Numbered from the stretch's first letter, positions 1 through 64,000 are shown. The stretch is 64,000 bases of DNA from an uncultured Verrucomicrobiae bacterium (GCA_963762565.1 CAVXLD010000003.1:800001-864000); one strand, 5' to 3'. A program made the numbers and translations. Notes: generated by a model not told the origin, from the sequence alone.

Positions 1-102
1 CCTCGTGCATTCCAAAGCGGCTCCCCTCCACGCGCTGGGCGGTCGCACATCGCATCAGCGCTTCGCGCCTAGACGGTTTTATCTGCGTCTATCTGCGGTC
101 AT

Positions 103-134
103 CCGCCTCCGCAAAGCCTGCGGCGCGACAGGTT
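103..134 (+). mobile_element. 32-bp micro-element (other copies 25541-25572, 29932-29963 minus, 38955-38986)
   Basis: CCGCCTCCGCAAAGCCTGCGGCGCGACAGGTT splits the third unit of an ATCTGCG tandem repeat. Confidence 0.7.
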
Positions 135-201
135 CTGCGGTTGGTGTTGTTTTCAGTTGTTTTTGGGGCGGACCGGGGTAAAGCCCTAGGACTTTTCAAA
201 A

Positions 202-1893
202 ATGCCATTTTCGTCGATTGCTCAGGTCGTCCGCCAGATCACGACCCGTCCGACTCTGCTACAGGTTCTGGCGGTCTCCGTGTTGATCTGGGCCGGCATT
301 TATCTTCCGGGACTCGGGTCGGTGGAGCTCAAGCACGAAGAACCGCGGCGGGCGCTGCCAGCAGTTCACATGATCGCAACTGGTGATTGGCTGGTTCCAC
401 GGGTAGGGGAGTTACCGTATCTGCGAAAGCCGCCCCTCTTAAATTGGTTGATCGCCGGGATGTTCAAACTGACTGGTGGAAGGTCGGAATGGGCAGTGCG
501 TTTCCCATCGGCATTGGCAACCCTGGCTTTAGCTCTCGGGATCGGGATAAGTAGTCAGCGTTGGCTGGGGCGTCTTGGCGGATTGATCGCTTCGATCTTC
601 TTTCTTACCAATCTCGCGGTGTTGGAGTGCGGGCGTCTGGCGGAATTGGAGGCGGTTTACATCGGGTTAACCGGCCTGGCGCTCGTTATCTGGCTGGCTC
701 GATGGTACGGTGGGACCATTGGTTTGCGCCTCTGGATCTGGCCTGCCATCCTGCTGGCGCTGGGTCTATTAACAAAGGGACCGACTCATCTCATTTTTTT
801 CTACGGTGTGATTATCCCCGTGCTGGTCGCAGGCAAAGACCTGAAACTCCTCTTTCGTCCCGCGCATGCGCTGGCCTTGCTACTAATGTTGGCCATCTTC
901 AGCCTCTGGGCGATACCCTGTTCGTTCGCGGTCGGCCAACATGGTCCGCTCGGCGTATGGCAATTCTGGATTCATCAAATCACCTCACGGGCTTCGGAGA
1001 CAGAAGCTTTCCGGTTTTCGACCTGGCTCCTGAATTTCCCGCAGACGCTAAAGAATTTCTTGCCCTGGACCCCGCTTCTAATCTTGCTGTGGACGAGCGG
1101 GATCGAACGCCGCGGAACCGGAGCGGCAGCTGGAGACACTCAGGGGTTTCGAGCCGCGGCTATTTTCTATGGGGCCCGTCTCGGCATGGTGATCACCTGT
1201 TTGTTGATGTGCCTGTTACCAAGCGGTTCTCCCCGTTATATTTACCCGCTTTTTGTGGTGCCCTGCCTTTTATTGGGGCAGGTCTTCGTTCAAGGAAAGA
1301 CCAATGCATTGACGCACGGCTACCTGAAATGGTGGCGATGGATTAATGCCGTCCTGGTGCTGGCGGGCACCCCGGCAGTGTTGGCGATTCCTTTCATTGC
1401 CGGGATCAACCCAGGTTCGCTCGTAGGTCTGGTGATTGGTATTGGTGCAATGATTCTCGCTTGGGTGAGTCAGCGTTTATCGGTTGAGGATTTTCACCCG
1501 ATGGAACTAGCCGCACGCGCAGCTTTGGTCACCGGACTTGTTTTCGCTGCCGGCATGATCACCTATGGAGCTGCGATTGTTCCCCGGGTGGATGCAATGA
1601 CCAAGAACGGGTTCCGGGAAGTCGCAGCCAGGATCCGGCACGAACTCCCTCCCGGCGCCATCCTCTGGGTTCAAGAGAACGAATACCGGCCTTTCTGGTA
1701 CTATCTGGAGCCGGACGTGCGCTATTTCCTTTCAGTCAGCGATATCTTAGCCGATGCCCGCTATTTCCTAGTGCCCGAGACAGCAGCCCCAGCGTTCGCC
1801 GCCGACCCGCGCCTTGCCGACCGGCATCTGCACGTCCTCGCTCAGGTGCATGATGGGGAGGGGCAGCGGTTTGAAATCCTAGGTGAAAAGTGA
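202..1893 (+). CDS. ArnT/GT39-GT83 family polyprenyl-phosphate-sugar glycosyltransferase
   Basis: Multi-TM protein with EEPRR, DWLVP..YLRKPPLLNWL, EWAVRFPSA and LGLLTKGP motifs typical of ArnT/PMT_2. Confidence 0.85.
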   Translation: MPFSSIAQVVRQITTRPTLLQVLAVSVLIWAGIYLPGLGSVELKHEEPRRALPAVHMIATGDWLVPRVGELPYLRKPPLLNWLIAGMFKLTGGRSEWAVRFPSALATLALALGIGISSQRWLGRLGGLIASIFFLTNLAVLECGRLAELEAVYIGLTGLALVIWLARWYGGTIGLRLWIWPAILLALGLLTKGPTHLIFFYGVIIPVLVAGKDLKLLFRPAHALALLLMLAIFSLWAIPCSFAVGQHGPLGVWQFWIHQITSRASETEAFRFSTWLLNFPQTLKNFLPWTPLLILLWTSGIERRGTGAAAGDTQGFRAAAIFYGARLGMVITCLLMCLLPSGSPRYIYPLFVVPCLLLGQVFVQGKTNALTHGYLKWWRWINAVLVLAGTPAVLAIPFIAGINPGSLVGLVIGIGAMILAWVSQRLSVEDFHPMELAARAALVTGLVFAAGMITYGAAIVPRVDAMTKNGFREVAARIRHELPPGAILWVQENEYRPFWYYLEPDVRYFLSVSDILADARYFLVPETAAPAFAADPRLADRHLHVLAQVHDGEGQRFEILGEK

Positions 1894-1935
1894 TTGGTGA
1901 TTAGTGATTGGTAAGGCTGCGGCCCCAATCACGTC

Positions 1936-2694
1936 TCACTTCTCACCAATCACTTCCTCCGTCGCCACCTCTTCCACTGGCACCCGTCGCGCTCTTCTCC
2001 GCGAAAACCAACAGACACCAAGCAAATCAACGGCGGGCCGCCAAAGAAAGACACGGAGGTTGTACTTGGCGACTCCGGATTTTCGTGGGCGATGATTGAC
2101 GGGGAATTCGGCGATGGAAAACCCGGCTGCTTTCGCCAAGGCAGGCATAAAGGAATAGAGCGTCTGCATCGGAATAAACGCATCAGCCACTTCTCGATGG
2201 AATCCTTTTAATCCACAGCCAGTGTCAGATACCCCATCGTTTGTGAAAAAGCGGCGGACAGAATTGGCAAACTGAGACATGAGCCTGCGTTTCAGGTCGT
2301 CATGCCGATGCACTCGGTGTCCAACCACGAACTCGTATCGCCCTAATAAACGCAGCGCTTCCGCGATATCACCGGGATCATTCTGTCCATCGCCGTCGAG
2401 CAGGATCACGTTTCGGCCAAACGCTTTTTTGATTCCGGCAAAGAGAGCCGCTCCTTGTCCGGCATTCTGGAGCAGATTAATGATTCGGACTGCAGGCCAA
2501 GTTGAACCGACCCCCTTCATTTGATTTAGCGTACCATCGCTACTGCCGTCATTAACCAGGATGACTTCGTAAGCGCGATGGTCGCGATCCAAGGTTTCCC
2601 GAAGCTCGGTCAGTACCGGGGCGATGTTCGTCTCCTCGTTATAGAATGGGATTACGACACTGTATTCTATGCCTGGATCAGATGGTACACTCAA
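1936..2694 (-). CDS. GT2 glycosyltransferase (ArnC/polyprenol-phosphate glycosyltransferase-like)
   Basis: SVVIPFYNEE, VNDGSSD, LDGDGQNDP and DTGCGLK motifs. Confidence 0.9.
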   Translation of the reverse strand: MSVPSDPGIEYSVVIPFYNEETNIAPVLTELRETLDRDHRAYEVILVNDGSSDGTLNQMKGVGSTWPAVRIINLLQNAGQGAALFAGIKKAFGRNVILLDGDGQNDPGDIAEALRLLGRYEFVVGHRVHRHDDLKRRLMSQFANSVRRFFTNDGVSDTGCGLKGFHREVADAFIPMQTLYSFMPALAKAAGFSIAEFPVNHRPRKSGVAKYNLRVFLWRPAVDLLGVCWFSRRRARRVPVEEVATEEVIGEK

Positions 2695-3000
2695 AGTCAG
2701 TAATCAGTAATCAGTGGTCAGTAATCAGTGGTCAAGTAATTCAATGGGTAGCCGTGAGACCTCGTTCTCGGATTGTGGGCACGCCCATCGCCCGGGAGGG
2801 ACCGCTGCCTGTCCGACATAGCCTTCTCTTCCTGGTTTCTTTTCTCCCAGCTTTGGCGACGTCGGATCCTCGCGATCCTTGGTTACCGAAGCCCAGGACT
2901 TGTTGTGATCGTGGAGGAAAACACACCTTGGGTTGTTGGCACGCCTTCACGGCGCGCGGGGACGCGCGCCCTCCCCGAATTGGGCCGCGCCAATCACTAA

Positions 3001-4290
3001 TCACCTCTCAGAGCCCTTCACCACCCTGCGCCGCCTTTTGGCCGCTTTAGCAGGCTTCGGAGCCACGTAACCCGCCGGCGTTGTATCGCGCTGATCAAGT
3101 TCTTGCAGCACCAAACTGGCTGCGCCTCGAGCCCAGACTTCATCGCCCCAATGATGAATCATAAGATCGAAATTATCTCTTAGCGGCGCGATCACCATTT
3201 CCCGGATCGTCGAACGGAGACTTTCACCGTAGAGGTGCGAGCACGTCACCGCTCCTTCGCACACCACAACCCGCTCCGGATTAATGAGGTTTACCAAGTT
3301 CGCGATGCCGAGCCCGAGATATTGACCCATCCTTTGAAAGATCTTCCGATATCGTTGATCGCCGCTCTCGGCTCGTTCAACGACTTTGCGTAACAGGTCA
3401 AGCCGGTCGTGGTAATCCAGCTTTTTCGAAGGGATACGAAACCCGATCGCCTGAGCCTCCCGCAGGATAGCAAAACCCGCGGTATGCGTTTCCATGCACC
3501 CAGTTTGCCCGCATTGACACAGTGGGCCGTCGAACACCAGCTTGGTATGACCGAATTCGGCGCCCATCCCGCGAGCTCCCCGGAAAAGGCTTCCATTAAT
3601 AATGAGACCGCTCCCGGTGCCGTGCTCGATTGTGATGACACTGACATGCTTGAGTCCTTTCGCGAGGCCAAACCAATGTTCGGCCAGAGTCACCAGGTTC
3701 GCGTCGTTTTCGACAAAAACAGGTACATCGAACTTGGGACTCAGCATTGCCCCAAATTCGACATTCCGGCTTTGGAAGACCGGGCTCCAGTACACGGTTC
3801 CAGATCCGCAATCGACATAGCCCGGAAGACCAACACCGACCCCGCTGACCTGGGAAAACTCCATCTTAGCTTTCCTGACGCAGGCTCGGACCGCTTTTGC
3901 CACGAAATCGGCGAGCTGCGACGCGGTAAACTCAAGCGGCTCGCAAGAAATGTTTTCCGAAGTAAGCACGTTGCCGGTGAAATCGGTGAGCGACGTCACG
4001 ATCTGGTGAGTAGCGATCTTGACTCCAGCCACGTGCATGTAGTCGGGCGCTAGGCGCAAAGAAACCAGCGGTCTACCCCGGCCACGGATCGCTAAAGGAT
4101 GCGACCCTTCCTCGACCAACGCTCCTTCCTTGATCAAATGGCTAACAATACTAGAAATGGTGGCTTGGCTTAGCCCGGTAACTTCTGCCAACTCAGAACG
4201 TGAGATTTGGTTATCATGCAACCGGATAGCATGCAGAACATCGAACCGGTTAAGATTCCGGATGATCGCAGGACCGCGCGCCGACGACAT
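3001..4290 (-). CDS. ROK family transcriptional repressor (XylR/NagC-like)
   Basis: N-terminal HTH (ISRSELAEVTGLSQATIS), ENDAN, GAEFGH..CQCGQTGCME zinc motif; ATG at 4290 chosen over upstream TTG. Confidence 0.9.
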   Translation of the reverse strand: MSSARGPAIIRNLNRFDVLHAIRLHDNQISRSELAEVTGLSQATISSIVSHLIKEGALVEEGSHPLAIRGRGRPLVSLRLAPDYMHVAGVKIATHQIVTSLTDFTGNVLTSENISCEPLEFTASQLADFVAKAVRACVRKAKMEFSQVSGVGVGLPGYVDCGSGTVYWSPVFQSRNVEFGAMLSPKFDVPVFVENDANLVTLAEHWFGLAKGLKHVSVITIEHGTGSGLIINGSLFRGARGMGAEFGHTKLVFDGPLCQCGQTGCMETHTAGFAILREAQAIGFRIPSKKLDYHDRLDLLRKVVERAESGDQRYRKIFQRMGQYLGLGIANLVNLINPERVVVCEGAVTCSHLYGESLRSTIREMVIAPLRDNFDLMIHHWGDEVWARGAASLVLQELDQRDTTPAGYVAPKPAKAAKRRRRVVKGSER

Positions 4291-4599
4291 GGCAATAGGA
4301 TTGGACCTCAAAACACTTATTTACTCCAGGTTGGGGGCTCCTGGCAAGAAGAGGCGAACCGGCGAAAGGGCGAACCGGCGAATGGGCGATTGAGGTCCCT
4401 GATCGGTAGGGCGAAAATCTCGGCGCACATTCCGGCTCCGGAATCCACAGACAAAAAGACGTCCGCGGCGCGCCGAGATTTTCCCCCACCGTTTCACGGG
4501 CCGCATCGCCTCACTTCGCCCCTTCGCCGTTTCGCCCATTCGCCGTCTCGCCGTTGCGCCTCTCTGGATTCTGACTCCCGGCTCCTCTATAGATGTCCC

Positions 4600-5202
4600 A
4601 TGTCCCGCTGGAAAGAATTGGGTGAATCCATCCCGAAACGGTTACGGCAGCAGCTTCAATTCATCCTTGAGATCGACGATCTCAAAAACGTATTACGGCG
4701 CTCGTATTTGATTGATAGCGGCCGGCACGAAAACTCGGCTGAACACAGCTGGCACTTGGCGGTGGCGGCGATGGTGCTGGCCGAGCATGCCAAAGAGCAG
4801 ATCGACATCAGCAAAGTGATTCGCCTGGTTCTGGTTCATGACTTAGTAGAGATCGACGCCGGTGATACTTTCATTTACGACGACGCGGGCAATGTCGGCA
4901 AAGCAGCACGTGAACAGGACGCTGCTAACCGGCTTTTTGGGGTTTTACCGGAGGACCAGGCACAAAGCTTTATGGCGCTCTGGCGAGAGTTCGAGGATCG
5001 GCAAACTCCGGAAGCAAAGTTCGCTTTCGCGTTGGATCGGCTGATGCCGATTCTTCATAACGTCTTCACCCAAGGCGGCAGCTGGAAAGAGCATGGGATC
5101 CGGCAAGAGCAAGCACTCACCAAGAACCGTGGTATCGAAGAGGGTTCCCCGGTCCTGTGGCAAGTTGTTGAATCCTTGATCAAGCAAACCCTGACCGAGT
5201 AA
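4600..5202 (+). CDS. HD-domain phosphohydrolase (HD_3, 5'-deoxynucleotidase-like)
   Basis: ENSAEHSWH, VHDLVEIDAGD, ALDRL motifs; start at ATG 4600 because the upstream ORF extension runs through repeats. Confidence 0.85.
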   Translation: MSRWKELGESIPKRLRQQLQFILEIDDLKNVLRRSYLIDSGRHENSAEHSWHLAVAAMVLAEHAKEQIDISKVIRLVLVHDLVEIDAGDTFIYDDAGNVGKAAREQDAANRLFGVLPEDQAQSFMALWREFEDRQTPEAKFAFALDRLMPILHNVFTQGGSWKEHGIRQEQALTKNRGIEEGSPVLWQVVESLIKQTLTE

Positions 5203-5212
5203 CTCTTGGGCC

Positions 5213-5998
5213 ATGCATCATCCCAGAAACACGGTCATCTTTCTGATCGGAGCCTTAGTCGGGTTAATACCCCTCTCTGTTCAAAGCCAAAGTGTGCATC
5301 TTTCCGATGCCCAAGCTGACAAGATCGGCCGGCGCCTTTGGCAAATCGAATGCGCGGGTACGGTTTCGGGGCTCACCTCTTGGAACAGCGGCGAGAATTT
5401 CGCTTCTCTCGGGATCGGCCATTTTATTTGGTATCCGGTCGGTCAACGTGGGCCGTTCGAAGAAAGTTTTCCGCCACTGCTGGCCTACCTGAAAGAGTCC
5501 GGTGTCACCCTTCCGGCATGGTTAGCTGATTCTCACGGATGCCCCTGGCCCAATCGCAGCGCTTTCCTGGCGGATTTACATTCCGCTCGGTTGCAAGAAT
5601 TGCGCACAATTCTGGCCAACACGGTTACTCTGCAAGCCCGGTTTGCCGCTAACCGCCTCGAGGGTGCATTACCTAAAATGCTGGCGGCAGTTCCGGCCGA
5701 TGAACAGGCCAAGGTGAAGCAAAACTTCTATCGCGTGGCCGCAACTTCGAGCGGTATGTATCCGCTCGTCGACTATGTCAATTTCAAGGGTGAGGGGACG
5801 TCGCCAACCGAACGTTACCAGGGCCAAGGATGGGGCCTGTTGCAGGTCCTGGAAACAATGAATGACGGACCAGCGTTAGAACAATTCAGCAGCGCAGCCG
5901 CTCAGGTCTTGACTCGCCGAGTTCACAATGCGCCCCCGGAACGGCATGAAGAACGTTGGTTACCCGGCTGGCTGAGTCGGGTGCGGAGCTATCGGTAG
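5213..5998 (+). CDS. Secreted hypothetical protein, possibly lysozyme-like fold
   Basis: Signal-peptide-like N-terminus; WNSGENFASLGIGHFIW, DYVNFKGEG and GWLSRV segments. Confidence 0.7.
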   Translation: MHHPRNTVIFLIGALVGLIPLSVQSQSVHLSDAQADKIGRRLWQIECAGTVSGLTSWNSGENFASLGIGHFIWYPVGQRGPFEESFPPLLAYLKESGVTLPAWLADSHGCPWPNRSAFLADLHSARLQELRTILANTVTLQARFAANRLEGALPKMLAAVPADEQAKVKQNFYRVAATSSGMYPLVDYVNFKGEGTSPTERYQGQGWGLLQVLETMNDGPALEQFSSAAAQVLTRRVHNAPPERHEERWLPGWLSRVRSYR

Positions 5999-6020
5999 GG
6001 CGAGGAGGCGGTCGGAGCCC

Positions 6021-6368
6021 GTGGAGCGCTGCCTCGCTTGCGAGGCCGTGGTCATTGGTGGGGCGAGGCTCCGGATCTTCCTTAATGGATGCCAAGGCGG
6101 CTGTCCTGTTCCAATCTATCGCGGGCAACCCCTAAAGGTCGCCGAGCCGCGGCCCAGCGTATGCCCAGGTCTATGGTTCAGCCGAATCGCAACCTTGTAA
6201 AAGCTTCGTGCGCTGGATCGTAGCGACACCGTGGGCCCGGCTCGGCAACGCATCGGCCCTAAACACCAAATCTTCGTTCAACGTTGCAGTCCCTGGAATG
6301 CTGCAAAGGCCATGCAGGAGCCTCGCCCCACCATTGGGCAACGGCCTCGCAAGCGAGGCAACGCTCCA
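6021..6368. repeat. Nested palindromic intergenic element A[B[C..C']B']A'
   Basis: A=GTGGAGCGCTGCCTCGCTTGCGAGGCCG 6021-6048 / 6342-6368; B=TGGTGGGGCGAGGCTCC 6056-6072 / 6317-6333; C=GCCGAGCCG 6141-6149 / 6238-6246. Confidence 0.9.
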
Positions 6369-6460
6369 GGGTGCCGATCGCTCCTGCTGCCATTTGCATT
6401 CGCCCCGCCTTCATGTAATCCCTCACCGACAATGATGCTGAATCAATCAGGGAGTACGAA

Positions 6461-7120
6461 ATGAGCGGATCACAGGCGGTGAAGAAAACACCGTTTGTTA
6501 CTTACACCGTCATCGGTTTGTGCGTGCTGGTCTTTCTCTGGGAGTTGAACAACTATCCCGCTGTTGAAGCGACACTGGTTAACCCGATCGCGACCGGTGG
6601 CGTCTCGGCGCTTTGGACGCTCTTCACCATGACTCTGGTGCATAGCCGCAGCCAGATAACTCACATCGTGTTCAATTTAATGGCGTTTTCCGTGTTGGGC
6701 CGGTTGCTAGAAACGATCTACGGATCGTTTAGGTATGGCATACTTTTGATCGCCCTTGCTTGGGTTGCTTCATCTGCTCAGATCATATTTGAACACGGCA
6801 TCGGCATTGGGCTTTCAGGCGTTGTTTACGGTATCTTCGGGTTTATGATCGGGGCATCACCAAACAATCCGTTCCTGTGGTGGTTCGTTAAGAAGAACGC
6901 TCCGATGTTGATCGGCTGGGCTGTACTCTGTCTGGTACTGACTCAAATGCACGTGCTGGCCATCGGCAATGGCGCCCACTTTGGTGGCCTGATTTATGGA
7001 ATTATCTACGGTCTGATCTATGGCTTGCCCCGGTACCGCTATGCCTTCATCGGGTTAGCCGTTCTCACTCCTGTTGTTCTGGGCGCGGTGCTCGTACAAC
7101 TGATTACAGCCCCGGCGTAA
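6461..7120 (+). CDS. Rhomboid family intramembrane serine protease
   Basis: HIVFN, GLSGVVYG (catalytic Ser) and AHFGG (catalytic His); about 6 TM segments. Confidence 0.9.
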   Translation: MSGSQAVKKTPFVTYTVIGLCVLVFLWELNNYPAVEATLVNPIATGGVSALWTLFTMTLVHSRSQITHIVFNLMAFSVLGRLLETIYGSFRYGILLIALAWVASSAQIIFEHGIGIGLSGVVYGIFGFMIGASPNNPFLWWFVKKNAPMLIGWAVLCLVLTQMHVLAIGNGAHFGGLIYGIIYGLIYGLPRYRYAFIGLAVLTPVVLGAVLVQLITAPA

Positions 7121-7138
7121 GAGCAAAACCGGCGATTT

Positions 7139-7221
7139 AGCCGCGAAGCGGCGATTCAAGATATTTTTGCCATTCCTAGGGCTTCGCCCTAGGGCTATGA
7201 TGAACCGCCGCTTCGCGGCTG
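7139..7221. repeat. REP-like palindrome cluster between convergent genes
   Basis: AGCCGCGAAGCGGCG ... CCTAGGGCTTCGCCCTAGG ... CGCCGCTTCGCGGCT; similar architecture at 59064-59145. Confidence 0.7.
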
Positions 7222-7301
7222 AAGCCTTTCGCGCTCCGTTCGCCCCATTTCGCTCGACACGCCCATACCTTAGCTATTGGCTATTGGCTATGCGCGCAGC
7301 G

Positions 7302-8234
7302 CTAAGCGCTCGCCGCGGACAACTTCACTATCTCTTCCTTACTTAGATGAACCTCCGCCGAACGTAACAAGGGTGGGAGTTGTTCCGGGGTCCTGGCGCT
7401 GGCGATCGGCGCGATCACCGTGGGTTGGGCAGCTAGCCAGGCTAACGCAATCGTGGCGACCGCTTCTTTTCGCGTTGCCGCAATTTCGTCGAGCGCTTTC
7501 AAAACGCCCCGGCCTTTGTCGTTCAGGTAGGCCGATGCGCCTTCCGCCCGTTTGCTATCAACCTTGCTGTCGTTCCGATATTTCCCGGTCAGAAACCCGG
7601 AAGCCAAAGAGAAATAGGGCAACGAAACGATCCCTTCGGCGGCAACCGTTTCTTCCAGTTCCCCTTCATACTTACCTCGTTCCATTAAGTTGTAGTGCGG
7701 CTGCAGAGCCACGTACTGGGCAAAGCCTTCCCTGCGAGAGATCCGGATGGCCTCGGCTAACCGCGGGCCGTTGTAATTGGAGGCCGCTATGTACCGGACT
7801 TTACCGGACCGGACTAAACCGTCGAACGCAGCCAAAGTCTCGGCCAAAGGCGTTGCCCGGTCATCCTGGTGCGCGTAGTAGAGGTCGATGTGGTCCGTTT
7901 GCAAGCGTTCGAGCGAATCTTCCGCCGCGCGCTGAACCGTTTTCGTGGAGAGGCCCAGCAGCCGAGGCAGGTTTCCGACCTTTGTCGCGACTACCATCTT
8001 GCCGCGGTTGCCGCGCGCTTTCATCCAACGCCCAATGATGGTTTCAGATTCGCCTCCCGAATTCCCCGGCGCCCAACAAGAGTACATGTCGGCGGTGTCG
8101 ATGAAGTTGCCACCGGCTGCAGCGTAAGCGTCGAGAACTTTGAACGACTGCTCTTCATTCGCAGTCCATCCGAACACATTTCCACCAAGTGATAACGGGA
8201 AGACATCCAAGTCAGTATGAGGCATCCTGGTCAT
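7302..8234 (-). CDS. Aldo/keto reductase
   Basis: LGGNVFG, FIDTADMY, SLERLQTDHIDLYYAH, LQPHYNL, PYFSLASGFLTGKY. Confidence 0.95.
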   Translation of the reverse strand: MTRMPHTDLDVFPLSLGGNVFGWTANEEQSFKVLDAYAAAGGNFIDTADMYSCWAPGNSGGESETIIGRWMKARGNRGKMVVATKVGNLPRLLGLSTKTVQRAAEDSLERLQTDHIDLYYAHQDDRATPLAETLAAFDGLVRSGKVRYIAASNYNGPRLAEAIRISRREGFAQYVALQPHYNLMERGKYEGELEETVAAEGIVSLPYFSLASGFLTGKYRNDSKVDSKRAEGASAYLNDKGRGVLKALDEIAATRKEAVATIALAWLAAQPTVIAPIASARTPEQLPPLLRSAEVHLSKEEIVKLSAASA

Positions 8235-8418
8235 GACAGAATAGCGGGCACTCGTGAGCGGATATCAAGGGGAAAAGGGGAGCGCTGCGGCCCAAAATAG
8301 CGTCATCGAGGCCGCCAAGTAACCAGTAATCAGCGTTTTGCGAGGTTGCACCCGTTCCAGCGAAGACGAGACGACTCAAAAGGCGCATCTTCGCTCCGTT
8401 AGTCTCTCTTAGACAAAG

Positions 8419-9621
8419 TCACCAGGCCCTAAGGACTGATTCTATACACCGTCCCCAAACCGGCGGACCGCCTTCTTGTGTGGTCCCGTAAAGATTATTG
8501 TCGGAACCCACGACCAGCGGCCCGTTAGGAGTAATCCCGTCGTTCGACACGCTGCCATCCGCGAAGTTGTGCAAGACCGAATAGGAACTTCCGTCGGTCC
8601 GGAGTTCGTACACTGTTCCCCTGTTGGCGGTCCCTCCCGTGAGCGTCGTTCCATACAAATTTCCATTCGGACCCAACACGAGGCCGCTGGGCGCGGATCC
8701 GTCGGGCCCATTCCCAAATGAGTGGAGAGTCGTAACGACAAAACTCGTTGTCATTTTGAAGACGATACCGCTGCCGTATTGGCCGCCGTCGAAAGCTGTT
8801 CCATAGAAACTGCCATCTGCATCTTGGATCAAAGCGGCGTTTGGAGAAGTCAGGCTCGGGAATTGATAAATAAAGGCGACACTTCCTGCCGGGCTCGCCT
8901 GGAAGATCGTGCCGCCCAGGCCGGAATTGGAACTAAAAGCCGTCGTGCCATAGTAGTTGCCATCTTGCCCCAAAAGCAAACCCGCGGTTGGTGAATTCCC
9001 TCCCGTCGAACCGGAGAATAAGTATAAGAAAGTAAAGTCATGAGGCGCCTGTGGCTCCCGTCCGTAAATGCCACCGGCTCCTTCGGTGAGGGCGCCGTGA
9101 AGATCGCCATCGGAACCCACGATGAGCGCCCCTACCAGGTGATAAATGCGTCCGAAGGGGAATCCAGGCGAAACGGTGTCGCCCTCCAGCGAGGTTCGGA
9201 ATATACCCTTCGGGCAAACGTAGAAAAGTCCCCCTTTATAGAAAAGTAGGCTGTCTTTTGGGGCAGAGTCACTCTCCGGGTCGAAATGATGGATGATCGT
9301 TAGCTGGCCGCCTGAGCTCATTTGGAACACGGTGCCAGTGCGAGACTTCGTGACCGAAGCCTGCTTGGTAGTTGTCCCGTAGAAACTACCGTTAGGCGCC
9401 TGGATTAGTCCTCCAACAGGGACCGCTCCGTCATTCGGCACGGTTCCATCAGCAAAGCTATGCAAGATGGTTAGTTGCGCGTTGCTGAGGTGGATGGCAA
9501 CCCAACAAGTCAGCCCGAAAGCTGCGGCCAAAGTCAGATTATTTAACAAAATCCGCCGTGCGTGCCCACGAATCCGCGCATCCGACACGATCTCGCTGGA
9601 GCTGCAACAAGGCGTTTTCAT
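8419..9621 (-). CDS. Secreted GloVer-type tandem-repeat (beta-propeller) protein; probable 1-nt frameshift near C-terminus
   Basis: Repeated GxL..G.DG.LYGTT..GG....GTVF units and LHSF motifs; last repeat continues as AGLGTVYRISP* in another frame ending at 8429. Confidence 0.8.
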   Translation of the reverse strand: MKTPCCSSSEIVSDARIRGHARRILLNNLTLAAAFGLTCWVAIHLSNAQLTILHSFADGTVPNDGAVPVGGLIQAPNGSFYGTTTKQASVTKSRTGTVFQMSSGGQLTIIHHFDPESDSAPKDSLLFYKGGLFYVCPKGIFRTSLEGDTVSPGFPFGRIYHLVGALIVGSDGDLHGALTEGAGGIYGREPQAPHDFTFLYLFSGSTGGNSPTAGLLLGQDGNYYGTTAFSSNSGLGGTIFQASPAGSVAFIYQFPSLTSPNAALIQDADGSFYGTAFDGGQYGSGIVFKMTTSFVVTTLHSFGNGPDGSAPSGLVLGPNGNLYGTTLTGGTANRGTVYELRTDGSSYSVLHNFADGSVSNDGITPNGPLVVGSDNNLYGTTQEGGPPVWGRCIESVLRAW

Positions 9622-9622
9622 T

Positions 9623-10966
9623 TCACTGTTGCCGCCCGGCCGGATTCGAGGACGAGGACGACGACGAGAACGAAGCGCCCATCTCCTCTGCGGGTCCCGT
9701 TGTTCCACGCCGGCGGACTAGCACGGTTGCGATGAGACCGAGGACGGCGGCGGCCGACATCCAGAGACCAGGCGTTGCCTGGTTCCCGGTCGCTTTAATG
9801 AGAGACTCACAGATGGCCGGGGTAAAACCACCGAATAAGGCCGTCGCCAAACTATAAGCTAAAGAGAAACCGGCAGTGCGTACCTCTTCCGGCATGATCT
9901 CGGTCAAAGTAACCACCATGGCCCCGTTGTAGCTGGCGTATAGAAACGAAAGCCACAGTTCAACGATTAGAAGGCGGGTGAAGGATGGCTCAGCTATTAA
10001 CCAGAGCATGGCTGGATAGGCGGTTAGCAACGTCACTATCGTGGCGCCCGCCAAAATCGGGATCCGGCCGATCCGGTCCGACAGAGCTCCCATAATCGGC
10101 AACAAGATAAAATTTGAGAGGCCGACGCACAGGGTGACCGTGAGGTACGCCGTGGGGGCAAGGTGCAACTCGTGTTTACCGAACGTGGGTGTGTAGGCGG
10201 TGATCAGGTAGAAGGACACCGTGGTCATTGTGACCAGCATCACGCCGATTAGAACAATGCCCCAATTCCGCACCAGCGTTTTCCAGATCTCGCCCGCACT
10301 AGGACGATGTTTGCGAGCTCGGAATGCTTCGGTTTCGGGCAAAAACCGCCGGAGGACAAAAAGGACAGGGATGATCAGACACCCAATCATAAAAGGAATA
10401 CGCCAACCCCATTGATCCAGCGCCTCAGCTGGTAACAACGCTCCTAAGATGACGCCCAGAAGGGCGGTGAACATCACGGCGGCTTGTTGGCTAGCCGATT
10501 GCCAGCTCACATAAAATCCTTTATGTCCGGGAGTCGCCAGCTCCGCTAAGTAAACCGAAACACCGCCAAGTTCGACCCCCGCGGAAAAGCCTTGCAATAA
10601 CCGGCTACACAAGATCAACAAAGGTGCGGCCAGGCCGATCACGGCAAACCCGGGCAGGAAAGCTAAACCAAACGTTCCGACCGACATCAGCGCCAGAGTC
10701 AAAATAAGACCGGCGCGCCGGCCGTGGCGATCGATGTATGCTCCCAAAACGATGGCGCCGATCGGCCTCATCAGAAAACCGGCGCCGAACGTCATCAGTG
10801 ACAACATCAACGAAGCAAAATGGTCGCCGCTCGGAAAGAATGCTTCTCCAATGGAGCCGGCGAAATAGCCGAACACCATGAAGTCGTACATCTCCAAGAA
10901 GTTCCCACTCGAAACTTGGATGACGTTGAGAATCTGAGATTTTCGGGACGGGGCGGGGGAGGACAT
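9623..10966 (-). CDS. MFS metabolite:H+ symporter, CitA/TcuC (citrate/tricarballylate)-like
   Basis: SGNFLEMYDF, FLMRPIGA, DRHGRR, RLLQGFSAGVELGG, GWRIPF motifs. Confidence 0.9.
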   Translation of the reverse strand: MSSPAPSRKSQILNVIQVSSGNFLEMYDFMVFGYFAGSIGEAFFPSGDHFASLMLSLMTFGAGFLMRPIGAIVLGAYIDRHGRRAGLILTLALMSVGTFGLAFLPGFAVIGLAAPLLILCSRLLQGFSAGVELGGVSVYLAELATPGHKGFYVSWQSASQQAAVMFTALLGVILGALLPAEALDQWGWRIPFMIGCLIIPVLFVLRRFLPETEAFRARKHRPSAGEIWKTLVRNWGIVLIGVMLVTMTTVSFYLITAYTPTFGKHELHLAPTAYLTVTLCVGLSNFILLPIMGALSDRIGRIPILAGATIVTLLTAYPAMLWLIAEPSFTRLLIVELWLSFLYASYNGAMVVTLTEIMPEEVRTAGFSLAYSLATALFGGFTPAICESLIKATGNQATPGLWMSAAAVLGLIATVLVRRRGTTGPAEEMGASFSSSSSSSNPAGRQQ

Positions 10967-11014
10967 CGCTGCGCGAATTCTAAATAGCAAATAGCAGATA
11001 GCAAATTGAGGCAA

Positions 11015-11387
11015 GGGCGAAACCGCGAAACGGCGAATGGGCGCACCGGCGAATGGGCGAAGGGGCGAAAGGGCGATACAGCGAGGAGTCGAGCTAGCAT
11101 TGGTGGGGCGAGGCTCCCGAAAGGCCTCACCGGGTTTTGTGGAACGATTGGTATTCGAGTGACAAAGGAAGGTCGTACACCCTATGCGCGCCGAGCCGTA
11201 CCCAGCGCTGGACTACGGCTCGGCGCGCTTACTGGCCTGGCCCATCCGAGTCAACTGGTATCCGTTCATTTTCCCTGGTTGAATGTTGCGGCCTCCCGGG
11301 AGCCTCGCCCCACCAATATCGGGGCCGGCCTATCATCCCATTCGCCCTTTCGCCGGTGCGCCCATTCGCCGTTTCGCCTATTTCGCG
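11015..11387. repeat. Nested palindromic element: GGCGAAnn tandem arms [B[C..C']B']
   Basis: Octamer arms 11015-11077 / 11337-11387; B 11101-11117 / 11299-11315; C 11190-11198 / 11216-11224. Confidence 0.9.
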
Positions 11388-11434
11388 GCGCTTGATCGCC
11401 GCGACATCATCCCTTTAATTGACCGCTTTGCGAC

Positions 11435-12661
11435 ATGGAGACCGAAACAGGGAGCAGTCAGGCAAGTGCGGCCTTACCTAGAACCGAGAATAAAACGATT
11501 TTCGCGATTCTCGTTGCCGCTAGCTTTTCGCATCTGCTTAACGACACGATCCAATCACTTATCCCTGCTATTTATCCTGTTCTGAAGGACACCTTTGATC
11601 TGAATTTCGCTCAGATCGGTCTGATCACTCTTACGTTTCAGATCACTGCCTCCATGCTGCAGCCGGTCGTGGGTCTGTACACAGATCATCGGCCGCAGCC
11701 ATTCTCGCTCACGATTGGAATGGGGTTCAGTCTAATCGGCCTGATTTGTCTCTCCGCGGCCAGCAGTTATTGGATGATTCTTGGAGCGGCTGCCTTGGTA
11801 GGACTAGGCTCATCCGTATTTCATCCCGAAGCGTCGCGCCTTGCCCGAATGGCCTCCGGCGGTCGTTACGGTCTCGCTCAGTCCTTGTTTCAAGTTGGGG
11901 GTAACACTGGGTCATCACTGGGCCCGCTTTTGGCCGCTGTGGTCGTAGGTATCCGAGGTCAAGGTAAGATTGCCTGGTTTTCGGTGCTTGCGCTTCTTGC
12001 CATCTTCATTTTGTTCAATGCCGGGCGCTGGTATCAAAGCAACCTTCTCCGTCTTAAAAGCGTGAGCCGGCGACTGGCTGACGGCGTGCATCTGTCTCGC
12101 CTAACCATCCTTTCCTCGCTGGCCATCTTGGTAGCACTGATTTTCTCCAAGTTTTTTTATCTGGCCAGTATCACCAGCTATTACACGTTCTATTTGATCG
12201 ATCGTTTCCATCTCACGATCCAGCAGGCCCAATTGATGTTGTTCCTATTTACATTTTCGGTCGCTGCTGGAACGATCGTCGGCGGTCCGGTTGGAGACCG
12301 TATCGGACGAAAATGGGTGATCTGGGTGTCGATTCTGGGGGTAGCCCCGTTTACCTTGCTGTTGCCCCGTGCCAACTTACCGATGACCGCGGTTCTCAGC
12401 GTCATCATCGGCTTTATCCTTTCGTCAGCCTTTTCTGCGATTCTGGTCTATGCTCAAGAATTGATGCCGGGAAAAGTGGGCCTGGTTTCCGGTCTCTTCT
12501 TCGGTTTCGCTTTCGGACTGGGCGGAATCGGATCGGCGGTGCTCGGCCAGCTCATCGATCTCACCAACATTCGATTCGTATTCCAGCTCTGCGCTTTCTT
12601 GCCTCTGATAGGACTGTTGACCGTTTTCTTGCCGAATATTGAGCGAAAGCGCCCGGCTTAG
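11435..12661 (+). CDS. fsr: MFS transporter, Fsr (fosmidomycin resistance) family
   Basis: SHLLND, LQPVVG, GSSVFHPEASR, AQSLFQVGGN, VYAQELMPG motifs. Confidence 0.85.
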   Translation: METETGSSQASAALPRTENKTIFAILVAASFSHLLNDTIQSLIPAIYPVLKDTFDLNFAQIGLITLTFQITASMLQPVVGLYTDHRPQPFSLTIGMGFSLIGLICLSAASSYWMILGAAALVGLGSSVFHPEASRLARMASGGRYGLAQSLFQVGGNTGSSLGPLLAAVVVGIRGQGKIAWFSVLALLAIFILFNAGRWYQSNLLRLKSVSRRLADGVHLSRLTILSSLAILVALIFSKFFYLASITSYYTFYLIDRFHLTIQQAQLMLFLFTFSVAAGTIVGGPVGDRIGRKWVIWVSILGVAPFTLLLPRANLPMTAVLSVIIGFILSSAFSAILVYAQELMPGKVGLVSGLFFGFAFGLGGIGSAVLGQLIDLTNIRFVFQLCAFLPLIGLLTVFLPNIERKRPA

Positions 12662-13029
12662 CATCCAGTCGTTCTCTGGGTGTTATCAGCGGGGTCGTCG
12701 GAGCTCGCCAGGTCCGGAATAGGAGATCAACAAGGTGTCCGAACGACTTTGTCCGGAGAGAGGGCTCCATTGCTTCCTGATCCATATAGAAACCAGCACT
12801 GAATAAAATATTCAGACCTTCGATAACAGAGCGCACATTCTTACGATCATAATGCTCGCTTTGCCGTCCCGGAAGAACTAGGTTTCTGGTTTGGCTTATC
12901 GTCCCTTTGTATCAGGGAATCGGGTGCCAATTTCATAGGCGGCAGCCTGCCCTGCTCCCCGTTTCAGTAGCAAAAGGATTTCTGTTCTTCTGTCCTGGCT
13001 GAATTCGAATCGATGCCACTTCCGACTGT

Positions 13030-16000
13030 ATGAGAGAGATCACTTCAGGTAGTACCACGAGAACGATCGATGTCTTGGTTGTTGCCGCCTCGGATGTACA
13101 AACAGAAAGTGCCATCACCGAACAAGTGCTTCGTTCGGTCGCCGCGGAGTTCGCTCTCCCGGTCCGCGTCTCTTACTCCAATCCATTCCGGGGGTCCAAG
13201 GAGGACGCTGCCGTCGGACCTGCAGATCTTCAGGATGAATCAACTCCGGTCGTTCTGCCTCTCTTTTGGGACGATCCGACGTCAGCAAGAGATGAGTTGG
13301 CGGAACCGGATCTAACCCAATATGACCTCATCATTTGGCTAGTGTGGTCGAGATTTTCATCCGTCCCGGTCGAGAAACAAATCTTGCCGAACGGCAGTCG
13401 CGCTGGGTTCGCAACGAATGGCGAAATCGATCCCGTCCTGGGTCAGGCGCACCGAATTTTTGACCCCAAGAAGTTACGCGTTTACCGAAATCGTGCGACT
13501 CCCGATTCGCTGCTCGAACCGAAAGAAGCACGAGAAGAGATGTGCCGGCAGTGGGACACGGTACAGGATTTCTTCGCCAGATGGGAGAATGAGGACGAAA
13601 TACAGTTTCGCGAGCGGTGCTATGGATTTCTAGGCTTGGAGGAATTCGCGAATTCGTTCCGACAGCATTTTCGCAATTTTCTGGTCCAGCGGTTAGACGA
13701 CGGAGTTGCCCCGAATAAACCGCCATTGCAAAACCGGCTTCGGCGCTCGAACCCTTTTCGAGGGCTGGACTTTTTTGATTTCGAACACGCTTCCTTTTAC
13801 TACGGGAGAACAAAAGCCATCGGGGAAGTGCTCGCTGCTTTAAAGAAGCAGGCGAAGGCAAAAAAATCTTTCGTGCTGGTGCTTGGTCCCAGCGGTTCGG
13901 GAAAGAGTTCCTTACTTCGGGCGGGCGTTCTTCCCCTGTTGACTCAGGGAGGTACTCCCGTAGGCCACGGCCCGTGGCGCCGGCTGATCATCCGGCCTGG
14001 CATAGGGGATCCTATCGATACACTGACCGCTGCTCTATCAGCGAAATTTGCTCTTCCAGAGCTTCCTGATCCCGCGGCGCCAGACGATTCGTTGAGTCTG
14101 GCGTCCCGATTGAGAAAAGACCCGGAAAAAGCGGCTTCTCGGATAGCAGAGGTGTTGGGAAAGTCGAAGCTGCGGCTGGCGCTCGTTGTGGATCAACTGG
14201 AGGATTTGTTCATCGGGGTTTCGCCGGTGCTGCAGCAGAAATTTATCGCCGCGCTGTCGGCGTTAGCTCATTCTGAGGGAGTCTATGTTATCGCTGCATT
14301 GCGCACCGAATTTTACGCGCATTACCAGCGGTTCCCTGAATTGGCAAACCTGACTTCCGGTGGCGGAATGTATGAACTTCCAATGCCGGCAGAGCACGAG
14401 ATCGCCAACCTGATCCGGTTGCCCGCAGAGGCTGCAGGTCTGCATTTCGAACGGGACTCTAAAACAGGTCGGGGCGTGGACGAGTCCTTGCTCAATGGAG
14501 CGTTGAACAGCGCCGATCGGCTACCTTTGCTGGAGTACGTACTTTCAAGATTATACGATAAACAGCTCGAACGAAAAGACGGGGTGGTGCTTTGGTCTGA
14601 TTATACGCAATTGGGCGAATTCAAGAATGCGTTAGCGCAACATGGAGAGTTCGTCTACTTAACGTTGAATCCCGATGAACGGCAGGTTTTTAAGCTCCTG
14701 ATTCGCCAATTGCTGGCGCCTGGCGCCGCCAAGGAAAACGTCTTACGTCGGCGGCCGGTTCCCTACCACGATCTCGTTTCATCGCCCCAGTTTAATGATC
14801 GCCAGAGCGCTGCGGCCAGAGCGGTAATTGATCGTCTGACTAACGAGGGACTGTTGAACGCCGATACTGATTCAAAACACTGCCGATTAATCAGTCTCCC
14901 CCAGGACGCGTTGCTTAAAAGCTGGCCAAGGCTATCGCGGTTGTTGTCTGAAGACCAACAGTTTTTTAGGATGCGCGATCGGCTGGATGAAAGCCTAAGG
15001 CTTTGGCTCAGTCGAGGGAAGCACGGTCATCACTTGCTCTACGACCGAGTCGCCTTGGCCGAAGCGGCGACATTGGTCAGAGATTTCGGCGCGGAACTAA
15101 GCAAAAATCAGTTAGACTACATTCGTAGGAGCCTCGCCAAGCAAAAGCGACACGGTGGGACGCGAATTTATCTCGGGCTGGCAGCGCTGGTCGTTTTTGG
15201 CCTTTTTGCGGCAATCCTGGCTGCCCAACGATTCAACTCGGCCAATCCCGGCAATCAAGCCAAGCTAGAAGTCCAAGCGGCTCAACCGAATAAGCATCTT
15301 GGTAGCGAAGACACGACCGCACTGGAAGCACGGCTAAAGGAGGCAGAAGAGAAGGTACAATTGGCCCAACAGAATGCGGAACTCGCCAATCAAGAGCGCG
15401 CTGCTTTGGAAACGGAACTGAAGACGGCAGGGGACCAGTTGAAGCAACTGCAAGACGCCGAGTTGAGTGATAGCAACGGGAAGGCACTGCAAGCTCAACT
15501 GAAGGAAACAGAGGAAAAGCTGAAGCAGGCCCACGCAAATTTTGAAGATACATCCAGTCAGCTTACCGCCTTACAGGTCCAACTGAAGCAGGAGCAAGAC
15601 AAAGAGCAAAAAGCCCAAGCAAATGCCGATTCGTTAACGAGTGAACGGAACGCCCTGCAAAACCAACTCAAGGCAACCCAGGGAAAGCTTGAGCAAGCCC
15701 AGACAAATTCGGGCGATACCGCCGGCCAGCTTAGCGCTTTGCAGGCACAACTGAAGCAAGAGCAAGACAAAGAGCAAAAAAACCAGGCTAATGCCGATTC
15801 GTTAACCAGTGAGCGGAACGCCTTGCAAAACCAACTCAAGGCGACCCAGGGAAAGCTTGAGCAAGCCCAGACAAATTCGGGCGATGCTGCCGGCCAGCTT
15901 AGCGCTTTGCAGGCACAACTGAAGCAAGAGCAAGACAAAGAACAAAAAGCCCAGGCAAATGCCGATTCGTTAACCAGTGAGCGGAACGCCTTGCAAAACC

Positions 16001-18099
16001 AACTCAAGGCGACCCAGGGAAAGCTTGAGCAAGCCCAGACAAATTCGGGCGATGCTGCCGGCCAGCTTAGCGCTTTGCAGGCACAACTGAAGCAAGAGCA
16101 AGACAAAGAACAAAAAGCACAGGCAAACGCTGATTCGTTAACTAGTGAACGGATCGCTTTGCAAAACCAACTCGAGGCAACCGAAGAAAAGGCGAAGCTA
16201 GCCCAGGCTGATTCGGGGGATGCAGCCGGCCAGCTTAGTGCTTTGCAGGCGCAACTGAAGCAGGAGCAAGACAAAGAGCTGAAAGCGTACGTAAACTTGA
16301 ATTCTTTGACGAGCGAGAGAGACGCTCTCCAAAATCAGCTGGACCAAGCCGAAGCCCGAGCTTTGCTCGCACAGCAGAACGCCGACCTTGTTAACAGCCG
16401 GCGGAGCGAGGTGGAGACCGAGCTCGAGCAGGCAAACGAGAAGTTGAAGCAAGCCCAGGCAAATTCTGGTGATGCAGCCAGCCAGCTTAGCGCCTCGCAG
16501 GCGGAACTGAAACAGGAACAAGTCAAGGAGCAAAAAGCCCAGGCAAACGCTAATTCGTTAACTAGTGAACGGAACGCCCTGCAAAACCAACTTAAGGCTA
16601 CCGAAGAAAAGCTGAAATTAGCCCATGCGAATTCGGGTGACGCAGCCGGCCAGCTTAGCGCTTTGCAGGCACAATTGAAGCAGGAGCAGGACAAAGAACA
16701 AAAAGCACAGGCAAACGCTGATTCGTTAACTAGTGAACGGATCGCTTTGCAAAACCAACTCGAGGCAACCGAAGAAAAGGCGAAGCTAGCCCAGGCTAAT
16801 TCGGGGGATGCAGCCGGCCAGCTTAGCGCTTTGCAGGCGCAATTGAAACAGGAGCAGGAGAAGGGAAAGAAAGCGCAGGCAAATGCGGATTCTTTGACAA
16901 GCGAGCGGAACGCCCTGCAAAGCCAACTTAAGCAAGCCGAAGCTAAAGCATCGTTAGCACAACAGAACGCTGATCTTTTTAGCAGGCAGCGCAACACGGT
17001 AGAGACCCAGCTTAAGGAGGCGCAAGAGAAGCTGACGCAAGCCCAGGATGATTCTGACGCTACGGCTAACCAGTTTAGCGCTTTACAGGCGCAACTAAAA
17101 CAGGAGCAGGACAAAGAGCAGAAAGCTCAGGCGAACGCCGATTCTTTGACGAGCGAGCGGACCGCCCTGCAAAGCCAACTCAGGCAAGCGGAAGCCAAAG
17201 CAGTGTTAGCACAACAGAGCGTTGACCTTGTTAACAGCCAGCGCAGCGCGCTTGAGACGCAGCTTAAAGAGGGAGAAGAGAAGTTCAAGCAAGCCCAGGT
17301 GAATTCTGGCGATACCTCTGGTGAGCTTAGCGCTTTGCGGGCGCAACTAAAACAAGAGCAGGACAAACTAAAACAAGAGCAGGACAAAGAGCAGAAAGCT
17401 CAGGCGAATTTGGATTCATTGACTAGCGAACGAAACGCCCTGCAAAGCCAGCTCAAGCAAGCGGAAACCAAGGCGCTGCTAGCGCAACAGAATGCCAATC
17501 TCGCAAACAGCCAGCGGAGTGCGCTGGAGGCCCAGTTCAAGGATGCCCAGGAGAGGCTGAAGCAGGCCAACGCGAGTTCTGGCGATACAGCTGGCCAGCT
17601 CAGGGCTTTGCAAGCTCGGCTGTACTCGTCGCAACAGGCCTCTCCGACGCTATCGCCGTCCACTAGCTCATCCGACACGGCAAATCCTCCAGAGTCGCCA
17701 TCCAGTCGAAATGGCGAAGCCTCCGGGAATGCGGAGCCGTTGAAAGAGTTTGTTCTGGGGTATCTGCGAACGGTGGCAAGCGATGATACATCAGTGCAGC
17801 GAGGATATTTTGCGGATCGGGTCAGTTTTTACGGAAGAGGCGTTCTTGATACAGCGAGTCTCGAGGCCTCCACGGAGGAGTACCATCGTGAGTGGCCCAT
17901 CCGAGAATGGACGCCTCGGGGAGAAGCTACCGTAGAGCGTTCTAGCCACCGAGGTCGATTTATTGTCCATCAACCGTTCCGCTGGGTAGTCTCTGACGGC
18001 TCCCGGCACGCCCAGGGGAACGCAACGCTCTACCTTCTGATCCAGCAAGATTCTCAGGGCGAGCTCAGGATCATGAACGTCCATCAACTCGACCGCTAA
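13030..18099 (+). CDS. nSTAND1-type NTPase with degenerate N-terminal DUF4062/TIR-like domain, TM helix, long 28-aa-repeat coiled coil and C-terminal NTF2-like domain
   Basis: NPFRGL..F...FYYGR, Walker A GPSGSGKSSLLRAG, Walker B VVDQLEDLF, LPLLEYVL..LY; hydrophobic IYLGLAALVVFGLFAAILAA; Q/A/E/K heptad repeats. Confidence 0.85.
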   Translation: MREITSGSTTRTIDVLVVAASDVQTESAITEQVLRSVAAEFALPVRVSYSNPFRGSKEDAAVGPADLQDESTPVVLPLFWDDPTSARDELAEPDLTQYDLIIWLVWSRFSSVPVEKQILPNGSRAGFATNGEIDPVLGQAHRIFDPKKLRVYRNRATPDSLLEPKEAREEMCRQWDTVQDFFARWENEDEIQFRERCYGFLGLEEFANSFRQHFRNFLVQRLDDGVAPNKPPLQNRLRRSNPFRGLDFFDFEHASFYYGRTKAIGEVLAALKKQAKAKKSFVLVLGPSGSGKSSLLRAGVLPLLTQGGTPVGHGPWRRLIIRPGIGDPIDTLTAALSAKFALPELPDPAAPDDSLSLASRLRKDPEKAASRIAEVLGKSKLRLALVVDQLEDLFIGVSPVLQQKFIAALSALAHSEGVYVIAALRTEFYAHYQRFPELANLTSGGGMYELPMPAEHEIANLIRLPAEAAGLHFERDSKTGRGVDESLLNGALNSADRLPLLEYVLSRLYDKQLERKDGVVLWSDYTQLGEFKNALAQHGEFVYLTLNPDERQVFKLLIRQLLAPGAAKENVLRRRPVPYHDLVSSPQFNDRQSAAARAVIDRLTNEGLLNADTDSKHCRLISLPQDALLKSWPRLSRLLSEDQQFFRMRDRLDESLRLWLSRGKHGHHLLYDRVALAEAATLVRDFGAELSKNQLDYIRRSLAKQKRHGGTRIYLGLAALVVFGLFAAILAAQRFNSANPGNQAKLEVQAAQPNKHLGSEDTTALEARLKEAEEKVQLAQQNAELANQERAALETELKTAGDQLKQLQDAELSDSNGKALQAQLKETEEKLKQAHANFEDTSSQLTALQVQLKQEQDKEQKAQANADSLTSERNALQNQLKATQGKLEQAQTNSGDTAGQLSALQAQLKQEQDKEQKNQANADSLTSERNALQNQLKATQGKLEQAQTNSGDAAGQLSALQAQLKQEQDKEQKAQANADSLTSERNALQNQLKATQGKLEQAQTNSGDAAGQLSALQAQLKQEQDKEQKAQANADSLTSERIALQNQLEATEEKAKLAQADSGDAAGQLSALQAQLKQEQDKELKAYVNLNSLTSERDALQNQLDQAEARALLAQQNADLVNSRRSEVETELEQANEKLKQAQANSGDAASQLSASQAELKQEQVKEQKAQANANSLTSERNALQNQLKATEEKLKLAHANSGDAAGQLSALQAQLKQEQDKEQKAQANADSLTSERIALQNQLEATEEKAKLAQANSGDAAGQLSALQAQLKQEQEKGKKAQANADSLTSERNALQSQLKQAEAKASLAQQNADLFSRQRNTVETQLKEAQEKLTQAQDDSDATANQFSALQAQLKQEQDKEQKAQANADSLTSERTALQSQLRQAEAKAVLAQQSVDLVNSQRSALETQLKEGEEKFKQAQVNSGDTSGELSALRAQLKQEQDKLKQEQDKEQKAQANLDSLTSERNALQSQLKQAETKALLAQQNANLANSQRSALEAQFKDAQERLKQANASSGDTAGQLRALQARLYSSQQASPTLSPSTSSSDTANPPESPSSRNGEASGNAEPLKEFVLGYLRTVASDDTSVQRGYFADRVSFYGRGVLDTASLEASTEEYHREWPIREWTPRGEATVERSSHRGRFIVHQPFRWVVSDGSRHAQGNATLYLLIQQDSQGELRIMNVHQLDR
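15310..17625 (+). repeat. Intragenic tandem repeat, 84-bp (28-aa) units often paired as 168-bp units
   Basis: Near-identical 168-bp copies at about 15706-16210 encoding NSGDAAGQLSALQAQLKQEQDKEQKAQA / NADSLTSERNALQNQLKATQGKLEQAQT. Confidence 0.95.
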
Positions 18100-18144
18100 C
18101 CGATTTGCCGCTAAGGCCCCCAAGAAAGGGAAAAGGGAAAAGAG

Positions 18145-18180
18145 AAAAAAGGCGGCCCGAAAGGGCCGCCTTAATTTTTT
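18145..18180. terminator. Bidirectional intrinsic terminator
   Basis: AAAAAA-GGCGGCCC-gaaa-GGGCCGCC-TTAATTTTTT between two convergent genes. Confidence 0.85.
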
Positions 18181-18210
18181 GATTCGAACACGCTTAGGGA
18201 TGCTAGCCGC

Positions 18211-18792
18211 CTACTGGTGGCCGCCCCACTTCTTGCCGCCCCACTTCTTGCCGCCCCACTTTTTCGTCTCAGCGCCTCCCCATTTACCGTGATGGGTCTC
18301 CACGCATGGAACAACTTCGGGGCGAACCAAGCGGCCGTCATCGAGAACGGCTGCGTATAGCTTTTGGTGGTCACCCCCAACTACGCCAGTCATTTCGACC
18401 AGGTAATAAGGGGTCGGTCCCTCGACGCGCTCCACATGGGTCGGATGCACCCATGCGGCGTTATAGAAACCTCCAGGAGTTTTCGAACCCAGGTTGGTTA
18501 AGGAATTTGGATAGTTGGAAACACCGGACGGCTTGTCAAACTCTAGCAGACCGCCAGCCCAACCCACCGCAGCCACTTCTGCCGACCCTGGATTAACCGT
18601 GGTCAACTTGCTGTAGGCCACGTCCGGATCGATCAGAGCACTAGGTTTCGGGGTGATTCCTCCAGGAACCTCTAGCGAATAACATTGGGTACCACTGTCG
18701 CTCCGGACCGCGAATGTTACCGCAAAGGCCTTGGAGGTGAACAGGGAAGCAGCAACCAGAATTGCGCCAAAACAGAATGTGGATGCCTTCAT
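18211..18792 (-). CDS. Secreted hypothetical protein with C-terminal KKWGG repeats
   Basis: Signal peptide MKASTFCFGAILVAASLFTSKAFA; followed by a terminator. Confidence 0.7.
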   Translation of the reverse strand: MKASTFCFGAILVAASLFTSKAFAVTFAVRSDSGTQCYSLEVPGGITPKPSALIDPDVAYSKLTTVNPGSAEVAAVGWAGGLLEFDKPSGVSNYPNSLTNLGSKTPGGFYNAAWVHPTHVERVEGPTPYYLVEMTGVVGGDHQKLYAAVLDDGRLVRPEVVPCVETHHGKWGGAETKKWGGKKWGGKKWGGHQ

Positions 18793-19033
18793 TGAGTAGA
18801 AGAGTGTATCATTGTTGATCTCAGATTGGAAGCCTGTTGAACCAATCAAATGAGCAAGTTACGAGGGAAAATTGAAGCGTTGCTGACATGTAACGCGCAT
18901 TTCGCGGTTCACGGTTCGCTGTTTTCCGTTCGCGGTCCGCGTGGAAAGACGTGAACCACGCCACGATCGGAATTGTCAATGACCGCGACGCGTTTGTGCA
19001 GATACTAAAAGCGTAGATTGCGAACAGTGAACT

Positions 19034-19366
19034 GTGCACCGTGAACTCCAAGCCGTGCGTCTAGCAATCGAAGAACTGATTCAAAAATGGCTCGCGGAAA
19101 ATCCAAATGAGCGTTTGCCCGGCGCTGGGCAGCCACTTGATTTGGATGAATACTTTCGCTGGCCTGAAGATCTGCGTTTGGCCTATTCGCTCCTCAGAAA
19201 CTCAGGACATGTACCTGAGGAAGTCGAACTTTTGCGCGAGATCGGTCGGTTAAAGCAGCGCCTGGCGGAATCAAACGACGAGTTGAGCAGAAAAGAATTG
19301 CGCACCCGTATCCAGGAACAGGAGGTAGCGCTCAACATCAAGCTCGAACGTCACCGGAAGAGGTAG
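19034..19366 (+). CDS. DUF1992 (DnaJC28-like) domain protein
   Basis: LPGAGQPLDL, PEDLRLAYSLLRNSGHVPEEVEL motif. Confidence 0.85.
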   Translation: MHRELQAVRLAIEELIQKWLAENPNERLPGAGQPLDLDEYFRWPEDLRLAYSLLRNSGHVPEEVELLREIGRLKQRLAESNDELSRKELRTRIQEQEVALNIKLERHRKR

Positions 19367-19370
19367 TGTT

Positions 19371-19718
19371 TGCGAATGGGCGAGTGGGCGAAACGGCGAA
19401 GGGGCGACACGCGTGGAGCGCTGCCTCGCTTGCGAGGCCGATCGTAAGCAAGGCGAGATCGTGAAGCGCAAACCCACCGCCTACAAGTGCCCTGTGCAAG
19501 GACAGGGAACCCGCTCTGAGTGGATAACAACCGCCGGCGAATTCAGGGATGCCTGCGTTTAGCACGACAAGGCGCAGACAGATAACAGGCGGACCGCGCG
19601 ACCACCCTTGCTACCATCGGCCTCGCAAGCGAGGCAGCGCTCCACGGATCGCTTTCCGCATCGCCCCTTCGCCCAATCGCCGTTTCGCCCATTCGTTCGC
19701 TCGCTCGCCGATTCGCCT
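19371..19718. repeat. Nested palindromic element: octamer arms [A..A']
   Basis: A 19413-19440 and its reverse complement 19618-19645 inside GGCGAA/TTCGCC arrays. Confidence 0.9.
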
Positions 19719-19765
19719 CACAGTTGCGTCTCCGGGCAAGGAATGCGATTGCGAATGCTTACGCC

Positions 19766-21229
19766 ATGATGGCTCTTTCCCAAGTCGGATCTCGTTTGCC
19801 ACTCAGAGTTCTAGTTCCAGTGATCGTCTCTTGCGCTCTCTTTATGGAGAACCTGGATGCGACGGTCCTATCGACAGCCTTACCGGCCATCGCCGGCGAT
19901 CTCCATCAGAGTCCAATTCAACTTAAGTTAGCGCTCACTTCCTACCTGCTGACACTCGGAGTGTTTATTCCGGCTTCCGGTTGGGTGGCGGACCGCTGGG
20001 GGGCACGCCTGATCTTTCGTTGGGCCATCCTTATATTCGCTCTGGGTTCAGCGCTCTGTGGTCTGGCCAATTCCATCCAATTCTTGGTAGCGGCTAGAGC
20101 GTTACAAGGCATCGGCGGAGCGATGATGGTGCCGGTCGGACGGTTGGTTATCTTGCGGAGCGTCTCCCGAGCCGACATGGTGAACGCCCTAGCTTGGCTC
20201 ACGATCCCGGCGCTGATCGGGCCAGTGCTGGGACCGCCATTAGGTGGATTTATTACTACCTTTTATACTTGGCGCTGGATCTTCTGGATCAACCTCCCCA
20301 TCGCAGGTCTGGGCTTGATCCTAGCCACACTCTTTATCCCAAATTTCCAGTCAGAAAATTCACAACGCTTTGATTTCGTTGGTTTTGTGTTGTCGGGACT
20401 TGCGCTTTCCACTTTGGTGGCCGGATCCAGTGCGGCCGACACCCCGGCTATCCCGGCCCAGTTTACCGTCGTTTTGTTCGTCGTCGGGATTACTTGCGCT
20501 GTTCTTTACTATCTACACGCGAGACGCGCCCCTAACCCGATTCTGGACCTAAAGTTGTTCCGGTTGCCGACCTTTCGAGCGGGCGTTGGCGGCGGCTCGC
20601 TTTTTCGGATCGGTATTGGCTCGATGCCGCTTTTGTTACCGTTGTTGTTTCAATTGGGATTTGGCTTCAGTCCGCTGAGTTCGGGACTCATGACCTTCGT
20701 GGCGGCAATCGGCGCGATGGGCATGAAAACCGCCGCCGGCTGGATTCTGCGAAAATTTGGGTTTCGCGTTACCTTAACCGTCAACGCCTTTATCTGCGCC
20801 CTCACCCTGCTTGCGCCTGCATTTTTTAGTCAAGCCACCCCGATCCTGCTGATGTCGTGTATTCTATTCGTCGGCGGCTTCTTCCGATCGCTACAGTTCA
20901 CCTGCATCAACGCGTTGACCTTTGCTGAAGTTGAGCAGCCTGAAATGAGCCAGGCCACGAGCCTGTCGAGTGTCGCTCAACAACTTTCTTTAAGCTTAGG
21001 AATCACGGTCGGTGCGGCGGCTTTGCAGTTAACGCTCAACGCCCACGGTCAACAACAGCTTACCATCCCGGATTTCTGGCCGGCGTTTGTTGCGGTCAGC
21101 CTGATCGCTGGCATTTCATTGTTCTCTTTCCTAAAACTCTCGAGCGACGCTGGCGAAGAGGTTGCCGGCCGGAAACGGGTGTCGTCGGTACAGGTCAATA
21201 TTAATAGCGTACGAGGGTCGAGAGGGTGA
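19766..21229 (+). CDS. DHA2-family (EmrB/QacA-like) MFS efflux transporter
   Basis: FMENLDATV, ADRWGAR, RALQGIGGAMMVPVGR, GPPLGG, WRWIFWINLP; 14-TM pattern. Confidence 0.9.
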   Translation: MMALSQVGSRLPLRVLVPVIVSCALFMENLDATVLSTALPAIAGDLHQSPIQLKLALTSYLLTLGVFIPASGWVADRWGARLIFRWAILIFALGSALCGLANSIQFLVAARALQGIGGAMMVPVGRLVILRSVSRADMVNALAWLTIPALIGPVLGPPLGGFITTFYTWRWIFWINLPIAGLGLILATLFIPNFQSENSQRFDFVGFVLSGLALSTLVAGSSAADTPAIPAQFTVVLFVVGITCAVLYYLHARRAPNPILDLKLFRLPTFRAGVGGGSLFRIGIGSMPLLLPLLFQLGFGFSPLSSGLMTFVAAIGAMGMKTAAGWILRKFGFRVTLTVNAFICALTLLAPAFFSQATPILLMSCILFVGGFFRSLQFTCINALTFAEVEQPEMSQATSLSSVAQQLSLSLGITVGAAALQLTLNAHGQQQLTIPDFWPAFVAVSLIAGISLFSFLKLSSDAGEEVAGRKRVSSVQVNINSVRGSRG

Positions 21230-21408
21230 GGGGAGATCGTGAAAGGTGATTTGTGATTGGTGATTGGTTGGCTCCCGCCTTCTCCGTCATATAAGTCCCA
21301 TTAGTCTTATAGGTCCCATTCGCGCCACCCCGCTTGATACCTCGCTGCCCAGCGCGCCCACTAATCACCAATCACAAATCACCAATCACGTCTCACAGTT
21401 TCCAGCCG

Positions 21409-22401
21409 TTACAGCTGGAAACTCCCCGCCAGCAACTCATACGACCGCACTCTCGCAGCGTGACTATGCGCTACCGTCATCACCATCAGTTCATCGGCTT
21501 GGCAGCGGCCGGCGAGCGTCATTAGGCGAGTTTTGAGTTCTGCGGGTGTACCGGCCATGAAATGAGCGCGAGCGACCTGAGCGAGGCGTTGCTCCAAATC
21601 GTTGTAGTGATAGTTCTGTGCATCTTCCGGACTTGGGAAAGGAGCGGGTTTACCGCTGCGGAGGCGGACCCAAGCCAGCTCAAGCGAGGAAGCAAGCCGG
21701 TTCGCAGCGTCCGCCGATTCGGCACAGATCGCCGACAGAGCCAGGATCACCCGAGGTCGATCCAGCCAAGCACTTGCTTTGAAAGTCTTCCGGTAGACTC
21801 GAGTCGCAAATTCGGCCAAGTCCGGGTTGATATGGTGTGCAAAAGCAAATCCGACCCCCAAGTCCGCGGCAATCTGGGCGCCGTCTTCCGTCGATCCAAG
21901 CATCCAGATCGGAGGAGAAGGGACATCCCGAGGGATTGCCTCGATCGAATCATCGGTGTCCGGAGCGCGTAAATAATGGATCAGCTCTGCGAGCTGTTCC
22001 GAGAAATCATCGACCATCAACCGCTCTCTCGAACGCCGCAACGCTAGCGCTGTGGCCTGGCTCGAACCGGGCGCTCGTCCAAGTCCAAGATCAATCCGCC
22101 CGGGATGTAACGCTTCCAGAACCCGGAATTCTTCCGCTACTCGCAAAGGAGCATGGTTCGGTAACATAATCCCACCGGCGCCGACCCGGATCCGATTGGT
22201 CACCGAGGCGACGTGGCCGATCATAATCTGCGGCGCTGTGCTGGCCACGCTCGGAATGCTGTGATGTTCAGCCAGCCAATAGCGCACGTACCCGAGCCGA
22301 TCAGCGGCCTTGGCCAGATCCAAGGTATTAATAAGCGCTTCAGAATCTTTCGACCCGGCAGCGATCGGAGAAAGATCGAGAACCGAAAGCGGGAAAACCA
22401 T
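21409..22401 (-). CDS. LLM-class flavin-dependent oxidoreductase (luciferase-like)
   Basis: LSVLDL, RYWLAEHH, IRVGAGGIMLPNH, GRIDLGLGRAPG. Confidence 0.9.
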   Translation of the reverse strand: MVFPLSVLDLSPIAAGSKDSEALINTLDLAKAADRLGYVRYWLAEHHSIPSVASTAPQIMIGHVASVTNRIRVGAGGIMLPNHAPLRVAEEFRVLEALHPGRIDLGLGRAPGSSQATALALRRSRERLMVDDFSEQLAELIHYLRAPDTDDSIEAIPRDVPSPPIWMLGSTEDGAQIAADLGVGFAFAHHINPDLAEFATRVYRKTFKASAWLDRPRVILALSAICAESADAANRLASSLELAWVRLRSGKPAPFPSPEDAQNYHYNDLEQRLAQVARAHFMAGTPAELKTRLMTLAGRCQADELMVMTVAHSHAARVRSYELLAGSFQL

Positions 22402-22690
22402 TTACTAGCCCTCCGGCAGGTGGCGGGGGACGTCAAGGGCGGGGACAGAGATGTGAAGGGTGATTGGTGATTGGTGATTGGTGATTAGTGATCGGTAGAA
22501 TGGCCAGACCTTCGGCCTCGCTGCCCATTGGGCCCTAGGCTTGGCGAAGCAGAAGCGAAGCAGCGTTCCACGGCTTCACCACTAATTACCAATCACCAAT
22601 CACTAATCACCACCTCCTAGCTCCTATCGCTTGAACTCCTGTTTCGAATTTGTCATTAGCGAACGATGCGCTTCGCTGCTAAGACACGCT

Positions 22691-22879
22691 ATGCGCAAAG
22701 TACTACGATCTGCTCAAGGCCCGCAGGAGATCCCGCCGCAAGACAAATCAGTTTGGATCTGTATGTGTGGGTTATCGAAAAATCAGCCGTTCTGCGACGG
22801 CTCTCATAAACAGACGCGGGAAGAGGCCGAGGGTAAGACGTACGAATACGACGCGGAAGGTCATCGCTCGGAGGTTTAG
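22691..22879 (+). CDS. CDGSH iron-sulfur domain protein
   Basis: C-x-C-x2-S-x3-PFCDGSH signature (CMCGLSKNQPFCDGSH). Confidence 0.9.
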   Translation: MRKVLRSAQGPQEIPPQDKSVWICMCGLSKNQPFCDGSHKQTREEAEGKTYEYDAEGHRSEV

Positions 22880-22898
22880 CCGCCGTCTATTCTAGCAA

Positions 22899-23762
22899 AT
22901 GCAGCTAACTAAACGGGGAACCAAACGGCTGGCCACGGCGCGCCAACCGATACTCAAACGCCTCGACACTTCATTGTCGGCATTGTCGGCGCTCGCTGCC
23001 CTAAGGTTGGCGGCGTTGTTGGCAGTGACGGCGTTGCCGGCGTTATTCGTGGGTTGTGCGAGTGGTCCAAGCGGCTCCCGTCTGGGTGCGCCAAAAGGAG
23101 GCTTTACCACAGTCATGATCGACCCCGGACACGGAGGTAAAGATAACGGTGGCACCAGTGGGCGCTTAACTCCGTTCCAAAGAGAAAAGGATCTCACTCT
23201 CGATACAGCGAAACGCGTTCGCGACGAATTGAAGCGCGCCGGTCTGCGCACCTTAATGACTCGGGAGGATGATCATTTTGTGGAGTTGGACAATCGGGTC
23301 GCCATGGGTAATCAACTGGGCGCTGGCGCAATCTTGGTAAGTATCCACTATAACGCGACCGGCAGCAGGGAACCGAATGGAGTGCAGACCTATTTCTGGC
23401 ACGCCAATAGTCACGGACTCGCCATGCGTATCCAGGGGGCTGTGGTCAGCAGCACTGGGGAGGCTGACAGTGGAATCATTCGTCGCCGGCTTCGGATGAC
23501 CCGGAACCCGGAAATTCCTTGTGTGCTAGTAGAATGCGCCTTTCTGACGAACCCGGCCGACAACGCAAAAGTCGCCCAGGATAGTTACCGGGAATTGATC
23601 GCGAACGGCATCGCGAATGGAATCCTGCAACAGTACCGCCTCGGAGACGAAGGCATTACTCCCGTGCCCGAAATCTGGGCGCCACTTTCAAAAGAGTCGG
23701 ATCGATACGTACCGTCGAGGAAGCATAAGAAGCGCGTGAAGCACACGAGCCATTCGGGGTAG
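22899..23762 (+). CDS. N-acetylmuramoyl-L-alanine amidase (Amidase_3), putative lipoprotein
   Basis: IDPGHGG, EKDLTL, VSIHYN, VLVECAF; FVGC lipobox-like; start uncertain. Confidence 0.9.
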   Translation: MQLTKRGTKRLATARQPILKRLDTSLSALSALAALRLAALLAVTALPALFVGCASGPSGSRLGAPKGGFTTVMIDPGHGGKDNGGTSGRLTPFQREKDLTLDTAKRVRDELKRAGLRTLMTREDDHFVELDNRVAMGNQLGAGAILVSIHYNATGSREPNGVQTYFWHANSHGLAMRIQGAVVSSTGEADSGIIRRRLRMTRNPEIPCVLVECAFLTNPADNAKVAQDSYRELIANGIANGILQQYRLGDEGITPVPEIWAPLSKESDRYVPSRKHKKRVKHTSHSG

Positions 23763-23765
23763 GGT

Positions 23766-24075
23766 TGCGAAACGGCGTGTGGGCGTATCGGCGAATGGGC
23801 GAAAGGGCGAAGGGGTAGCCACCGGTGGAGCGCTGCCTCGCTTGCGAGGCCGACTGCACAATGGTGGGGCGAGGCTCCGGATCTTCCTTAAATCGATGCC
23901 AAGGCGGCTGGCCTGCTCTAAATCTATGGCGGACGACCCCGAAAGGTCGCCGAGCCGCGGCCCAGCGTGTGCCCAGGTCTATGGCTGACCAGAATCGCAA
24001 ACTTGTAGGAGCTTCGTCCGCTGGATCACAGCGACACCGTGGACGCGGCTCGGCAGCGCATCGGCCCTAAACACA
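23766..24075. repeat. Partial nested element: octamer arm, A, B and the shared core
   Basis: A 23825-23852, B 23862-23878, then core homologous to 6073-6265. Confidence 0.85.
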
Positions 24076-24407
24076 CCCTAGCACAGGCAAAGAGGTCAAA
24101 CATCCGAATCAATATGTGTTTTGGGATGGTTTCCATCCAACCACCCGGGTGCACAAGTTAGCGGCTAAAACCTTTAAAAAAGGTGCAGCCTCTCTGGATG
24201 TAATGCAGATCGGAGCTAACCCATAGCGCCGAGAGTCGGAGTGAGAGGTGAGAAGTGATTGGTGATTAGTGGAGCGCTGCCTCGCTTGCGAGGCCGTGGT
24301 GAACGGAGCGTTATCGGCAAGTCGTGCCCCTTACTTGCCGCGCTCTATCGTTCTCAGTGAGAAAGTGTCAGCGATTCGGTGGTCGTGCGGATCGGCGTTG
24401 TCGGCGC

Positions 24408-25151
24408 TCACGGCGATACCGGCGATGTCGGCGTTGCGGGGGTTGCCGGAGTTCCCCGGGCCAATTTCTCAATCAAGACATTGACGATCAGACGGGCCGC
24501 TAGTCCGAACCCGCTTCGAGCGGTGTTGATGGTTAAATCGTAATTGGTCGGATCTTCCGTATCAGCTTCGAAATAGGTGCGAACATAGCGGCGGCGGCGT
24601 TCATCAGTTTCCCGGACTAGTCGCTCCGCTTTGTCCTGAGGGAGCTGATGATAGTCCGCGAAATTTCGGACCCGGTCGGGAAGGGGAGCAACTAAACGGA
24701 CGTGCAAGACATGAGGAAGCTGCGCCGTGATCGCGCTGGAGCCGCGCCCAACCAAAATTACATTTCCTTGCGCCGCCAGCCGGCGGATCGTGTCAACCGT
24801 ATGCTGCCGCAGCAGCCAATAAGAGGGATGTAGCCCCAGAACGGACTCCAATGCGTCCGTCAATGGGAGCTTAGCGTCTTCCGCTATATAACGTTCCATG
24901 CTGGTCGACAGCTGATGTTCTTGCAGGATGCGTAGCGCCAGATTCCGATCGAAGACCGTCCAAGCACGAGGAGGGTCACCCTGGTAATCCAGGTTCAAAT
25001 GTTCGGCAACCAGATTAGCGACCGTTAAAGCCCCTGCGCCGCTTTGCCGCGACAGGGTGATAGCTGGTTTTGGTCGTATTTCCGGTTTCTCGACGGGCGA
25101 AAACTGTGCACCCAGATAGCGCGCGAAGACGTCGGCTGACTTTCTGCTCAT
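24408..25151 (-). CDS. Cytidylate kinase-like family protein
   Basis: ITLSRQSGAG, VILVGRG, LHVRLVAP, D.RRRRY, YDLTINT. Confidence 0.85.
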   Translation of the reverse strand: MSRKSADVFARYLGAQFSPVEKPEIRPKPAITLSRQSGAGALTVANLVAEHLNLDYQGDPPRAWTVFDRNLALRILQEHQLSTSMERYIAEDAKLPLTDALESVLGLHPSYWLLRQHTVDTIRRLAAQGNVILVGRGSSAITAQLPHVLHVRLVAPLPDRVRNFADYHQLPQDKAERLVRETDERRRRYVRTYFEADTEDPTNYDLTINTARSGFGLAARLIVNVLIEKLARGTPATPATPTSPVSP

Positions 25152-25212
25152 AGCCTAGTACCTCAGATGTTTGGGGGAACGAAGTTCCGGAGAAGCGTAC
25201 ACCCATTTCGGA

Positions 25213-25627
25213 ACGCCGACAACGCCGTGATCGCCGCCAACGCCGACATTTGGTGGGGCGAGGCTCCCGCATACCGGAGGTGTCACGCAACGCTCAAGAC
25301 GACTTGTTCCTTTTGGCGTGCCGTCCCCTAACGGCTGCCGAGCCGCGTTCTGTAGTGTGCCACTGCCCAGTGCGCTTTCCCGTGCTTGGGTTAATCGTGT
25401 AAGGAACACGAAGGTGCCGAGCGCGTCCTCCTCGGTGCAATGATACGCAGCCCCGACGGCTCGGCAGCCTTCTGGCATAGCGCAGAGAAAAGGTGGAGCA
25501 CATCAAATGCGCCGTTGGCGTCTGTCGGTATTACCGGAGCCCGCCTCCGCCAAGCCTACGGCGCGGCAGGCCCTCGCCCCACCAATGCTGACCGGCGTTA
25601 CCGGCGTTACCGGCGCTGACGGCGTTG
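25213..25627. repeat. Nested palindromic element: 9-bp tandem arms [B[C..C']B' with 32-bp insert]
   Basis: ACGCCG/CGGCGT arrays; B 25251-25267; B' 25536-25584 interrupted at 25541-25572. Confidence 0.85.
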
Positions 25628-25735
25628 CACAGCGGGTCCTAAGGCACTACGTTTTCCGGACCGGCGCTCCGGTCGCGTTGCTGGGAACAAGTCGATGGAA
25701 ACGAACGCAGCTAAGGATGCCGGCAGGAACGACGT

Positions 25736-26398
25736 ATGCGGTTTCCAGACCGGTCTACAGCGGGTCAATTGTTAGCTCAAAAACTCGCCGGTTACGCTAA
25801 TAATCCGGACGTTGTGGTTTTAGCATTACCCCGGGGAGGGGTGCCGGTGGGCTTCGAGGTTGCCAAGTCCCTAAATGTTCCGCTGGATATTATCGTGGTT
25901 CGCAAACTAGGGGTGCCTGATCACGAAGAGTTAGCCATGGGAGCAATTGCAAGCGGCGATGTGCGCGTGCTGAACCATGACACCATCGATTGGTTACAGA
26001 TCCCGCAATGGATCATTGATCGAGTAACTGAATCAGAAAAAATAGAATTGGATCGCCGTGAAAAGACCTACCGAGGAAGCATTCCGCCACTCGATCTGGC
26101 GGAGAAAATTGTCATTCTGGTCGATGACGGCGTTGCAACCGGCTCCACTATGCGTGCCGCCGTGGCAGTGGTGCGTTCACGGAATCCACGACGCGTGGTG
26201 ATTGCTGTCCCTACCGCGCCGGTTTCAACCGCTGAAGAACTCAGAAATGTGGCGGATGACTTCGTTACTATAATTGCCACAGATGCCTTCGTCGGGGTAG
26301 GGCAATGGTATGAAAATTTTCGCCAGGTATCCGACGAAGTAACCCGTGAACTGTACGAACGCGCCAGATGTCGGCAGCTGCCGACCACGCAACCGTGA
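25736..26398 (+). CDS. Phosphoribosyltransferase family protein
   Basis: LALPRGGVPV, VRKLGVP..EELAMGA, VILVDDGVATGSTM PRPP motif. Confidence 0.9.
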   Translation: MRFPDRSTAGQLLAQKLAGYANNPDVVVLALPRGGVPVGFEVAKSLNVPLDIIVVRKLGVPDHEELAMGAIASGDVRVLNHDTIDWLQIPQWIIDRVTESEKIELDRREKTYRGSIPPLDLAEKIVILVDDGVATGSTMRAAVAVVRSRNPRRVVIAVPTAPVSTAEELRNVADDFVTIIATDAFVGVGQWYENFRQVSDEVTRELYERARCRQLPTTQP

Positions 26399-26614
26399 AT
26401 CCACGGACAAAGATAAATTATCCGCAGATTAACGCAGATTACGCAGATTTCGCTCTGGGCTTAGTTCACGCTGCAGACCAATGGAAACCGCTGAGCTACG
26501 CACAGGTCTCTAGCACCCTGATGTAATCGGCCTTTGAAACGTAATCTGCGTAATCTGCGTAATCTGCGGATATTATCTTCAGTTTGAACGTCAGCGAAGC
26601 CCAAGAGTCACGTC

Positions 26615-27334
26615 ATGATTCCAGAACCGTGTGTAGAACCCAGAAAAGCACTTTTGCTAGTTTATCGGCGAATTGACTTTGTGGGTAGATCTCAGGGCAG
26701 GAGTTTCAGACATTCGCTCTCGGATGTCGAAGTTGAAGATGCCATCGAATCATTTCGGCATTTTCCGGAATTAGTTACGGAACTGACTCACGGGTTGGTG
26801 GTTATCGAATGCGACATGGTGTCGGTGGAACGAAGCCTCGTCACTTTGACGGCGATCGGGCCTGATCAATACTGGCCGTCGCCAGACGACACGCGTCCGG
26901 AGCTCGACTCGTTTGCTCCGCGTGATCGTTACGATTCCGTCTTTGTTCTTTGGCCGCAGACCGACTTTTCAGCAGGACTCTCAATTCCCTCGGCTGGCTG
27001 GGGATTGGCTATTGCCGCCGGTCCTTGGTCGAATTGGGCAACCTACGCGACTGTCGCTAACGCGCGCTCAGCGACCTGGAAAGTGCCGCGGATCGGTGAA
27101 GTCTGGCTACATGAATGGTTGCACGGTGCGTGCGCCTACTTCGCAAAGCGAGGTTACCAGATGCCGGACGGCGATGCCGACGGTGGCGGCAGACACGGCT
27201 ACAAACAATTACCAGAGTCAGGTTGGAGCAACTATTATCGCGATCTCATGAGCGCCAATGTGTTGGAGAACGGCCGGCGCCTGGGAATTCCGTTGGAAGC
27301 ATGGCCAACGTGGGGAAGAGGAGCTAGGAGCTAG
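26615..27334 (+). CDS. Hypothetical protein with HExxH zinc-binding motif
   Basis: GEVWLHEWLHG; no other recognisable family motif. Confidence 0.65.
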   Translation: MIPEPCVEPRKALLLVYRRIDFVGRSQGRSFRHSLSDVEVEDAIESFRHFPELVTELTHGLVVIECDMVSVERSLVTLTAIGPDQYWPSPDDTRPELDSFAPRDRYDSVFVLWPQTDFSAGLSIPSAGWGLAIAAGPWSNWATYATVANARSATWKVPRIGEVWLHEWLHGACAYFAKRGYQMPDGDADGGGRHGYKQLPESGWSNYYRDLMSANVLENGRRLGIPLEAWPTWGRGARS

Positions 27335-27835
27335 GAGCTAGAATCTAGGAGCTAGAAGGGCGTGCTGCGGCTCGGCGACAATCGTTCTCGTCGTCGTCGT
27401 CCTCGAAAGAGTTGCGGGTCGATGCGGTGTGCGATCACCCAGCGCCTGGAGGGGAGCCGCTTTGGCGCTCATCTCGCCGCCCTAGCACATTTCGTCGCAA
27501 TGCCAATCCGGGCAAGGCGTGTGAAAACAAGCGGCTCCCGGAAACAACCCAGTGTGATGCATTTACCCGTGACTTTCGATTCGTTTAAACGCGGCCTGTA
27601 GAGCTGCGAGCCGCTGGATTATTCGCGGGAGCCGCCTGTTGCGATATTCTTTGGCCAAGGGAGCGCTGAACCAAATATCGCGGGGTCACCTATTGCGCGC
27701 CAAAGCGGCTCCCCTCCACGCGCTGGGTGATCGCACACCGCATCAACCCGCGACTCTTTCGAGGACGACGACGAGAACGAGAACGACTGTCTGCGAGCTG
27801 CAGCACGTCCTCCTACCTCCTAGCTCCTAGCTCCT
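27320..27835. repeat. Large composite inverted repeat (~140-150-bp arms)
   Basis: CTAGGAG arrays outside; 27383-27468 almost fully complementary to 27697-27779; another arm copy at 12-57. Confidence 0.9.
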
Positions 27836-27840
27836 CATCA

Positions 27841-29823
27841 TCAGAATCGCAATGAACCGTCCATGAAATGATACGTCTGACCGAACCACAACAGGACCCC
27901 GCATGCGGCAAGCAAAAGCAAAGTGTGGAGCCGGTTGAGCACGGTACCCTGTTGCCCGATCCAGAAATACAACGTCGCAATTCCGATCACGGCCACACCA
28001 CCGCCGGGGCCGATCCAGGCAAGCCAGTGGATTGTATTCAGCCAACGGTCCTGAGAAGAAGAGATCTGGGCTACATTATTGCTGATCTTGGCAAAGAACA
28101 GAAAGACCGCGACGGCAAAGGCGACGATGACCAAACACCAGAGTCGGGTAAGCAGATACAAGACCTTGGCTCCAGCATTGCTTTCGAACAAAGGCCGCTG
28201 ATATCGCCACCGAACGATCATGGCTAACGGAAACAACAGAGCGGTAATGCCAATCAGAGCAGCCGCCGCGCCGACCAGCCAAAGCACAAACGGACGGGAC
28301 TGTGTGAAGCTGACCCTTTGAAATACCCAGATCGGCCAAGAGGGGACGAGATCCGAGATTTCTTCATTCTGGCCATGGCGAAAGCCAATCATCTGTTCGC
28401 CATTAACTTCGCGATAGATCAAAGGAGCGACTTCCTGCCACCGGATCACTGTTCCTCGGTTGTCTTTAAACAAATCGATCGTCAGGACCCCGTTTGCGTC
28501 GGCATCCACTTTAACCTGCTGCGCTAGTCCCACCGAGCGCAGAATGCTGGATTCAGACCGGATACTCGGCTGGTAATAACCTTTCACCAACTCCCCGTCT
28601 TTGCTTTGCGATGTGATCGATTCCGTTGTGGTGGCCGGAGCCGGATAGTACCGGTCGAGGAATGCTTGAACGATTTCTTCCGGATTTAGTGTTTTATCAT
28701 TACCGGCGCTGTTGAGCGAAACGAAAAACCCGACCTTTTCGTCCGGAATAAGAATGAGATCGCTGTGGAAGTAGACAGTGTCACCTCCGTGTCCAATGAT
28801 TCGCGGGCCGGCCGGCCTTCGTTCTATGAATACAAGGCCCATGGCATTTAGTTTGGGATCAAGCACTAACACACGATCCTCCATTTTTTGCAGAGAATCC
28901 GGGTTGATAATCTGAGCGCCTTCTAATGCTCCTTCATTCAACAGCGCCGCCATGAAATGGCCCATATCGATACCGGTAGTCGAAAGGGCGCCAGCCGGAA
29001 CCGCCTGTACATATTCGAAACCACCGGGCGCATCCGTTGCCGTTTTGTATCCGTTGGACAGGTCGGGTAACAAGTCCTCCGGCAACGGTTGATCAAAGGT
29101 GCTGTGCTCCATCTGCAAAGGCCGGAAAATTTGATATCGGATATATTCCTTATAGGGCACACCGGATACCCTTTCGAGGATGTAGCCGGCGAGGGCCAAG
29201 CCGTAATTAGAGTAAGCAGGGACAGCACCCGGGGAGTAAATCCGATCCGGCATTTCAGCGATCAAGTAGTCTCTCAGCGGACGGAGCTCTTCGCGCCGGC
29301 TCACAAAGAGATTTCGAAGCCGCAGATCAAAACCTGCCGAGTGGGTGAGCAGGTTCCGCATCGTGATCGGCTGAAGGAACGTGGCTGGGATCTTGAAATC
29401 CAAGTAGTCATTAATGTCCCGATCCAGGTCGATTTTGCCATCCTCAACCAACTGCATTACTGCGATAGCCGTAAAAAGCTTGGTAATTGAGCCAGGACGA
29501 AACAGGGTACGATCGGGCACCACCGTTTGCCGGCGGGCGAAATCGGAGTAACCGAAACCTTTGCAGAGCAAGACTTGTCCATCCTTAACCACGGTAACAA
29601 CGCCTCCGGCGATATTGCGCCTGGCCAACTCCACGTTCATGAGCCCATCCAGGAAAGGTTCTAGATCCTGCGCCGTCAGTTTCACGGCAACGGGTTGCGG
29701 CGCCGGTGGCGGAGTTGCTGTCGGAAGAACGAACGGAGTAGGAGAGGCCGTTGATTGGTCAGTTTCTTGCGCGAGACCGGCAAAAGGGAAGAGCGCCAAG
29801 AGAAGTACAAAATAGCGATTCAT
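27841..29823 (-). CDS. Serine hydrolase (beta-lactamase/PBP family) with C-terminal membrane domain
   Basis: Signal peptide; SxxK (PGSITK), YSN and GHGG motifs; 4 C-terminal TM helices. Confidence 0.9.
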   Translation of the reverse strand: MNRYFVLLLALFPFAGLAQETDQSTASPTPFVLPTATPPPAPQPVAVKLTAQDLEPFLDGLMNVELARRNIAGGVVTVVKDGQVLLCKGFGYSDFARRQTVVPDRTLFRPGSITKLFTAIAVMQLVEDGKIDLDRDINDYLDFKIPATFLQPITMRNLLTHSAGFDLRLRNLFVSRREELRPLRDYLIAEMPDRIYSPGAVPAYSNYGLALAGYILERVSGVPYKEYIRYQIFRPLQMEHSTFDQPLPEDLLPDLSNGYKTATDAPGGFEYVQAVPAGALSTTGIDMGHFMAALLNEGALEGAQIINPDSLQKMEDRVLVLDPKLNAMGLVFIERRPAGPRIIGHGGDTVYFHSDLILIPDEKVGFFVSLNSAGNDKTLNPEEIVQAFLDRYYPAPATTTESITSQSKDGELVKGYYQPSIRSESSILRSVGLAQQVKVDADANGVLTIDLFKDNRGTVIRWQEVAPLIYREVNGEQMIGFRHGQNEEISDLVPSWPIWVFQRVSFTQSRPFVLWLVGAAAALIGITALLFPLAMIVRWRYQRPLFESNAGAKVLYLLTRLWCLVIVAFAVAVFLFFAKISNNVAQISSSQDRWLNTIHWLAWIGPGGGVAVIGIATLYFWIGQQGTVLNRLHTLLLLAACGVLLWFGQTYHFMDGSLRF

Positions 29824-29919
29824 TTTGAATGGACCGTTTCTCGAACGTCGTCGGCTCAATTGAGCCGCCGGGCAATATAGTAGACGACGGAAGTCGCTCC
29901 CAGTTTCTTTGCGCCTAAT

Positions 29920-30356
29920 TGGTGGGGCGAGGGCCTGCCGCGCCGTAGGCTTGGCGTAGGCGGGCTCCGGATCTTCCTGAAATGGATGCCAAGGCGGTTG
30001 CCCTTCTCGAATCTATGGCGGACAACACCGAAAGATCGCCGAGCCGCGGCCCGGCGTGTGGCCACATCCACAGTTTTGGTAGGGCGAGGCTCCGGATCTT
30101 CCTCAAAGCTTGATCAAGGCCATTGCGCTTACCAGATCTGCGGCGACCATCGGCGAACGGTTGCCTAGCCGCGGCCCAGCGCCTGTCCAGATCCACAGTT
30201 GACCCGAATCGCAACCTTTGTAGGACGTTCGGGCGCTGGATCAGAGCGACACCGTGGGCGCGGCTCGGCGGCGGATTGGCCCTAAATACGAAATCATGGC
30301 TCAACGTTGCAGCCCTTGGAATGCTCCAAAGGCCATACGGGAGCCTCGCCCCACCA
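29920..30356. repeat. Tandem partial plus complete copies of the B-bounded ~280-bp element
   Basis: B with insert 29920-29968; B 30077-30093; B' 30340-30356; cores homologous to 6073-6316. Confidence 0.9.
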
Positions 30357-30412
30357 ATGTCTTTCGCGGTTTCAATATCGCCAACCCGCTACGCGGATGC
30401 TTTTCGGACTTG

Positions 30413-30593
30413 GCGCAGTACTCCAACACTCCCGCACTCCATCACTCCGCGAGGCCGGATTCGAGGACAGCCTGTCCGCCGTAGCCCACGGTCTATGTTG
30501 CCACCGCTCGAAGTCGGCCTCGCAAGCGAGGCGCGCTCCACACCAAGGAGTCGGCGAAGGCGGAAGGACGACGAGGACGAGAACGAAACGCCC
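30413..30593 (+). repeat. Composite repeat E (ACTCC array + GGATTCGAGGACGACG..GAGAACG) carrying nested insertions
   Basis: Uninterrupted versions at 32672-32758 (minus) and 9638-9680; related composite at 62553-62723. Confidence 0.85.
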
Positions 30594-30598
30594 ATAAC

Positions 30599-31708
30599 CT
30601 ACAACCGATGATCCCCGAACGGCCCGGAATACGCCGCTGCAGTTTGCTTCGGCAAATGGTCCACCGGCAGCAAAGGAAACAGCAATTCCGCGACCCGATA
30701 GGCCTCTTCCAAATTGGGGTATCCCGAAAGAATAAAACACTCGATTCCGAGCGCGGCGTATTCTTTCATTCGAGTTGCCACGGTCTCCGGATTTCCGACT
30801 AGCGCGGTGCCGGCGCCGCCACGGACTAAGCCGACTCCCGCCCAAAGATTCGGACTAATTTCCAGGCGGTCGCGTCTCCCACCGTGCAGTTGGCTCATTC
30901 GTTTCTGCCCTTCGGAGTCGAATCGCGCAAAAGTCTTTTGGGCAGCAGCGATACTTTCGTCGGAAACGTAACGCAAAAGATCATCCGCCGCTTGCCAGGC
31001 TTCTTTGTCGGTCTCACGGACGATGACGTGCACCCGCAAACCAAACCGCAAAAATCTCCCGAAGGAGGCGGCTAACTCCTGTACTTCAGCGATCTTAGCC
31101 GCAACCGCATCAGGTGGTTCTCCCCAGGTGAGTGAGACATCCACATGCTCGGCTGCGATCCGATGGCCCGCCGGAGAAGCACCGCCAAACCAGAGTTCTG
31201 GATATGGCTTTTGCACGCCGGGTCGAAAAAGTTTTGCATCCTGCACCTGCAAATAAGCGCCATTGAAATCGACCGACTCACCCGCAAGTACCCGACGAAA
31301 GATTTTGAGAAACTCACCCGTCAGCGCGTATCGCTCATCATGTTTCAAATGTAATCCGTCTCCGGCAAGTTCCACCGGGTCGCCGCCAGTAACAACGTTG
31401 AGCAGCAATCTGCCGCCGGAGTACTGGTCGAATGTCGCCACCATTCGCGCGGCCATCGTCGGCGTCATTAATCCAGGCCGGACCGCGATCAAAAAACGCA
31501 TCTGTTGGGTGCACGAGATGAGCGCAGACGCCGCGATCCAAGAGTCATCGCAGGTTCGGCCGGTGGGCAATAAAGCACCGTAAAAACCCAGGCTATCGAC
31601 CGCCTCAGCAATCTGGCGCAGATAGGCAAAGTTGGTATCTCGCGCTCCAAGAGCCGACCCGAGGTGCCGGCCATCGCCGAAAGTTGGGAGAAACCAGAGT
31701 AATTTCAT
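30599..31708 (-). CDS. ssuD: FMNH2-dependent alkanesulfonate monooxygenase
   Basis: [57 protein letters not shown]. Confidence 0.95.
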
Positions 31709-31735
31709 CTAACGTTTCGTTCTTGTGGGCTAGGG

Positions 31736-32854
31736 CTAGTCTGGAATCCGCACCACAGCGTCTGCGACCTGGATCGTTTTCGGAATCAGTTTTAACCCAA
31801 AAAAGGTATCGCCGATCGTCTGTTGATCAGAAACGACCTGATCGCTGATGGATTGAAATCCCCACGGCGTGGCGCGGACCACTTTGTTGATCACTGCTTC
31901 GCTCATCCCGAGCTGCGGAGCCAAGTAGTGAACTACCTCCTCAGGCTTCGTCGTTACCCAGGTTCCAGACCGGTTAACGGCATCCCGGACAGCTAACAAG
32001 ATGTCGGAGTGCGCTTGTGCGAAACGACGATCGGCCAGGAAGAATTCTCGATTCGCGGCGACTCCTTCTGCATCCTGCAAAATACGCGCACCGGACCTGT
32101 CAACGGCCGCCGTCATATACGGATCCCAGATGACCCAGGCATCGACACTGCCTCCTTCGAGCGCCGCCCAGGCGTCCGCCGGCGTTAGATACGCCGGGGT
32201 TATCTCGTCCATCTTAAGCCCATACTTCTCCAGCAGTTTTACCAGAAAGAAATGGACATTGGATCCTTTGTTAAGCGCGATGCGTTTCCCCTTCAGGTCC
32301 GACACATTCTGAATCGGGGAGTCCTTCTTGACCAACACACCTTCTCCTTTCGGAAATGGGGGTTGATTGCCGAAATAAACCAGGTTCACACCCGCTGCTT
32401 GGGCGAAAATCGGTGGTGCTTCACCAGTATTTCCAAAGTCGATACCGTCAGCATTCAAAGCTTCAAGGAGTTGCGGGCCGGCCGGGAAAAGGATCCAGGT
32501 TACGGCGATCCCGCGCGCAGCTAACGATTTCTCAAAGCTGCCCTCAGCCTTGAGAACATTCAGCGTGCCATACTTCTGATACCCAATACGAACCGCAGCC
32601 AATTTTTGGTCTTCGGCGTGTGTGAGTGAAACTAACGCTAGAAATGCTCCACAAAGGACAGCGCTCACCCAGCGCTTCGTTCTCGTTCTCGTCCTCGTCG
32701 TCGTCCTCGAATCCGGCCGCGCGGAGTGATGGAGTGTTGGAGTGCTGGAGTATTGCGCTATGTCCGAATTGCACTCGGCGGGTGGGGGGGTGAGGGGGCT
32801 GAAGGCGATGTCCAAACTCTTCAGGGCGCGATCATCTTGCAGATTTAACTCCAT
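31736..32854 (-). CDS. ssuA: Aliphatic sulfonate ABC transporter substrate-binding protein
   Basis: RIGYQKYG, FPAGPQLLEAL, TGEAPPIFAQAAG, KGSNVH, VDAWVIWDP; adjacent to ssuD; N-terminus contains a repeat module so the start is uncertain. Confidence 0.9.
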   Translation of the reverse strand: MELNLQDDRALKSLDIAFSPLTPPPAECNSDIAQYSSTPTLHHSARPDSRTTTRTRTRTKRWVSAVLCGAFLALVSLTHAEDQKLAAVRIGYQKYGTLNVLKAEGSFEKSLAARGIAVTWILFPAGPQLLEALNADGIDFGNTGEAPPIFAQAAGVNLVYFGNQPPFPKGEGVLVKKDSPIQNVSDLKGKRIALNKGSNVHFFLVKLLEKYGLKMDEITPAYLTPADAWAALEGGSVDAWVIWDPYMTAAVDRSGARILQDAEGVAANREFFLADRRFAQAHSDILLAVRDAVNRSGTWVTTKPEEVVHYLAPQLGMSEAVINKVVRATPWGFQSISDQVVSDQQTIGDTFFGLKLIPKTIQVADAVVRIPD

Positions 32855-32991
32855 ATCTAGGACGCTACCGTTTCAGTTGTTTCATCCCTTGTCGCGAATA
32901 GGCGCAATTGGAACTCTATCAATTAAGTAGACATTGCAACCGGAAAAAAACGACTCGCGCACCGTCCGGTTGTCATCTATCCGTACACGTG

Positions 32992-33579
32992 ATGTGTTTC
33001 GGGTTTGGGTTGCAGTCGTTTCTTTTCTGCGTCTACGCCATCCTCTTTGCATTCGCGCCGTTCTTGACTCGGCCGGCTCAGGCCGACGACATCACGGCGA
33101 CGGACGGCAAAGTGTATCACCACGTTGAGGTTCTCACTCGGAACGCTTCGGCCATGTTGATTCGAAGCGATGAAGGCGAAACCGCGCTTTCGTACAATGA
33201 CTTGAAACCAGCTGACCGGGATAAATACTCCAAGACCCTCGCGAAATCGATCGAACTACCGGCGCTGACGGTTATCGGCGAAAAACCGACATTCCTCCAA
33301 GATTCGACCAGTTCGAAGGAGTTCAACGCGGCTCAGAAAGAGTTTAATAAAGCCATCGCGGAAAAGAAACAAGCTGCCCAGGATAAGAAACTGCATCCGG
33401 AATACAAACCGATCCAGATGTTCAATGGCGGCCTCAACCTCAGTCTGGGAGGATCGAATAATCTGGTTGAAGGCGGCCTCCAGCCCAGTTATCTCGGCCT
33501 GCAATACCAGCAGCTCTCGCCCAACATCGTCGAAAAAGACCTGAAAATTTTCGACGATGCGATCAACGGGAAACAATAG
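32992..33579 (+). CDS. Secreted hypothetical protein
   Basis: Hydrophobic leader ending AQA, then DDITATDGKVY; clean ORF divergent from ssuA. Confidence 0.6.
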   Translation: MCFGFGLQSFLFCVYAILFAFAPFLTRPAQADDITATDGKVYHHVEVLTRNASAMLIRSDEGETALSYNDLKPADRDKYSKTLAKSIELPALTVIGEKPTFLQDSTSSKEFNAAQKEFNKAIAEKKQAAQDKKLHPEYKPIQMFNGGLNLSLGGSNNLVEGGLQPSYLGLQYQQLSPNIVEKDLKIFDDAINGKQ

Positions 33580-33754
33580 CGCGACCTCGCCGTAGGCTCG
33601 CTCGCGAATGACAGATGACAGATGGCAAATGACAAATTTGCCATCCCTTGGATAAACCGGCGCGTCCCACAGCAGGTGGACTTTCCCCAGCGTTTCGATC
33701 TGTCATTTGTCATTTGTCATTTGTCATCGAACGAGCTTCAGGCGAGTTCGCGTA

Positions 33755-34249
33755 ATGAGTTGGATGAACGCGGTCGAGTTCTCGTTCTACCTGGTCGAGA
33801 CCTTTGCCCTGCCTTTCGCAATCCTGGTTTACGTTTTCGAGCGCCGCAAAGAACGGATCGCCGACCAGGAAGAGCTCTATCAACGTCTCTCGGACGAATA
33901 CACGAACTTTCTCAAACTGGTGCTCGATAATGCGGATCTGCAGCTCTTGAGCAAACAGGCGCCGCTTCGTGAGCTCAGCGAAGAACAGAAAGAACGCCGG
34001 CTGGCGCTTTTCGGAATCCTGGTCTCGATCTTCGAACGAGCCTATATCCTGGTTTACGAAGAACACATGGATAAACAGACCAAGCGGCTATGGTCCTCGT
34101 GGGAGGATTACATGCGGGAATGGTGCCAGCGTACGGACTTCAGAAAAGCTTTACCGGAGCTCTTAGAAGGAGAAGACCCAGATTTTCGAAAGCACATCGA
34201 ACAGGTTGCGCGAAGCTCGCCTGAGGCTCGCTCCGCGAATAGCCAATAG
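33755..34249 (+). CDS. Hypothetical protein with N-terminal membrane anchor
   Basis: Clean ORF with one TM helix and a helical domain (FERAYILVY, WEDYMREW). Confidence 0.7.
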   Translation: MSWMNAVEFSFYLVETFALPFAILVYVFERRKERIADQEELYQRLSDEYTNFLKLVLDNADLQLLSKQAPLRELSEEQKERRLALFGILVSIFERAYILVYEEHMDKQTKRLWSSWEDYMREWCQRTDFRKALPELLEGEDPDFRKHIEQVARSSPEARSANSQ

Positions 34250-34411
34250 CCAATAGCCAATAGCCAATGACGACGGTAGGATGAGGTTACTGGAATGGGC
34301 ATCAAGGTTCGCGTTCGCCACATTGCCGATTCACCGAACCGCTAAAACGGCTCATTGGCTCCCATCCTTTGGCTATTGGCTATCGGCTATCGGCTATTCG
34401 CGGAGCGCGGC

Positions 34412-34759
34412 TTGAACTCCTCAAACTCCGCGAACTATACTATCGTTCTGAAAACGCTCGGATTTATCAGCTTTTTCTTGATCATGAATGGTTCGCCCCT
34501 CTTTGCAGGACCAGTGCAATTTACTGGTGGGAATGGCAGCTCTTTGGAATCCGCTGTTGTTATCAGCGGCGCCAAACACGAAAGCGACGGCATCAGCGCC
34601 GAACATCGGTATCTATCCGAACACTTCGCTTCTTGGTTTCTAAAACGCCAGGTACTCGTGAACCAGAAAGGCCGGGTCTACGATCGGATGGAAATCACCG
34701 ATCAGAACGGGAAACAGCGCTCGGTTTTCTTCGACATCACCGATTTTTTCGGCAAATAG
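34412..34759 (+). CDS. Small secreted hypothetical protein (start uncertain)
   Basis: GGNGSSLESAVVI..GISAEHRY..QVL..YDRME..VFFDITDFFGK; hydrophobic leader. Confidence 0.6.
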   Translation: MNSSNSANYTIVLKTLGFISFFLIMNGSPLFAGPVQFTGGNGSSLESAVVISGAKHESDGISAEHRYLSEHFASWFLKRQVLVNQKGRVYDRMEITDQNGKQRSVFFDITDFFGK

Positions 34760-34781
34760 TTGCTTTTTGCATTCGTCTCTA

Positions 34782-35864
34782 ATGTCTCGAGCAGTTCATC
34801 ATCGCGAAGTTACCATGACAGATGTCGCGGCCCGGTGCGGCGTCTCGTATCAAACCGTCTCCCGGGTGGTCAACGAGATGCCCGAGGTCGCTGAAGCTAC
34901 TCGTACCCGGGTTCTCCGCGTCATCGAACAACTCGGTTACCGGCCCAATATGACCGCGCGTCATCTCGTCAGCCGGCGTTCAACGGTGCTTGGTCACGTC
35001 GGTTTCGCGATTGGACTCTATGGACCCTCCCAGATGATGGTCAACGTCGAGGAATCAGCTAAGCAGGCCGGTTACAGGGTCATGTTTACTGGGGTACTGG
35101 ACCCCAATATTAGCGAGATTTCCCGGGCAGTGAATGAGCTCTGCTCGCATCGGGTCGCCGGCATCTTGATCTATCTGCCGCTGGAGATGGACCTGAGTGT
35201 CTTGCGCAGTCTTTGTCAGAACATCCCGATAGTGGCCATGGATTCAGACCTTAATTTCAAGACCCTTGCCGTGATGGTGCAACAGAAGAGCGGTTCCAGG
35301 ATCGCGACGGAGCATCTCATCAATCTTGGGCACCGGCGAATTGCGTGTATCCGGGCTTCGCAGGCTTGGAGACCAGGTCGCTTACGTTATCAGGGATGGC
35401 TTTCCGCTTTGAAAGAAGCAAACCTGATTCCCGGACCTTGTGTGGAAGGGGACTGGTCACCGCTAAGCGGATTTCAGGCAGCCCAGACTCTGATAAAGGA
35501 TCACTGGGGCGAATTCACGGCTTTGGTCGTGGCAAACGATCAAATGGCGTTGGGAGCAATTTGCGCCTTTCACGAAGCCGGTATCTCGGTCCCGAACGAT
35601 ATCTCGGTTGTCGGGTTCGACGATATCCCCGAATCCGGTTATTTCTTGCCGCCGCTCACCACGATCCGCCAAGATTTCCCCAGGGTCGGTAAGCTTGGTG
35701 TTCAATGTTTGCTTGAAGAAATCCGCTCCGCCGCGCGCAGCACTCGGACCTACACGATCGTCCCGACCCTAATACAACGTGCCAGCACCGCCCGTCCGAA
35801 AAAGAAGTCCCAACGACCGGCCAGAAGTAAGAACGGAAGCGAAAACCACGCTCAGGCGAAATAG
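34782..35864 (+). CDS. LacI family transcriptional regulator
   Basis: TMTDVAARCGVSYQTVSRVVN HTH, LGYRPN, NDQMALG, ISVVGFDD, PPLTTIRQD. Confidence 0.95.
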   Translation: MSRAVHHREVTMTDVAARCGVSYQTVSRVVNEMPEVAEATRTRVLRVIEQLGYRPNMTARHLVSRRSTVLGHVGFAIGLYGPSQMMVNVEESAKQAGYRVMFTGVLDPNISEISRAVNELCSHRVAGILIYLPLEMDLSVLRSLCQNIPIVAMDSDLNFKTLAVMVQQKSGSRIATEHLINLGHRRIACIRASQAWRPGRLRYQGWLSALKEANLIPGPCVEGDWSPLSGFQAAQTLIKDHWGEFTALVVANDQMALGAICAFHEAGISVPNDISVVGFDDIPESGYFLPPLTTIRQDFPRVGKLGVQCLLEEIRSAARSTRTYTIVPTLIQRASTARPKKKSQRPARSKNGSENHAQAK

Positions 35865-36407
35865 CAGGGTTGCCACCCGTGGAGCGCTGCCTCGCTTGCG
35901 AGGCCGTGGTGAGCAGGGAGACGTTGGTTCCGATGCTCTTGCTCGCTCTGCGCTTTATCTTAGGCAAGGTGCGGTCGGATCAACGATCGGAAGACGTCGT
36001 TTCGCATGATTACGTTAATTAGCCCGCCCAAGTGTAGAGAGGCGAATCAATACCGCGCCTGAAAAATCCAAGCAAAAGAATAGCGAGGCACTCACCATTT
36101 TAATCCGAATACCGCACGGGTAAGTTCGTGGCTTAATCGCGAAGTTAGCAAAATCCTCCAGCTGGAGTTAGCAGATCAGCCTCCGCCTGAAAGAGGTGTC
36201 AGGTACTCTCGAGTGTTAACCGTACCGCTCCGGGGATAGGCGCTGTCGCGTTTCGAGGCCACGTGCTTAGGCGCAAATGAATATAGGATGGATGCGCTGG
36301 TCGCAGTCCTGTTTAAGCGATCTGTGACTGTTCCAAAACCACTTCTTTCGCTTTCTTATCGTCTCTCCAGCCTAGGAACGTGGTCTGGCGTAGCTGGTCG
36401 TCAGCGG

Positions 36408-36890
36408 TTAATTCAGCGTAGCCGTAGTGGCGGAGTTCGCCATTGGTGTAAGCACCGAGCACGACAGCACCCAGATGCTTCCGGCTTCCTTTGGGCGCAT
36501 CGGGTTACCCGTAAGGTCATCTCCGTTATACCAAAGGACGTCAAAGACGTAGGAGAGAGTCGGCGCCGTGGGTTGCTTTTGGAACCTTTGCAAAAGCTGA
36601 AAACGCGGGATCCCATTTTTATCAACGGCGACAATTTCACCATCGAGAATGGTCGAGCGCAGCTTTAGCTTAGAGACCGCGGTCGCCACGGCCGGGAATT
36701 TCGCTTCCAATGCCAGGCCGTTTCGCGACCAGAGGTGCGGCTTGCCGGCCGCATCGAAAACGGTGATCGCCCGGTAACCATCGAGCTTGATTTCGAAGAT
36801 CCAATCTGGCGAGTCAAAGGGAGTTTTTGCGCTCTCCGCCGATCTTACACTCAGAGGTGACCCTTGGATCTCGTTTTTCCGTTCCCTCAA
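36408..36890 (-). pseudogene. ATP-dependent DNA ligase (LigD-type ligase domain) fragment
   Basis: Motifs I (EIKLDGYR), III (LDGEIV) and IIIa (YVFDVL) present; motifs IV-V absent and similarity stops after DDLTG. Confidence 0.8.
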
Positions 36891-36899
36891 AGCGAAGTT

Positions 36900-37697
36900 T
36901 CATAACCGCGAAAGCAATTCGGTCTTCTTGGATTTGAACTCGTCGTCGGAGAGAATACCCTTCTGATGCAGGTCGGCGATGCGTTCAAGCGCCTTCAGGA
37001 TGTCGTCGTGAGATTGAAGTGAGCTGCCAGAGCCCTGGCGCGAGATCGCGACCGGAGCGGCTGCAGCCTCTGCAGTCTCCTGGGATGGGGCGGTGGGTTC
37101 AGCGACGGCCTCACCCCCGCCAGGACTTTCCAGTGACAGAGTGTCAACGCCGAACGTTCCGTATTGACTGCTGAACGTTAGAGAGCCTGAGTAGCCTCCC
37201 TGCTGTTGCTGCACGCCCGTAATCTGGTGGTTCAGGGTGTTGTACAGTCTGATCTTCCCGTTGTGCAAAATAGCGAGCCGCTGCCTTTGCGGAAAGTAGG
37301 CGTAGCGTGCGTCGTTTTGCCCGCCGCTGGAGCTTGGGTTGCCCAACTCAGCGGGCCACCAGGCATTGCCTGGAGCGATCAAGCCGCCGACCTCGCTCTG
37401 CTTAGGCAGTGGAACAAAGAGTTGTTGAGAACTGAGAAGCGATGAAAGCTCCGAGCACAACCCACTCACGGTCGCTTTCAGGCCATGGTTAAACATGTCG
37501 CCGACCATAGTCATTCCACCGCTCATCCACTGACCGTTGCCGCCCAATTCAGGGTGGTAAAACTGCGCCAATGTCCCGCCTCCCGCCGCCACTGCAAAGA
37601 GGAGAGTTCGCACGGCGTCGACGCTGACGCCATAGCGTTGCGCCAAGCCTTGTATCGCTTGGTGCCCATCTGGTGTAAGAACCCGGGTTGAAGCCAT
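36900..37697 (-). CDS. SHOCT domain-containing protein
   Basis: C-terminal ALERIADLHQKGILSDDEFKSKKTELL; AQFYHPELGG.GQWM and WWPAELG motifs. Confidence 0.85.
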   Translation of the reverse strand: MASTRVLTPDGHQAIQGLAQRYGVSVDAVRTLLFAVAAGGGTLAQFYHPELGGNGQWMSGGMTMVGDMFNHGLKATVSGLCSELSSLLSSQQLFVPLPKQSEVGGLIAPGNAWWPAELGNPSSSGGQNDARYAYFPQRQRLAILHNGKIRLYNTLNHQITGVQQQQGGYSGSLTFSSQYGTFGVDTLSLESPGGGEAVAEPTAPSQETAEAAAAPVAISRQGSGSSLQSHDDILKALERIADLHQKGILSDDEFKSKKTELLSRL

Positions 37698-37929
37698 ATT
37701 TGATACTTTTACCGAACGCTCGGGAAGCCCGGAGACTTCTCGAAATGGACTACGTCAATGCGTCGCCGGTCATCGTGTGAATTGCTTGTGAAGATTGCGA
37801 TGCGTTTGGTCGATTGAATGTGAACCGGCAGAATTTCCGCCCGGGAATAGCAAGCGTCAATGATGGAATAGCGAGCACCGTCTCAAATGCGCTCTAATCG
37901 GATCCTAGAGCGTTTTTCTTGACGTCAGA

Positions 37930-38036
37930 CTATTCCTCGATCAGAGCGCTCTCAAAGATCGATCTCGAACCAAATCCTGGGTGATCGGGGCGCCAGAGGC
38001 ACCAGCGGTTTCATCCTCGTCTTCGACCTGGGTAGG
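37930..38036. repeat. Imperfect ~100-bp direct repeat, copy 1 (copy 2 at 38820-38925)
   Basis: Both copies begin CTATTCCTCGATCAGAGC..TCAAAGATCGATCTCGAA. Confidence 0.85.
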
Positions 38037-38255
38037 AAGGAACGCCGGGCCCGTGACCTCGTCGCTATCCTCTTCCTTAAGAAGCTAGCAGACACGGTTA
38101 ATGAACTATAATTCCATGGACGGCTCACCTTCAGCCTCGTAGTGTCAAAATAGCAAAAATACTTTCTGATTAATAGTGAGAGCGCATCGAAAAGCAATCT
38201 CAGGCCGGTGCAACTAGCTCTATCTTACTGGAAACTGAATTTAACGAAGAAAAAT

Positions 38256-38813
38256 ATGAACTCTGATCTTCTTCTCGGTTCGGTGAGAAAGGCAAGTGGT
38301 TGGTCAACGGTTTGGGGGGTACTCATGGTGATTTGTGGCCTCCTAGCCATTACTCTTCCGTTGGCCACATCTACTGGCATTGTAATTTTACTCGCCTGGC
38401 TGATTCTGTTCGCAGCCGTAGCCCATTTGATATTTGCTTTTCATTCGCACAGCATTGGCGGGTTTCTGTGGAAGGTCCTGCTCGCGGTCCTGTACGGATT
38501 CGCGGGTTTCTTTTTGCTAGCGAACCCAATAGCCGGCGTCGCTTATCTCACCCTTCTCCTCGGCGCCTTCCTCCTGGTCGAAGGCATTATCGAAATTGTC
38601 CTTTACTTTCACATCCGCAAAATCGCTCATGCCGGCTGGGTGCTCTTCGACGGTATCCTAACTCTTCTGCTAGGCTTCTTCATATGGGCCCACTGGCCGT
38701 CAAGCTCGGCCTGGGTAATCGGGACGTTGGTTGGCATCAGCCTGATCTTCAGCGGTATTTCCAGATTCATGCTTTCGTTAGCGATCCGTCGCCACATGGC
38801 GACTAACAGCTAA
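38256..38813 (+). CDS. HdeD family (DUF308) membrane protein
   Basis: Two DUF308 halves; WPSSSAWVIGTLVGISLIFSG. Confidence 0.85.
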   Translation: MNSDLLLGSVRKASGWSTVWGVLMVICGLLAITLPLATSTGIVILLAWLILFAAVAHLIFAFHSHSIGGFLWKVLLAVLYGFAGFFLLANPIAGVAYLTLLLGAFLLVEGIIEIVLYFHIRKIAHAGWVLFDGILTLLLGFFIWAHWPSSSAWVIGTLVGISLIFSGISRFMLSLAIRRHMATNS

Positions 38814-38819
38814 TAAGTT

Positions 38820-38925
38820 CTATTCCTCGATCAGAGCACCCTCAAAGATCGATCTCGAATCAAACCCTGAGTGATCGGGCCGCCAAAGACACCATCGGTC
38901 TTCATCCTGTTCTTCAATTGCTAGG
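38820..38925. repeat. Imperfect direct repeat, copy 2
   Basis: Aligns by eye with 37930-38036. Confidence 0.85.
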
Positions 38926-39055
38926 TGAATCAGTAGGTGAGTTCTGCGTTCCTCCCGCCTCCGGCAAGCCTTCGGCGCGGCAGGCTGTCTTCGACCTGGT
39001 AGGGAGTTGCAATCTTTCATCAACAACATTACCTCCTTTGGTGGGGCTCTTTACC

Positions 39056-39664
39056 ATGTTCCTTGGAGTTACTTTTCTGGCCGCTTTGACGCCCGGTTTA
39101 GCGGTTATGCTGGTAACCTCGTACTCGTTAGACCGCGGGCTCGGTCGGGCTTGGCAGGCAACCTTGGGGATCGAAGTTGGGAACGCGGTTTTCGTGCTCG
39201 CCTCAGCCACCGGTCTTACCGCTCTGCTAATGGCGTGTGCTCCGCTGTTTACAGTGGTGCGGTGGTGCGGTGTGGTTTATCTCATCTTCCTCGGGGCTAT
39301 GCTGCTGATTTCGGCGTTCCGATCGACAGCTGTCGCGGCGAAAATGCCCCAGACAAAAAGTCTCCATCCAATAGCGCAAGGGCTTACGACACAGCTAGGT
39401 AACCCGAAAGCATTACTCTACTGGACTGCATTGTTTCCGCAATTCATCGACCGGACCCATCCGCCGTTTGCGCAATTTCTGGTCTTCGGAATCGTCACAA
39501 TCTGCGTCGAAACTGTCGTTCTGACCGGTTACGCATTCGCGGCCGCTTCACTCCGTCGCGCGGTGTCTCGGCAGCTTTTTATGCAACGGCTGCTCAAGGG
39601 CGTTACGGGATGTTTCTTTATTCTGACCGGCCTGCTGCTCGGCCGGAGAACAGCAAACGCGTAA
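39056..39664 (+). CDS. LysE/RhtB family translocator
   Basis: ALTPG, G..YLIFLG, GLTTQLGNPKALLY, ALFPQFID; start may be a few codons upstream. Confidence 0.85.
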   Translation: MFLGVTFLAALTPGLAVMLVTSYSLDRGLGRAWQATLGIEVGNAVFVLASATGLTALLMACAPLFTVVRWCGVVYLIFLGAMLLISAFRSTAVAAKMPQTKSLHPIAQGLTTQLGNPKALLYWTALFPQFIDRTHPPFAQFLVFGIVTICVETVVLTGYAFAAASLRRAVSRQLFMQRLLKGVTGCFFILTGLLLGRRTANA

Positions 39665-39825
39665 CGTCGTCGGGAGACAAATCCTCGTGCCTCTCGCCTC
39701 TCACTATGAGGCACCATAGACGTGATAGGCCGAACATGAACCCGCTGCGATAGACGGACTGAACTGCAAGCTCACACTCATCCGGGCTGCTTTCTTTACA
39801 AGCTTTGAATGGAATCGCTCACCAT

Positions 39826-40467
39826 TCAAGCACCTCGGTTACTTGCCAGGATATATGCGCGGCGAGTCTGAGCTTCGATTTCGGGATAAGGATCTCGTTC
39901 GACAATTTTTTCCACCTCGAATCCGGCGGATCGCAGGGCGTCAGTTACGTCCTCGGTGCGAAAGAAATGAAAATCGATCGATACGGCCTGCCCCCATAAT
40001 TCTACGAAATGGACGACCTTGTCTCCAACATGGAACGCTAGCAACAAAATGCCGTCTGGTTGAAGAACTCGTCTCATCTCGGAAAAGATAAGCAGGTGCT
40101 CACCAGAAGGAACGTGAATGATAGAATAGAACGCGACGATACCCGCCCAAGTCGCATCGGGAGTGTCCAGCGCAAACATGTTGCCCTGCTCAAACTCTAT
40201 GCCCGGATTCAACCGGCGGGCTTGGTCGACCATGCCGGGCGCTAAATCGATACCGCAAACCTGAACTCCTTGTTCCCAGAGATAACGAGCGACATGTCCT
40301 GGGCCGCAACCCAGATCGCACACGGCACCCTTTACTCGTGCCGCAAATTCATTCAGCTGTTGCTGATCGAGCGGCTTATGCTGCAATTCCTCGTAAATTC
40401 GACGAACGTACTCGCCGGCCAAACGATCATAGCTGTCCCGTGTGTTCTTCGTTATTTCGTTGTGCAT
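39826..40467 (-). CDS. Class I SAM-dependent methyltransferase
   Basis: VCDLGCGPG, GIDLAPGM, FYSIIH, RVLQPDG. Confidence 0.9.
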   Translation of the reverse strand: MHNEITKNTRDSYDRLAGEYVRRIYEELQHKPLDQQQLNEFAARVKGAVCDLGCGPGHVARYLWEQGVQVCGIDLAPGMVDQARRLNPGIEFEQGNMFALDTPDATWAGIVAFYSIIHVPSGEHLLIFSEMRRVLQPDGILLLAFHVGDKVVHFVELWGQAVSIDFHFFRTEDVTDALRSAGFEVEKIVERDPYPEIEAQTRRAYILASNRGA

Positions 40468-40716
40468 AGGAGTTGATCCGATGTCGGGGATAGGGTCGTG
40501 GTTTGAGAAATTTGAATCGCCAGGATAAAATCATATAAACATATCTTGATATTACAATATGTATATTGGCTAATGACGGCGATATCCTTCCAGATGGGGT
40601 GCGCACACGAAACGGAAATTTAAGTACGGTAAGGAGCTCTCTCCCTCGTGGACTGGAGGGCGAATGCACTCACCAGGAACATGGTCGAACTACCGGGACG
40701 TCTGGCCGGGATTTTT

Positions 40717-42148
40717 TCATGCCGCAATTGGAGCAAGTTGATAGCCCATCTGGCGAGCGGAGGCCTTGAGGCGTTTTAGTTGGCGCTGCTCATTGAGTTT
40801 TTCTTCGTAAGCAAAAACGCTGTGATCAAAGGGCCATTGTCGGGAGATCAGGGTCCAAATGATTCTGGCCAGTTGATGAGCCATGGCCACGATGGCCTTG
40901 GGAGCTCCAAGTCTGGTGCGTAAACGTCGGTATTTTTGGCCTAAGTAGCTTTTGTCATGGTGTAAAGAGGAAGCTGCCATGCGCAAGGCATATCGGACTC
41001 GGTTCTGACTGCGGCGAGTACGGCGACGCAATACTTTGCCAGCGCTGGTTTCATTGTCCGGGCACAGACAGAGCCAGGAGGCAAAATGGTGCTCGGTTTT
41101 GAAGGCACTCAAAATCGTTGCCTAACTCTGTCATGAGGGTCAATCCGGTCAGAACGCTAACGCCAGGTATGGCCGTGAGATCCACGCTAAAGAAGCGCTC
41201 CAGCTCCTCTTTCCAGGGGCCCTGAGGTTGATTCTTGCTAGTTTTCTTGCGCACCTTGGGTGGCTTTTGGACTGGCATTTTACTATCCGGCTCGGTGCCG
41301 AGTAATTCGGGCCTTAAGCGCATCGTTTTAGCCGCTTGGATCAACCGAGTGGCTGCTTCCAACTTACGGGCGTAAGCTAAAAGCTCCTGATCACATTGGT
41401 GGATCTGGTGCTGGAGCTGGTGGTAGCTCTCCCAAGCCTTTTGTAGTACGAAGAGATGCTCTTTTCGCCAGTCGCCTTCCAAGGCTTTGGCGATGGTCGA
41501 TTCGGGTGCCTTGATGCGTTTATCGCGCAATTTGGCTAATTGTACTGGATCTCTTTGGCCCTTTAAAATGGCTTCAATGATGGCTTGGCCAGTCAGTCCG
41601 GTTAGGTCGTCAATGACGTAATGAAGCTTGATATTCATTTGATCCAGAGCTGCCTGCATATGCTGGATGTACTGCCCTGCCCTAGTGATGAGCTCTTGGC
41701 GATAGCGCCAAATCGAGCGAGCGGCGCAAACGGCTTGAGCCGGACGAAACGAGCCTCGGAGCAAACCGACGCTGAGCAGATACTGTAACCATTGGCAATC
41801 CCGCACATCGCTTTTGCGACTCGGAACGTTTTTGACATGCCGTGCATTGACCAGGCAGACCTTGATCTTGGCATCCTCCAATAACTGATAAAGGGGGATC
41901 CAGTATACTCCTGTGGCTTCCATGGCCACGGTACGCACTCCGCATTGAACCAACCACTGTACCAGCTCGAGCAAGTCTTTGGTGAAGGCTTCAAACTTGC
42001 GCACTGAGTTTTGCGCTCGCTGCGGGGGAACCGCCACCCAGATCTCGGTAGGTGACAGATCAATGCCGCCGGCATCCGGATTAGGTTCGTGAATAGCTTT
42101 ACTGCCTTCGGACTTGGTTTTTGGCTTTGCTCCTTTATTCTTTTTCAT
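40717..42148 (-). pseudogene. IS110 family transposase/recombinase, split by a +1 frameshift at ~41112
   Basis: DEDD RuvC-like motifs GGIDLS, AMEATG, KSDVRD; C-terminal SWLCLCPDNETSAGK and AHQLARII in the second frame; removing one T from GATTTTG gives NDLSAFK. Confidence 0.9.
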
Positions 42149-42390
42149 TGTTGGAATGCCAACGAAGGAGGCTTGGCTCAGACGGCGAAAGATTGAGACA
42201 CTCTCACCAACGGGGTCTTGGGGAACACTTCGGTGCTCCCCCGCCACCAATGAATTGATCGCAGCGTCTGATTCCATGCTCGTGATCGGGCTTAGCTACT
42301 ACTAAGCTCCACTGTGGCTTCGGATTACTTGCCAAGCCTCCTCGTTGGTGCGCTTGCCTTACCAGGCCAAAAGCGCGGCTGCACCACAAA
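42149..42390 (-). ncRNA. Candidate IS110 bridge RNA / structured left-end leader
   Basis: Non-coding leader with a long closing stem (42331-42348 with 42159-42177) and several internal hairpins; lies where IS110 bridge RNAs are encoded. Confidence 0.55.
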
Positions 42391-42709
42391 TCGAATGTTC
42401 CTTCTGGAGAATTGCACCCGCGCAGCGGGTTGAAGGTGCTCGTGAGGAACGCTCAACCTCCGTCACCAAGCAGTTGGTCTTCCAGTACCGGTTTTGCCGT
42501 AAAACGAGCTGTAATCGAGTTCTGGAGCGTTTTCTTTTAGTCGAATGATCCGTGGAAGGTCTAAGCGTACGATTTTTTCCGTTTCGTGTGCGGACCCCTT
42601 TTACTGACTACTGATCACTGTCTTACTGAATACCGCTTACTGCTCACTGCTTACTGCTTACTCCCGTGGCCCCATCGATCGGCTAGTACGTCCCCATTTT
42701 ACGCCACGC

Positions 42710-45433
42710 CTACCCCGTGGTCCTTAGCCCGCTAGCGATCGCATTTATCGAGACCATGACCTCCGCGAATAGGCGATCCCCGTCTGCATTCGCGCCCGCA
42801 GCTATCGCTTGCCGCCAGGTTCGAAGCAGGCCGACCTGTTGCACATGAAGAGCCCGAAGACCATCCGCACGGATCTGAAGAGTCTTAGTAAAGCGGGGCC
42901 GGCGATCGGCCGAAGCGCCGCCTAGCACCTCAGAAAGCAGGTTATAGGTCAAATCAAATTCTTCTTTAATTAAAGTATAAACATGTTTAATGCCCTCATC
43001 ATCAGGACATAACGATGCATACATTTCCATGAGAGATGCTGATGCACTGCAAATATTGGTCTCCGCATTTGTCAGCACAAACCGTAAAAAAGACGAGCTT
43101 CTCCCTAGCTCCAACAGCAGTTTCCGCTTGCTCACACCCTGTTCAAGCGCTTGTAACGCTGTCCCGATTCCAAACCAACCAGGGAGGTAGTACCGCGATT
43201 GCGTCCAGCTGAAGACCCAAGGAATAGCGCGCAGATCGGCTAGCGTGTGTTGCCCCGTTCGCCGGCTTGGGCGTGAGCCAATGCTGCTCAGTTCCAACGC
43301 GTCAATCGGGGTCGCACTCCGGAAAAAGTCGATAAACTTCGGATGATTCAGCAGGTCGCGATAGGCGTTCCGGCTCACCTCCGAGAGTTCGGAGGCGATC
43401 TCGCCGGTTCGATCCAAAGGCTCCGCTTGGTTCTTTTGTCGCAGGGTTATCCCGCTGACACCAGCCAGCAGAATCTCGAGGTTGTAGGCTGCTGTGATCC
43501 GGTTCGCGTATTTCTGCGCAATGGTCTCGCCTTGTTCGGTTAAACGGACGTCGCCTCTGATGGTTTTGTGCGGGAGCGCTTCCAGGAACCGGTGGGTGGG
43601 GCCTGCACCTCGGCTGATCGTGCCGCCGCGCCCGTGGAAATAGCGGACTTGAATCCCGCAATGATCTGCCACTTTGGTGATCTCTTTCTGAGCACAGTGC
43701 AGCGCCCATTGGCTGGTGAAAATCCCGGAGTCTTTATTGCTGTCGCTATAGCCCAGCATGATCTGCTGCACCGGATATTCGCTGCCCCGAATCTCAGCTT
43801 GCAGGTCCACACTTCGCCGGACGAACGGATGCTGCAGATATTCTGTCACGATGGCAGGAGCGGCCTCCAGATCTTCAATCGTTTCGAACAGCGGAACGAC
43901 ATGGATCTCGGACGCCGGCCCGTCGGGGGTTTCGCGCCAGAGACCGACCTCGCGAACGAAAAGATAGACCACAAAAAGATCCGCGACCCCTCGGGTCATG
44001 CTGACGATCAGTGAACCAATGCCGCGTAGCCCAAACCGGTCCCGATACTCTTTGAGTACGCGATAACAACTCAGGACGGCGTCTGCCTCCGGTCCAATAG
44101 ACACGTCGGGCGCCAGGAAAGGTCGACGCGAATTCAACTCGGCCAGGAGCAGGGGAAGCCGTTCCTGTTGTGTGTGTTCGGCATACGGTTTCGGCAGGAC
44201 GATGCCGGCCGCCGCTAACAGCTGCGCAATCGCTTGATCATGAAACTGGCTGTTTTGCCGGATATCCAAAACCGCGCCATGAAACCCGAAAACGTCCACA
44301 ATCCGGATGACCGGCCAAACCTCGGTGCGGGCGATACGGGTCGCGCCGACCGCATCTAAGGCTGTGCTCAGCAAAAACAGGTCATTTCTAAGCTCGTTGG
44401 TGGAGCGATAACCTTGATCCTGAAGCGTTTGCTGAACTTTTTTCTGAATTAAAAATGCGAACTGGCGCCACGGTTCTTCGCGATACAGCACGCGCTCAAT
44501 CCCGATCGAAGTTTCTTTTGTAAGCCGTTCGATGCCTTCAACTAGAGTAGGGGGAGCTACTTGATCGTTGCCGGACAGAGTCAATTGTTCCACCACCCGG
44601 TTCATCGCGCTGATCAAGGTCGCTAGCGCCGCCTCGCGCAGTTCGAAAAATGTCTCCCGGGTAACTTGGGCTGTCACCAGCGGATGCCCGTCGCGGTCAC
44701 CGCCAACCCAGGTACCGAACCGGATCCGGGGAAAATGGTCCGGCGAATTTAACGCCTCCAGACTAAACCCCGCTTCTGACCAGGATTGCCGCAGGCGAAG
44801 ATCCACGTCCCGAAGGACGATGGGGAAAACATCCCGCAAATAATGCAACACATTCCGGCGTTCCTCGGCCACGATTGGCTTCGTCCGATGAACCTCTCCG
44901 GTACGCCAAAGACGTTCCAGGGTGACCTTGATTTCATCCCGAATCGCCACCTGTTCGTGCGGGGTGTACATCTGGTTTTCCCGCTGAACCAGAAGATAAT
45001 AGAGGGCCCGGTGCTGATCCAAGACCGCGAGCCGTTTGGCCTCGGTCGGGTGAGCAGTCAGCACCGGTTCAACCCGGGTCGATGCCAACTGAGCGGCAAT
45101 GGCGGATTCGCTGATCCCGGCTTCCTTTAAGCGCTCTAATTGATCCGCCCAAAGGCCCGGCTCGCTGGCTAAACCTAAATCCGACTCGCGCGACCGCCGT
45201 ACCTGCGCGGCTACATTCTCCTCAACCATATTCAGAAGCTGAAACGCGATGGAATAGGTTTGAGAAAGCCGCGGGTTCGGTTCCGACGAAACCTTAACCT
45301 GGCTGATCCATGGCAACGACTGCGCCAGCTCGATTTCGCCGAGTTCCTCGAGCACCTCGCGAAAGCAGTGCATCAAGAAGGAGAGGTCGTCGTAAATTTT
45401 CTCGAACCCTTTTGAAAGATAATCCGGTTTCAT
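42710..45433 (-). CDS. ppc: Phosphoenolpyruvate carboxylase
   Basis: VLTAHPTE, GTWVGGDRDGHP, VVPLFET, IMLGYSDSNKDSG, FHGRGG, LRAIPWVFSWTQSR, C-terminal GLRTTG. Confidence 0.97.
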   Translation of the reverse strand: MKPDYLSKGFEKIYDDLSFLMHCFREVLEELGEIELAQSLPWISQVKVSSEPNPRLSQTYSIAFQLLNMVEENVAAQVRRSRESDLGLASEPGLWADQLERLKEAGISESAIAAQLASTRVEPVLTAHPTEAKRLAVLDQHRALYYLLVQRENQMYTPHEQVAIRDEIKVTLERLWRTGEVHRTKPIVAEERRNVLHYLRDVFPIVLRDVDLRLRQSWSEAGFSLEALNSPDHFPRIRFGTWVGGDRDGHPLVTAQVTRETFFELREAALATLISAMNRVVEQLTLSGNDQVAPPTLVEGIERLTKETSIGIERVLYREEPWRQFAFLIQKKVQQTLQDQGYRSTNELRNDLFLLSTALDAVGATRIARTEVWPVIRIVDVFGFHGAVLDIRQNSQFHDQAIAQLLAAAGIVLPKPYAEHTQQERLPLLLAELNSRRPFLAPDVSIGPEADAVLSCYRVLKEYRDRFGLRGIGSLIVSMTRGVADLFVVYLFVREVGLWRETPDGPASEIHVVPLFETIEDLEAAPAIVTEYLQHPFVRRSVDLQAEIRGSEYPVQQIMLGYSDSNKDSGIFTSQWALHCAQKEITKVADHCGIQVRYFHGRGGTISRGAGPTHRFLEALPHKTIRGDVRLTEQGETIAQKYANRITAAYNLEILLAGVSGITLRQKNQAEPLDRTGEIASELSEVSRNAYRDLLNHPKFIDFFRSATPIDALELSSIGSRPSRRTGQHTLADLRAIPWVFSWTQSRYYLPGWFGIGTALQALEQGVSKRKLLLELGRSSSFLRFVLTNAETNICSASASLMEMYASLCPDDEGIKHVYTLIKEEFDLTYNLLSEVLGGASADRRPRFTKTLQIRADGLRALHVQQVGLLRTWRQAIAAGANADGDRLFAEVMVSINAIASGLRTTG

Positions 45434-46096
45434 TAGCGCCCGGAACCCATATCTCGTTGAGCACGGGAGGCTGTCAATAAGTTCAGCGCGGAAGAGTGGC
45501 TCATGACGGGAAATTCCAAGAGTTCACAAGTTATTCACAACCCTGGAAGGCATTGGATTTGTTGCCTATATCTATAACATCATACAATATATGTCATATA
45601 AAATAGAAAGGTGCGTGGCCGTTACCGTGGGTTTCCATGGCCTCAAACCCCTCCAGCTCCCACGATCGCTCCAATCGTCCTCGTCCTCGAGAAGGCGCGA
45701 TCCCCGATCCCGGAGCTACGACCCATCGCCCGTGACCACTGGTGATTGATTGGCGCAAAATTGTGTACTGCCGCCGAAATGCCCTGCTGTCAGTATACTC
45801 GGAGAGCTTAAAAACCCCGCTCTAAGCCGATTTTGGAGATTCCGGCTCCAATAAACTCGCTGCTACTGCTCCGACAGTCACGCGGCCTGCTTTTTGACAC
45901 ATGATTGTGTACTCCTCCGGCCCGGCAAGCTCTCGTCGCTCGTAGAAAAAGGGTCTCACGCCACCGGGGTTCGAAAAAGAACGCGGGTTTACTCACCAAC
46001 GGATAGGCGGAGGCGATTCCCCTTCCCTTCAAGTAATTCTCAGCTCCCACACAGATTTAGCGGATCAGCATTTGACGCCCAGGCGGTAACTCAACC

Positions 46097-46180
46097 TACG
46101 GGCGGCTCGCGGCGCTGAAGATGAGATACGATCCGGCGAAGCTCTTCCGGGTCAAGCAGAACATCAGGCCCGGCGCGTGA
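46097..46180 (+). pseudogene. C-terminal remnant of FAD-linked oxidoreductase (BBE domain)
   Basis: YGRLAALKMRYDPAKLFRVKQNIRPGA* with no upstream gene body. Confidence 0.7.
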
Positions 46181-46402
46181 CGCGGCGGGGATTCGTCGAG
46201 ATGCCCGGCATCGGGGCGGAGAAGATCGCCACGATCCCTCTGTGATGGTGTGCGATGTCTTCACCCAGTCTTGCAGTGGCCAAAATTCGTTCTACCGTAT
46301 CGGCGGTCCGTCTGCGGAGTTGGAACAAGCCAGTATTGGAGACCAGTTAGCGGGGCACAGATCGGGTTTATGCAACCGAGATGGAGGGGTTGAAGTACTT
46401 CG

Positions 46403-48022
46403 TTGGAGCGATCTGTGACAGACATATTTATCAGTTATTCAAAGAAGGGCCATTCTCAGGCCGAGCAGCTTGCCCACGAGCTGCAGGCCAAGGGCTTTAG
46501 CGTTTGGTATGACACGAGTCTGGTGCCGGGCGATAGCTTCCGGGACGTGATCATGTCCGAGCTTGCACAGGCCAAGGCGGCAATCGTCATTTGGGATCAG
46601 AGCTCGGTAAAGTCCGATTGGGTCTGCTCCGAGGCCAGCCGAGCTCGCGCGCGTCGAATTCTAATCCCCGTCCGCGCCGAGGATGTGAGCTCAAACGATA
46701 TTCCTCCACCGTTTGACTGCCTGCACACCGAGTTAGTGTCCAATGGCACGGCAATCGAGGTAGCCTTGGCCAAGCTTGGCGTCCTGCCGATGCCAAGGAA
46801 CCTTCAACTTCCAGCCGACTTTGCTGACACCAGAGCAGTTGCTGTTTTACCGTTCGATAATCTGAGCAGCGATCCTGGAGAGGGCTACTTCGTCGATGGA
46901 CTTACCGAGGACATAATAACCGCGCTCGCATATTGGCGCTGGTTCCCGGTAGTGGCACGTAATTCAACCTTTGCCTACAAAGGCAAGCCCAAGAACGCCA
47001 AGGAGATAGGGCGCGAGCTGGGAGCGGCCTATTTGGTCGAAGGCAGCGCACGGCGTTCCGAAGATCAGTTCCGCATCACGGTCCAGCTGATCGAGACGGC
47101 TACAGGTCACCACCTGTTTGCTGAGCGCTACAATCGTGCAATGGCTGACGTCTTTCTCGTGCAGGAGGAGATCACTGAACGAATCGTGGCCAGCATCGAG
47201 CCGGAGATCCATCGCGCGGAGACGCGCCGCGTAGCGCGCAAGCATCCCTCTGATCTTGGCGCCTGGGATCATGCTCTCAAGGCTTTGTCCCTGCAGGAGC
47301 GAATGACTCCGGCCTGCCATGAAGAGGCCCGCGAGCAGCTGAAACTTGCGCTGGATCTCGACCCATCCTCCGCACGCGCATGGTCGCTGTTGTCGCTGTG
47401 CCATTATCATGAAGGCATCCTGGGCTGGGTCACTCCTCGCGGCGATGCGTTACGGGCTTCGCTCGAGGCAGCGGAACAGGCGGTCGCGTGCGACGACCGC
47501 GAGTGGCTGGCGCAAGGGTTGTGGGGCATGGGGCGGATGTGGATGGAGCGCGATTTCTCGTCCGCTCTCGATGGGACGGAGCGCGCCGTCACGCTCAATC
47601 CGAGCGCCCCCCTTGCGAGACACTTGCTCGCCTGCATCCTCGAATTCTCTGGTCGCCCAGCGGAGGCACTGCCTCATCTCGAAGCGATTCTTCGCCTCGA
47701 CCCGCGTTATCGTTTCCGTTCGCTGGCCCTTGCCGATCAGAGTTTGTGCCATCTGCTGCTAGGCAACTATGACGAGGCCATCTCGCTCGCCGACAAGGCG
47801 GTGCGCGCACAACCTGCCAACGTCCGAGCGCGCCAACGCCTGGTCGCCGCACTGAACCTGCAGGGACAGACCGACAACGCCCGGGCGGCCGCCGTCGAGC
47901 TGTCACGGCTGCAGGCTACCCTCGATGTCGCCTATATCGACGACACCTATCCGTTCTTACTGCCGCATGAACGCGACCTGTTCCTTGACGCGCTGCGGGC
48001 GTCAGGCCTGCTCCAGACGTGA
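46403..48022 (+). CDS. TIR domain - TolB-like - TPR protein
   Basis: DIFISYS and SDWVCSEA (TIR); AVLPFDNLS..YFVDGLTEDII and YLVEGS (TolB-like); TPR repeats; start TTG 46403 or GTG 46415. Confidence 0.9.
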   Translation: MERSVTDIFISYSKKGHSQAEQLAHELQAKGFSVWYDTSLVPGDSFRDVIMSELAQAKAAIVIWDQSSVKSDWVCSEASRARARRILIPVRAEDVSSNDIPPPFDCLHTELVSNGTAIEVALAKLGVLPMPRNLQLPADFADTRAVAVLPFDNLSSDPGEGYFVDGLTEDIITALAYWRWFPVVARNSTFAYKGKPKNAKEIGRELGAAYLVEGSARRSEDQFRITVQLIETATGHHLFAERYNRAMADVFLVQEEITERIVASIEPEIHRAETRRVARKHPSDLGAWDHALKALSLQERMTPACHEEAREQLKLALDLDPSSARAWSLLSLCHYHEGILGWVTPRGDALRASLEAAEQAVACDDREWLAQGLWGMGRMWMERDFSSALDGTERAVTLNPSAPLARHLLACILEFSGRPAEALPHLEAILRLDPRYRFRSLALADQSLCHLLLGNYDEAISLADKAVRAQPANVRARQRLVAALNLQGQTDNARAAAVELSRLQATLDVAYIDDTYPFLLPHERDLFLDALRASGLLQT

Positions 48023-48105
48023 GACGCCTACTTCGATCGCTCGACAATTGTGTAGTCTTGAGCACATTTAGCGAGCCGGCTATTGCGGACACATGAGAGG
48101 AACCC

Positions 48106-49152
48106 ATGGCCAAATTCGATAGCATCTTAGGCACCGTCGGAAACACGCCTGTCGTCCGGATCAACAGGCTGAAACCTCTCGGGATCAACCTGTTCGTCAA
48201 GATTGAGGCGTTCAATCCGCTGGGGTCCGTCAAGGACCGTCTTGCGCTCGGCGTGATTGAGGCCGCAGAACGCTCAGGCGAGCTCAAGCCCGGACAGACG
48301 GTTATCGAGGCCACAAGCGGCAATACCGGCATCGGCCTTGCCATGGTGTGCGCGCAGAAGGGCTATCCGCTGGTGGTGACGATGGCGGAGCAGTTTAGCG
48401 TCGAACGGCGCAGGCTGATGCGCTTTCTCGGCGCCAAGGTCGTGCTGACACCGCAGGCAGGGCGCGGTATGGCGATGGTGACCAAGGCGATCGAGCTTGC
48501 CCGCACCCACGGTTGGTTCCTAACCCGTCAGTTCGAAAACGAGGCCAATGCCGACATGCATTCTCGGACCACAGCGCGAGAAATCGTCGAGGATTTCAGG
48601 GGCGAGAGACTTGACTACTGGGTGACTGGATACGGCACCGGCGGAACGCTTAAGGGAGTATCGCGAGTACTCGCCAAGGAGATGCCGCAGACGAAGATCG
48701 TCGTCTGCGAGCCTGAAGACGCGCAATTACTGAGCAGCGGCATCGATCAGGCGCGCAATCCCGACGGTTCACCGGCTGCCGCCCATCCGGCATTCAAGCC
48801 GCACCCGATGCAGGGTTGGACACCGGATTTCATCCCCAAGCTGACCGCCGATGCCGTGAAGCTGAACATCATCCACCGGATCATCGCCGTGCCGGGTGCC
48901 GAGGCGATCCGTTGCTCGGCGGAGCTCGCCAGCAAGGAGGGCATCTTCGTGGGAATCACCGCCGGAGCCACCTTCGCAGGAGCCTTGCGCGTGTGTGCCG
49001 ACGCCCCGAAGGGCTCAACCGTATTGTGCATGTTACCCGACACTGGTGAACGCTATCTGAGCACGCCTTTGTTTGCCAATGTGCCGGCGGACATGACACC
49101 GGAGGAGCTGGAGATTTCTAGATCGACACCGAGCGCACAATTTCCGTCGTGA
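48106..49152 (+). CDS. cysK: Cysteine synthase (O-acetylserine sulfhydrylase family)
   Basis: KIEAFNPLGSVKDR (PLP Lys), EATSGNTG, GYGTGGT, PDTGERYLST. Confidence 0.9.
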   Translation: MAKFDSILGTVGNTPVVRINRLKPLGINLFVKIEAFNPLGSVKDRLALGVIEAAERSGELKPGQTVIEATSGNTGIGLAMVCAQKGYPLVVTMAEQFSVERRRLMRFLGAKVVLTPQAGRGMAMVTKAIELARTHGWFLTRQFENEANADMHSRTTAREIVEDFRGERLDYWVTGYGTGGTLKGVSRVLAKEMPQTKIVVCEPEDAQLLSSGIDQARNPDGSPAAAHPAFKPHPMQGWTPDFIPKLTADAVKLNIIHRIIAVPGAEAIRCSAELASKEGIFVGITAGATFAGALRVCADAPKGSTVLCMLPDTGERYLSTPLFANVPADMTPEELEISRSTPSAQFPS

Positions 49153-49612
49153 CCGAGAGCGTAGTGTTAGCTTTGCGATGCGCTAGATTGTGATTTCGCG
49201 ACGATTCCGGCCGTTGAATCTCGTCTTTTAGAATTGCTGCGTTGTTTTGGTCCCGGCACTGAATTCAAATTGAGGCGCCGCAACGAACAACCTGTTGTGA
49301 TTTGGGGAAGCGCTGGAGCCAAGCAAGGAAATGATCCTGCTGCAGGTTAATTGAGTTCCATCGGCAAATCGATCTTGGGAAAAGCTTAGCAATGGGAACA
49401 GGTCAGCGGCGCTTTAAATGATAGAAGGCGAGTACCGCCCTTGGTGACCGAAAAGCCAGTCCAATAAAATGAAGGTGGAGACGGACGCTCTATAGGTACA
49501 CAGAAGATTGAGGCGGAAAGTTTCAGGGCGGCCTGAGTCTTTTGATGGGCTCGATTTTTCATGCGGCATCAGAAACCAAACGGGGTAAGATTCTCGCACT
49601 AAGGAGCATACG

Positions 49613-52465
49613 GTGGCGACAACCCCGGCCAAACGAGCCTGCTCGGTGTGCGGTACGCTGTTGGCGGACGATAGCCCGTACTGCCCCGTTTGCGCCTTGC
49701 GCGGTGCTGTCGAAACCCAAAGCGACTCGGTCTCGGATACCTCTTCGGAGCTCTGTTTTGAGCACTACCAGGTTCTCAAAAAAGAAGATGGAACGTCGAT
49801 CGAACTCGGACGCGGTGGCATGGGAGTCACCTACAAAGCCATTGATACCCATCTCCGGTGCCCGGTGGCTCTCAAGATCATTAGTGCACAATTCATCGGG
49901 AATGAATCTGCCCGGAGCCGTTTCCTGCGGGAAGCCCGAGCAGCAGCCAGCGTCCACCATCCGAATGTAGCCACGGTGCATCATCTGGGAGAAAGCGGCG
50001 GGAATTACTTTTATGCGATGGAGTTTGTGGATGGGGAAACGTTAGAAGCCCTCATCCGTCGCGGCGGCCGGTTGGAGACCGAACTGGCTCTCGAAATCGT
50101 GACGCAGGTCGCTGCAGGGCTAACTGCGATCCACAAACAGCATCTCGTTCATCGCGACATTAAGCCCAGCAATATCATGCTCAGCTGGGAGGAGGGTCGA
50201 TTGGAAAACGTCAAGATAATCGACCTGGGCTTAGCGAAAGGAGTCACGGAGGACACGCTTTCGATCGCGGGAAGTTTTATTGGAACTCCCTCCTATGCTA
50301 GTCCGGAACAATTTGCCGGACTTGGGACGGACATCCGTTCTGATCTGTATTCATTGGGGGTAACGCTTTGGGAAATGCTTTCCGGTAAGCCTCCGTTCCA
50401 AGGGTCAGCCGCGGAATTGATGGACCAACATCAGCGTGGCACGCCGCCCTTAGTCAAACTGCGGAATATCCCGGAGCCCATTATGGCGTTGATCGACGTC
50501 CTGCTTGCGAAGGACCCTAGCCAGCGTTTTCAAAATCCTGCTCAATTGCAGAAGGCGATAACGAAGGTTCGAGGAGCGATCGGTTCCGGGTCACGATTGA
50601 CGGCGGACGAGCTGCGATCGGTCAGCGCTGAAGTGACCGCGAACACGTCAAAAAGGAAGCCGAGAAGGCAGGCTGTTCGCTGGGTGCTGGGTGTCGGCTT
50701 ATGCCTTGTCGGAGGACTCATCGCCCGGTTTTTCTTTTTCGGCCACGCAGGGTTCTTGTCTAACCAGCGAGTGACCGAAGCGGTACCCACCGAAAAAAGT
50801 GTCGCCGTGCTGCCCTTTGAAAACATCAGCCCAAACAAAGATGATGCTTACTTCGCGGACGGAGTGCAGGATGAGATTCTCAATAATCTGGCTAAAATTG
50901 CTCAACTCAAAGTCACTAGCCGGACCTCGGTGATGCAGTATCGCTCGGACACCAAACGCGATCTGCGCCAGATCGCCACCACTCTAGGAGTGGCAAACGT
51001 GCTGGAGGGCACCGTCCGTCGTGATGGAAATCACGTGCGTGTTAGTACCGAGTTAGTCGATGCCCGAAATGACAACACGATTTGGGCTGATAGTTATGAT
51101 CGGGATCTGACCGACATCTTTGCCATCCAGAGCGAGGTAGCCCAGACCATCGCGAGCAAGTTGAGTGCGACGCTTTCCGCGGCAGAAAAGAAAACGATCG
51201 AAGCGAAACCGACCGACAATCTAGACGCCTACGACTTTTATCTCCGAGGGAAAGAGCGACTTCTTAGTGCCGAACTTTCTGCACTTTCCGTGGACCTAGA
51301 GTTTCTGAGGGACGCTGCTAGTTTTTTCGAAAAAGCGTTGCGCCTCGACCCAAAGTTTACGCTTGCGTACTGCGCTAGCGAGCATGCGTACGACCTAATC
51401 TATTTCAACTTCGATCCCAGCCCCGAGTGGCTGGCCAAGGCGGATCAAGCAGCGAACACTGCTTTGCGATTACAGCCCGATCTTCCCGAGGTTCATTTGG
51501 CCAGCGCACGCCATCTTTACTATGGCTACCGGGACTATGAAGGCGCCCGGGCGCAGCTGGCGTTAGCCAGGCGCGGTCTACCCGATTATTCCGAGGCGAA
51601 GTACTACCAAGCCCTTATTGATAGGCGGCAGGGTAAGTTGCAGGAAGCGATAGAAAACCTCAATGAAGCGATTACGCGTGACCCCGGCAATCCAGACTAT
51701 ATATATGACTTGGCCGTTTCACTCTACGTGGCACGCCAGTTTCGAGCTGCCGGACAAGCCTATGATCGGGTGATCGAGCTGCGACCCGATCAGCCAATGC
51801 TTAAGCTCGAAAAAGAAGTATATACAGGCTTCCTAAAAAATGGAGATACCAGTGCAGTTTGGTCAGCGATCAGTGCCCTCCCGTCGTCTGTTGCCGGCAC
51901 TAGCGATGCTCTCTCTTCGCGACTCGAGTTGGCTTTGACGGATCGTGATTTGGATCAAGCAGCCCAACTTATCGAAAAGATGAAGGGCGGCCAGGTCGCC
52001 AACTTTGCCTACGCACCTCGACTGGTGCCAGTTGAATGTTACTCCGTTCTCATATCACGGCTTCGGGAAGAACGCCCGAGCTCAACTGCAGCGTTCGCCT
52101 CGACACGAGAGCAATTGAATCTACAGGTCCTGAAGTCACCGCGGGATGCCCTTCTGCTGAGCCAGTTAGCGGTATTAGACGCTTTACTGAATAACAAGCA
52201 AACCGCCATTTCCGAAGCCAAGCGCGCTGCCGAAATACTGCCAGTCTCCAAAGATACACTGTATGGTCCGGGTATTTTGATGAACTTAGGTGTTGTCTAC
52301 GCGTGGACCAACGACTTGGATCTAGCGTTTAACACCTTGGGTCCGCTGACTAAAATGCCGAACGGCATTTATTATGGCCAACTAAAGCGCCATGCATATT
52401 GGGATCCACTGCGGAAGGATCCGCGCTTTGAGAAATTGTTAGCGCAGCTAGCGCCACGGGATTGA
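49613..52465 (+). CDS. Hanks-type Ser/Thr protein kinase with N-terminal zinc ribbon, TolB-like domain and TPRs
   Basis: CSVC..CPVC; LGRGGMG, VALK, HRDIKPSN, DLG, YASPEQ; AVLPFENIS..YFADGVQDEIL; TPRs. Confidence 0.92.
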   Translation: MATTPAKRACSVCGTLLADDSPYCPVCALRGAVETQSDSVSDTSSELCFEHYQVLKKEDGTSIELGRGGMGVTYKAIDTHLRCPVALKIISAQFIGNESARSRFLREARAAASVHHPNVATVHHLGESGGNYFYAMEFVDGETLEALIRRGGRLETELALEIVTQVAAGLTAIHKQHLVHRDIKPSNIMLSWEEGRLENVKIIDLGLAKGVTEDTLSIAGSFIGTPSYASPEQFAGLGTDIRSDLYSLGVTLWEMLSGKPPFQGSAAELMDQHQRGTPPLVKLRNIPEPIMALIDVLLAKDPSQRFQNPAQLQKAITKVRGAIGSGSRLTADELRSVSAEVTANTSKRKPRRQAVRWVLGVGLCLVGGLIARFFFFGHAGFLSNQRVTEAVPTEKSVAVLPFENISPNKDDAYFADGVQDEILNNLAKIAQLKVTSRTSVMQYRSDTKRDLRQIATTLGVANVLEGTVRRDGNHVRVSTELVDARNDNTIWADSYDRDLTDIFAIQSEVAQTIASKLSATLSAAEKKTIEAKPTDNLDAYDFYLRGKERLLSAELSALSVDLEFLRDAASFFEKALRLDPKFTLAYCASEHAYDLIYFNFDPSPEWLAKADQAANTALRLQPDLPEVHLASARHLYYGYRDYEGARAQLALARRGLPDYSEAKYYQALIDRRQGKLQEAIENLNEAITRDPGNPDYIYDLAVSLYVARQFRAAGQAYDRVIELRPDQPMLKLEKEVYTGFLKNGDTSAVWSAISALPSSVAGTSDALSSRLELALTDRDLDQAAQLIEKMKGGQVANFAYAPRLVPVECYSVLISRLREERPSSTAAFASTREQLNLQVLKSPRDALLLSQLAVLDALLNNKQTAISEAKRAAEILPVSKDTLYGPGILMNLGVVYAWTNDLDLAFNTLGPLTKMPNGIYYGQLKRHAYWDPLRKDPRFEKLLAQLAPRD

Positions 52466-52510
52466 TCGCGACGCTCAAGACTCACATAGTGAACCAGCCG
52501 ACGAGAAATA

Positions 52511-52705
52511 ATGAATAAGAAACAAAAGTGGGTGAGAGCAGACAAGCTACAGCCGGAGGATCGGGTTCAGGACGCCAAGGGCAAAATAGTCACTATTAAA
52601 GATGTAAGTCAGGGAATTTTCCCGGGGTCGATCCTGATTACACTGCAAGACGCTGATCCGGATTTTCTTTACCTAGAATCTGATACGAAAGTTTTCGTGG
52701 AATAG
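52511..52705 (+). CDS. Small hypothetical protein
   Basis: 64-aa ORF with ATG start and plausible beta-rich composition. Confidence 0.45.
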   Translation: MNKKQKWVRADKLQPEDRVQDAKGKIVTIKDVSQGIFPGSILITLQDADPDFLYLESDTKVFVE

Positions 52706-52880
52706 CAGCGCCGGATCACGCAGCCCTTCGAGGCCAACGACGAGTCGTTGCGACACTACTCTCTAACTCATCCTGCTAACGCGGACCCACCTTTAAACGC
52801 CGGCGAAACATCGGGCGGCCTCTTGCCCGATATTGCTTGGGAACGGACAGCCTCTTATTATACTGGAGGAAGCTTACACC

Positions 52881-53135
52881 GTGACGCACGAAACTCTCAA
52901 TCAAATCAAGCTCGCGCAGCATAAGCCGATCGCGAAGAAGCTTCGTGAAAATCCCGAGACGATTCTTGCCTTAGCCCGGCGCAACCTGCAGCGGTATATC
53001 GGAGACCGGCCGGCGCCGGCGACCTCCCTTTGGCGGGAGTGGCGGACTCTCCTCGAAGAAAACTCCATCGATCGCATCGTCGCCGTCATGACGGCCAAGA
53101 CCCAGAAGGTGCACTGCAGCGGGGTCGAGTCTTAA
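52881..53135 (+). pseudogene. Truncated antitoxin-like helical protein
   Basis: H..IAKKLRENPETIL.LARRNLQR...WREWR.LL pattern; ends in the adjacent IR element without the LRQxSPF-type tail I expect for this family. Confidence 0.5.
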
Positions 53136-53368
53136 TAAGCAACAGACCTTCCAGATGTTTGTTAGTGGCACGGCTGGCTTTGATAGCCAGACAACCCGGT
53201 TAATAGCCATACTCACAGGCAACCATTCTTCCCTTCCGGCCGTCTGAAGCTTGGTCAGCAGACATCCCTTCTTGTCGCGCGTCGCATGCGGGGGCTTGAC
53301 CAACAAAGCACCGATTTAAAACGAAGACCAAACGCCGGTAAATTCTGTTGCTTGTTGAGACTCGACCC
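53122..53368. mobile_element. MITE/REP-like element with 25-bp terminal inverted repeats
   Basis: GGGTCGAGTCTTAATAAGCAACAGA (53122-53146) versus TCTGTTGCTTGTTGAGACTCGACCC (53344-53368), 23/25 complementary. Confidence 0.7.
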
Positions 53369-53617
53369 TAAGGCTAAACTTCCCTTGCAGAGAAGGATTT
53401 CCCCGAAGCATCGGGTTATACTCACCAGACGGCTATTCGGAGGGCCGTTCCCCTGCCCCTTCAAGCGTGTCACGCCTCGGAACCTACTCAGGCAGCTTCC
53501 CACTTGAAGCACCCGTTTGAACTTCGTAACTGAGCCTGCCCATCCGCTGACATCTCAAAGATGCGGCGCCGCTTCGCTACGTTGATGACAAGCTGCCTCT
53601 CGGTTAATATAGCCAGC

Positions 53618-54619
53618 ATGGATGCCATCTATTGGCTGCTCGATTCGGATCCGGCAATAAGCTGGCAGGCGATGCGAGATCTCACTGACGCCTCCCCGGC
53701 GACGGTTGCGGCAGAACGTGCTCGCGTCCCACGCGAAGGGCTCGGCGCCGAAATTCTCGCCCACCAGGGACCGGACGGATCGTGGCGCCGGGCTGATGCG
53801 CCCATCTGGTCGACGACTCTCTTTACGTTGCTCCTTTTGCGCGCGACCGGCATCGACCGCGCCGAACCTGCCGTCGAGTCGGCGGTGACCCGGCTCGAGA
53901 GAGGCATTCGGTGGAACGACGAAGGCGACTGCTGGGAGTTGCGTTCGCCGGAGACAGGAGGAAATACGTTCTTTGAGGGTGAAGTGGAGCCGTGCATCAA
54001 CGGCGGCGCCCTCGGGCTCGGCGCCTACCTCGGATGCCCCACAGAAAGCCTCGCGCGCCGTCTCGTCGGCGAGCAGCTTGAGGACGGCGGCTGGAACTGC
54101 GAGGCGCCGAAGAGTGCGCGCTCGTCGTTCCACACCACGATCTGCGTGCTGGAGGGGCTGATCGAGTACGAGCGTGCGGTCGGGTTTGTGCCTGAGATCG
54201 CATCAGCCCGGCAACGCGGCGAGGAGTACCTGCTTGAGCGTGGCCTCTTCCGTCGGCGCTCCACCGGCGAGATCGCCAATTCCGCGTTCCTAGAGTTGGC
54301 GTTCCCCTCCGGCTACCGTTACGACATTCTCCGTGCGCTCGACTATTTCAGGCGGGCAGATGTTCAGCCCGACGCGCGTATGAGCGATGCCGTGGATATC
54401 ATCGAAAGCAGGCGGCAGAACGACGGTCGATGGCTCCTCGACTGCGCGTATGACGAGGCGCTAGCCTTGCCCTTTGGCGAATCCGTAGAGGAGCCGAGCC
54501 GGTGGAACACGCTTCGGGCGCTCCGTGTGCTCCGCTGGTACAAGCGAGGAAGGCTCGAGCCGACGAGCGCCCAGAGGCCAAGCCTTTCAACGACGATGGA
54601 GACAGGCCTTAACGCCTGA
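53618..54619 (+). CDS. Prenyltransferase/squalene-cyclase-like alpha/alpha-barrel protein
   Basis: WLLDSDPAISWQ, QGPDGSW, EVEPCING, QLEDGGWNCE, YDILRALDYF, SRWNTLRALRVL. Confidence 0.8.
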   Translation: MDAIYWLLDSDPAISWQAMRDLTDASPATVAAERARVPREGLGAEILAHQGPDGSWRRADAPIWSTTLFTLLLLRATGIDRAEPAVESAVTRLERGIRWNDEGDCWELRSPETGGNTFFEGEVEPCINGGALGLGAYLGCPTESLARRLVGEQLEDGGWNCEAPKSARSSFHTTICVLEGLIEYERAVGFVPEIASARQRGEEYLLERGLFRRRSTGEIANSAFLELAFPSGYRYDILRALDYFRRADVQPDARMSDAVDIIESRRQNDGRWLLDCAYDEALALPFGESVEEPSRWNTLRALRVLRWYKRGRLEPTSAQRPSLSTTMETGLNA

Positions 54620-54669
54620 TTAAGGCGTCAGCGCACGAAACGGAAAATAAAGCTTGTTTATTGCAATCC

Positions 54670-55293
54670 TCATATTCTCGGCTTGGCCAGGGGTGGGCAC
54701 ACTTCCCCTTCGTTTACACTGAAGCAGTCGTTCCAGTTTTTCCGAAAGGTGTTCAGGATTGATGGATACACGATCCAATGGCGAAAAGGGGCGATGGCAG
54801 CCATGTAGTAAGGCGTGAACCGATTTAGGCTAAGGACGAACACTCCTAGGTACAACCGGTAGAACTTCTCATCTTCTATTAGGGCGACCGATAAGGCTGC
54901 ATGCACAAGCTTGTTTCTTAGCTCAGAGAGATGCTCATTGGGGAGACTGTATACCACGCGAAAGTCCCCCTCCGGCGTGCCGGGTTGAATAACTGATTGG
55001 TCGCAAACATCCGGCGGGACTTGCGAAACGAACGTCGGAGTCGAAGCTAAGTCCGATCGTCGGTCCCAACCGAGGGTCTTCCCGATCCTTCGGCGCAGCC
55101 GGAGTAGGGTTCGAACCGAGGGAGACAATCCCATGCCAGGCAGGGGCGACAGCTTCAGGAACTGACGGAGAGTAATCCCGGGACGCCAGTGGGCCAGATC
55201 GATAGCCCAGGCATCATGCAATGGGACTCCCGCAAGAACCGTATGAACGCGCAGAGGAAGTCTCTTAAATTCTTGTCTCGAAACCGTGGGCAT
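54670..55293 (-). CDS. DUF2867-like protein
   Basis: LHDAW, LLRLR, ELRNKLVH, YMAAIAPFRHWIVYP. Confidence 0.7.
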   Translation of the reverse strand: MPTVSRQEFKRLPLRVHTVLAGVPLHDAWAIDLAHWRPGITLRQFLKLSPLPGMGLSPSVRTLLRLRRRIGKTLGWDRRSDLASTPTFVSQVPPDVCDQSVIQPGTPEGDFRVVYSLPNEHLSELRNKLVHAALSVALIEDEKFYRLYLGVFVLSLNRFTPYYMAAIAPFRHWIVYPSILNTFRKNWNDCFSVNEGEVCPPLAKPRI

Positions 55294-55372
55294 CAGGTCA
55301 CCTTTGTTTGCAGGGACTCGCCGGGCGAGGACGCCGCTGCCCGGCATTGAAACTTAACCGACCTAGCCGTCT

Positions 55373-55394
55373 ATTTATGAGTATACTCATAAAT
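55373..55394. promoter_or_regulatory. Perfect 22-bp palindrome, probable TetR operator
   Basis: ATTTATGAGTATACTCATAAAT between the divergent DUF2867 gene and the tetR start. Confidence 0.75.
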
Positions 55395-55917
55395 GATGGC
55401 CCTCAGTAAAGCAGCAGATTGCAGACGAAGCGGACGTCGCCGTCGGTACTCTTTTCCTCTACATCTCAGACAAGAGCGAGTTGCTGCTAAGGCTATTCCA
55501 CAACGCCATTGATCGGGAACTCGAACCCGCTGTACGACGCATGAAATCGAACAGGAAGTTTCTCCCAGCCGTCCGGCGATTTCTTGAAGACTTGATCGCT
55601 CCATACGAAAAAGATCGAGAGCTCGCCAAGGTATTCTGCCGCGAATTCTTGTTTCATAGAGGAGAGGTTCGGGCCGAACTGGATAAGCAGGCGTCTGAGA
55701 TTTTGCGTGCCCTCGCCGAGGTCATTACCGTTGCCCAAAAGAGGGGGGATATAGATAAACGTGTTGATCCTTCTGTGGGTGCGTGCAATTCTACGCCATC
55801 TTCAATTCGACGCTGGCATTCCACCTCGCAGATTGTCTTCCGGGCAAATCTCCGAGTCTCACTTTGAATGCTCTGCTTCAATCAGCATGGCTCGGCCTGG
55901 CTCCGCGCAGTGAGTAG
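55393..55917 (+). pseudogene. TetR family regulator pseudogene
   Basis: QQIADEADVAVGTLFLYISDKSELL (HTH second half) is out of frame with ATG 55393/55396; helix 1 missing; second frameshift near 55780 before QFYAIF...WLGLAPRSE*. Confidence 0.8.
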
Positions 55918-55943
55918 AGACCATCGAGTCGAGGCCAGCTTCG

Positions 55944-58379
55944 CTACTCTTCCCTGAGCAGCCGCGCTGGATCGACATGCAAGGCGCGGCGGACTGGGCT
56001 GGCGACCGACAGAATGCCGGTGATAAGCAGCGTTGCCATAACCGCCAAAAGGACGAATGGGTCCTGAGCTGAGGCTTGGTAGACAACAGCAGAAAGAATC
56101 TGGCTGCCCGCCACACCCAGCAGAGTACCGACGACCGATCCGCAAGCGAGCAATATCAACATACGGCCAAGTGCCGCCCACAGGATCTGCTTGCCCTGTG
56201 CGCCCAGGGCGACCCGAATGCTGAGCTCGCGTAGCCTTTTACCGACGGTGTACGAAGCGACACTGAAGGTGCCAGTAACCGATAACAATAGACCGAACCC
56301 GCCGAACACACTGAGAGCAACTGTCGCCATTTGCGAGGGGAACAGCGAAAGTCCCAGCTGGCTCGTCCACGAGCCGGAGTCAAGTATCGGCACCGCCGGG
56401 TCCATATCCCGAATCGCTTTGCGAATACTGGCGGCTATTTCGTTGTTCGGATCACCGGGCTGGGTCCGGATAATCAGTACGGTATTCGTAGCTGGCTCTT
56501 GTGAGATAGGAAAGAATACGGCCGGTGACGCGTCTTCGCTGAGTGTTAAATACTTTCCGTCTCCTACTAACCCGACGATTTGATAGGATGTGCCGGAAGA
56601 GCGTTTGAAATAGCGCCCGATCACCACTTCTGAGTGGAACACTGCGCGGGCAAACTCGCGATTTACCACTGCCACTCGGGGCGTTTGTGGGGTATCGAGA
56701 TAGCTGACATCGCGTCCGGCCAGCAAGGTTGTTCCGGAGGCGCTGAAATAGCCGGGAGAGGAGCTATACGTGAAAGCGTTGGCGATCCGGTTGGAGTCCT
56801 TGAAATCGGTTGTCGTCTGCGAGTAGATATCGACCGTGTTTATTCGGTTGAGCGACAACGGCGTCGAATTCGCGTAACCGGCTAATTGCACTCCCGGTAG
56901 ACGCGATACCCGGTCCAGCAATTCACGCTGGAAACGGGCCGCTGAATCGCCATGGTAACCGGCCCAACCCAAATCAAACTCAGTCCTCAGGGTATTAGCC
57001 GGGTTGAACCCGACATCCATTTTCATGGCCCGGGACAAACCGCGCAGCGAGACGAACGCAGCCGTTACCGTGACGCAACAAAGCGCAATTTGGGCCGCTA
57101 ATAACAGGTCTCGCAGCGCCCAAAAGCGCCCGGTGGAAGGGCGGCTGTCGGCACTCTTAATCGCATCGTTAGGATCGGTCTTGAAAATCTGTGGCAACGG
57201 CATGAGCCCAAACAGAACCGCGGCGACCATCGAAATCAGCAATGCCTCTAGGATCAAGGACGGCTGGGGTACAACCAGAAAAATGAAAGGCAAAGGAGTG
57301 GGCGGATGCCAATTTGCTAAACCGGTCAACGCCAGCCACGCCAGCGCCCAAGCGCAGACCCCGGCGAAGATTGAGATTAACAAGGCCTCCACCAAAACTT
57401 GCCGGAAAATGCGCCACCGGTTAGACCCGATGGCGATACGAATCGCGATCTCGCGGGTGCGGTCTAATGTTCGCAGCGCAAATAAACTGCCGAGATTAGC
57501 GCAAGCGGCCAGCAACACGATTCCGGCTAAAACCATTACACCGGTTAAAAACCCATTTAGCGGTCCACCCAAGAACTCACCCTGGAATCCAGGACGAACC
57601 AGTCTTAATACCAAACCATCTTCCTCAACCGGATACTGGCGTTTCATCCGATCAACGATCGTCTTCAGTTCGGCCTCCGCCTGGGGCAAACCGACACCAT
57701 CTTTCAGACGCACGATGGACATCATGCTCCCGACGCGACGGTCCTCAAGAATGTTGGTTCCCTCGGTTGAATCTTTGTTAGCGAGGGGCATGAAAATCTC
57801 CGGCTGAAAATATTTCTCCGTGCCATAGAAACCTTCAGGCGTAACTCCAACCACTGTGTATGGCCGCTTGTTGATACGGACCTTCTTACCGACAATGTGC
57901 GGGTCAGCCCCAAAATAGCTTTTCCATGCCGGCCAGGTAAGGACGACCGCGTCGGAAGCACCGGGGTGAGCGTCATCAGCGGGTTGCAACAAACGGCCCA
58001 GGAACGGAGTGATGCCGGCGACGTCGAAGTATTGTCCATTCACCTCATAGGTCCAAACCGCCCGGGAGATCCCGTCTGCTTCCAAGCCGACATTATAGAT
58101 AGAAACCGCGCCAACCCCGGAAAACACGGTATTACTATCCCGGACATCCCGTATTTCCGGATAACTGAAAACCGGATACGCGTTGCTCTCGCGGGCCAAT
58201 TGCATCACCCGATCCGGGCCCGGCACATTCAACGGCCGCAGGATCAGCCCCTGAAGTACGCCGAAAACGATCACATTAGCGGCGATCCCCAGCGACAGGA
58301 TCACAACTGCAGTTAAGGCAAAACCAGGAGAATGGCGCAATTGTCGGAGGGCGAACCGTATATCTTGGAGAAGGTTCAT
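55944..58379 (-). CDS. ADOP-family duplicated ABC permease (MacB_PCD/FtsX x2)
   Basis: QDIRFALRQLRHSPGF, LAACANL, REIAIRIAIG, RELSIRVALGA, RRALHVDP..LREE. Confidence 0.9.
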   Translation of the reverse strand: MNLLQDIRFALRQLRHSPGFALTAVVILSLGIAANVIVFGVLQGLILRPLNVPGPDRVMQLARESNAYPVFSYPEIRDVRDSNTVFSGVGAVSIYNVGLEADGISRAVWTYEVNGQYFDVAGITPFLGRLLQPADDAHPGASDAVVLTWPAWKSYFGADPHIVGKKVRINKRPYTVVGVTPEGFYGTEKYFQPEIFMPLANKDSTEGTNILEDRRVGSMMSIVRLKDGVGLPQAEAELKTIVDRMKRQYPVEEDGLVLRLVRPGFQGEFLGGPLNGFLTGVMVLAGIVLLAACANLGSLFALRTLDRTREIAIRIAIGSNRWRIFRQVLVEALLISIFAGVCAWALAWLALTGLANWHPPTPLPFIFLVVPQPSLILEALLISMVAAVLFGLMPLPQIFKTDPNDAIKSADSRPSTGRFWALRDLLLAAQIALCCVTVTAAFVSLRGLSRAMKMDVGFNPANTLRTEFDLGWAGYHGDSAARFQRELLDRVSRLPGVQLAGYANSTPLSLNRINTVDIYSQTTTDFKDSNRIANAFTYSSSPGYFSASGTTLLAGRDVSYLDTPQTPRVAVVNREFARAVFHSEVVIGRYFKRSSGTSYQIVGLVGDGKYLTLSEDASPAVFFPISQEPATNTVLIIRTQPGDPNNEIAASIRKAIRDMDPAVPILDSGSWTSQLGLSLFPSQMATVALSVFGGFGLLLSVTGTFSVASYTVGKRLRELSIRVALGAQGKQILWAALGRMLILLACGSVVGTLLGVAGSQILSAVVYQASAQDPFVLLAVMATLLITGILSVASPVRRALHVDPARLLREE

Positions 58380-58596
58380 AGAGCTCGCGGTCCGCATTGC
58401 ACGAATTATGCCAAACGCGGTTCCACCCTATCTCGCGGCCGTTTCCCTAGACAGAAACAGAGAACTATTTCAGGTGACTGTCCCAAATTGATAACCGCCT
58501 TTCCCATTCTGAGACGGCTGGAGAAGGTGAGAAGTGAGAAGTGAGAAGCCTGCCCTGAGCAAGCCTAAGCGCGTCGAAGGGGTGATCGGAAAGATT

Positions 58597-58992
58597 TCAG
58601 GATCGGTGGGCGAACGCTGCAGAGGGACTGCCGCTAGAGTCGGCTTTATCACCGAGGTCCATGGCTTCAATAAGACCGTTGTTCAGAGTAAAGACATGCA
58701 GGACCTCGCTGTCCGAAAGAACATCGCCTTGAAGACTCTTGACGAGTTGCTGCACTCTGACGCGGGTCTTGCCTCCGTTTTCATCGCTCATTGCAAGCGG
58801 TTCGACATGGGGATCGAACTCACGCCATTGTCGAGTCCAATAGGCGCGGACCTCTTCCTTCCCGACAACTCTGCCGCCCTCCGAAGCCTTGGGCCAACTC
58901 ACGTCTTGCGTCATCAGTGCTAGTGCACCGTCGATGTCCCGCTTGTTGAATGCGGAGTAAGCCTGCGCAATAACGGTCCTAGTATCTGCCAT
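58597..58992 (-). CDS. SnoaL-like / NTF2 family protein
   Basis: AYSAFNKRDIDGAL..DVSWP..GG...GKEEVRAYW. Confidence 0.85.
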   Translation of the reverse strand: MADTRTVIAQAYSAFNKRDIDGALALMTQDVSWPKASEGGRVVGKEEVRAYWTRQWREFDPHVEPLAMSDENGGKTRVRVQQLVKSLQGDVLSDSEVLHVFTLNNGLIEAMDLGDKADSSGSPSAAFAHRS

Positions 58993-59331
58993 TCATCATC
59001 CTACAACGCCCTCCCCACTTCGTCGCTTCGTTTGATATCTCAGGCGGTTGACGCGGTTTCTACCGCCCTTTCAGGGCGGTCCGCCTTTTGGAATCGATAA
59101 CCTGGGGTTAAAACCCCAGGCTGAGTCCTGTCATCCCTTCGGGATAAGTCCGACAAGTTCCACTCTCCTATTATTTCCATTTCGTCGCATCACAGAAGGT
59201 AATTCACCCATCCCCCATCTTCGAAAACTGCCGATCGTGCATTTTTCACAGTATATCCTTGAACGCCGCGACATCTCTTAATACTAAGGGCGCCAGCCGT
59301 CCGTGGCGTCGCCCAAAACCGACGGCAACAA

Positions 59332-60787
59332 ATGACATTCGATCCGTGGCCACGGACGCGGCAAACGATCAAATTTTGTGAGGGAGACCTAAGAGACCAT
59401 CTACGGGCGCAGGAGCTCGAGAACGCGGTTCGTTCACCGCAGGCTCATCCTCCCGGTCCAAAGGGATTCTCGGTCCTGGCTTGTTGTTTATCGCGCCAAC
59501 GCAACCCGCTACAAGAGCTCGGGGTTATGGCGCGAAAATATGGCGATATCGTCCATATGCAACTCGGGCGCCGGCATGACTATTTGATCAATCACCCGGA
59601 TCACATAAAGGCGATCCTTTGTGCACCGCAGACCGAGATGGCGCGGTCCACTCCGCCGGGATTGAAACGGTTGGTCGGAACGAGGCCTCCTGACCAGCCA
59701 AGGTAACTACCATCGGTGCCATAAACGGATGCTGGCGCCTGCGTTTCACAAAGAGATCGTGCGCCAATGGGGTTTAACCATCGTGGCTGAATGTAGGCGG
59801 CTGTGCGCCGGCTGGCGTGATGGCCAGGAGCTTGACATTGAATACGAGATGATGCGGTTAACTCTCGCGATTGTCCTAAAGGCGTTCCTCAGCGTCGATC
59901 TCGCGGAACGCACCGATGAAATCGCAAGAGCCGCTAACACGCTAATAGAGATGATCCATTGCCGTACCCTGCCGGTAATTGACGATTTGCTTGATAAGAT
60001 AGCGTTAGGCAGGATTCGGCGGTTCAACGACGCCCGCCAGCATTTTGACGCCATTGTTTACCGGATGATCCGCGAACGCCGAGACGCCGCTTCTCCGGCA
60101 AAGGATCTACTCTCTACGCTCCTGCAAATTCGGGACGAGGAAACTGGCTCGCCAGCGCTGACGGACGAAGAGATCCGCGACGAAATCGTTACCATGCTCA
60201 TCGCTGGACATGAAACGACTGCGCACGCACTGACCTGGACTTGGTATCTTCTGTCTCAGCATCCCGAGGCCGAAGAGAAAATGCATGCTGAACTGGACGC
60301 CGTTTTGCGGGCACAGTTGCCGGCAGTTAACGATCTAGATTTGCTACCCTACAACCGAATGGTCCTGAGTGAAGCGATACGTTTGTATCCCCCGGTCTGG
60401 ATCGTTGCCCGACGCAATCCTACCGTTTGGTGGGTCGGGAACTACCGGTTTCCTCCAGGGTCTTTCATTTTTATCAGTCAATACCTCATGCAACACGATC
60501 CGCGATTTTTCCCGGATCCCGAGTGTTTTGACCCTGATCGTTGGAAACCTGAGGCGGCTGCGCAGCGCCCAAAATATTCCTACTTCCCATTCGGTGGCGG
60601 GCCACGCCAATGTATCGGCGAAGGCTTTGCCTGGATCGTTGGACTTTTAGTGATAGCGACTGTCGGACAAAGGTGGCGCTTTACGCTTGCGCCCGATCAG
60701 CGGATCGCCCTTGAGCCGTTAATCACGCTCCGTCCCAAGTACGGCATGCGTATGATTGCGAAGCAACGTGCCCAGTTTTCCTACTGA
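59332..60787 (+). pseudogene. Cytochrome P450, split by a +1 frameshift at ~59680
   Basis: PPGP and YGDIV in ORF1; AGHETT, EAIR, FDPDRW, FGGGPRQCIG in ORF2; removing one A restores LVGRGLLTSQG. Confidence 0.9.
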
Positions 60788-60842
60788 TAGAACGGGCGGC
60801 CGGAACGAAATTGCAACGCGACCTTGCGAAGTAGTCGTCGAA

Positions 60843-61445
60843 CTATCCGGTCTTCAAAGGCCCGGCGACCTTGTAATTACTGAGGATGATGCCGGACGGG
60901 AATGCTTTCGTGCTGACGAGCTCGAATGACCGTGGCGGGGTTCCCTCCGCAAAGAGGCGCTTCCCCGTGCCCAACAGGACGGGATAGACGACCAACAGGA
61001 CTTCATCCGCAAGCCCATGTTCGAGGAGCGTCGATGTCAGCGTGATGCTACCCGAGAGGATAAGGTCCGGGCCGTCCTGCGACTTGATACGGCGAATGCC
61101 CTCGATCATGTCCGGTCCAAGGCCCTCGAACGGGCCCCATTCAAGACTTTCCGGACGGTGGGTAGCCACATATTTTTTTGCCGCATTGAGGCCGTCCGCG
61201 AACGGACTGCTCGGCGCCTTTGGCCAGAAGCCCGACCACATATCGTAGGTGCGACGGCCAAGCACCAGATCGAAGCTCCCGCCATACTCGGCGAAGAGTG
61301 CGTCTCGGCCCGCGGGTGTCCGATAGGGAGCGCTCCAGTCACCGTAGGGGAAATCGCCGTCTTCGCCGGAGACCTGGATCACGCCGTCCAGTGACATGTG
61401 TTCGATGATTTTGAGCTTTCTCACTGGATTGCGTTGCGTAGTCAT
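60843..61445 (-). CDS. Dihydrofolate reductase / RibD C-terminal family protein
   Basis: MSLDGV, LGRRTY, GSITL, LADE..L.VYPVLLGTGKRLF. Confidence 0.9.
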   Translation of the reverse strand: MTTQRNPVRKLKIIEHMSLDGVIQVSGEDGDFPYGDWSAPYRTPAGRDALFAEYGGSFDLVLGRRTYDMWSGFWPKAPSSPFADGLNAAKKYVATHRPESLEWGPFEGLGPDMIEGIRRIKSQDGPDLILSGSITLTSTLLEHGLADEVLLVVYPVLLGTGKRLFAEGTPPRSFELVSTKAFPSGIILSNYKVAGPLKTG

Positions 61446-61656
61446 AGTTGGTGTTAGTTTTTTTAGCTGGATTCAAATACTCGACGAACGAGCGGGCCAT
61501 GCTCGGACATGAATTCCGAATTTTTCTTGTTCGATTCTCCTAACCAGTTTCACTGGACCGGGTGCGGAAGACGGTTGTATACGCGACTCCGTTTTGCCGC
61601 CCCCTCGGAAAAAACAACTTTGCATGGCTCAGTATGATGACTAACACAGAGGCATC

Positions 61657-62394
61657 ATGCGTCTTCTTCTCACTTCCGCTGGTATCAGTAACCCGAGCAT
61701 CCACGACGCGCTAGTCGAGTTACTGGGCAAGCCGATTGCCGAGTCCAACGCCCTCTTCATTCCCACCGCGATATACCCCTTCCCCGGCAGTGCTCATCAG
61801 GCATGGCAGGCGATCTGCGGAAAAAAAGCCCAAATCCCATTGTGCGAACTGGGTTGGAAATCGTTGGGAGTGCTTGAGCTCACCGCGCTGCCCAGTGTCG
61901 ATAAAAAAGCTTGGGTCCCATCGGTCGAGGAGGCTGACGCCCTGTTGTTTTGGGGGGGCGATGTCTTGTATCTGTGCCACTGGATGCGGCAGTCTGGACT
62001 AGCAGACCTGTTGCCGTCGCTGCGGGGGGACTCGGTCTATGTGGGAGTCAGCGCCGGGAGTATGGCGGCGTCCGCCACCTTCGGAGAGACCTACCGTAAC
62101 CCGCCCAGCGCCAGCGGTAGCGTGCTCACCTCGGAAGACATCGTGTTCGCAACAGCCCAAGGAGAAATCAAAAGAATCTTCGTCACGGCTCAGGGAACAG
62201 GACTGGTTGACTTTGCGTTGATTACGCACCTGGATCACGAAGATCACCCAGCCGCTTCCGCAGCTAACGCGGAAAAATGGGCTGCGAGGCTACCAGTCCC
62301 GGTGTACGCGATTGACGATCAGACCGCCATCAAAGTGGCCGACGGCACTGTCGAGGTCGTCTCCGAGGGGCATTGGAAGCTGTTTACCCCCTAA
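61657..62394 (+). CDS. Peptidase S51 (dipeptidase E) family protein
   Basis: LLLTSAG, FIPTA, WGGD, YVGVSAGS nucleophile elbow, YAIDDQTAI. Confidence 0.85.
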   Translation: MRLLLTSAGISNPSIHDALVELLGKPIAESNALFIPTAIYPFPGSAHQAWQAICGKKAQIPLCELGWKSLGVLELTALPSVDKKAWVPSVEEADALLFWGGDVLYLCHWMRQSGLADLLPSLRGDSVYVGVSAGSMAASATFGETYRNPPSASGSVLTSEDIVFATAQGEIKRIFVTAQGTGLVDFALITHLDHEDHPAASAANAEKWAARLPVPVYAIDDQTAIKVADGTVEVVSEGHWKLFTP

Positions 62395-62770
62395 TACCGA
62401 GAGGCTTGGTTGGGATGGAAGTCGTTGTTGGCGTGCTCGCTGCTTCGGTTTTAGCGCAATTCCTGGGAAATCTGCTCTACGTTATCGTCCGAAGCTTGAG
62501 CCAACCTCGATTTCGGCTGCGCAGCGATATCCATCGGCCCGCGAAACTCATGCCCACGGTCTGTGTTGCCTACCGCTCGAGGTCGGCCTCGCAAGCGAGG
62601 CGCGCTCCAAACCAGGCGTTGGCGAAGTCGGAAGGACGACGACGAGGACAGCCTGCCCGACGAAGCTTTTGCTCCATCGGTTCGCAACTCTGTTAGTGAG
62701 CGAAGTCGGGAGAGCGAAGCGCCTTGTGAGGAACATCGCGAATGCCGATCAATCGTGTTGGATGGAAGGG

Positions 62771-63179
62771 TTACTGGGTAGAAGCCTTTGCCGCCCGTTC
62801 GATCAAACCCGCCACCTCATTTGGCTTGGAAGGTAGACCGCGTGGCTGGCGGGAACCTCGATCGTTTCGCTGCCGGCCCGCTTGGCCATGCTGCGCTCGA
62901 GATCGGGATTAATGTTGCGGTCGCGAGTCGCCACCAGCGCCCAGCTCTTCTTCTGGTGCCAGGCGGCCGCTGTCACCTGCGCGTCAGCGGCTCCTGCACC
63001 ACGCTGACCGTATAGCCGTCTTTAACCAGAATGTCCGCGACCTGCCGCCATCCGGAACCGTCGGCGAAGGCCCCGTGCACGATGACGACGTTCTTGACCG
63101 ACTCGGCCCGGGCCGGGGCGACGGCAGCTGACAGAAGTGCCACTGCTGCGGTGGCAGCGACAACGGATTTATTTAGCAT
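62771..63179 (-). pseudogene. Secreted alpha/beta hydrolase pseudogene (large internal deletion plus frameshift)
   Basis: VIVHGAFADGSGW..VVQEPLT joined out of frame to AAWHQKKSW..DRNINP..ASHAVY; the GHSxGG segment is absent. Confidence 0.85.
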
Positions 63180-63203
63180 AGAATTCTTCTTCATTATTAA
63201 TGA

Positions 63204-63266
63204 TATTCAACCGGAAGGTTGAATAAATCGTTCGACTCGAAAAATTGTCAACCTTTTGGTAGAATA
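63204..63266. promoter_or_regulatory. Two palindromic operator boxes, probable ArsR sites
   Basis: TATTCAACC-N4-GGTTGAATA (63204-63225, perfect) and TTGTCAACC-N4-GGTAGAATA (63245-63266). Confidence 0.7.
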
Positions 63267-63292
63267 TTTTAGAATCAAGCGGACAGATTGTT

Positions 63293-63691
63293 ATGATTAA
63301 GATGGAAGGCGGGAAGGAAGCGGCTTCGCGCACCGCGCGTCTCGACGCGGCATTCGCCGCGTTAGCCGATCCGACGCGGCGGGCGATTGTGGAACGGCTC
63401 TCACGCAGCGAGGCGCGCGTGACCGAGCTCGCCGAACCCTTCCCTATGTCCTTGAACGCCGTGTCGAAACATATCCGCGTGCTGGAAGCGAGCGGCGTGG
63501 TCGAGCGGCACCGGCAAGGGCGCGACCACATTCTCTCCATCAATACCCGTTCGCTGGACGAGGTCCTTGGCTGGATCGAGCGGATGCGCCGCTATTGGGA
63601 GGAGCGGCTAGAAGCGATGGAGCGCGTGCTGCGCGAGCTCAACAAGGACCACAAGTTGGGGCCAAAGGATCGCACGCATGGTTCACGATGA
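63293..63691 (+). CDS. ArsR/SmtB family transcriptional regulator
   Basis: FAALADPTRRAIV..L, VTELAEPF.MS..AVSKHIRVLE.SG. Confidence 0.92.
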   Translation: MIKMEGGKEAASRTARLDAAFAALADPTRRAIVERLSRSEARVTELAEPFPMSLNAVSKHIRVLEASGVVERHRQGRDHILSINTRSLDEVLGWIERMRRYWEERLEAMERVLRELNKDHKLGPKDRTHGSR

Positions 63692-64000
63692 CACGACGGG
63701 CCCGATCCTGCAGATACGCCGGCGCCTAAGGGCCGAGGCGGAGCAGATCTTCGAGCTGTGGACCAAACCCGATTTGATGGTTCGGTGGATGAGCCCCTAT
63801 CCGGGCGCGGTCGATTGCCAGGTGAGCCGTGACCTCCGCCCTGGCGGAGCCTTCAGCCTGGTCATGTCATCGAAGGAATCAATCCGCGAAGTATCCGGCA
63901 CCTATCGCCGATACCCTCGGACTGCTCTCATGAGAACAGAGCGGCGCATCATGGCGGGTCGCTCTGCACATTGGGTACGACTTACTACGCTATTTCAGCG
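63678..64000 (+). pseudogene. SRPBCC/AHSA1 domain protein, apparently truncated (frame runs off window)
   Basis: IFELWTKPDLMVRW..DLRPGGAF..VSGTY, then family-like sequence is lost at ~63906; overlaps the arsR stop. Confidence 0.65.

Follow-up and report, generated by a model that had tools for sequence, protein, structure and literature searches.

To our knowledge, the movement of REPs and of smaller dispersed repeats is still unsettled. IS200/IS605 elements, which transpose by "peel and paste," leave no target duplication, have no terminal inverted repeats, are recognized by their hairpins, and insert 3′ of a defined base; two subterminal hairpins surround the gene, a guide pairs with the cleavage site, and one replication strand is preferred. 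For the small dispersed repeats (SDRs) of cyanobacteria, we know of no enzyme. Elhai et al. 2008 are said to describe SDRs as 21–27-nt units precisely inserted in other repeats, including heptamer arrays, and they reportedly occur in filled and empty versions, cause no target duplication, and in some cases form hairpins. Bertels & Rainey 2011 (PMC3116915) argue that REP doublets (REPINs) are the replicative or mobile unit and that singlets are decayed remnants. GTAG REPs, as presented by Di Nocera et al. 2013 (PMC3733652), include some within small palindromes that also have hundreds of empty copies (Thermomicrobium GTAG-23) and are abundant in Opitutus terrae, a member of the Verrucomicrobia, where many are in frame inside genes; this was the one publication on REP/RAYT in Verrucomicrobia that our literature search found.

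Here we analyze a 32-nt element found in a 64,000-nt stretch of DNA, referred to as the window (G000:C3:800001-864000), from the assembly of an uncultured Verrucomicrobiae bacterium (G000; 6.1 Mb, 15 contigs). It is a short (20–40 nt), high-copy, mostly extragenic stem-loop repeat, whose unit is 33 nt if the pyrimidine preceding it (Y0, position 0) is counted, and it is among the smallest mobile-looking repeats known. Probably it is a hairpin-forming, REP-like micro-repeat that carries no gene and consists of 32 nt and the pyrimidine before them; we infer that it is copied or moved as a unit in trans.

In behavior, SDRs are the nearest match, judged from their reported features and not by comparing sequences: a unit of <40 nt is precisely inserted in repeats and heptamer arrays, with empty versions. 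The element differs from them in phylum and sequence and is slightly longer, and it goes beyond them in having orthologous empty sites in congeners, phylum-wide compensatory changes in its stem, and a closing pair that is partly supplied by the target. It resembles GTAG REPs as a 20–40-nt hairpin in high copy number, mostly between genes, and its reverse complement has GTAG followed by a short palindrome (GTAG-GCCTT-GGCG-AAGGC in a phylum-wide variant). Like the REPs of Di Nocera et al. (PMC3733652), it occupies palindromic slots that are also found empty and has an in-frame case, in genome G272. However, its GTAG lies inside the loop of the stem supported by covariation and not at the stem foot, and the O. 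terrae REP families, compared through the peptides in the supplement of that paper, do not resemble translations of the element.

The element is non-autonomous hairpin DNA, as are the REPINs of Bertels & Rainey (PMC3116915), whose movement in trans is ascribed to a single-strand transposase, and a few inverted doublets also occur, e.g., two copies 5 nt apart at G000:C12:498846/498883; a ~112-nt module likewise combines two inverted core-like units. Among 137 copies there are 19 neighboring pairs within 3 kb, about seven of them inverted with a gap of ≤800 nt, and the remaining copies are singlets. In contrast to REPINs, the prevailing form is the singlet, which is well conserved and is what occupies new sites. 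The element shares with IS200/IS605 the lack of target duplication and of terminal inverted repeats, a hairpin that may serve in recognition, and a position 3′ of a pyrimidine (137 of 137 copies); its purine at position 26 (R26) matches the base outside the left end, recalling guide-to-cleavage-site pairing. Unlike IS200/IS605, it is a single 32-nt hairpin with one constrained target base, no replication-strand bias (59 vs. 55), and no linked tnpA; unlike MITEs, it has no terminal inverted repeats and no target-site duplication beyond about 1 nt.

A scan of the window at Rfam gathering thresholds returned Acido-Lenti-1 at 59101-59146 and nothing at the element, a permissive scan of 321 nt around the second window copy gave one chance hit (isrG, E 4.4), and the motif was not found in the literature texts searched. 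Because no Y1 gene is bracketed by the element in six genomes and singlets dominate, it is not a member of REP/RAYT or REPIN as defined. We would place it as a new family among repeats of the REP/small-dispersed-repeat kind, with SDRs compared by their reported features.

Copies, boundaries, and host slots

The original prediction placed four copies in the window, and all four match the degenerate 32-mer without mismatch on the expected strands; 100 dinucleotide-preserving shuffles gave no match at all. Copy 1 (102..134, plus strand; Y0 at 102, core 103-134) lies in an array of ATCTGCG heptamers, about 70 nt upstream of an ORF starting at 202. Copy 2 (25540..25572, plus; core 25541-25572) fills the right-arm box GGAGC/CTCGCCCCACCA (slashes mark junctions) of a ~330-nt palindromic "B" element, in which the left-arm box GGTGGGGCGAGGCTCC (25252..25267, plus), 289 nt upstream of the filled one, is empty. 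Copy 3 (29932..29964, minus; Y0 at 29964, core 29932-29963) fills the left-arm box of a ~440-nt palindromic B element, whose empty right-arm box GGAGCCTCGCCCCACCA (30340..30356, plus) serves as an internal control. Copy 4 (38954..38986, plus; core 38955-38986) interrupts TTCCTC/GTCTTCGACC in a ~190-nt repeat upstream of paralogous genes. Palindrome B had been described as uninterrupted at three places, and direct reading of the sequence confirms this at 30340 and, with the same box GGAGCCTCGCCCCACCA, at 6317..6333 and 11299..11315 (both plus). A second host type, the hairpin GCCTCGCTT/GCGAGGC, is empty at 6031..6046 (plus); its loop holds the element elsewhere in the genome.

A consensus search of all of G000 found 118 copies with ≤6 substitutions and 137 with ≤7, and an nhmmer profile (E ≤ 0.01) found 172. 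Across the 137 copies, conservation rises abruptly at the left, is strong over positions 1–30, and decays on the right over positions 31–34, reaching background level within 1–4 nt on either side of the element. The preceding base is always a pyrimidine (T in 86 copies, C in 51). On a crude ORF map, 104 of the 137 copies lie outside ORFs of ≥110 aa, and the copies prefer neither orientation, whether judged by GC skew (59 vs. 55) or by neighboring genes (21 vs. 30 in tandem gaps).

The three target contexts originally described turn out to be too few, as at least eight flank families hold copies in G000. They include the box GGAGC/CTCGCCCCACCA, which is terminal in palindromic elements of ~200–440 nt; the loop of the hairpin GCCTCGCTT/GCGAGGC; and junctions in tandem arrays of ATCTGCG, TGAACTCC, GTCCTC or GTCGTC, TTTGCGC, CGAATGG, and TATGGGAC-type words. 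Identical 32-mers are found across three different host types, and no longer target motif is common to all host families.

For an excision test, 8 nt of left flank and 8 nt of right flank were joined at all shifts from −6 to +6, and the resulting 16-mer was sought elsewhere in the genome. Removing exactly 32 nt restores a 16-mer known elsewhere for 49 of the 137 copies at (0,0), 49 at (−1,−1), 28 at (−2,−2), and 18 at (+1,+1). Removal of 33 or 31 nt restores 9–17 copies per boundary cell, and cells more than one step off the diagonal give 0–5, apart from periodic tandem-array artefacts. Taken by insert length, 60 copies are restored with 32 nt, 28 with 33, and 20 with 31; any of the three restores 80 of 137. 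In the largest flank family (GGATGGGAT/element/CTATGGGAC), empty counterparts are almost absent from the excision test, a result that counts against an insertion reading.

Slot occupancy was counted genome-wide. With strict flanks, 426 of 443 TIR-B boxes are empty and nine hold the element, each exactly 32 nt long; among 267 GCCTCGCTT/GCGAGGC hairpins, the loop is empty in 242 and filled in 18, with 30–33 nt of sequence that is core or core-like in nearly all. The claim of exactly 32 bp is correct for the dominant class in the excision test, but the inserts of 30–33 nt in this loop depart from it. Together, the excision test and the strict-flank counts indicate insertion precise to about 1 base; ragged ends, which had been named as evidence against the proposal, are absent from the sharp left boundary and present to a slight degree at the right (30–33 nt). 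The ends of the element are not mutually inverted repeats, and a filled site is 32 ± 1 nt longer than its empty counterpart, with no more than about 1 nt repeated; the original description likewise had no terminal inverted repeats and no clear target duplication.

Empty orthologous sites

Relative to orthologous empty sites the insertion is precise, and in palindromic hosts one arm only is occupied. We compared G000 with five congeneric genomes that are 72–89% identical to it in neighboring genes and largely syntenic. Site 1 is empty in all three congeners examined (G002, G003, and G005), upstream of the same gene in each: G000 reads ..ATCTGCGGTCAT/element/CTGCGGTT, G003 and G005 read ..ATCTGCRTCCAT/CTGCGGTT, and G002 reads ..TTTAT/CTGCGGTT. 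Site 3, beside the 5′ end of a gene shared with the congeners, reads ..AGTTTCTTTGCGCCTAATTGGTGGGGCGAG/element/GCTCCGG.. in G000 and ..TTGGTGGGGCGAG/GCTCC.. in G002, G003, and G004 (three of three empty), and the BLAST alignments of these three genomes all stop exactly at window position 29932. The comparison of filled and empty orthologous sites that had been proposed as a check thus yields clean empty sites at two of the window loci.

At site 2, G002 alone keeps the box at the equivalent place, diverged and without insert, and in G003 and G004 the DNA between the genes could not be aligned at this site. The empty counterpart originally offered for copy 4 (CCTC/GTCTTCGACCTGG, 38015..38031, plus) is indeed uninterrupted, but it also lacks a further 46 nt of the filled copy and is for that reason a poorer control. 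The same host in G003 is uninterrupted at locus L119 (TTCCTC/GTCTTCGACC) and filled at that point at loci L122, L123, and L124.

Partner boxes on the other arm of palindromic B elements give further controls: among 11 filled elements examined, all six detectable partner boxes are empty. In G233, GGGAC/GGCTCC is present both filled and, 600 nt away, uninterrupted. G003 and G004 have 43 and 68 copies, respectively, yet the element is absent from all four window loci in both, so the copies sit at different places in different species. At any single empty site, loss in the congeners may have occurred, the species tree being unrooted.

For strain-level data, contigs from four soil runs (X5–X8) were scanned against window positions 24000–40000, leaving out joints near 29911-29963 whose sides are short or whose intervening letters are not given. 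One X5 contig, ~95% identical, bridges 25541 to 25611 with 18 letters vs. 69, which fits an empty site 2 together with two fewer 9-nt units, a match known by length and not by letters. A metagenome scan with the predicted empty junction of site 2 gave no match, and a scan with a conserved anchor gave one contig, equal to the G004-type orthologue.

The hairpin and its distribution across the phylum

Compensatory changes show that the single strand of the element folds into a 6-bp stem, positions 0–5 with 20–26 and C24 bulged. The loop above it spans 14 nt and is conserved in sequence (TYCGCMAAGCCTAC; GTAGGCTTKGCGRA as reverse complement), and a CAGGYY tail lies 3′ of the stem. Among the 137 copies, the closing pair 0–26 is T-A in 81, C-G in 50, T·G in five, and C·A in one, with both paired states occurring within several flank families. 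Pair 4–21 is C-G in 116 copies and A-T in 17, and is G-C in G335; pair 2–23 is G-C in G258 and G272; pair 3–22 is T-A in a diverged subfamily that occupies the same hairpin-loop slot; and position 24 varies freely, as expected of a bulge. In a test set of 47 sequences (35 distinct) from the window and >20 other genomes, 96.2% of cells in the stem 0–5/20–26 are paired, vs. 91.2% in shuffled data; none of 500 shuffles reaches this value, and slid controls give 28–51%.

Three other structures were considered and rejected. A GTAG-tagged alternative stem (3–7/12–16) is 81% paired, no better than shuffles (98/500); a minimum-energy-like fold likewise covaries no better than shuffles (100/500); and a pseudoknot of CCTR (15–18) with CAGG (27–30) has variable positions without covariation, as judged by position counts. 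The CTAC at positions 16–19, conserved in 134, 134, 114, and 128 of the 137 copies, lies inside the loop of the supported stem. Folding energies do not stand out in prediction (z −1.6 to −0.05), and energy minimization yields structures other than the covarying stem.

In some hosts the closing pyrimidine is host sequence and still matches R26: hairpin loops supply it as the T of CTT, and boxes as the C of GGAGC. The element may land only behind a base that can pair, or the pair may be restored later by selection; the T·G intermediates lean toward the latter.

The element is spread across the phylum with lineage-specific bursts. A 30-mer with ≤2 mismatches occurs in 13 of 41 relatives (100 copies in G000, 68 in G004, 43 in G003, 16 in G020, and 1–7 in the others), and the motif with ≤3 mismatches in 24 of 401 sampled Verrucomicrobiota genomes (17 of 185 genera), compared to one match for a reversed control pattern. 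Carrier genomes usually have 1–11 copies, but three species of the genus of G000 have 43–125. In G020 and G012, the element lies reversed inside the loop of a related hairpin of the CCGAC type that is part of a ~112-nt module; the module, built from two inverted core-like units, is also present uninterrupted in G000. Inverted pairs 4–10 kb apart in G020, considered as transposon ends, proved to be copies of one composite repeat. In G272, the reverse complement of the element is in frame in two adjacent pseudopilin genes, where it encodes PRRSLGEGG directly before the G/FTL cleavage motif; one of the two has hits to T2SSG (7.9e-27) and N_methyl (6.5e-05).

Spread of the copies and candidate agents

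The element carries no gene; any movement must therefore be in trans. In the mechanism we propose, the 32-nt unit would be copied or moved in trans, and its targets would be structure-prone DNA. Hairpin repeats of other kinds would receive it in their loops, ~300-nt palindromic elements at one fixed point of the terminal box, and 7–9-nt tandem arrays where two units meet. Insertion would leave no target duplication longer than about 1 base. The agent would be a single-strand DNA nuclease or transposase that recognizes the hairpin and its loop, with an HUH Y1 (RAYT-like) enzyme as first guess and a PD-(D/E)xK "GxxExxY" nuclease as second, and the stem would be closed by R26 and the 5′ neighboring pyrimidine, which would either be used as found or be selected later.

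Copies also spread secondarily, when the host repeat is amplified with them or when tandem units slip. Core variants follow flank families, and two copies around a GxxExxY gene are an identical rare variant, so many copies are not independent insertions; since head-to-tail arrays of 31- and 33-nt units exist as well, part of the copies come from host co-amplification or tandem slippage. Slots also accept more than one kind of hairpin: a 22-nt hairpin, TTCACCCCGGAGAATTTCGGGG (78 copies), occupies the same point of ATCTGCG arrays as the 32-nt element, and of 187 such array sites, 87 are empty and 29 hold the 22-nt hairpin.

The same observations would fit a reading without dedicated mobility, in which the 32-mer is a module of nested-palindrome repeats spread by recombination, gene conversion, template-switching, and slippage, and the seeming insertions are short conversion tracts seeded by flank homology. 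Flank-tracking variants, the tandem arrays, the second hairpin in the ATCTGCG slot, and the identical copies in both arms of the GxxExxY cassette all favor it, as do a junction microhomology of 1–2 nt (positions 0 and 32 are the same base in 94 of 137 copies, ~64 expected) and a local target, TCCTC/GTCYTCG, common to site 4 and the GTCCTC arrays. We nevertheless consider it unlikely. The eight or more contexts have unrelated flanks, with other hosts in distant genera, so each unrelated context needs a first event independent of homology. Moreover, identical 32-mers occur in three host types, the boundaries are alike in all contexts, and the phylum-wide conservation, together with the compensatory changes in the stem, suggests that the hairpin itself is recognized.

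For the favored reading, a unit moved in trans, we searched for an enzyme. The original prediction of a non-autonomous unit agrees with the discrete, gene-less unit of ~32 nt, but the suggested co-occurrence with RAYT/TnpA genes was not seen: in G000 and five other genomes, no Y1 gene is bracketed by the element, a result that incomplete assemblies could produce by hiding a gene, and we set the RAYT link aside. G000 has 12 PF01797 hits, and among the ten listed, none has a copy within 9 kb. Its RAYT-like genes of ~150 aa are bracketed by GTCCCGNAGGGAC..GGTAGCCTGGCA-type or CGGAGGGGCGTTGCATTCCG repeats instead. Of four 353-aa Y1-domain ORFs, one has a copy from the profile search ~270 nt downstream; this copy, at the outermost position in a tandem array of host hairpins, does not bracket the gene. 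No Y1 hit adjoins a copy in G233, G258, G272, G392, or G407, one of 30 RAYT loci of relatives has a copy within ±1.5 kb, and no TIR-B boxes were found at the RAYT loci examined.

A PD-(D/E)xK "GxxExxY" gene of G000 (PF13366, 1.1e-38; G000:C11:64884-65312) is bracketed by inverted ATCTGCG arrays, both of which contain the 32-nt element together with a different hairpin of 22 nt. In the 80%-identical orthologues of G002 and G004 the arrays lack the element, and two of 21 homologue loci have a copy nearby; the association is thus one of insertion into the cassette arms and not a regular partnership. The orthologues and 18 other homologue loci are not bracketed, and this nuclease was rejected as a regular partner.

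A bolder version of the favored reading takes the 32-mer as the complete minimal substrate of a phylum-conserved single-strand DNA insertion system without a linked RAYT, possibly served by a dispersed HUH enzyme or a GxxExxY nuclease. R26 would read the 5′ pyrimidine (A26 after T, G26 after C), and the single-stranded loops of other repeats would be landing pads. We regard this version as speculative and distinctly unlikely; if true, it would make the element the smallest self-defined transposition substrate, with a one-base "guide."

More doubtful still is a structured RNA or DNA hairpin useful to the host, kept by selection and bound by a protein (in transcript processing or stability, the nucleoid, or replication), with dispersal secondary. 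A nearly invariant loop and a stem that covaries across classes of the phylum would suit such a role, as would the low copy number (1–11) in most carriers, the in-frame reverse complement in the leader peptides of two T2SS pseudopilins of G272, and the excess of T·G (five) over C·A (one) at the closing pair, which is expected if the listed strand folds. On the other hand, orientation is unbiased relative to neighboring genes, no Rfam family matches, folding energy is unremarkable, the motif is confined to 24 of the 401 genomes sampled, congeners can do without the four window loci, and placement tracks other selfish repeats and not gene classes. Finally, a decayed fragment of a CRISPR repeat, an IS or MITE end, or a coding sequence such as a pilin leader, with no identity as a unit, is hardly credible: in its 32-nt length and in the way its reverse complement starts (GTCGCGCC), the element presumably resembles some CRISPR repeats, the related CCGAC variant belongs to the ~112-nt module, and the element is coding in the G272 pilin leaders, but copies are singletons or directly abutting and never in spaced arrays, conservation in the 137 copies ends within 1–4 nt on both sides, the G000 copies are not beside pilin-type coding sequence, and the genomes searched hold no full-length parent element and no CRISPR array with the element as its repeat.

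As a micro-repeat that probably moves as a unit, the element is an uncommonly clear case: one 32-nt hairpin whose filled sites have exact empty orthologues in sister species. Internal controls come from palindromic hosts in which one arm is empty, and three species show bursts, each at loci of its own. For annotation, it matters that much of the intergenic space of soil Verrucomicrobiota is taken up by these elements and their hosts, which yield spurious ORFs and can sit in frame in genes.

Hairpins that share host sites with the 32-nt element

The genome of the uncultured Verrucomicrobiae bacterium (G000) contains a second micro-hairpin, TTCACCCCGGAGAATTTCGGGG, which is 22 nt long and present in 78 copies when up to three mismatches are allowed (e.g., C3:604251, C3:604591, C3:718214 and C1:1182805). 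Within ATCTGCG arrays it has the same insertion point as the 32-nt element, ..GCGTCCAT|..|CTGCGGTT; among 187 such points in G000, 87 are empty and 29 hold the 22-nt hairpin. Both hairpins are found together at C11:64713-65517 (locus L080:1330-2134), where inverted ATCTGCG arrays, each containing both the 32-nt element and the 22-nt hairpin, lie on both sides of a PF13366 (PD-(D/E)xK, “GxxExxY”) gene. This locus has an additional inner right arm, which is empty, and the arrays of the orthologous loci in two congeners (G002 and G004) are plain.

A diverged sister hairpin in G000, CCTCCGTCGCTAAAGCTATGGAGGAC (e.g., C14:157004 and C12:257322), occupies the same GCCTCGCTT|GCGAGGC loop as the 32-nt element, from which it differs on both strands of the stem. 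A module of ~112 nt, located within palindrome arms of the GGTAGGGCGAAAA|TCTCGGCGCG type, opens with a core-like hairpin of the CCGAC type and closes with another core-like unit in inverted orientation (G000:C3:268491-268973, C3:300565-300674 and C3:607939-608050; L001, L009-L012 in the relative G020). In G020 and another relative, G012, the loop of the first hairpin holds a nested 32-nt element in reverse orientation.

Overlaps with coding sequence and possible small ORFs

In G272, a carrier genome that belongs to a different family, the 32-nt motif is read in frame in reverse complement as PRRSLGEGG (L113:1546-1575 and 2036-2065; C1:3249845 and C1:3250335). This peptide forms the end of two leader peptides, one in a GspG-type pseudopilin and the other in the next pseudopilin-like ORF.

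The ~190-nt host repeat of the fourth copy in the window (38954..38986, plus strand) includes a putative conserved small ORF of ~24 codons with the start ATGAAGACC, on the minus strand within window positions 38818-38954 and 37880-38014, upstream of two tandem paralogous genes. Copies of the motif in the distant carrier G233 adjoin GGAGCGCGGGCATCTTGCCCGC-type hairpins and lie on either side of an AT-rich segment of ~400 nt with a possible small ORF (L114:1300-2280).

Repeats beside Y1 transposase genes and the Acido-Lenti-1 family

An ORF of 353 aa at G000:C1:531653-532711 has a Y1_Tnp domain at its N-terminus. Immediately downstream of this ORF, the hairpin GTGGAGCGCTGCCTCGCTTGCGAGGCCG is arranged in six tandem units of ~44 nt each (C1:532742-532999), the outermost of which contains the 32-nt element. 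The three paralogues of this ORF lack tandem arrays of this type.

A scan of the whole window against Rfam returned a single match, to the “sRNA” family Acido-Lenti-1 (59101-59146, 45.5 bits). The match combines a CCTGGGG..CCCCAGG design with a second hairpin, as do the inverted repeats around RAYT genes in G000 (C1:118882-118971, C1:119473-119560 and C7:408584-408632). Because the design is the same, Acido-Lenti-1 may represent the REP of a RAYT instead of an RNA gene.
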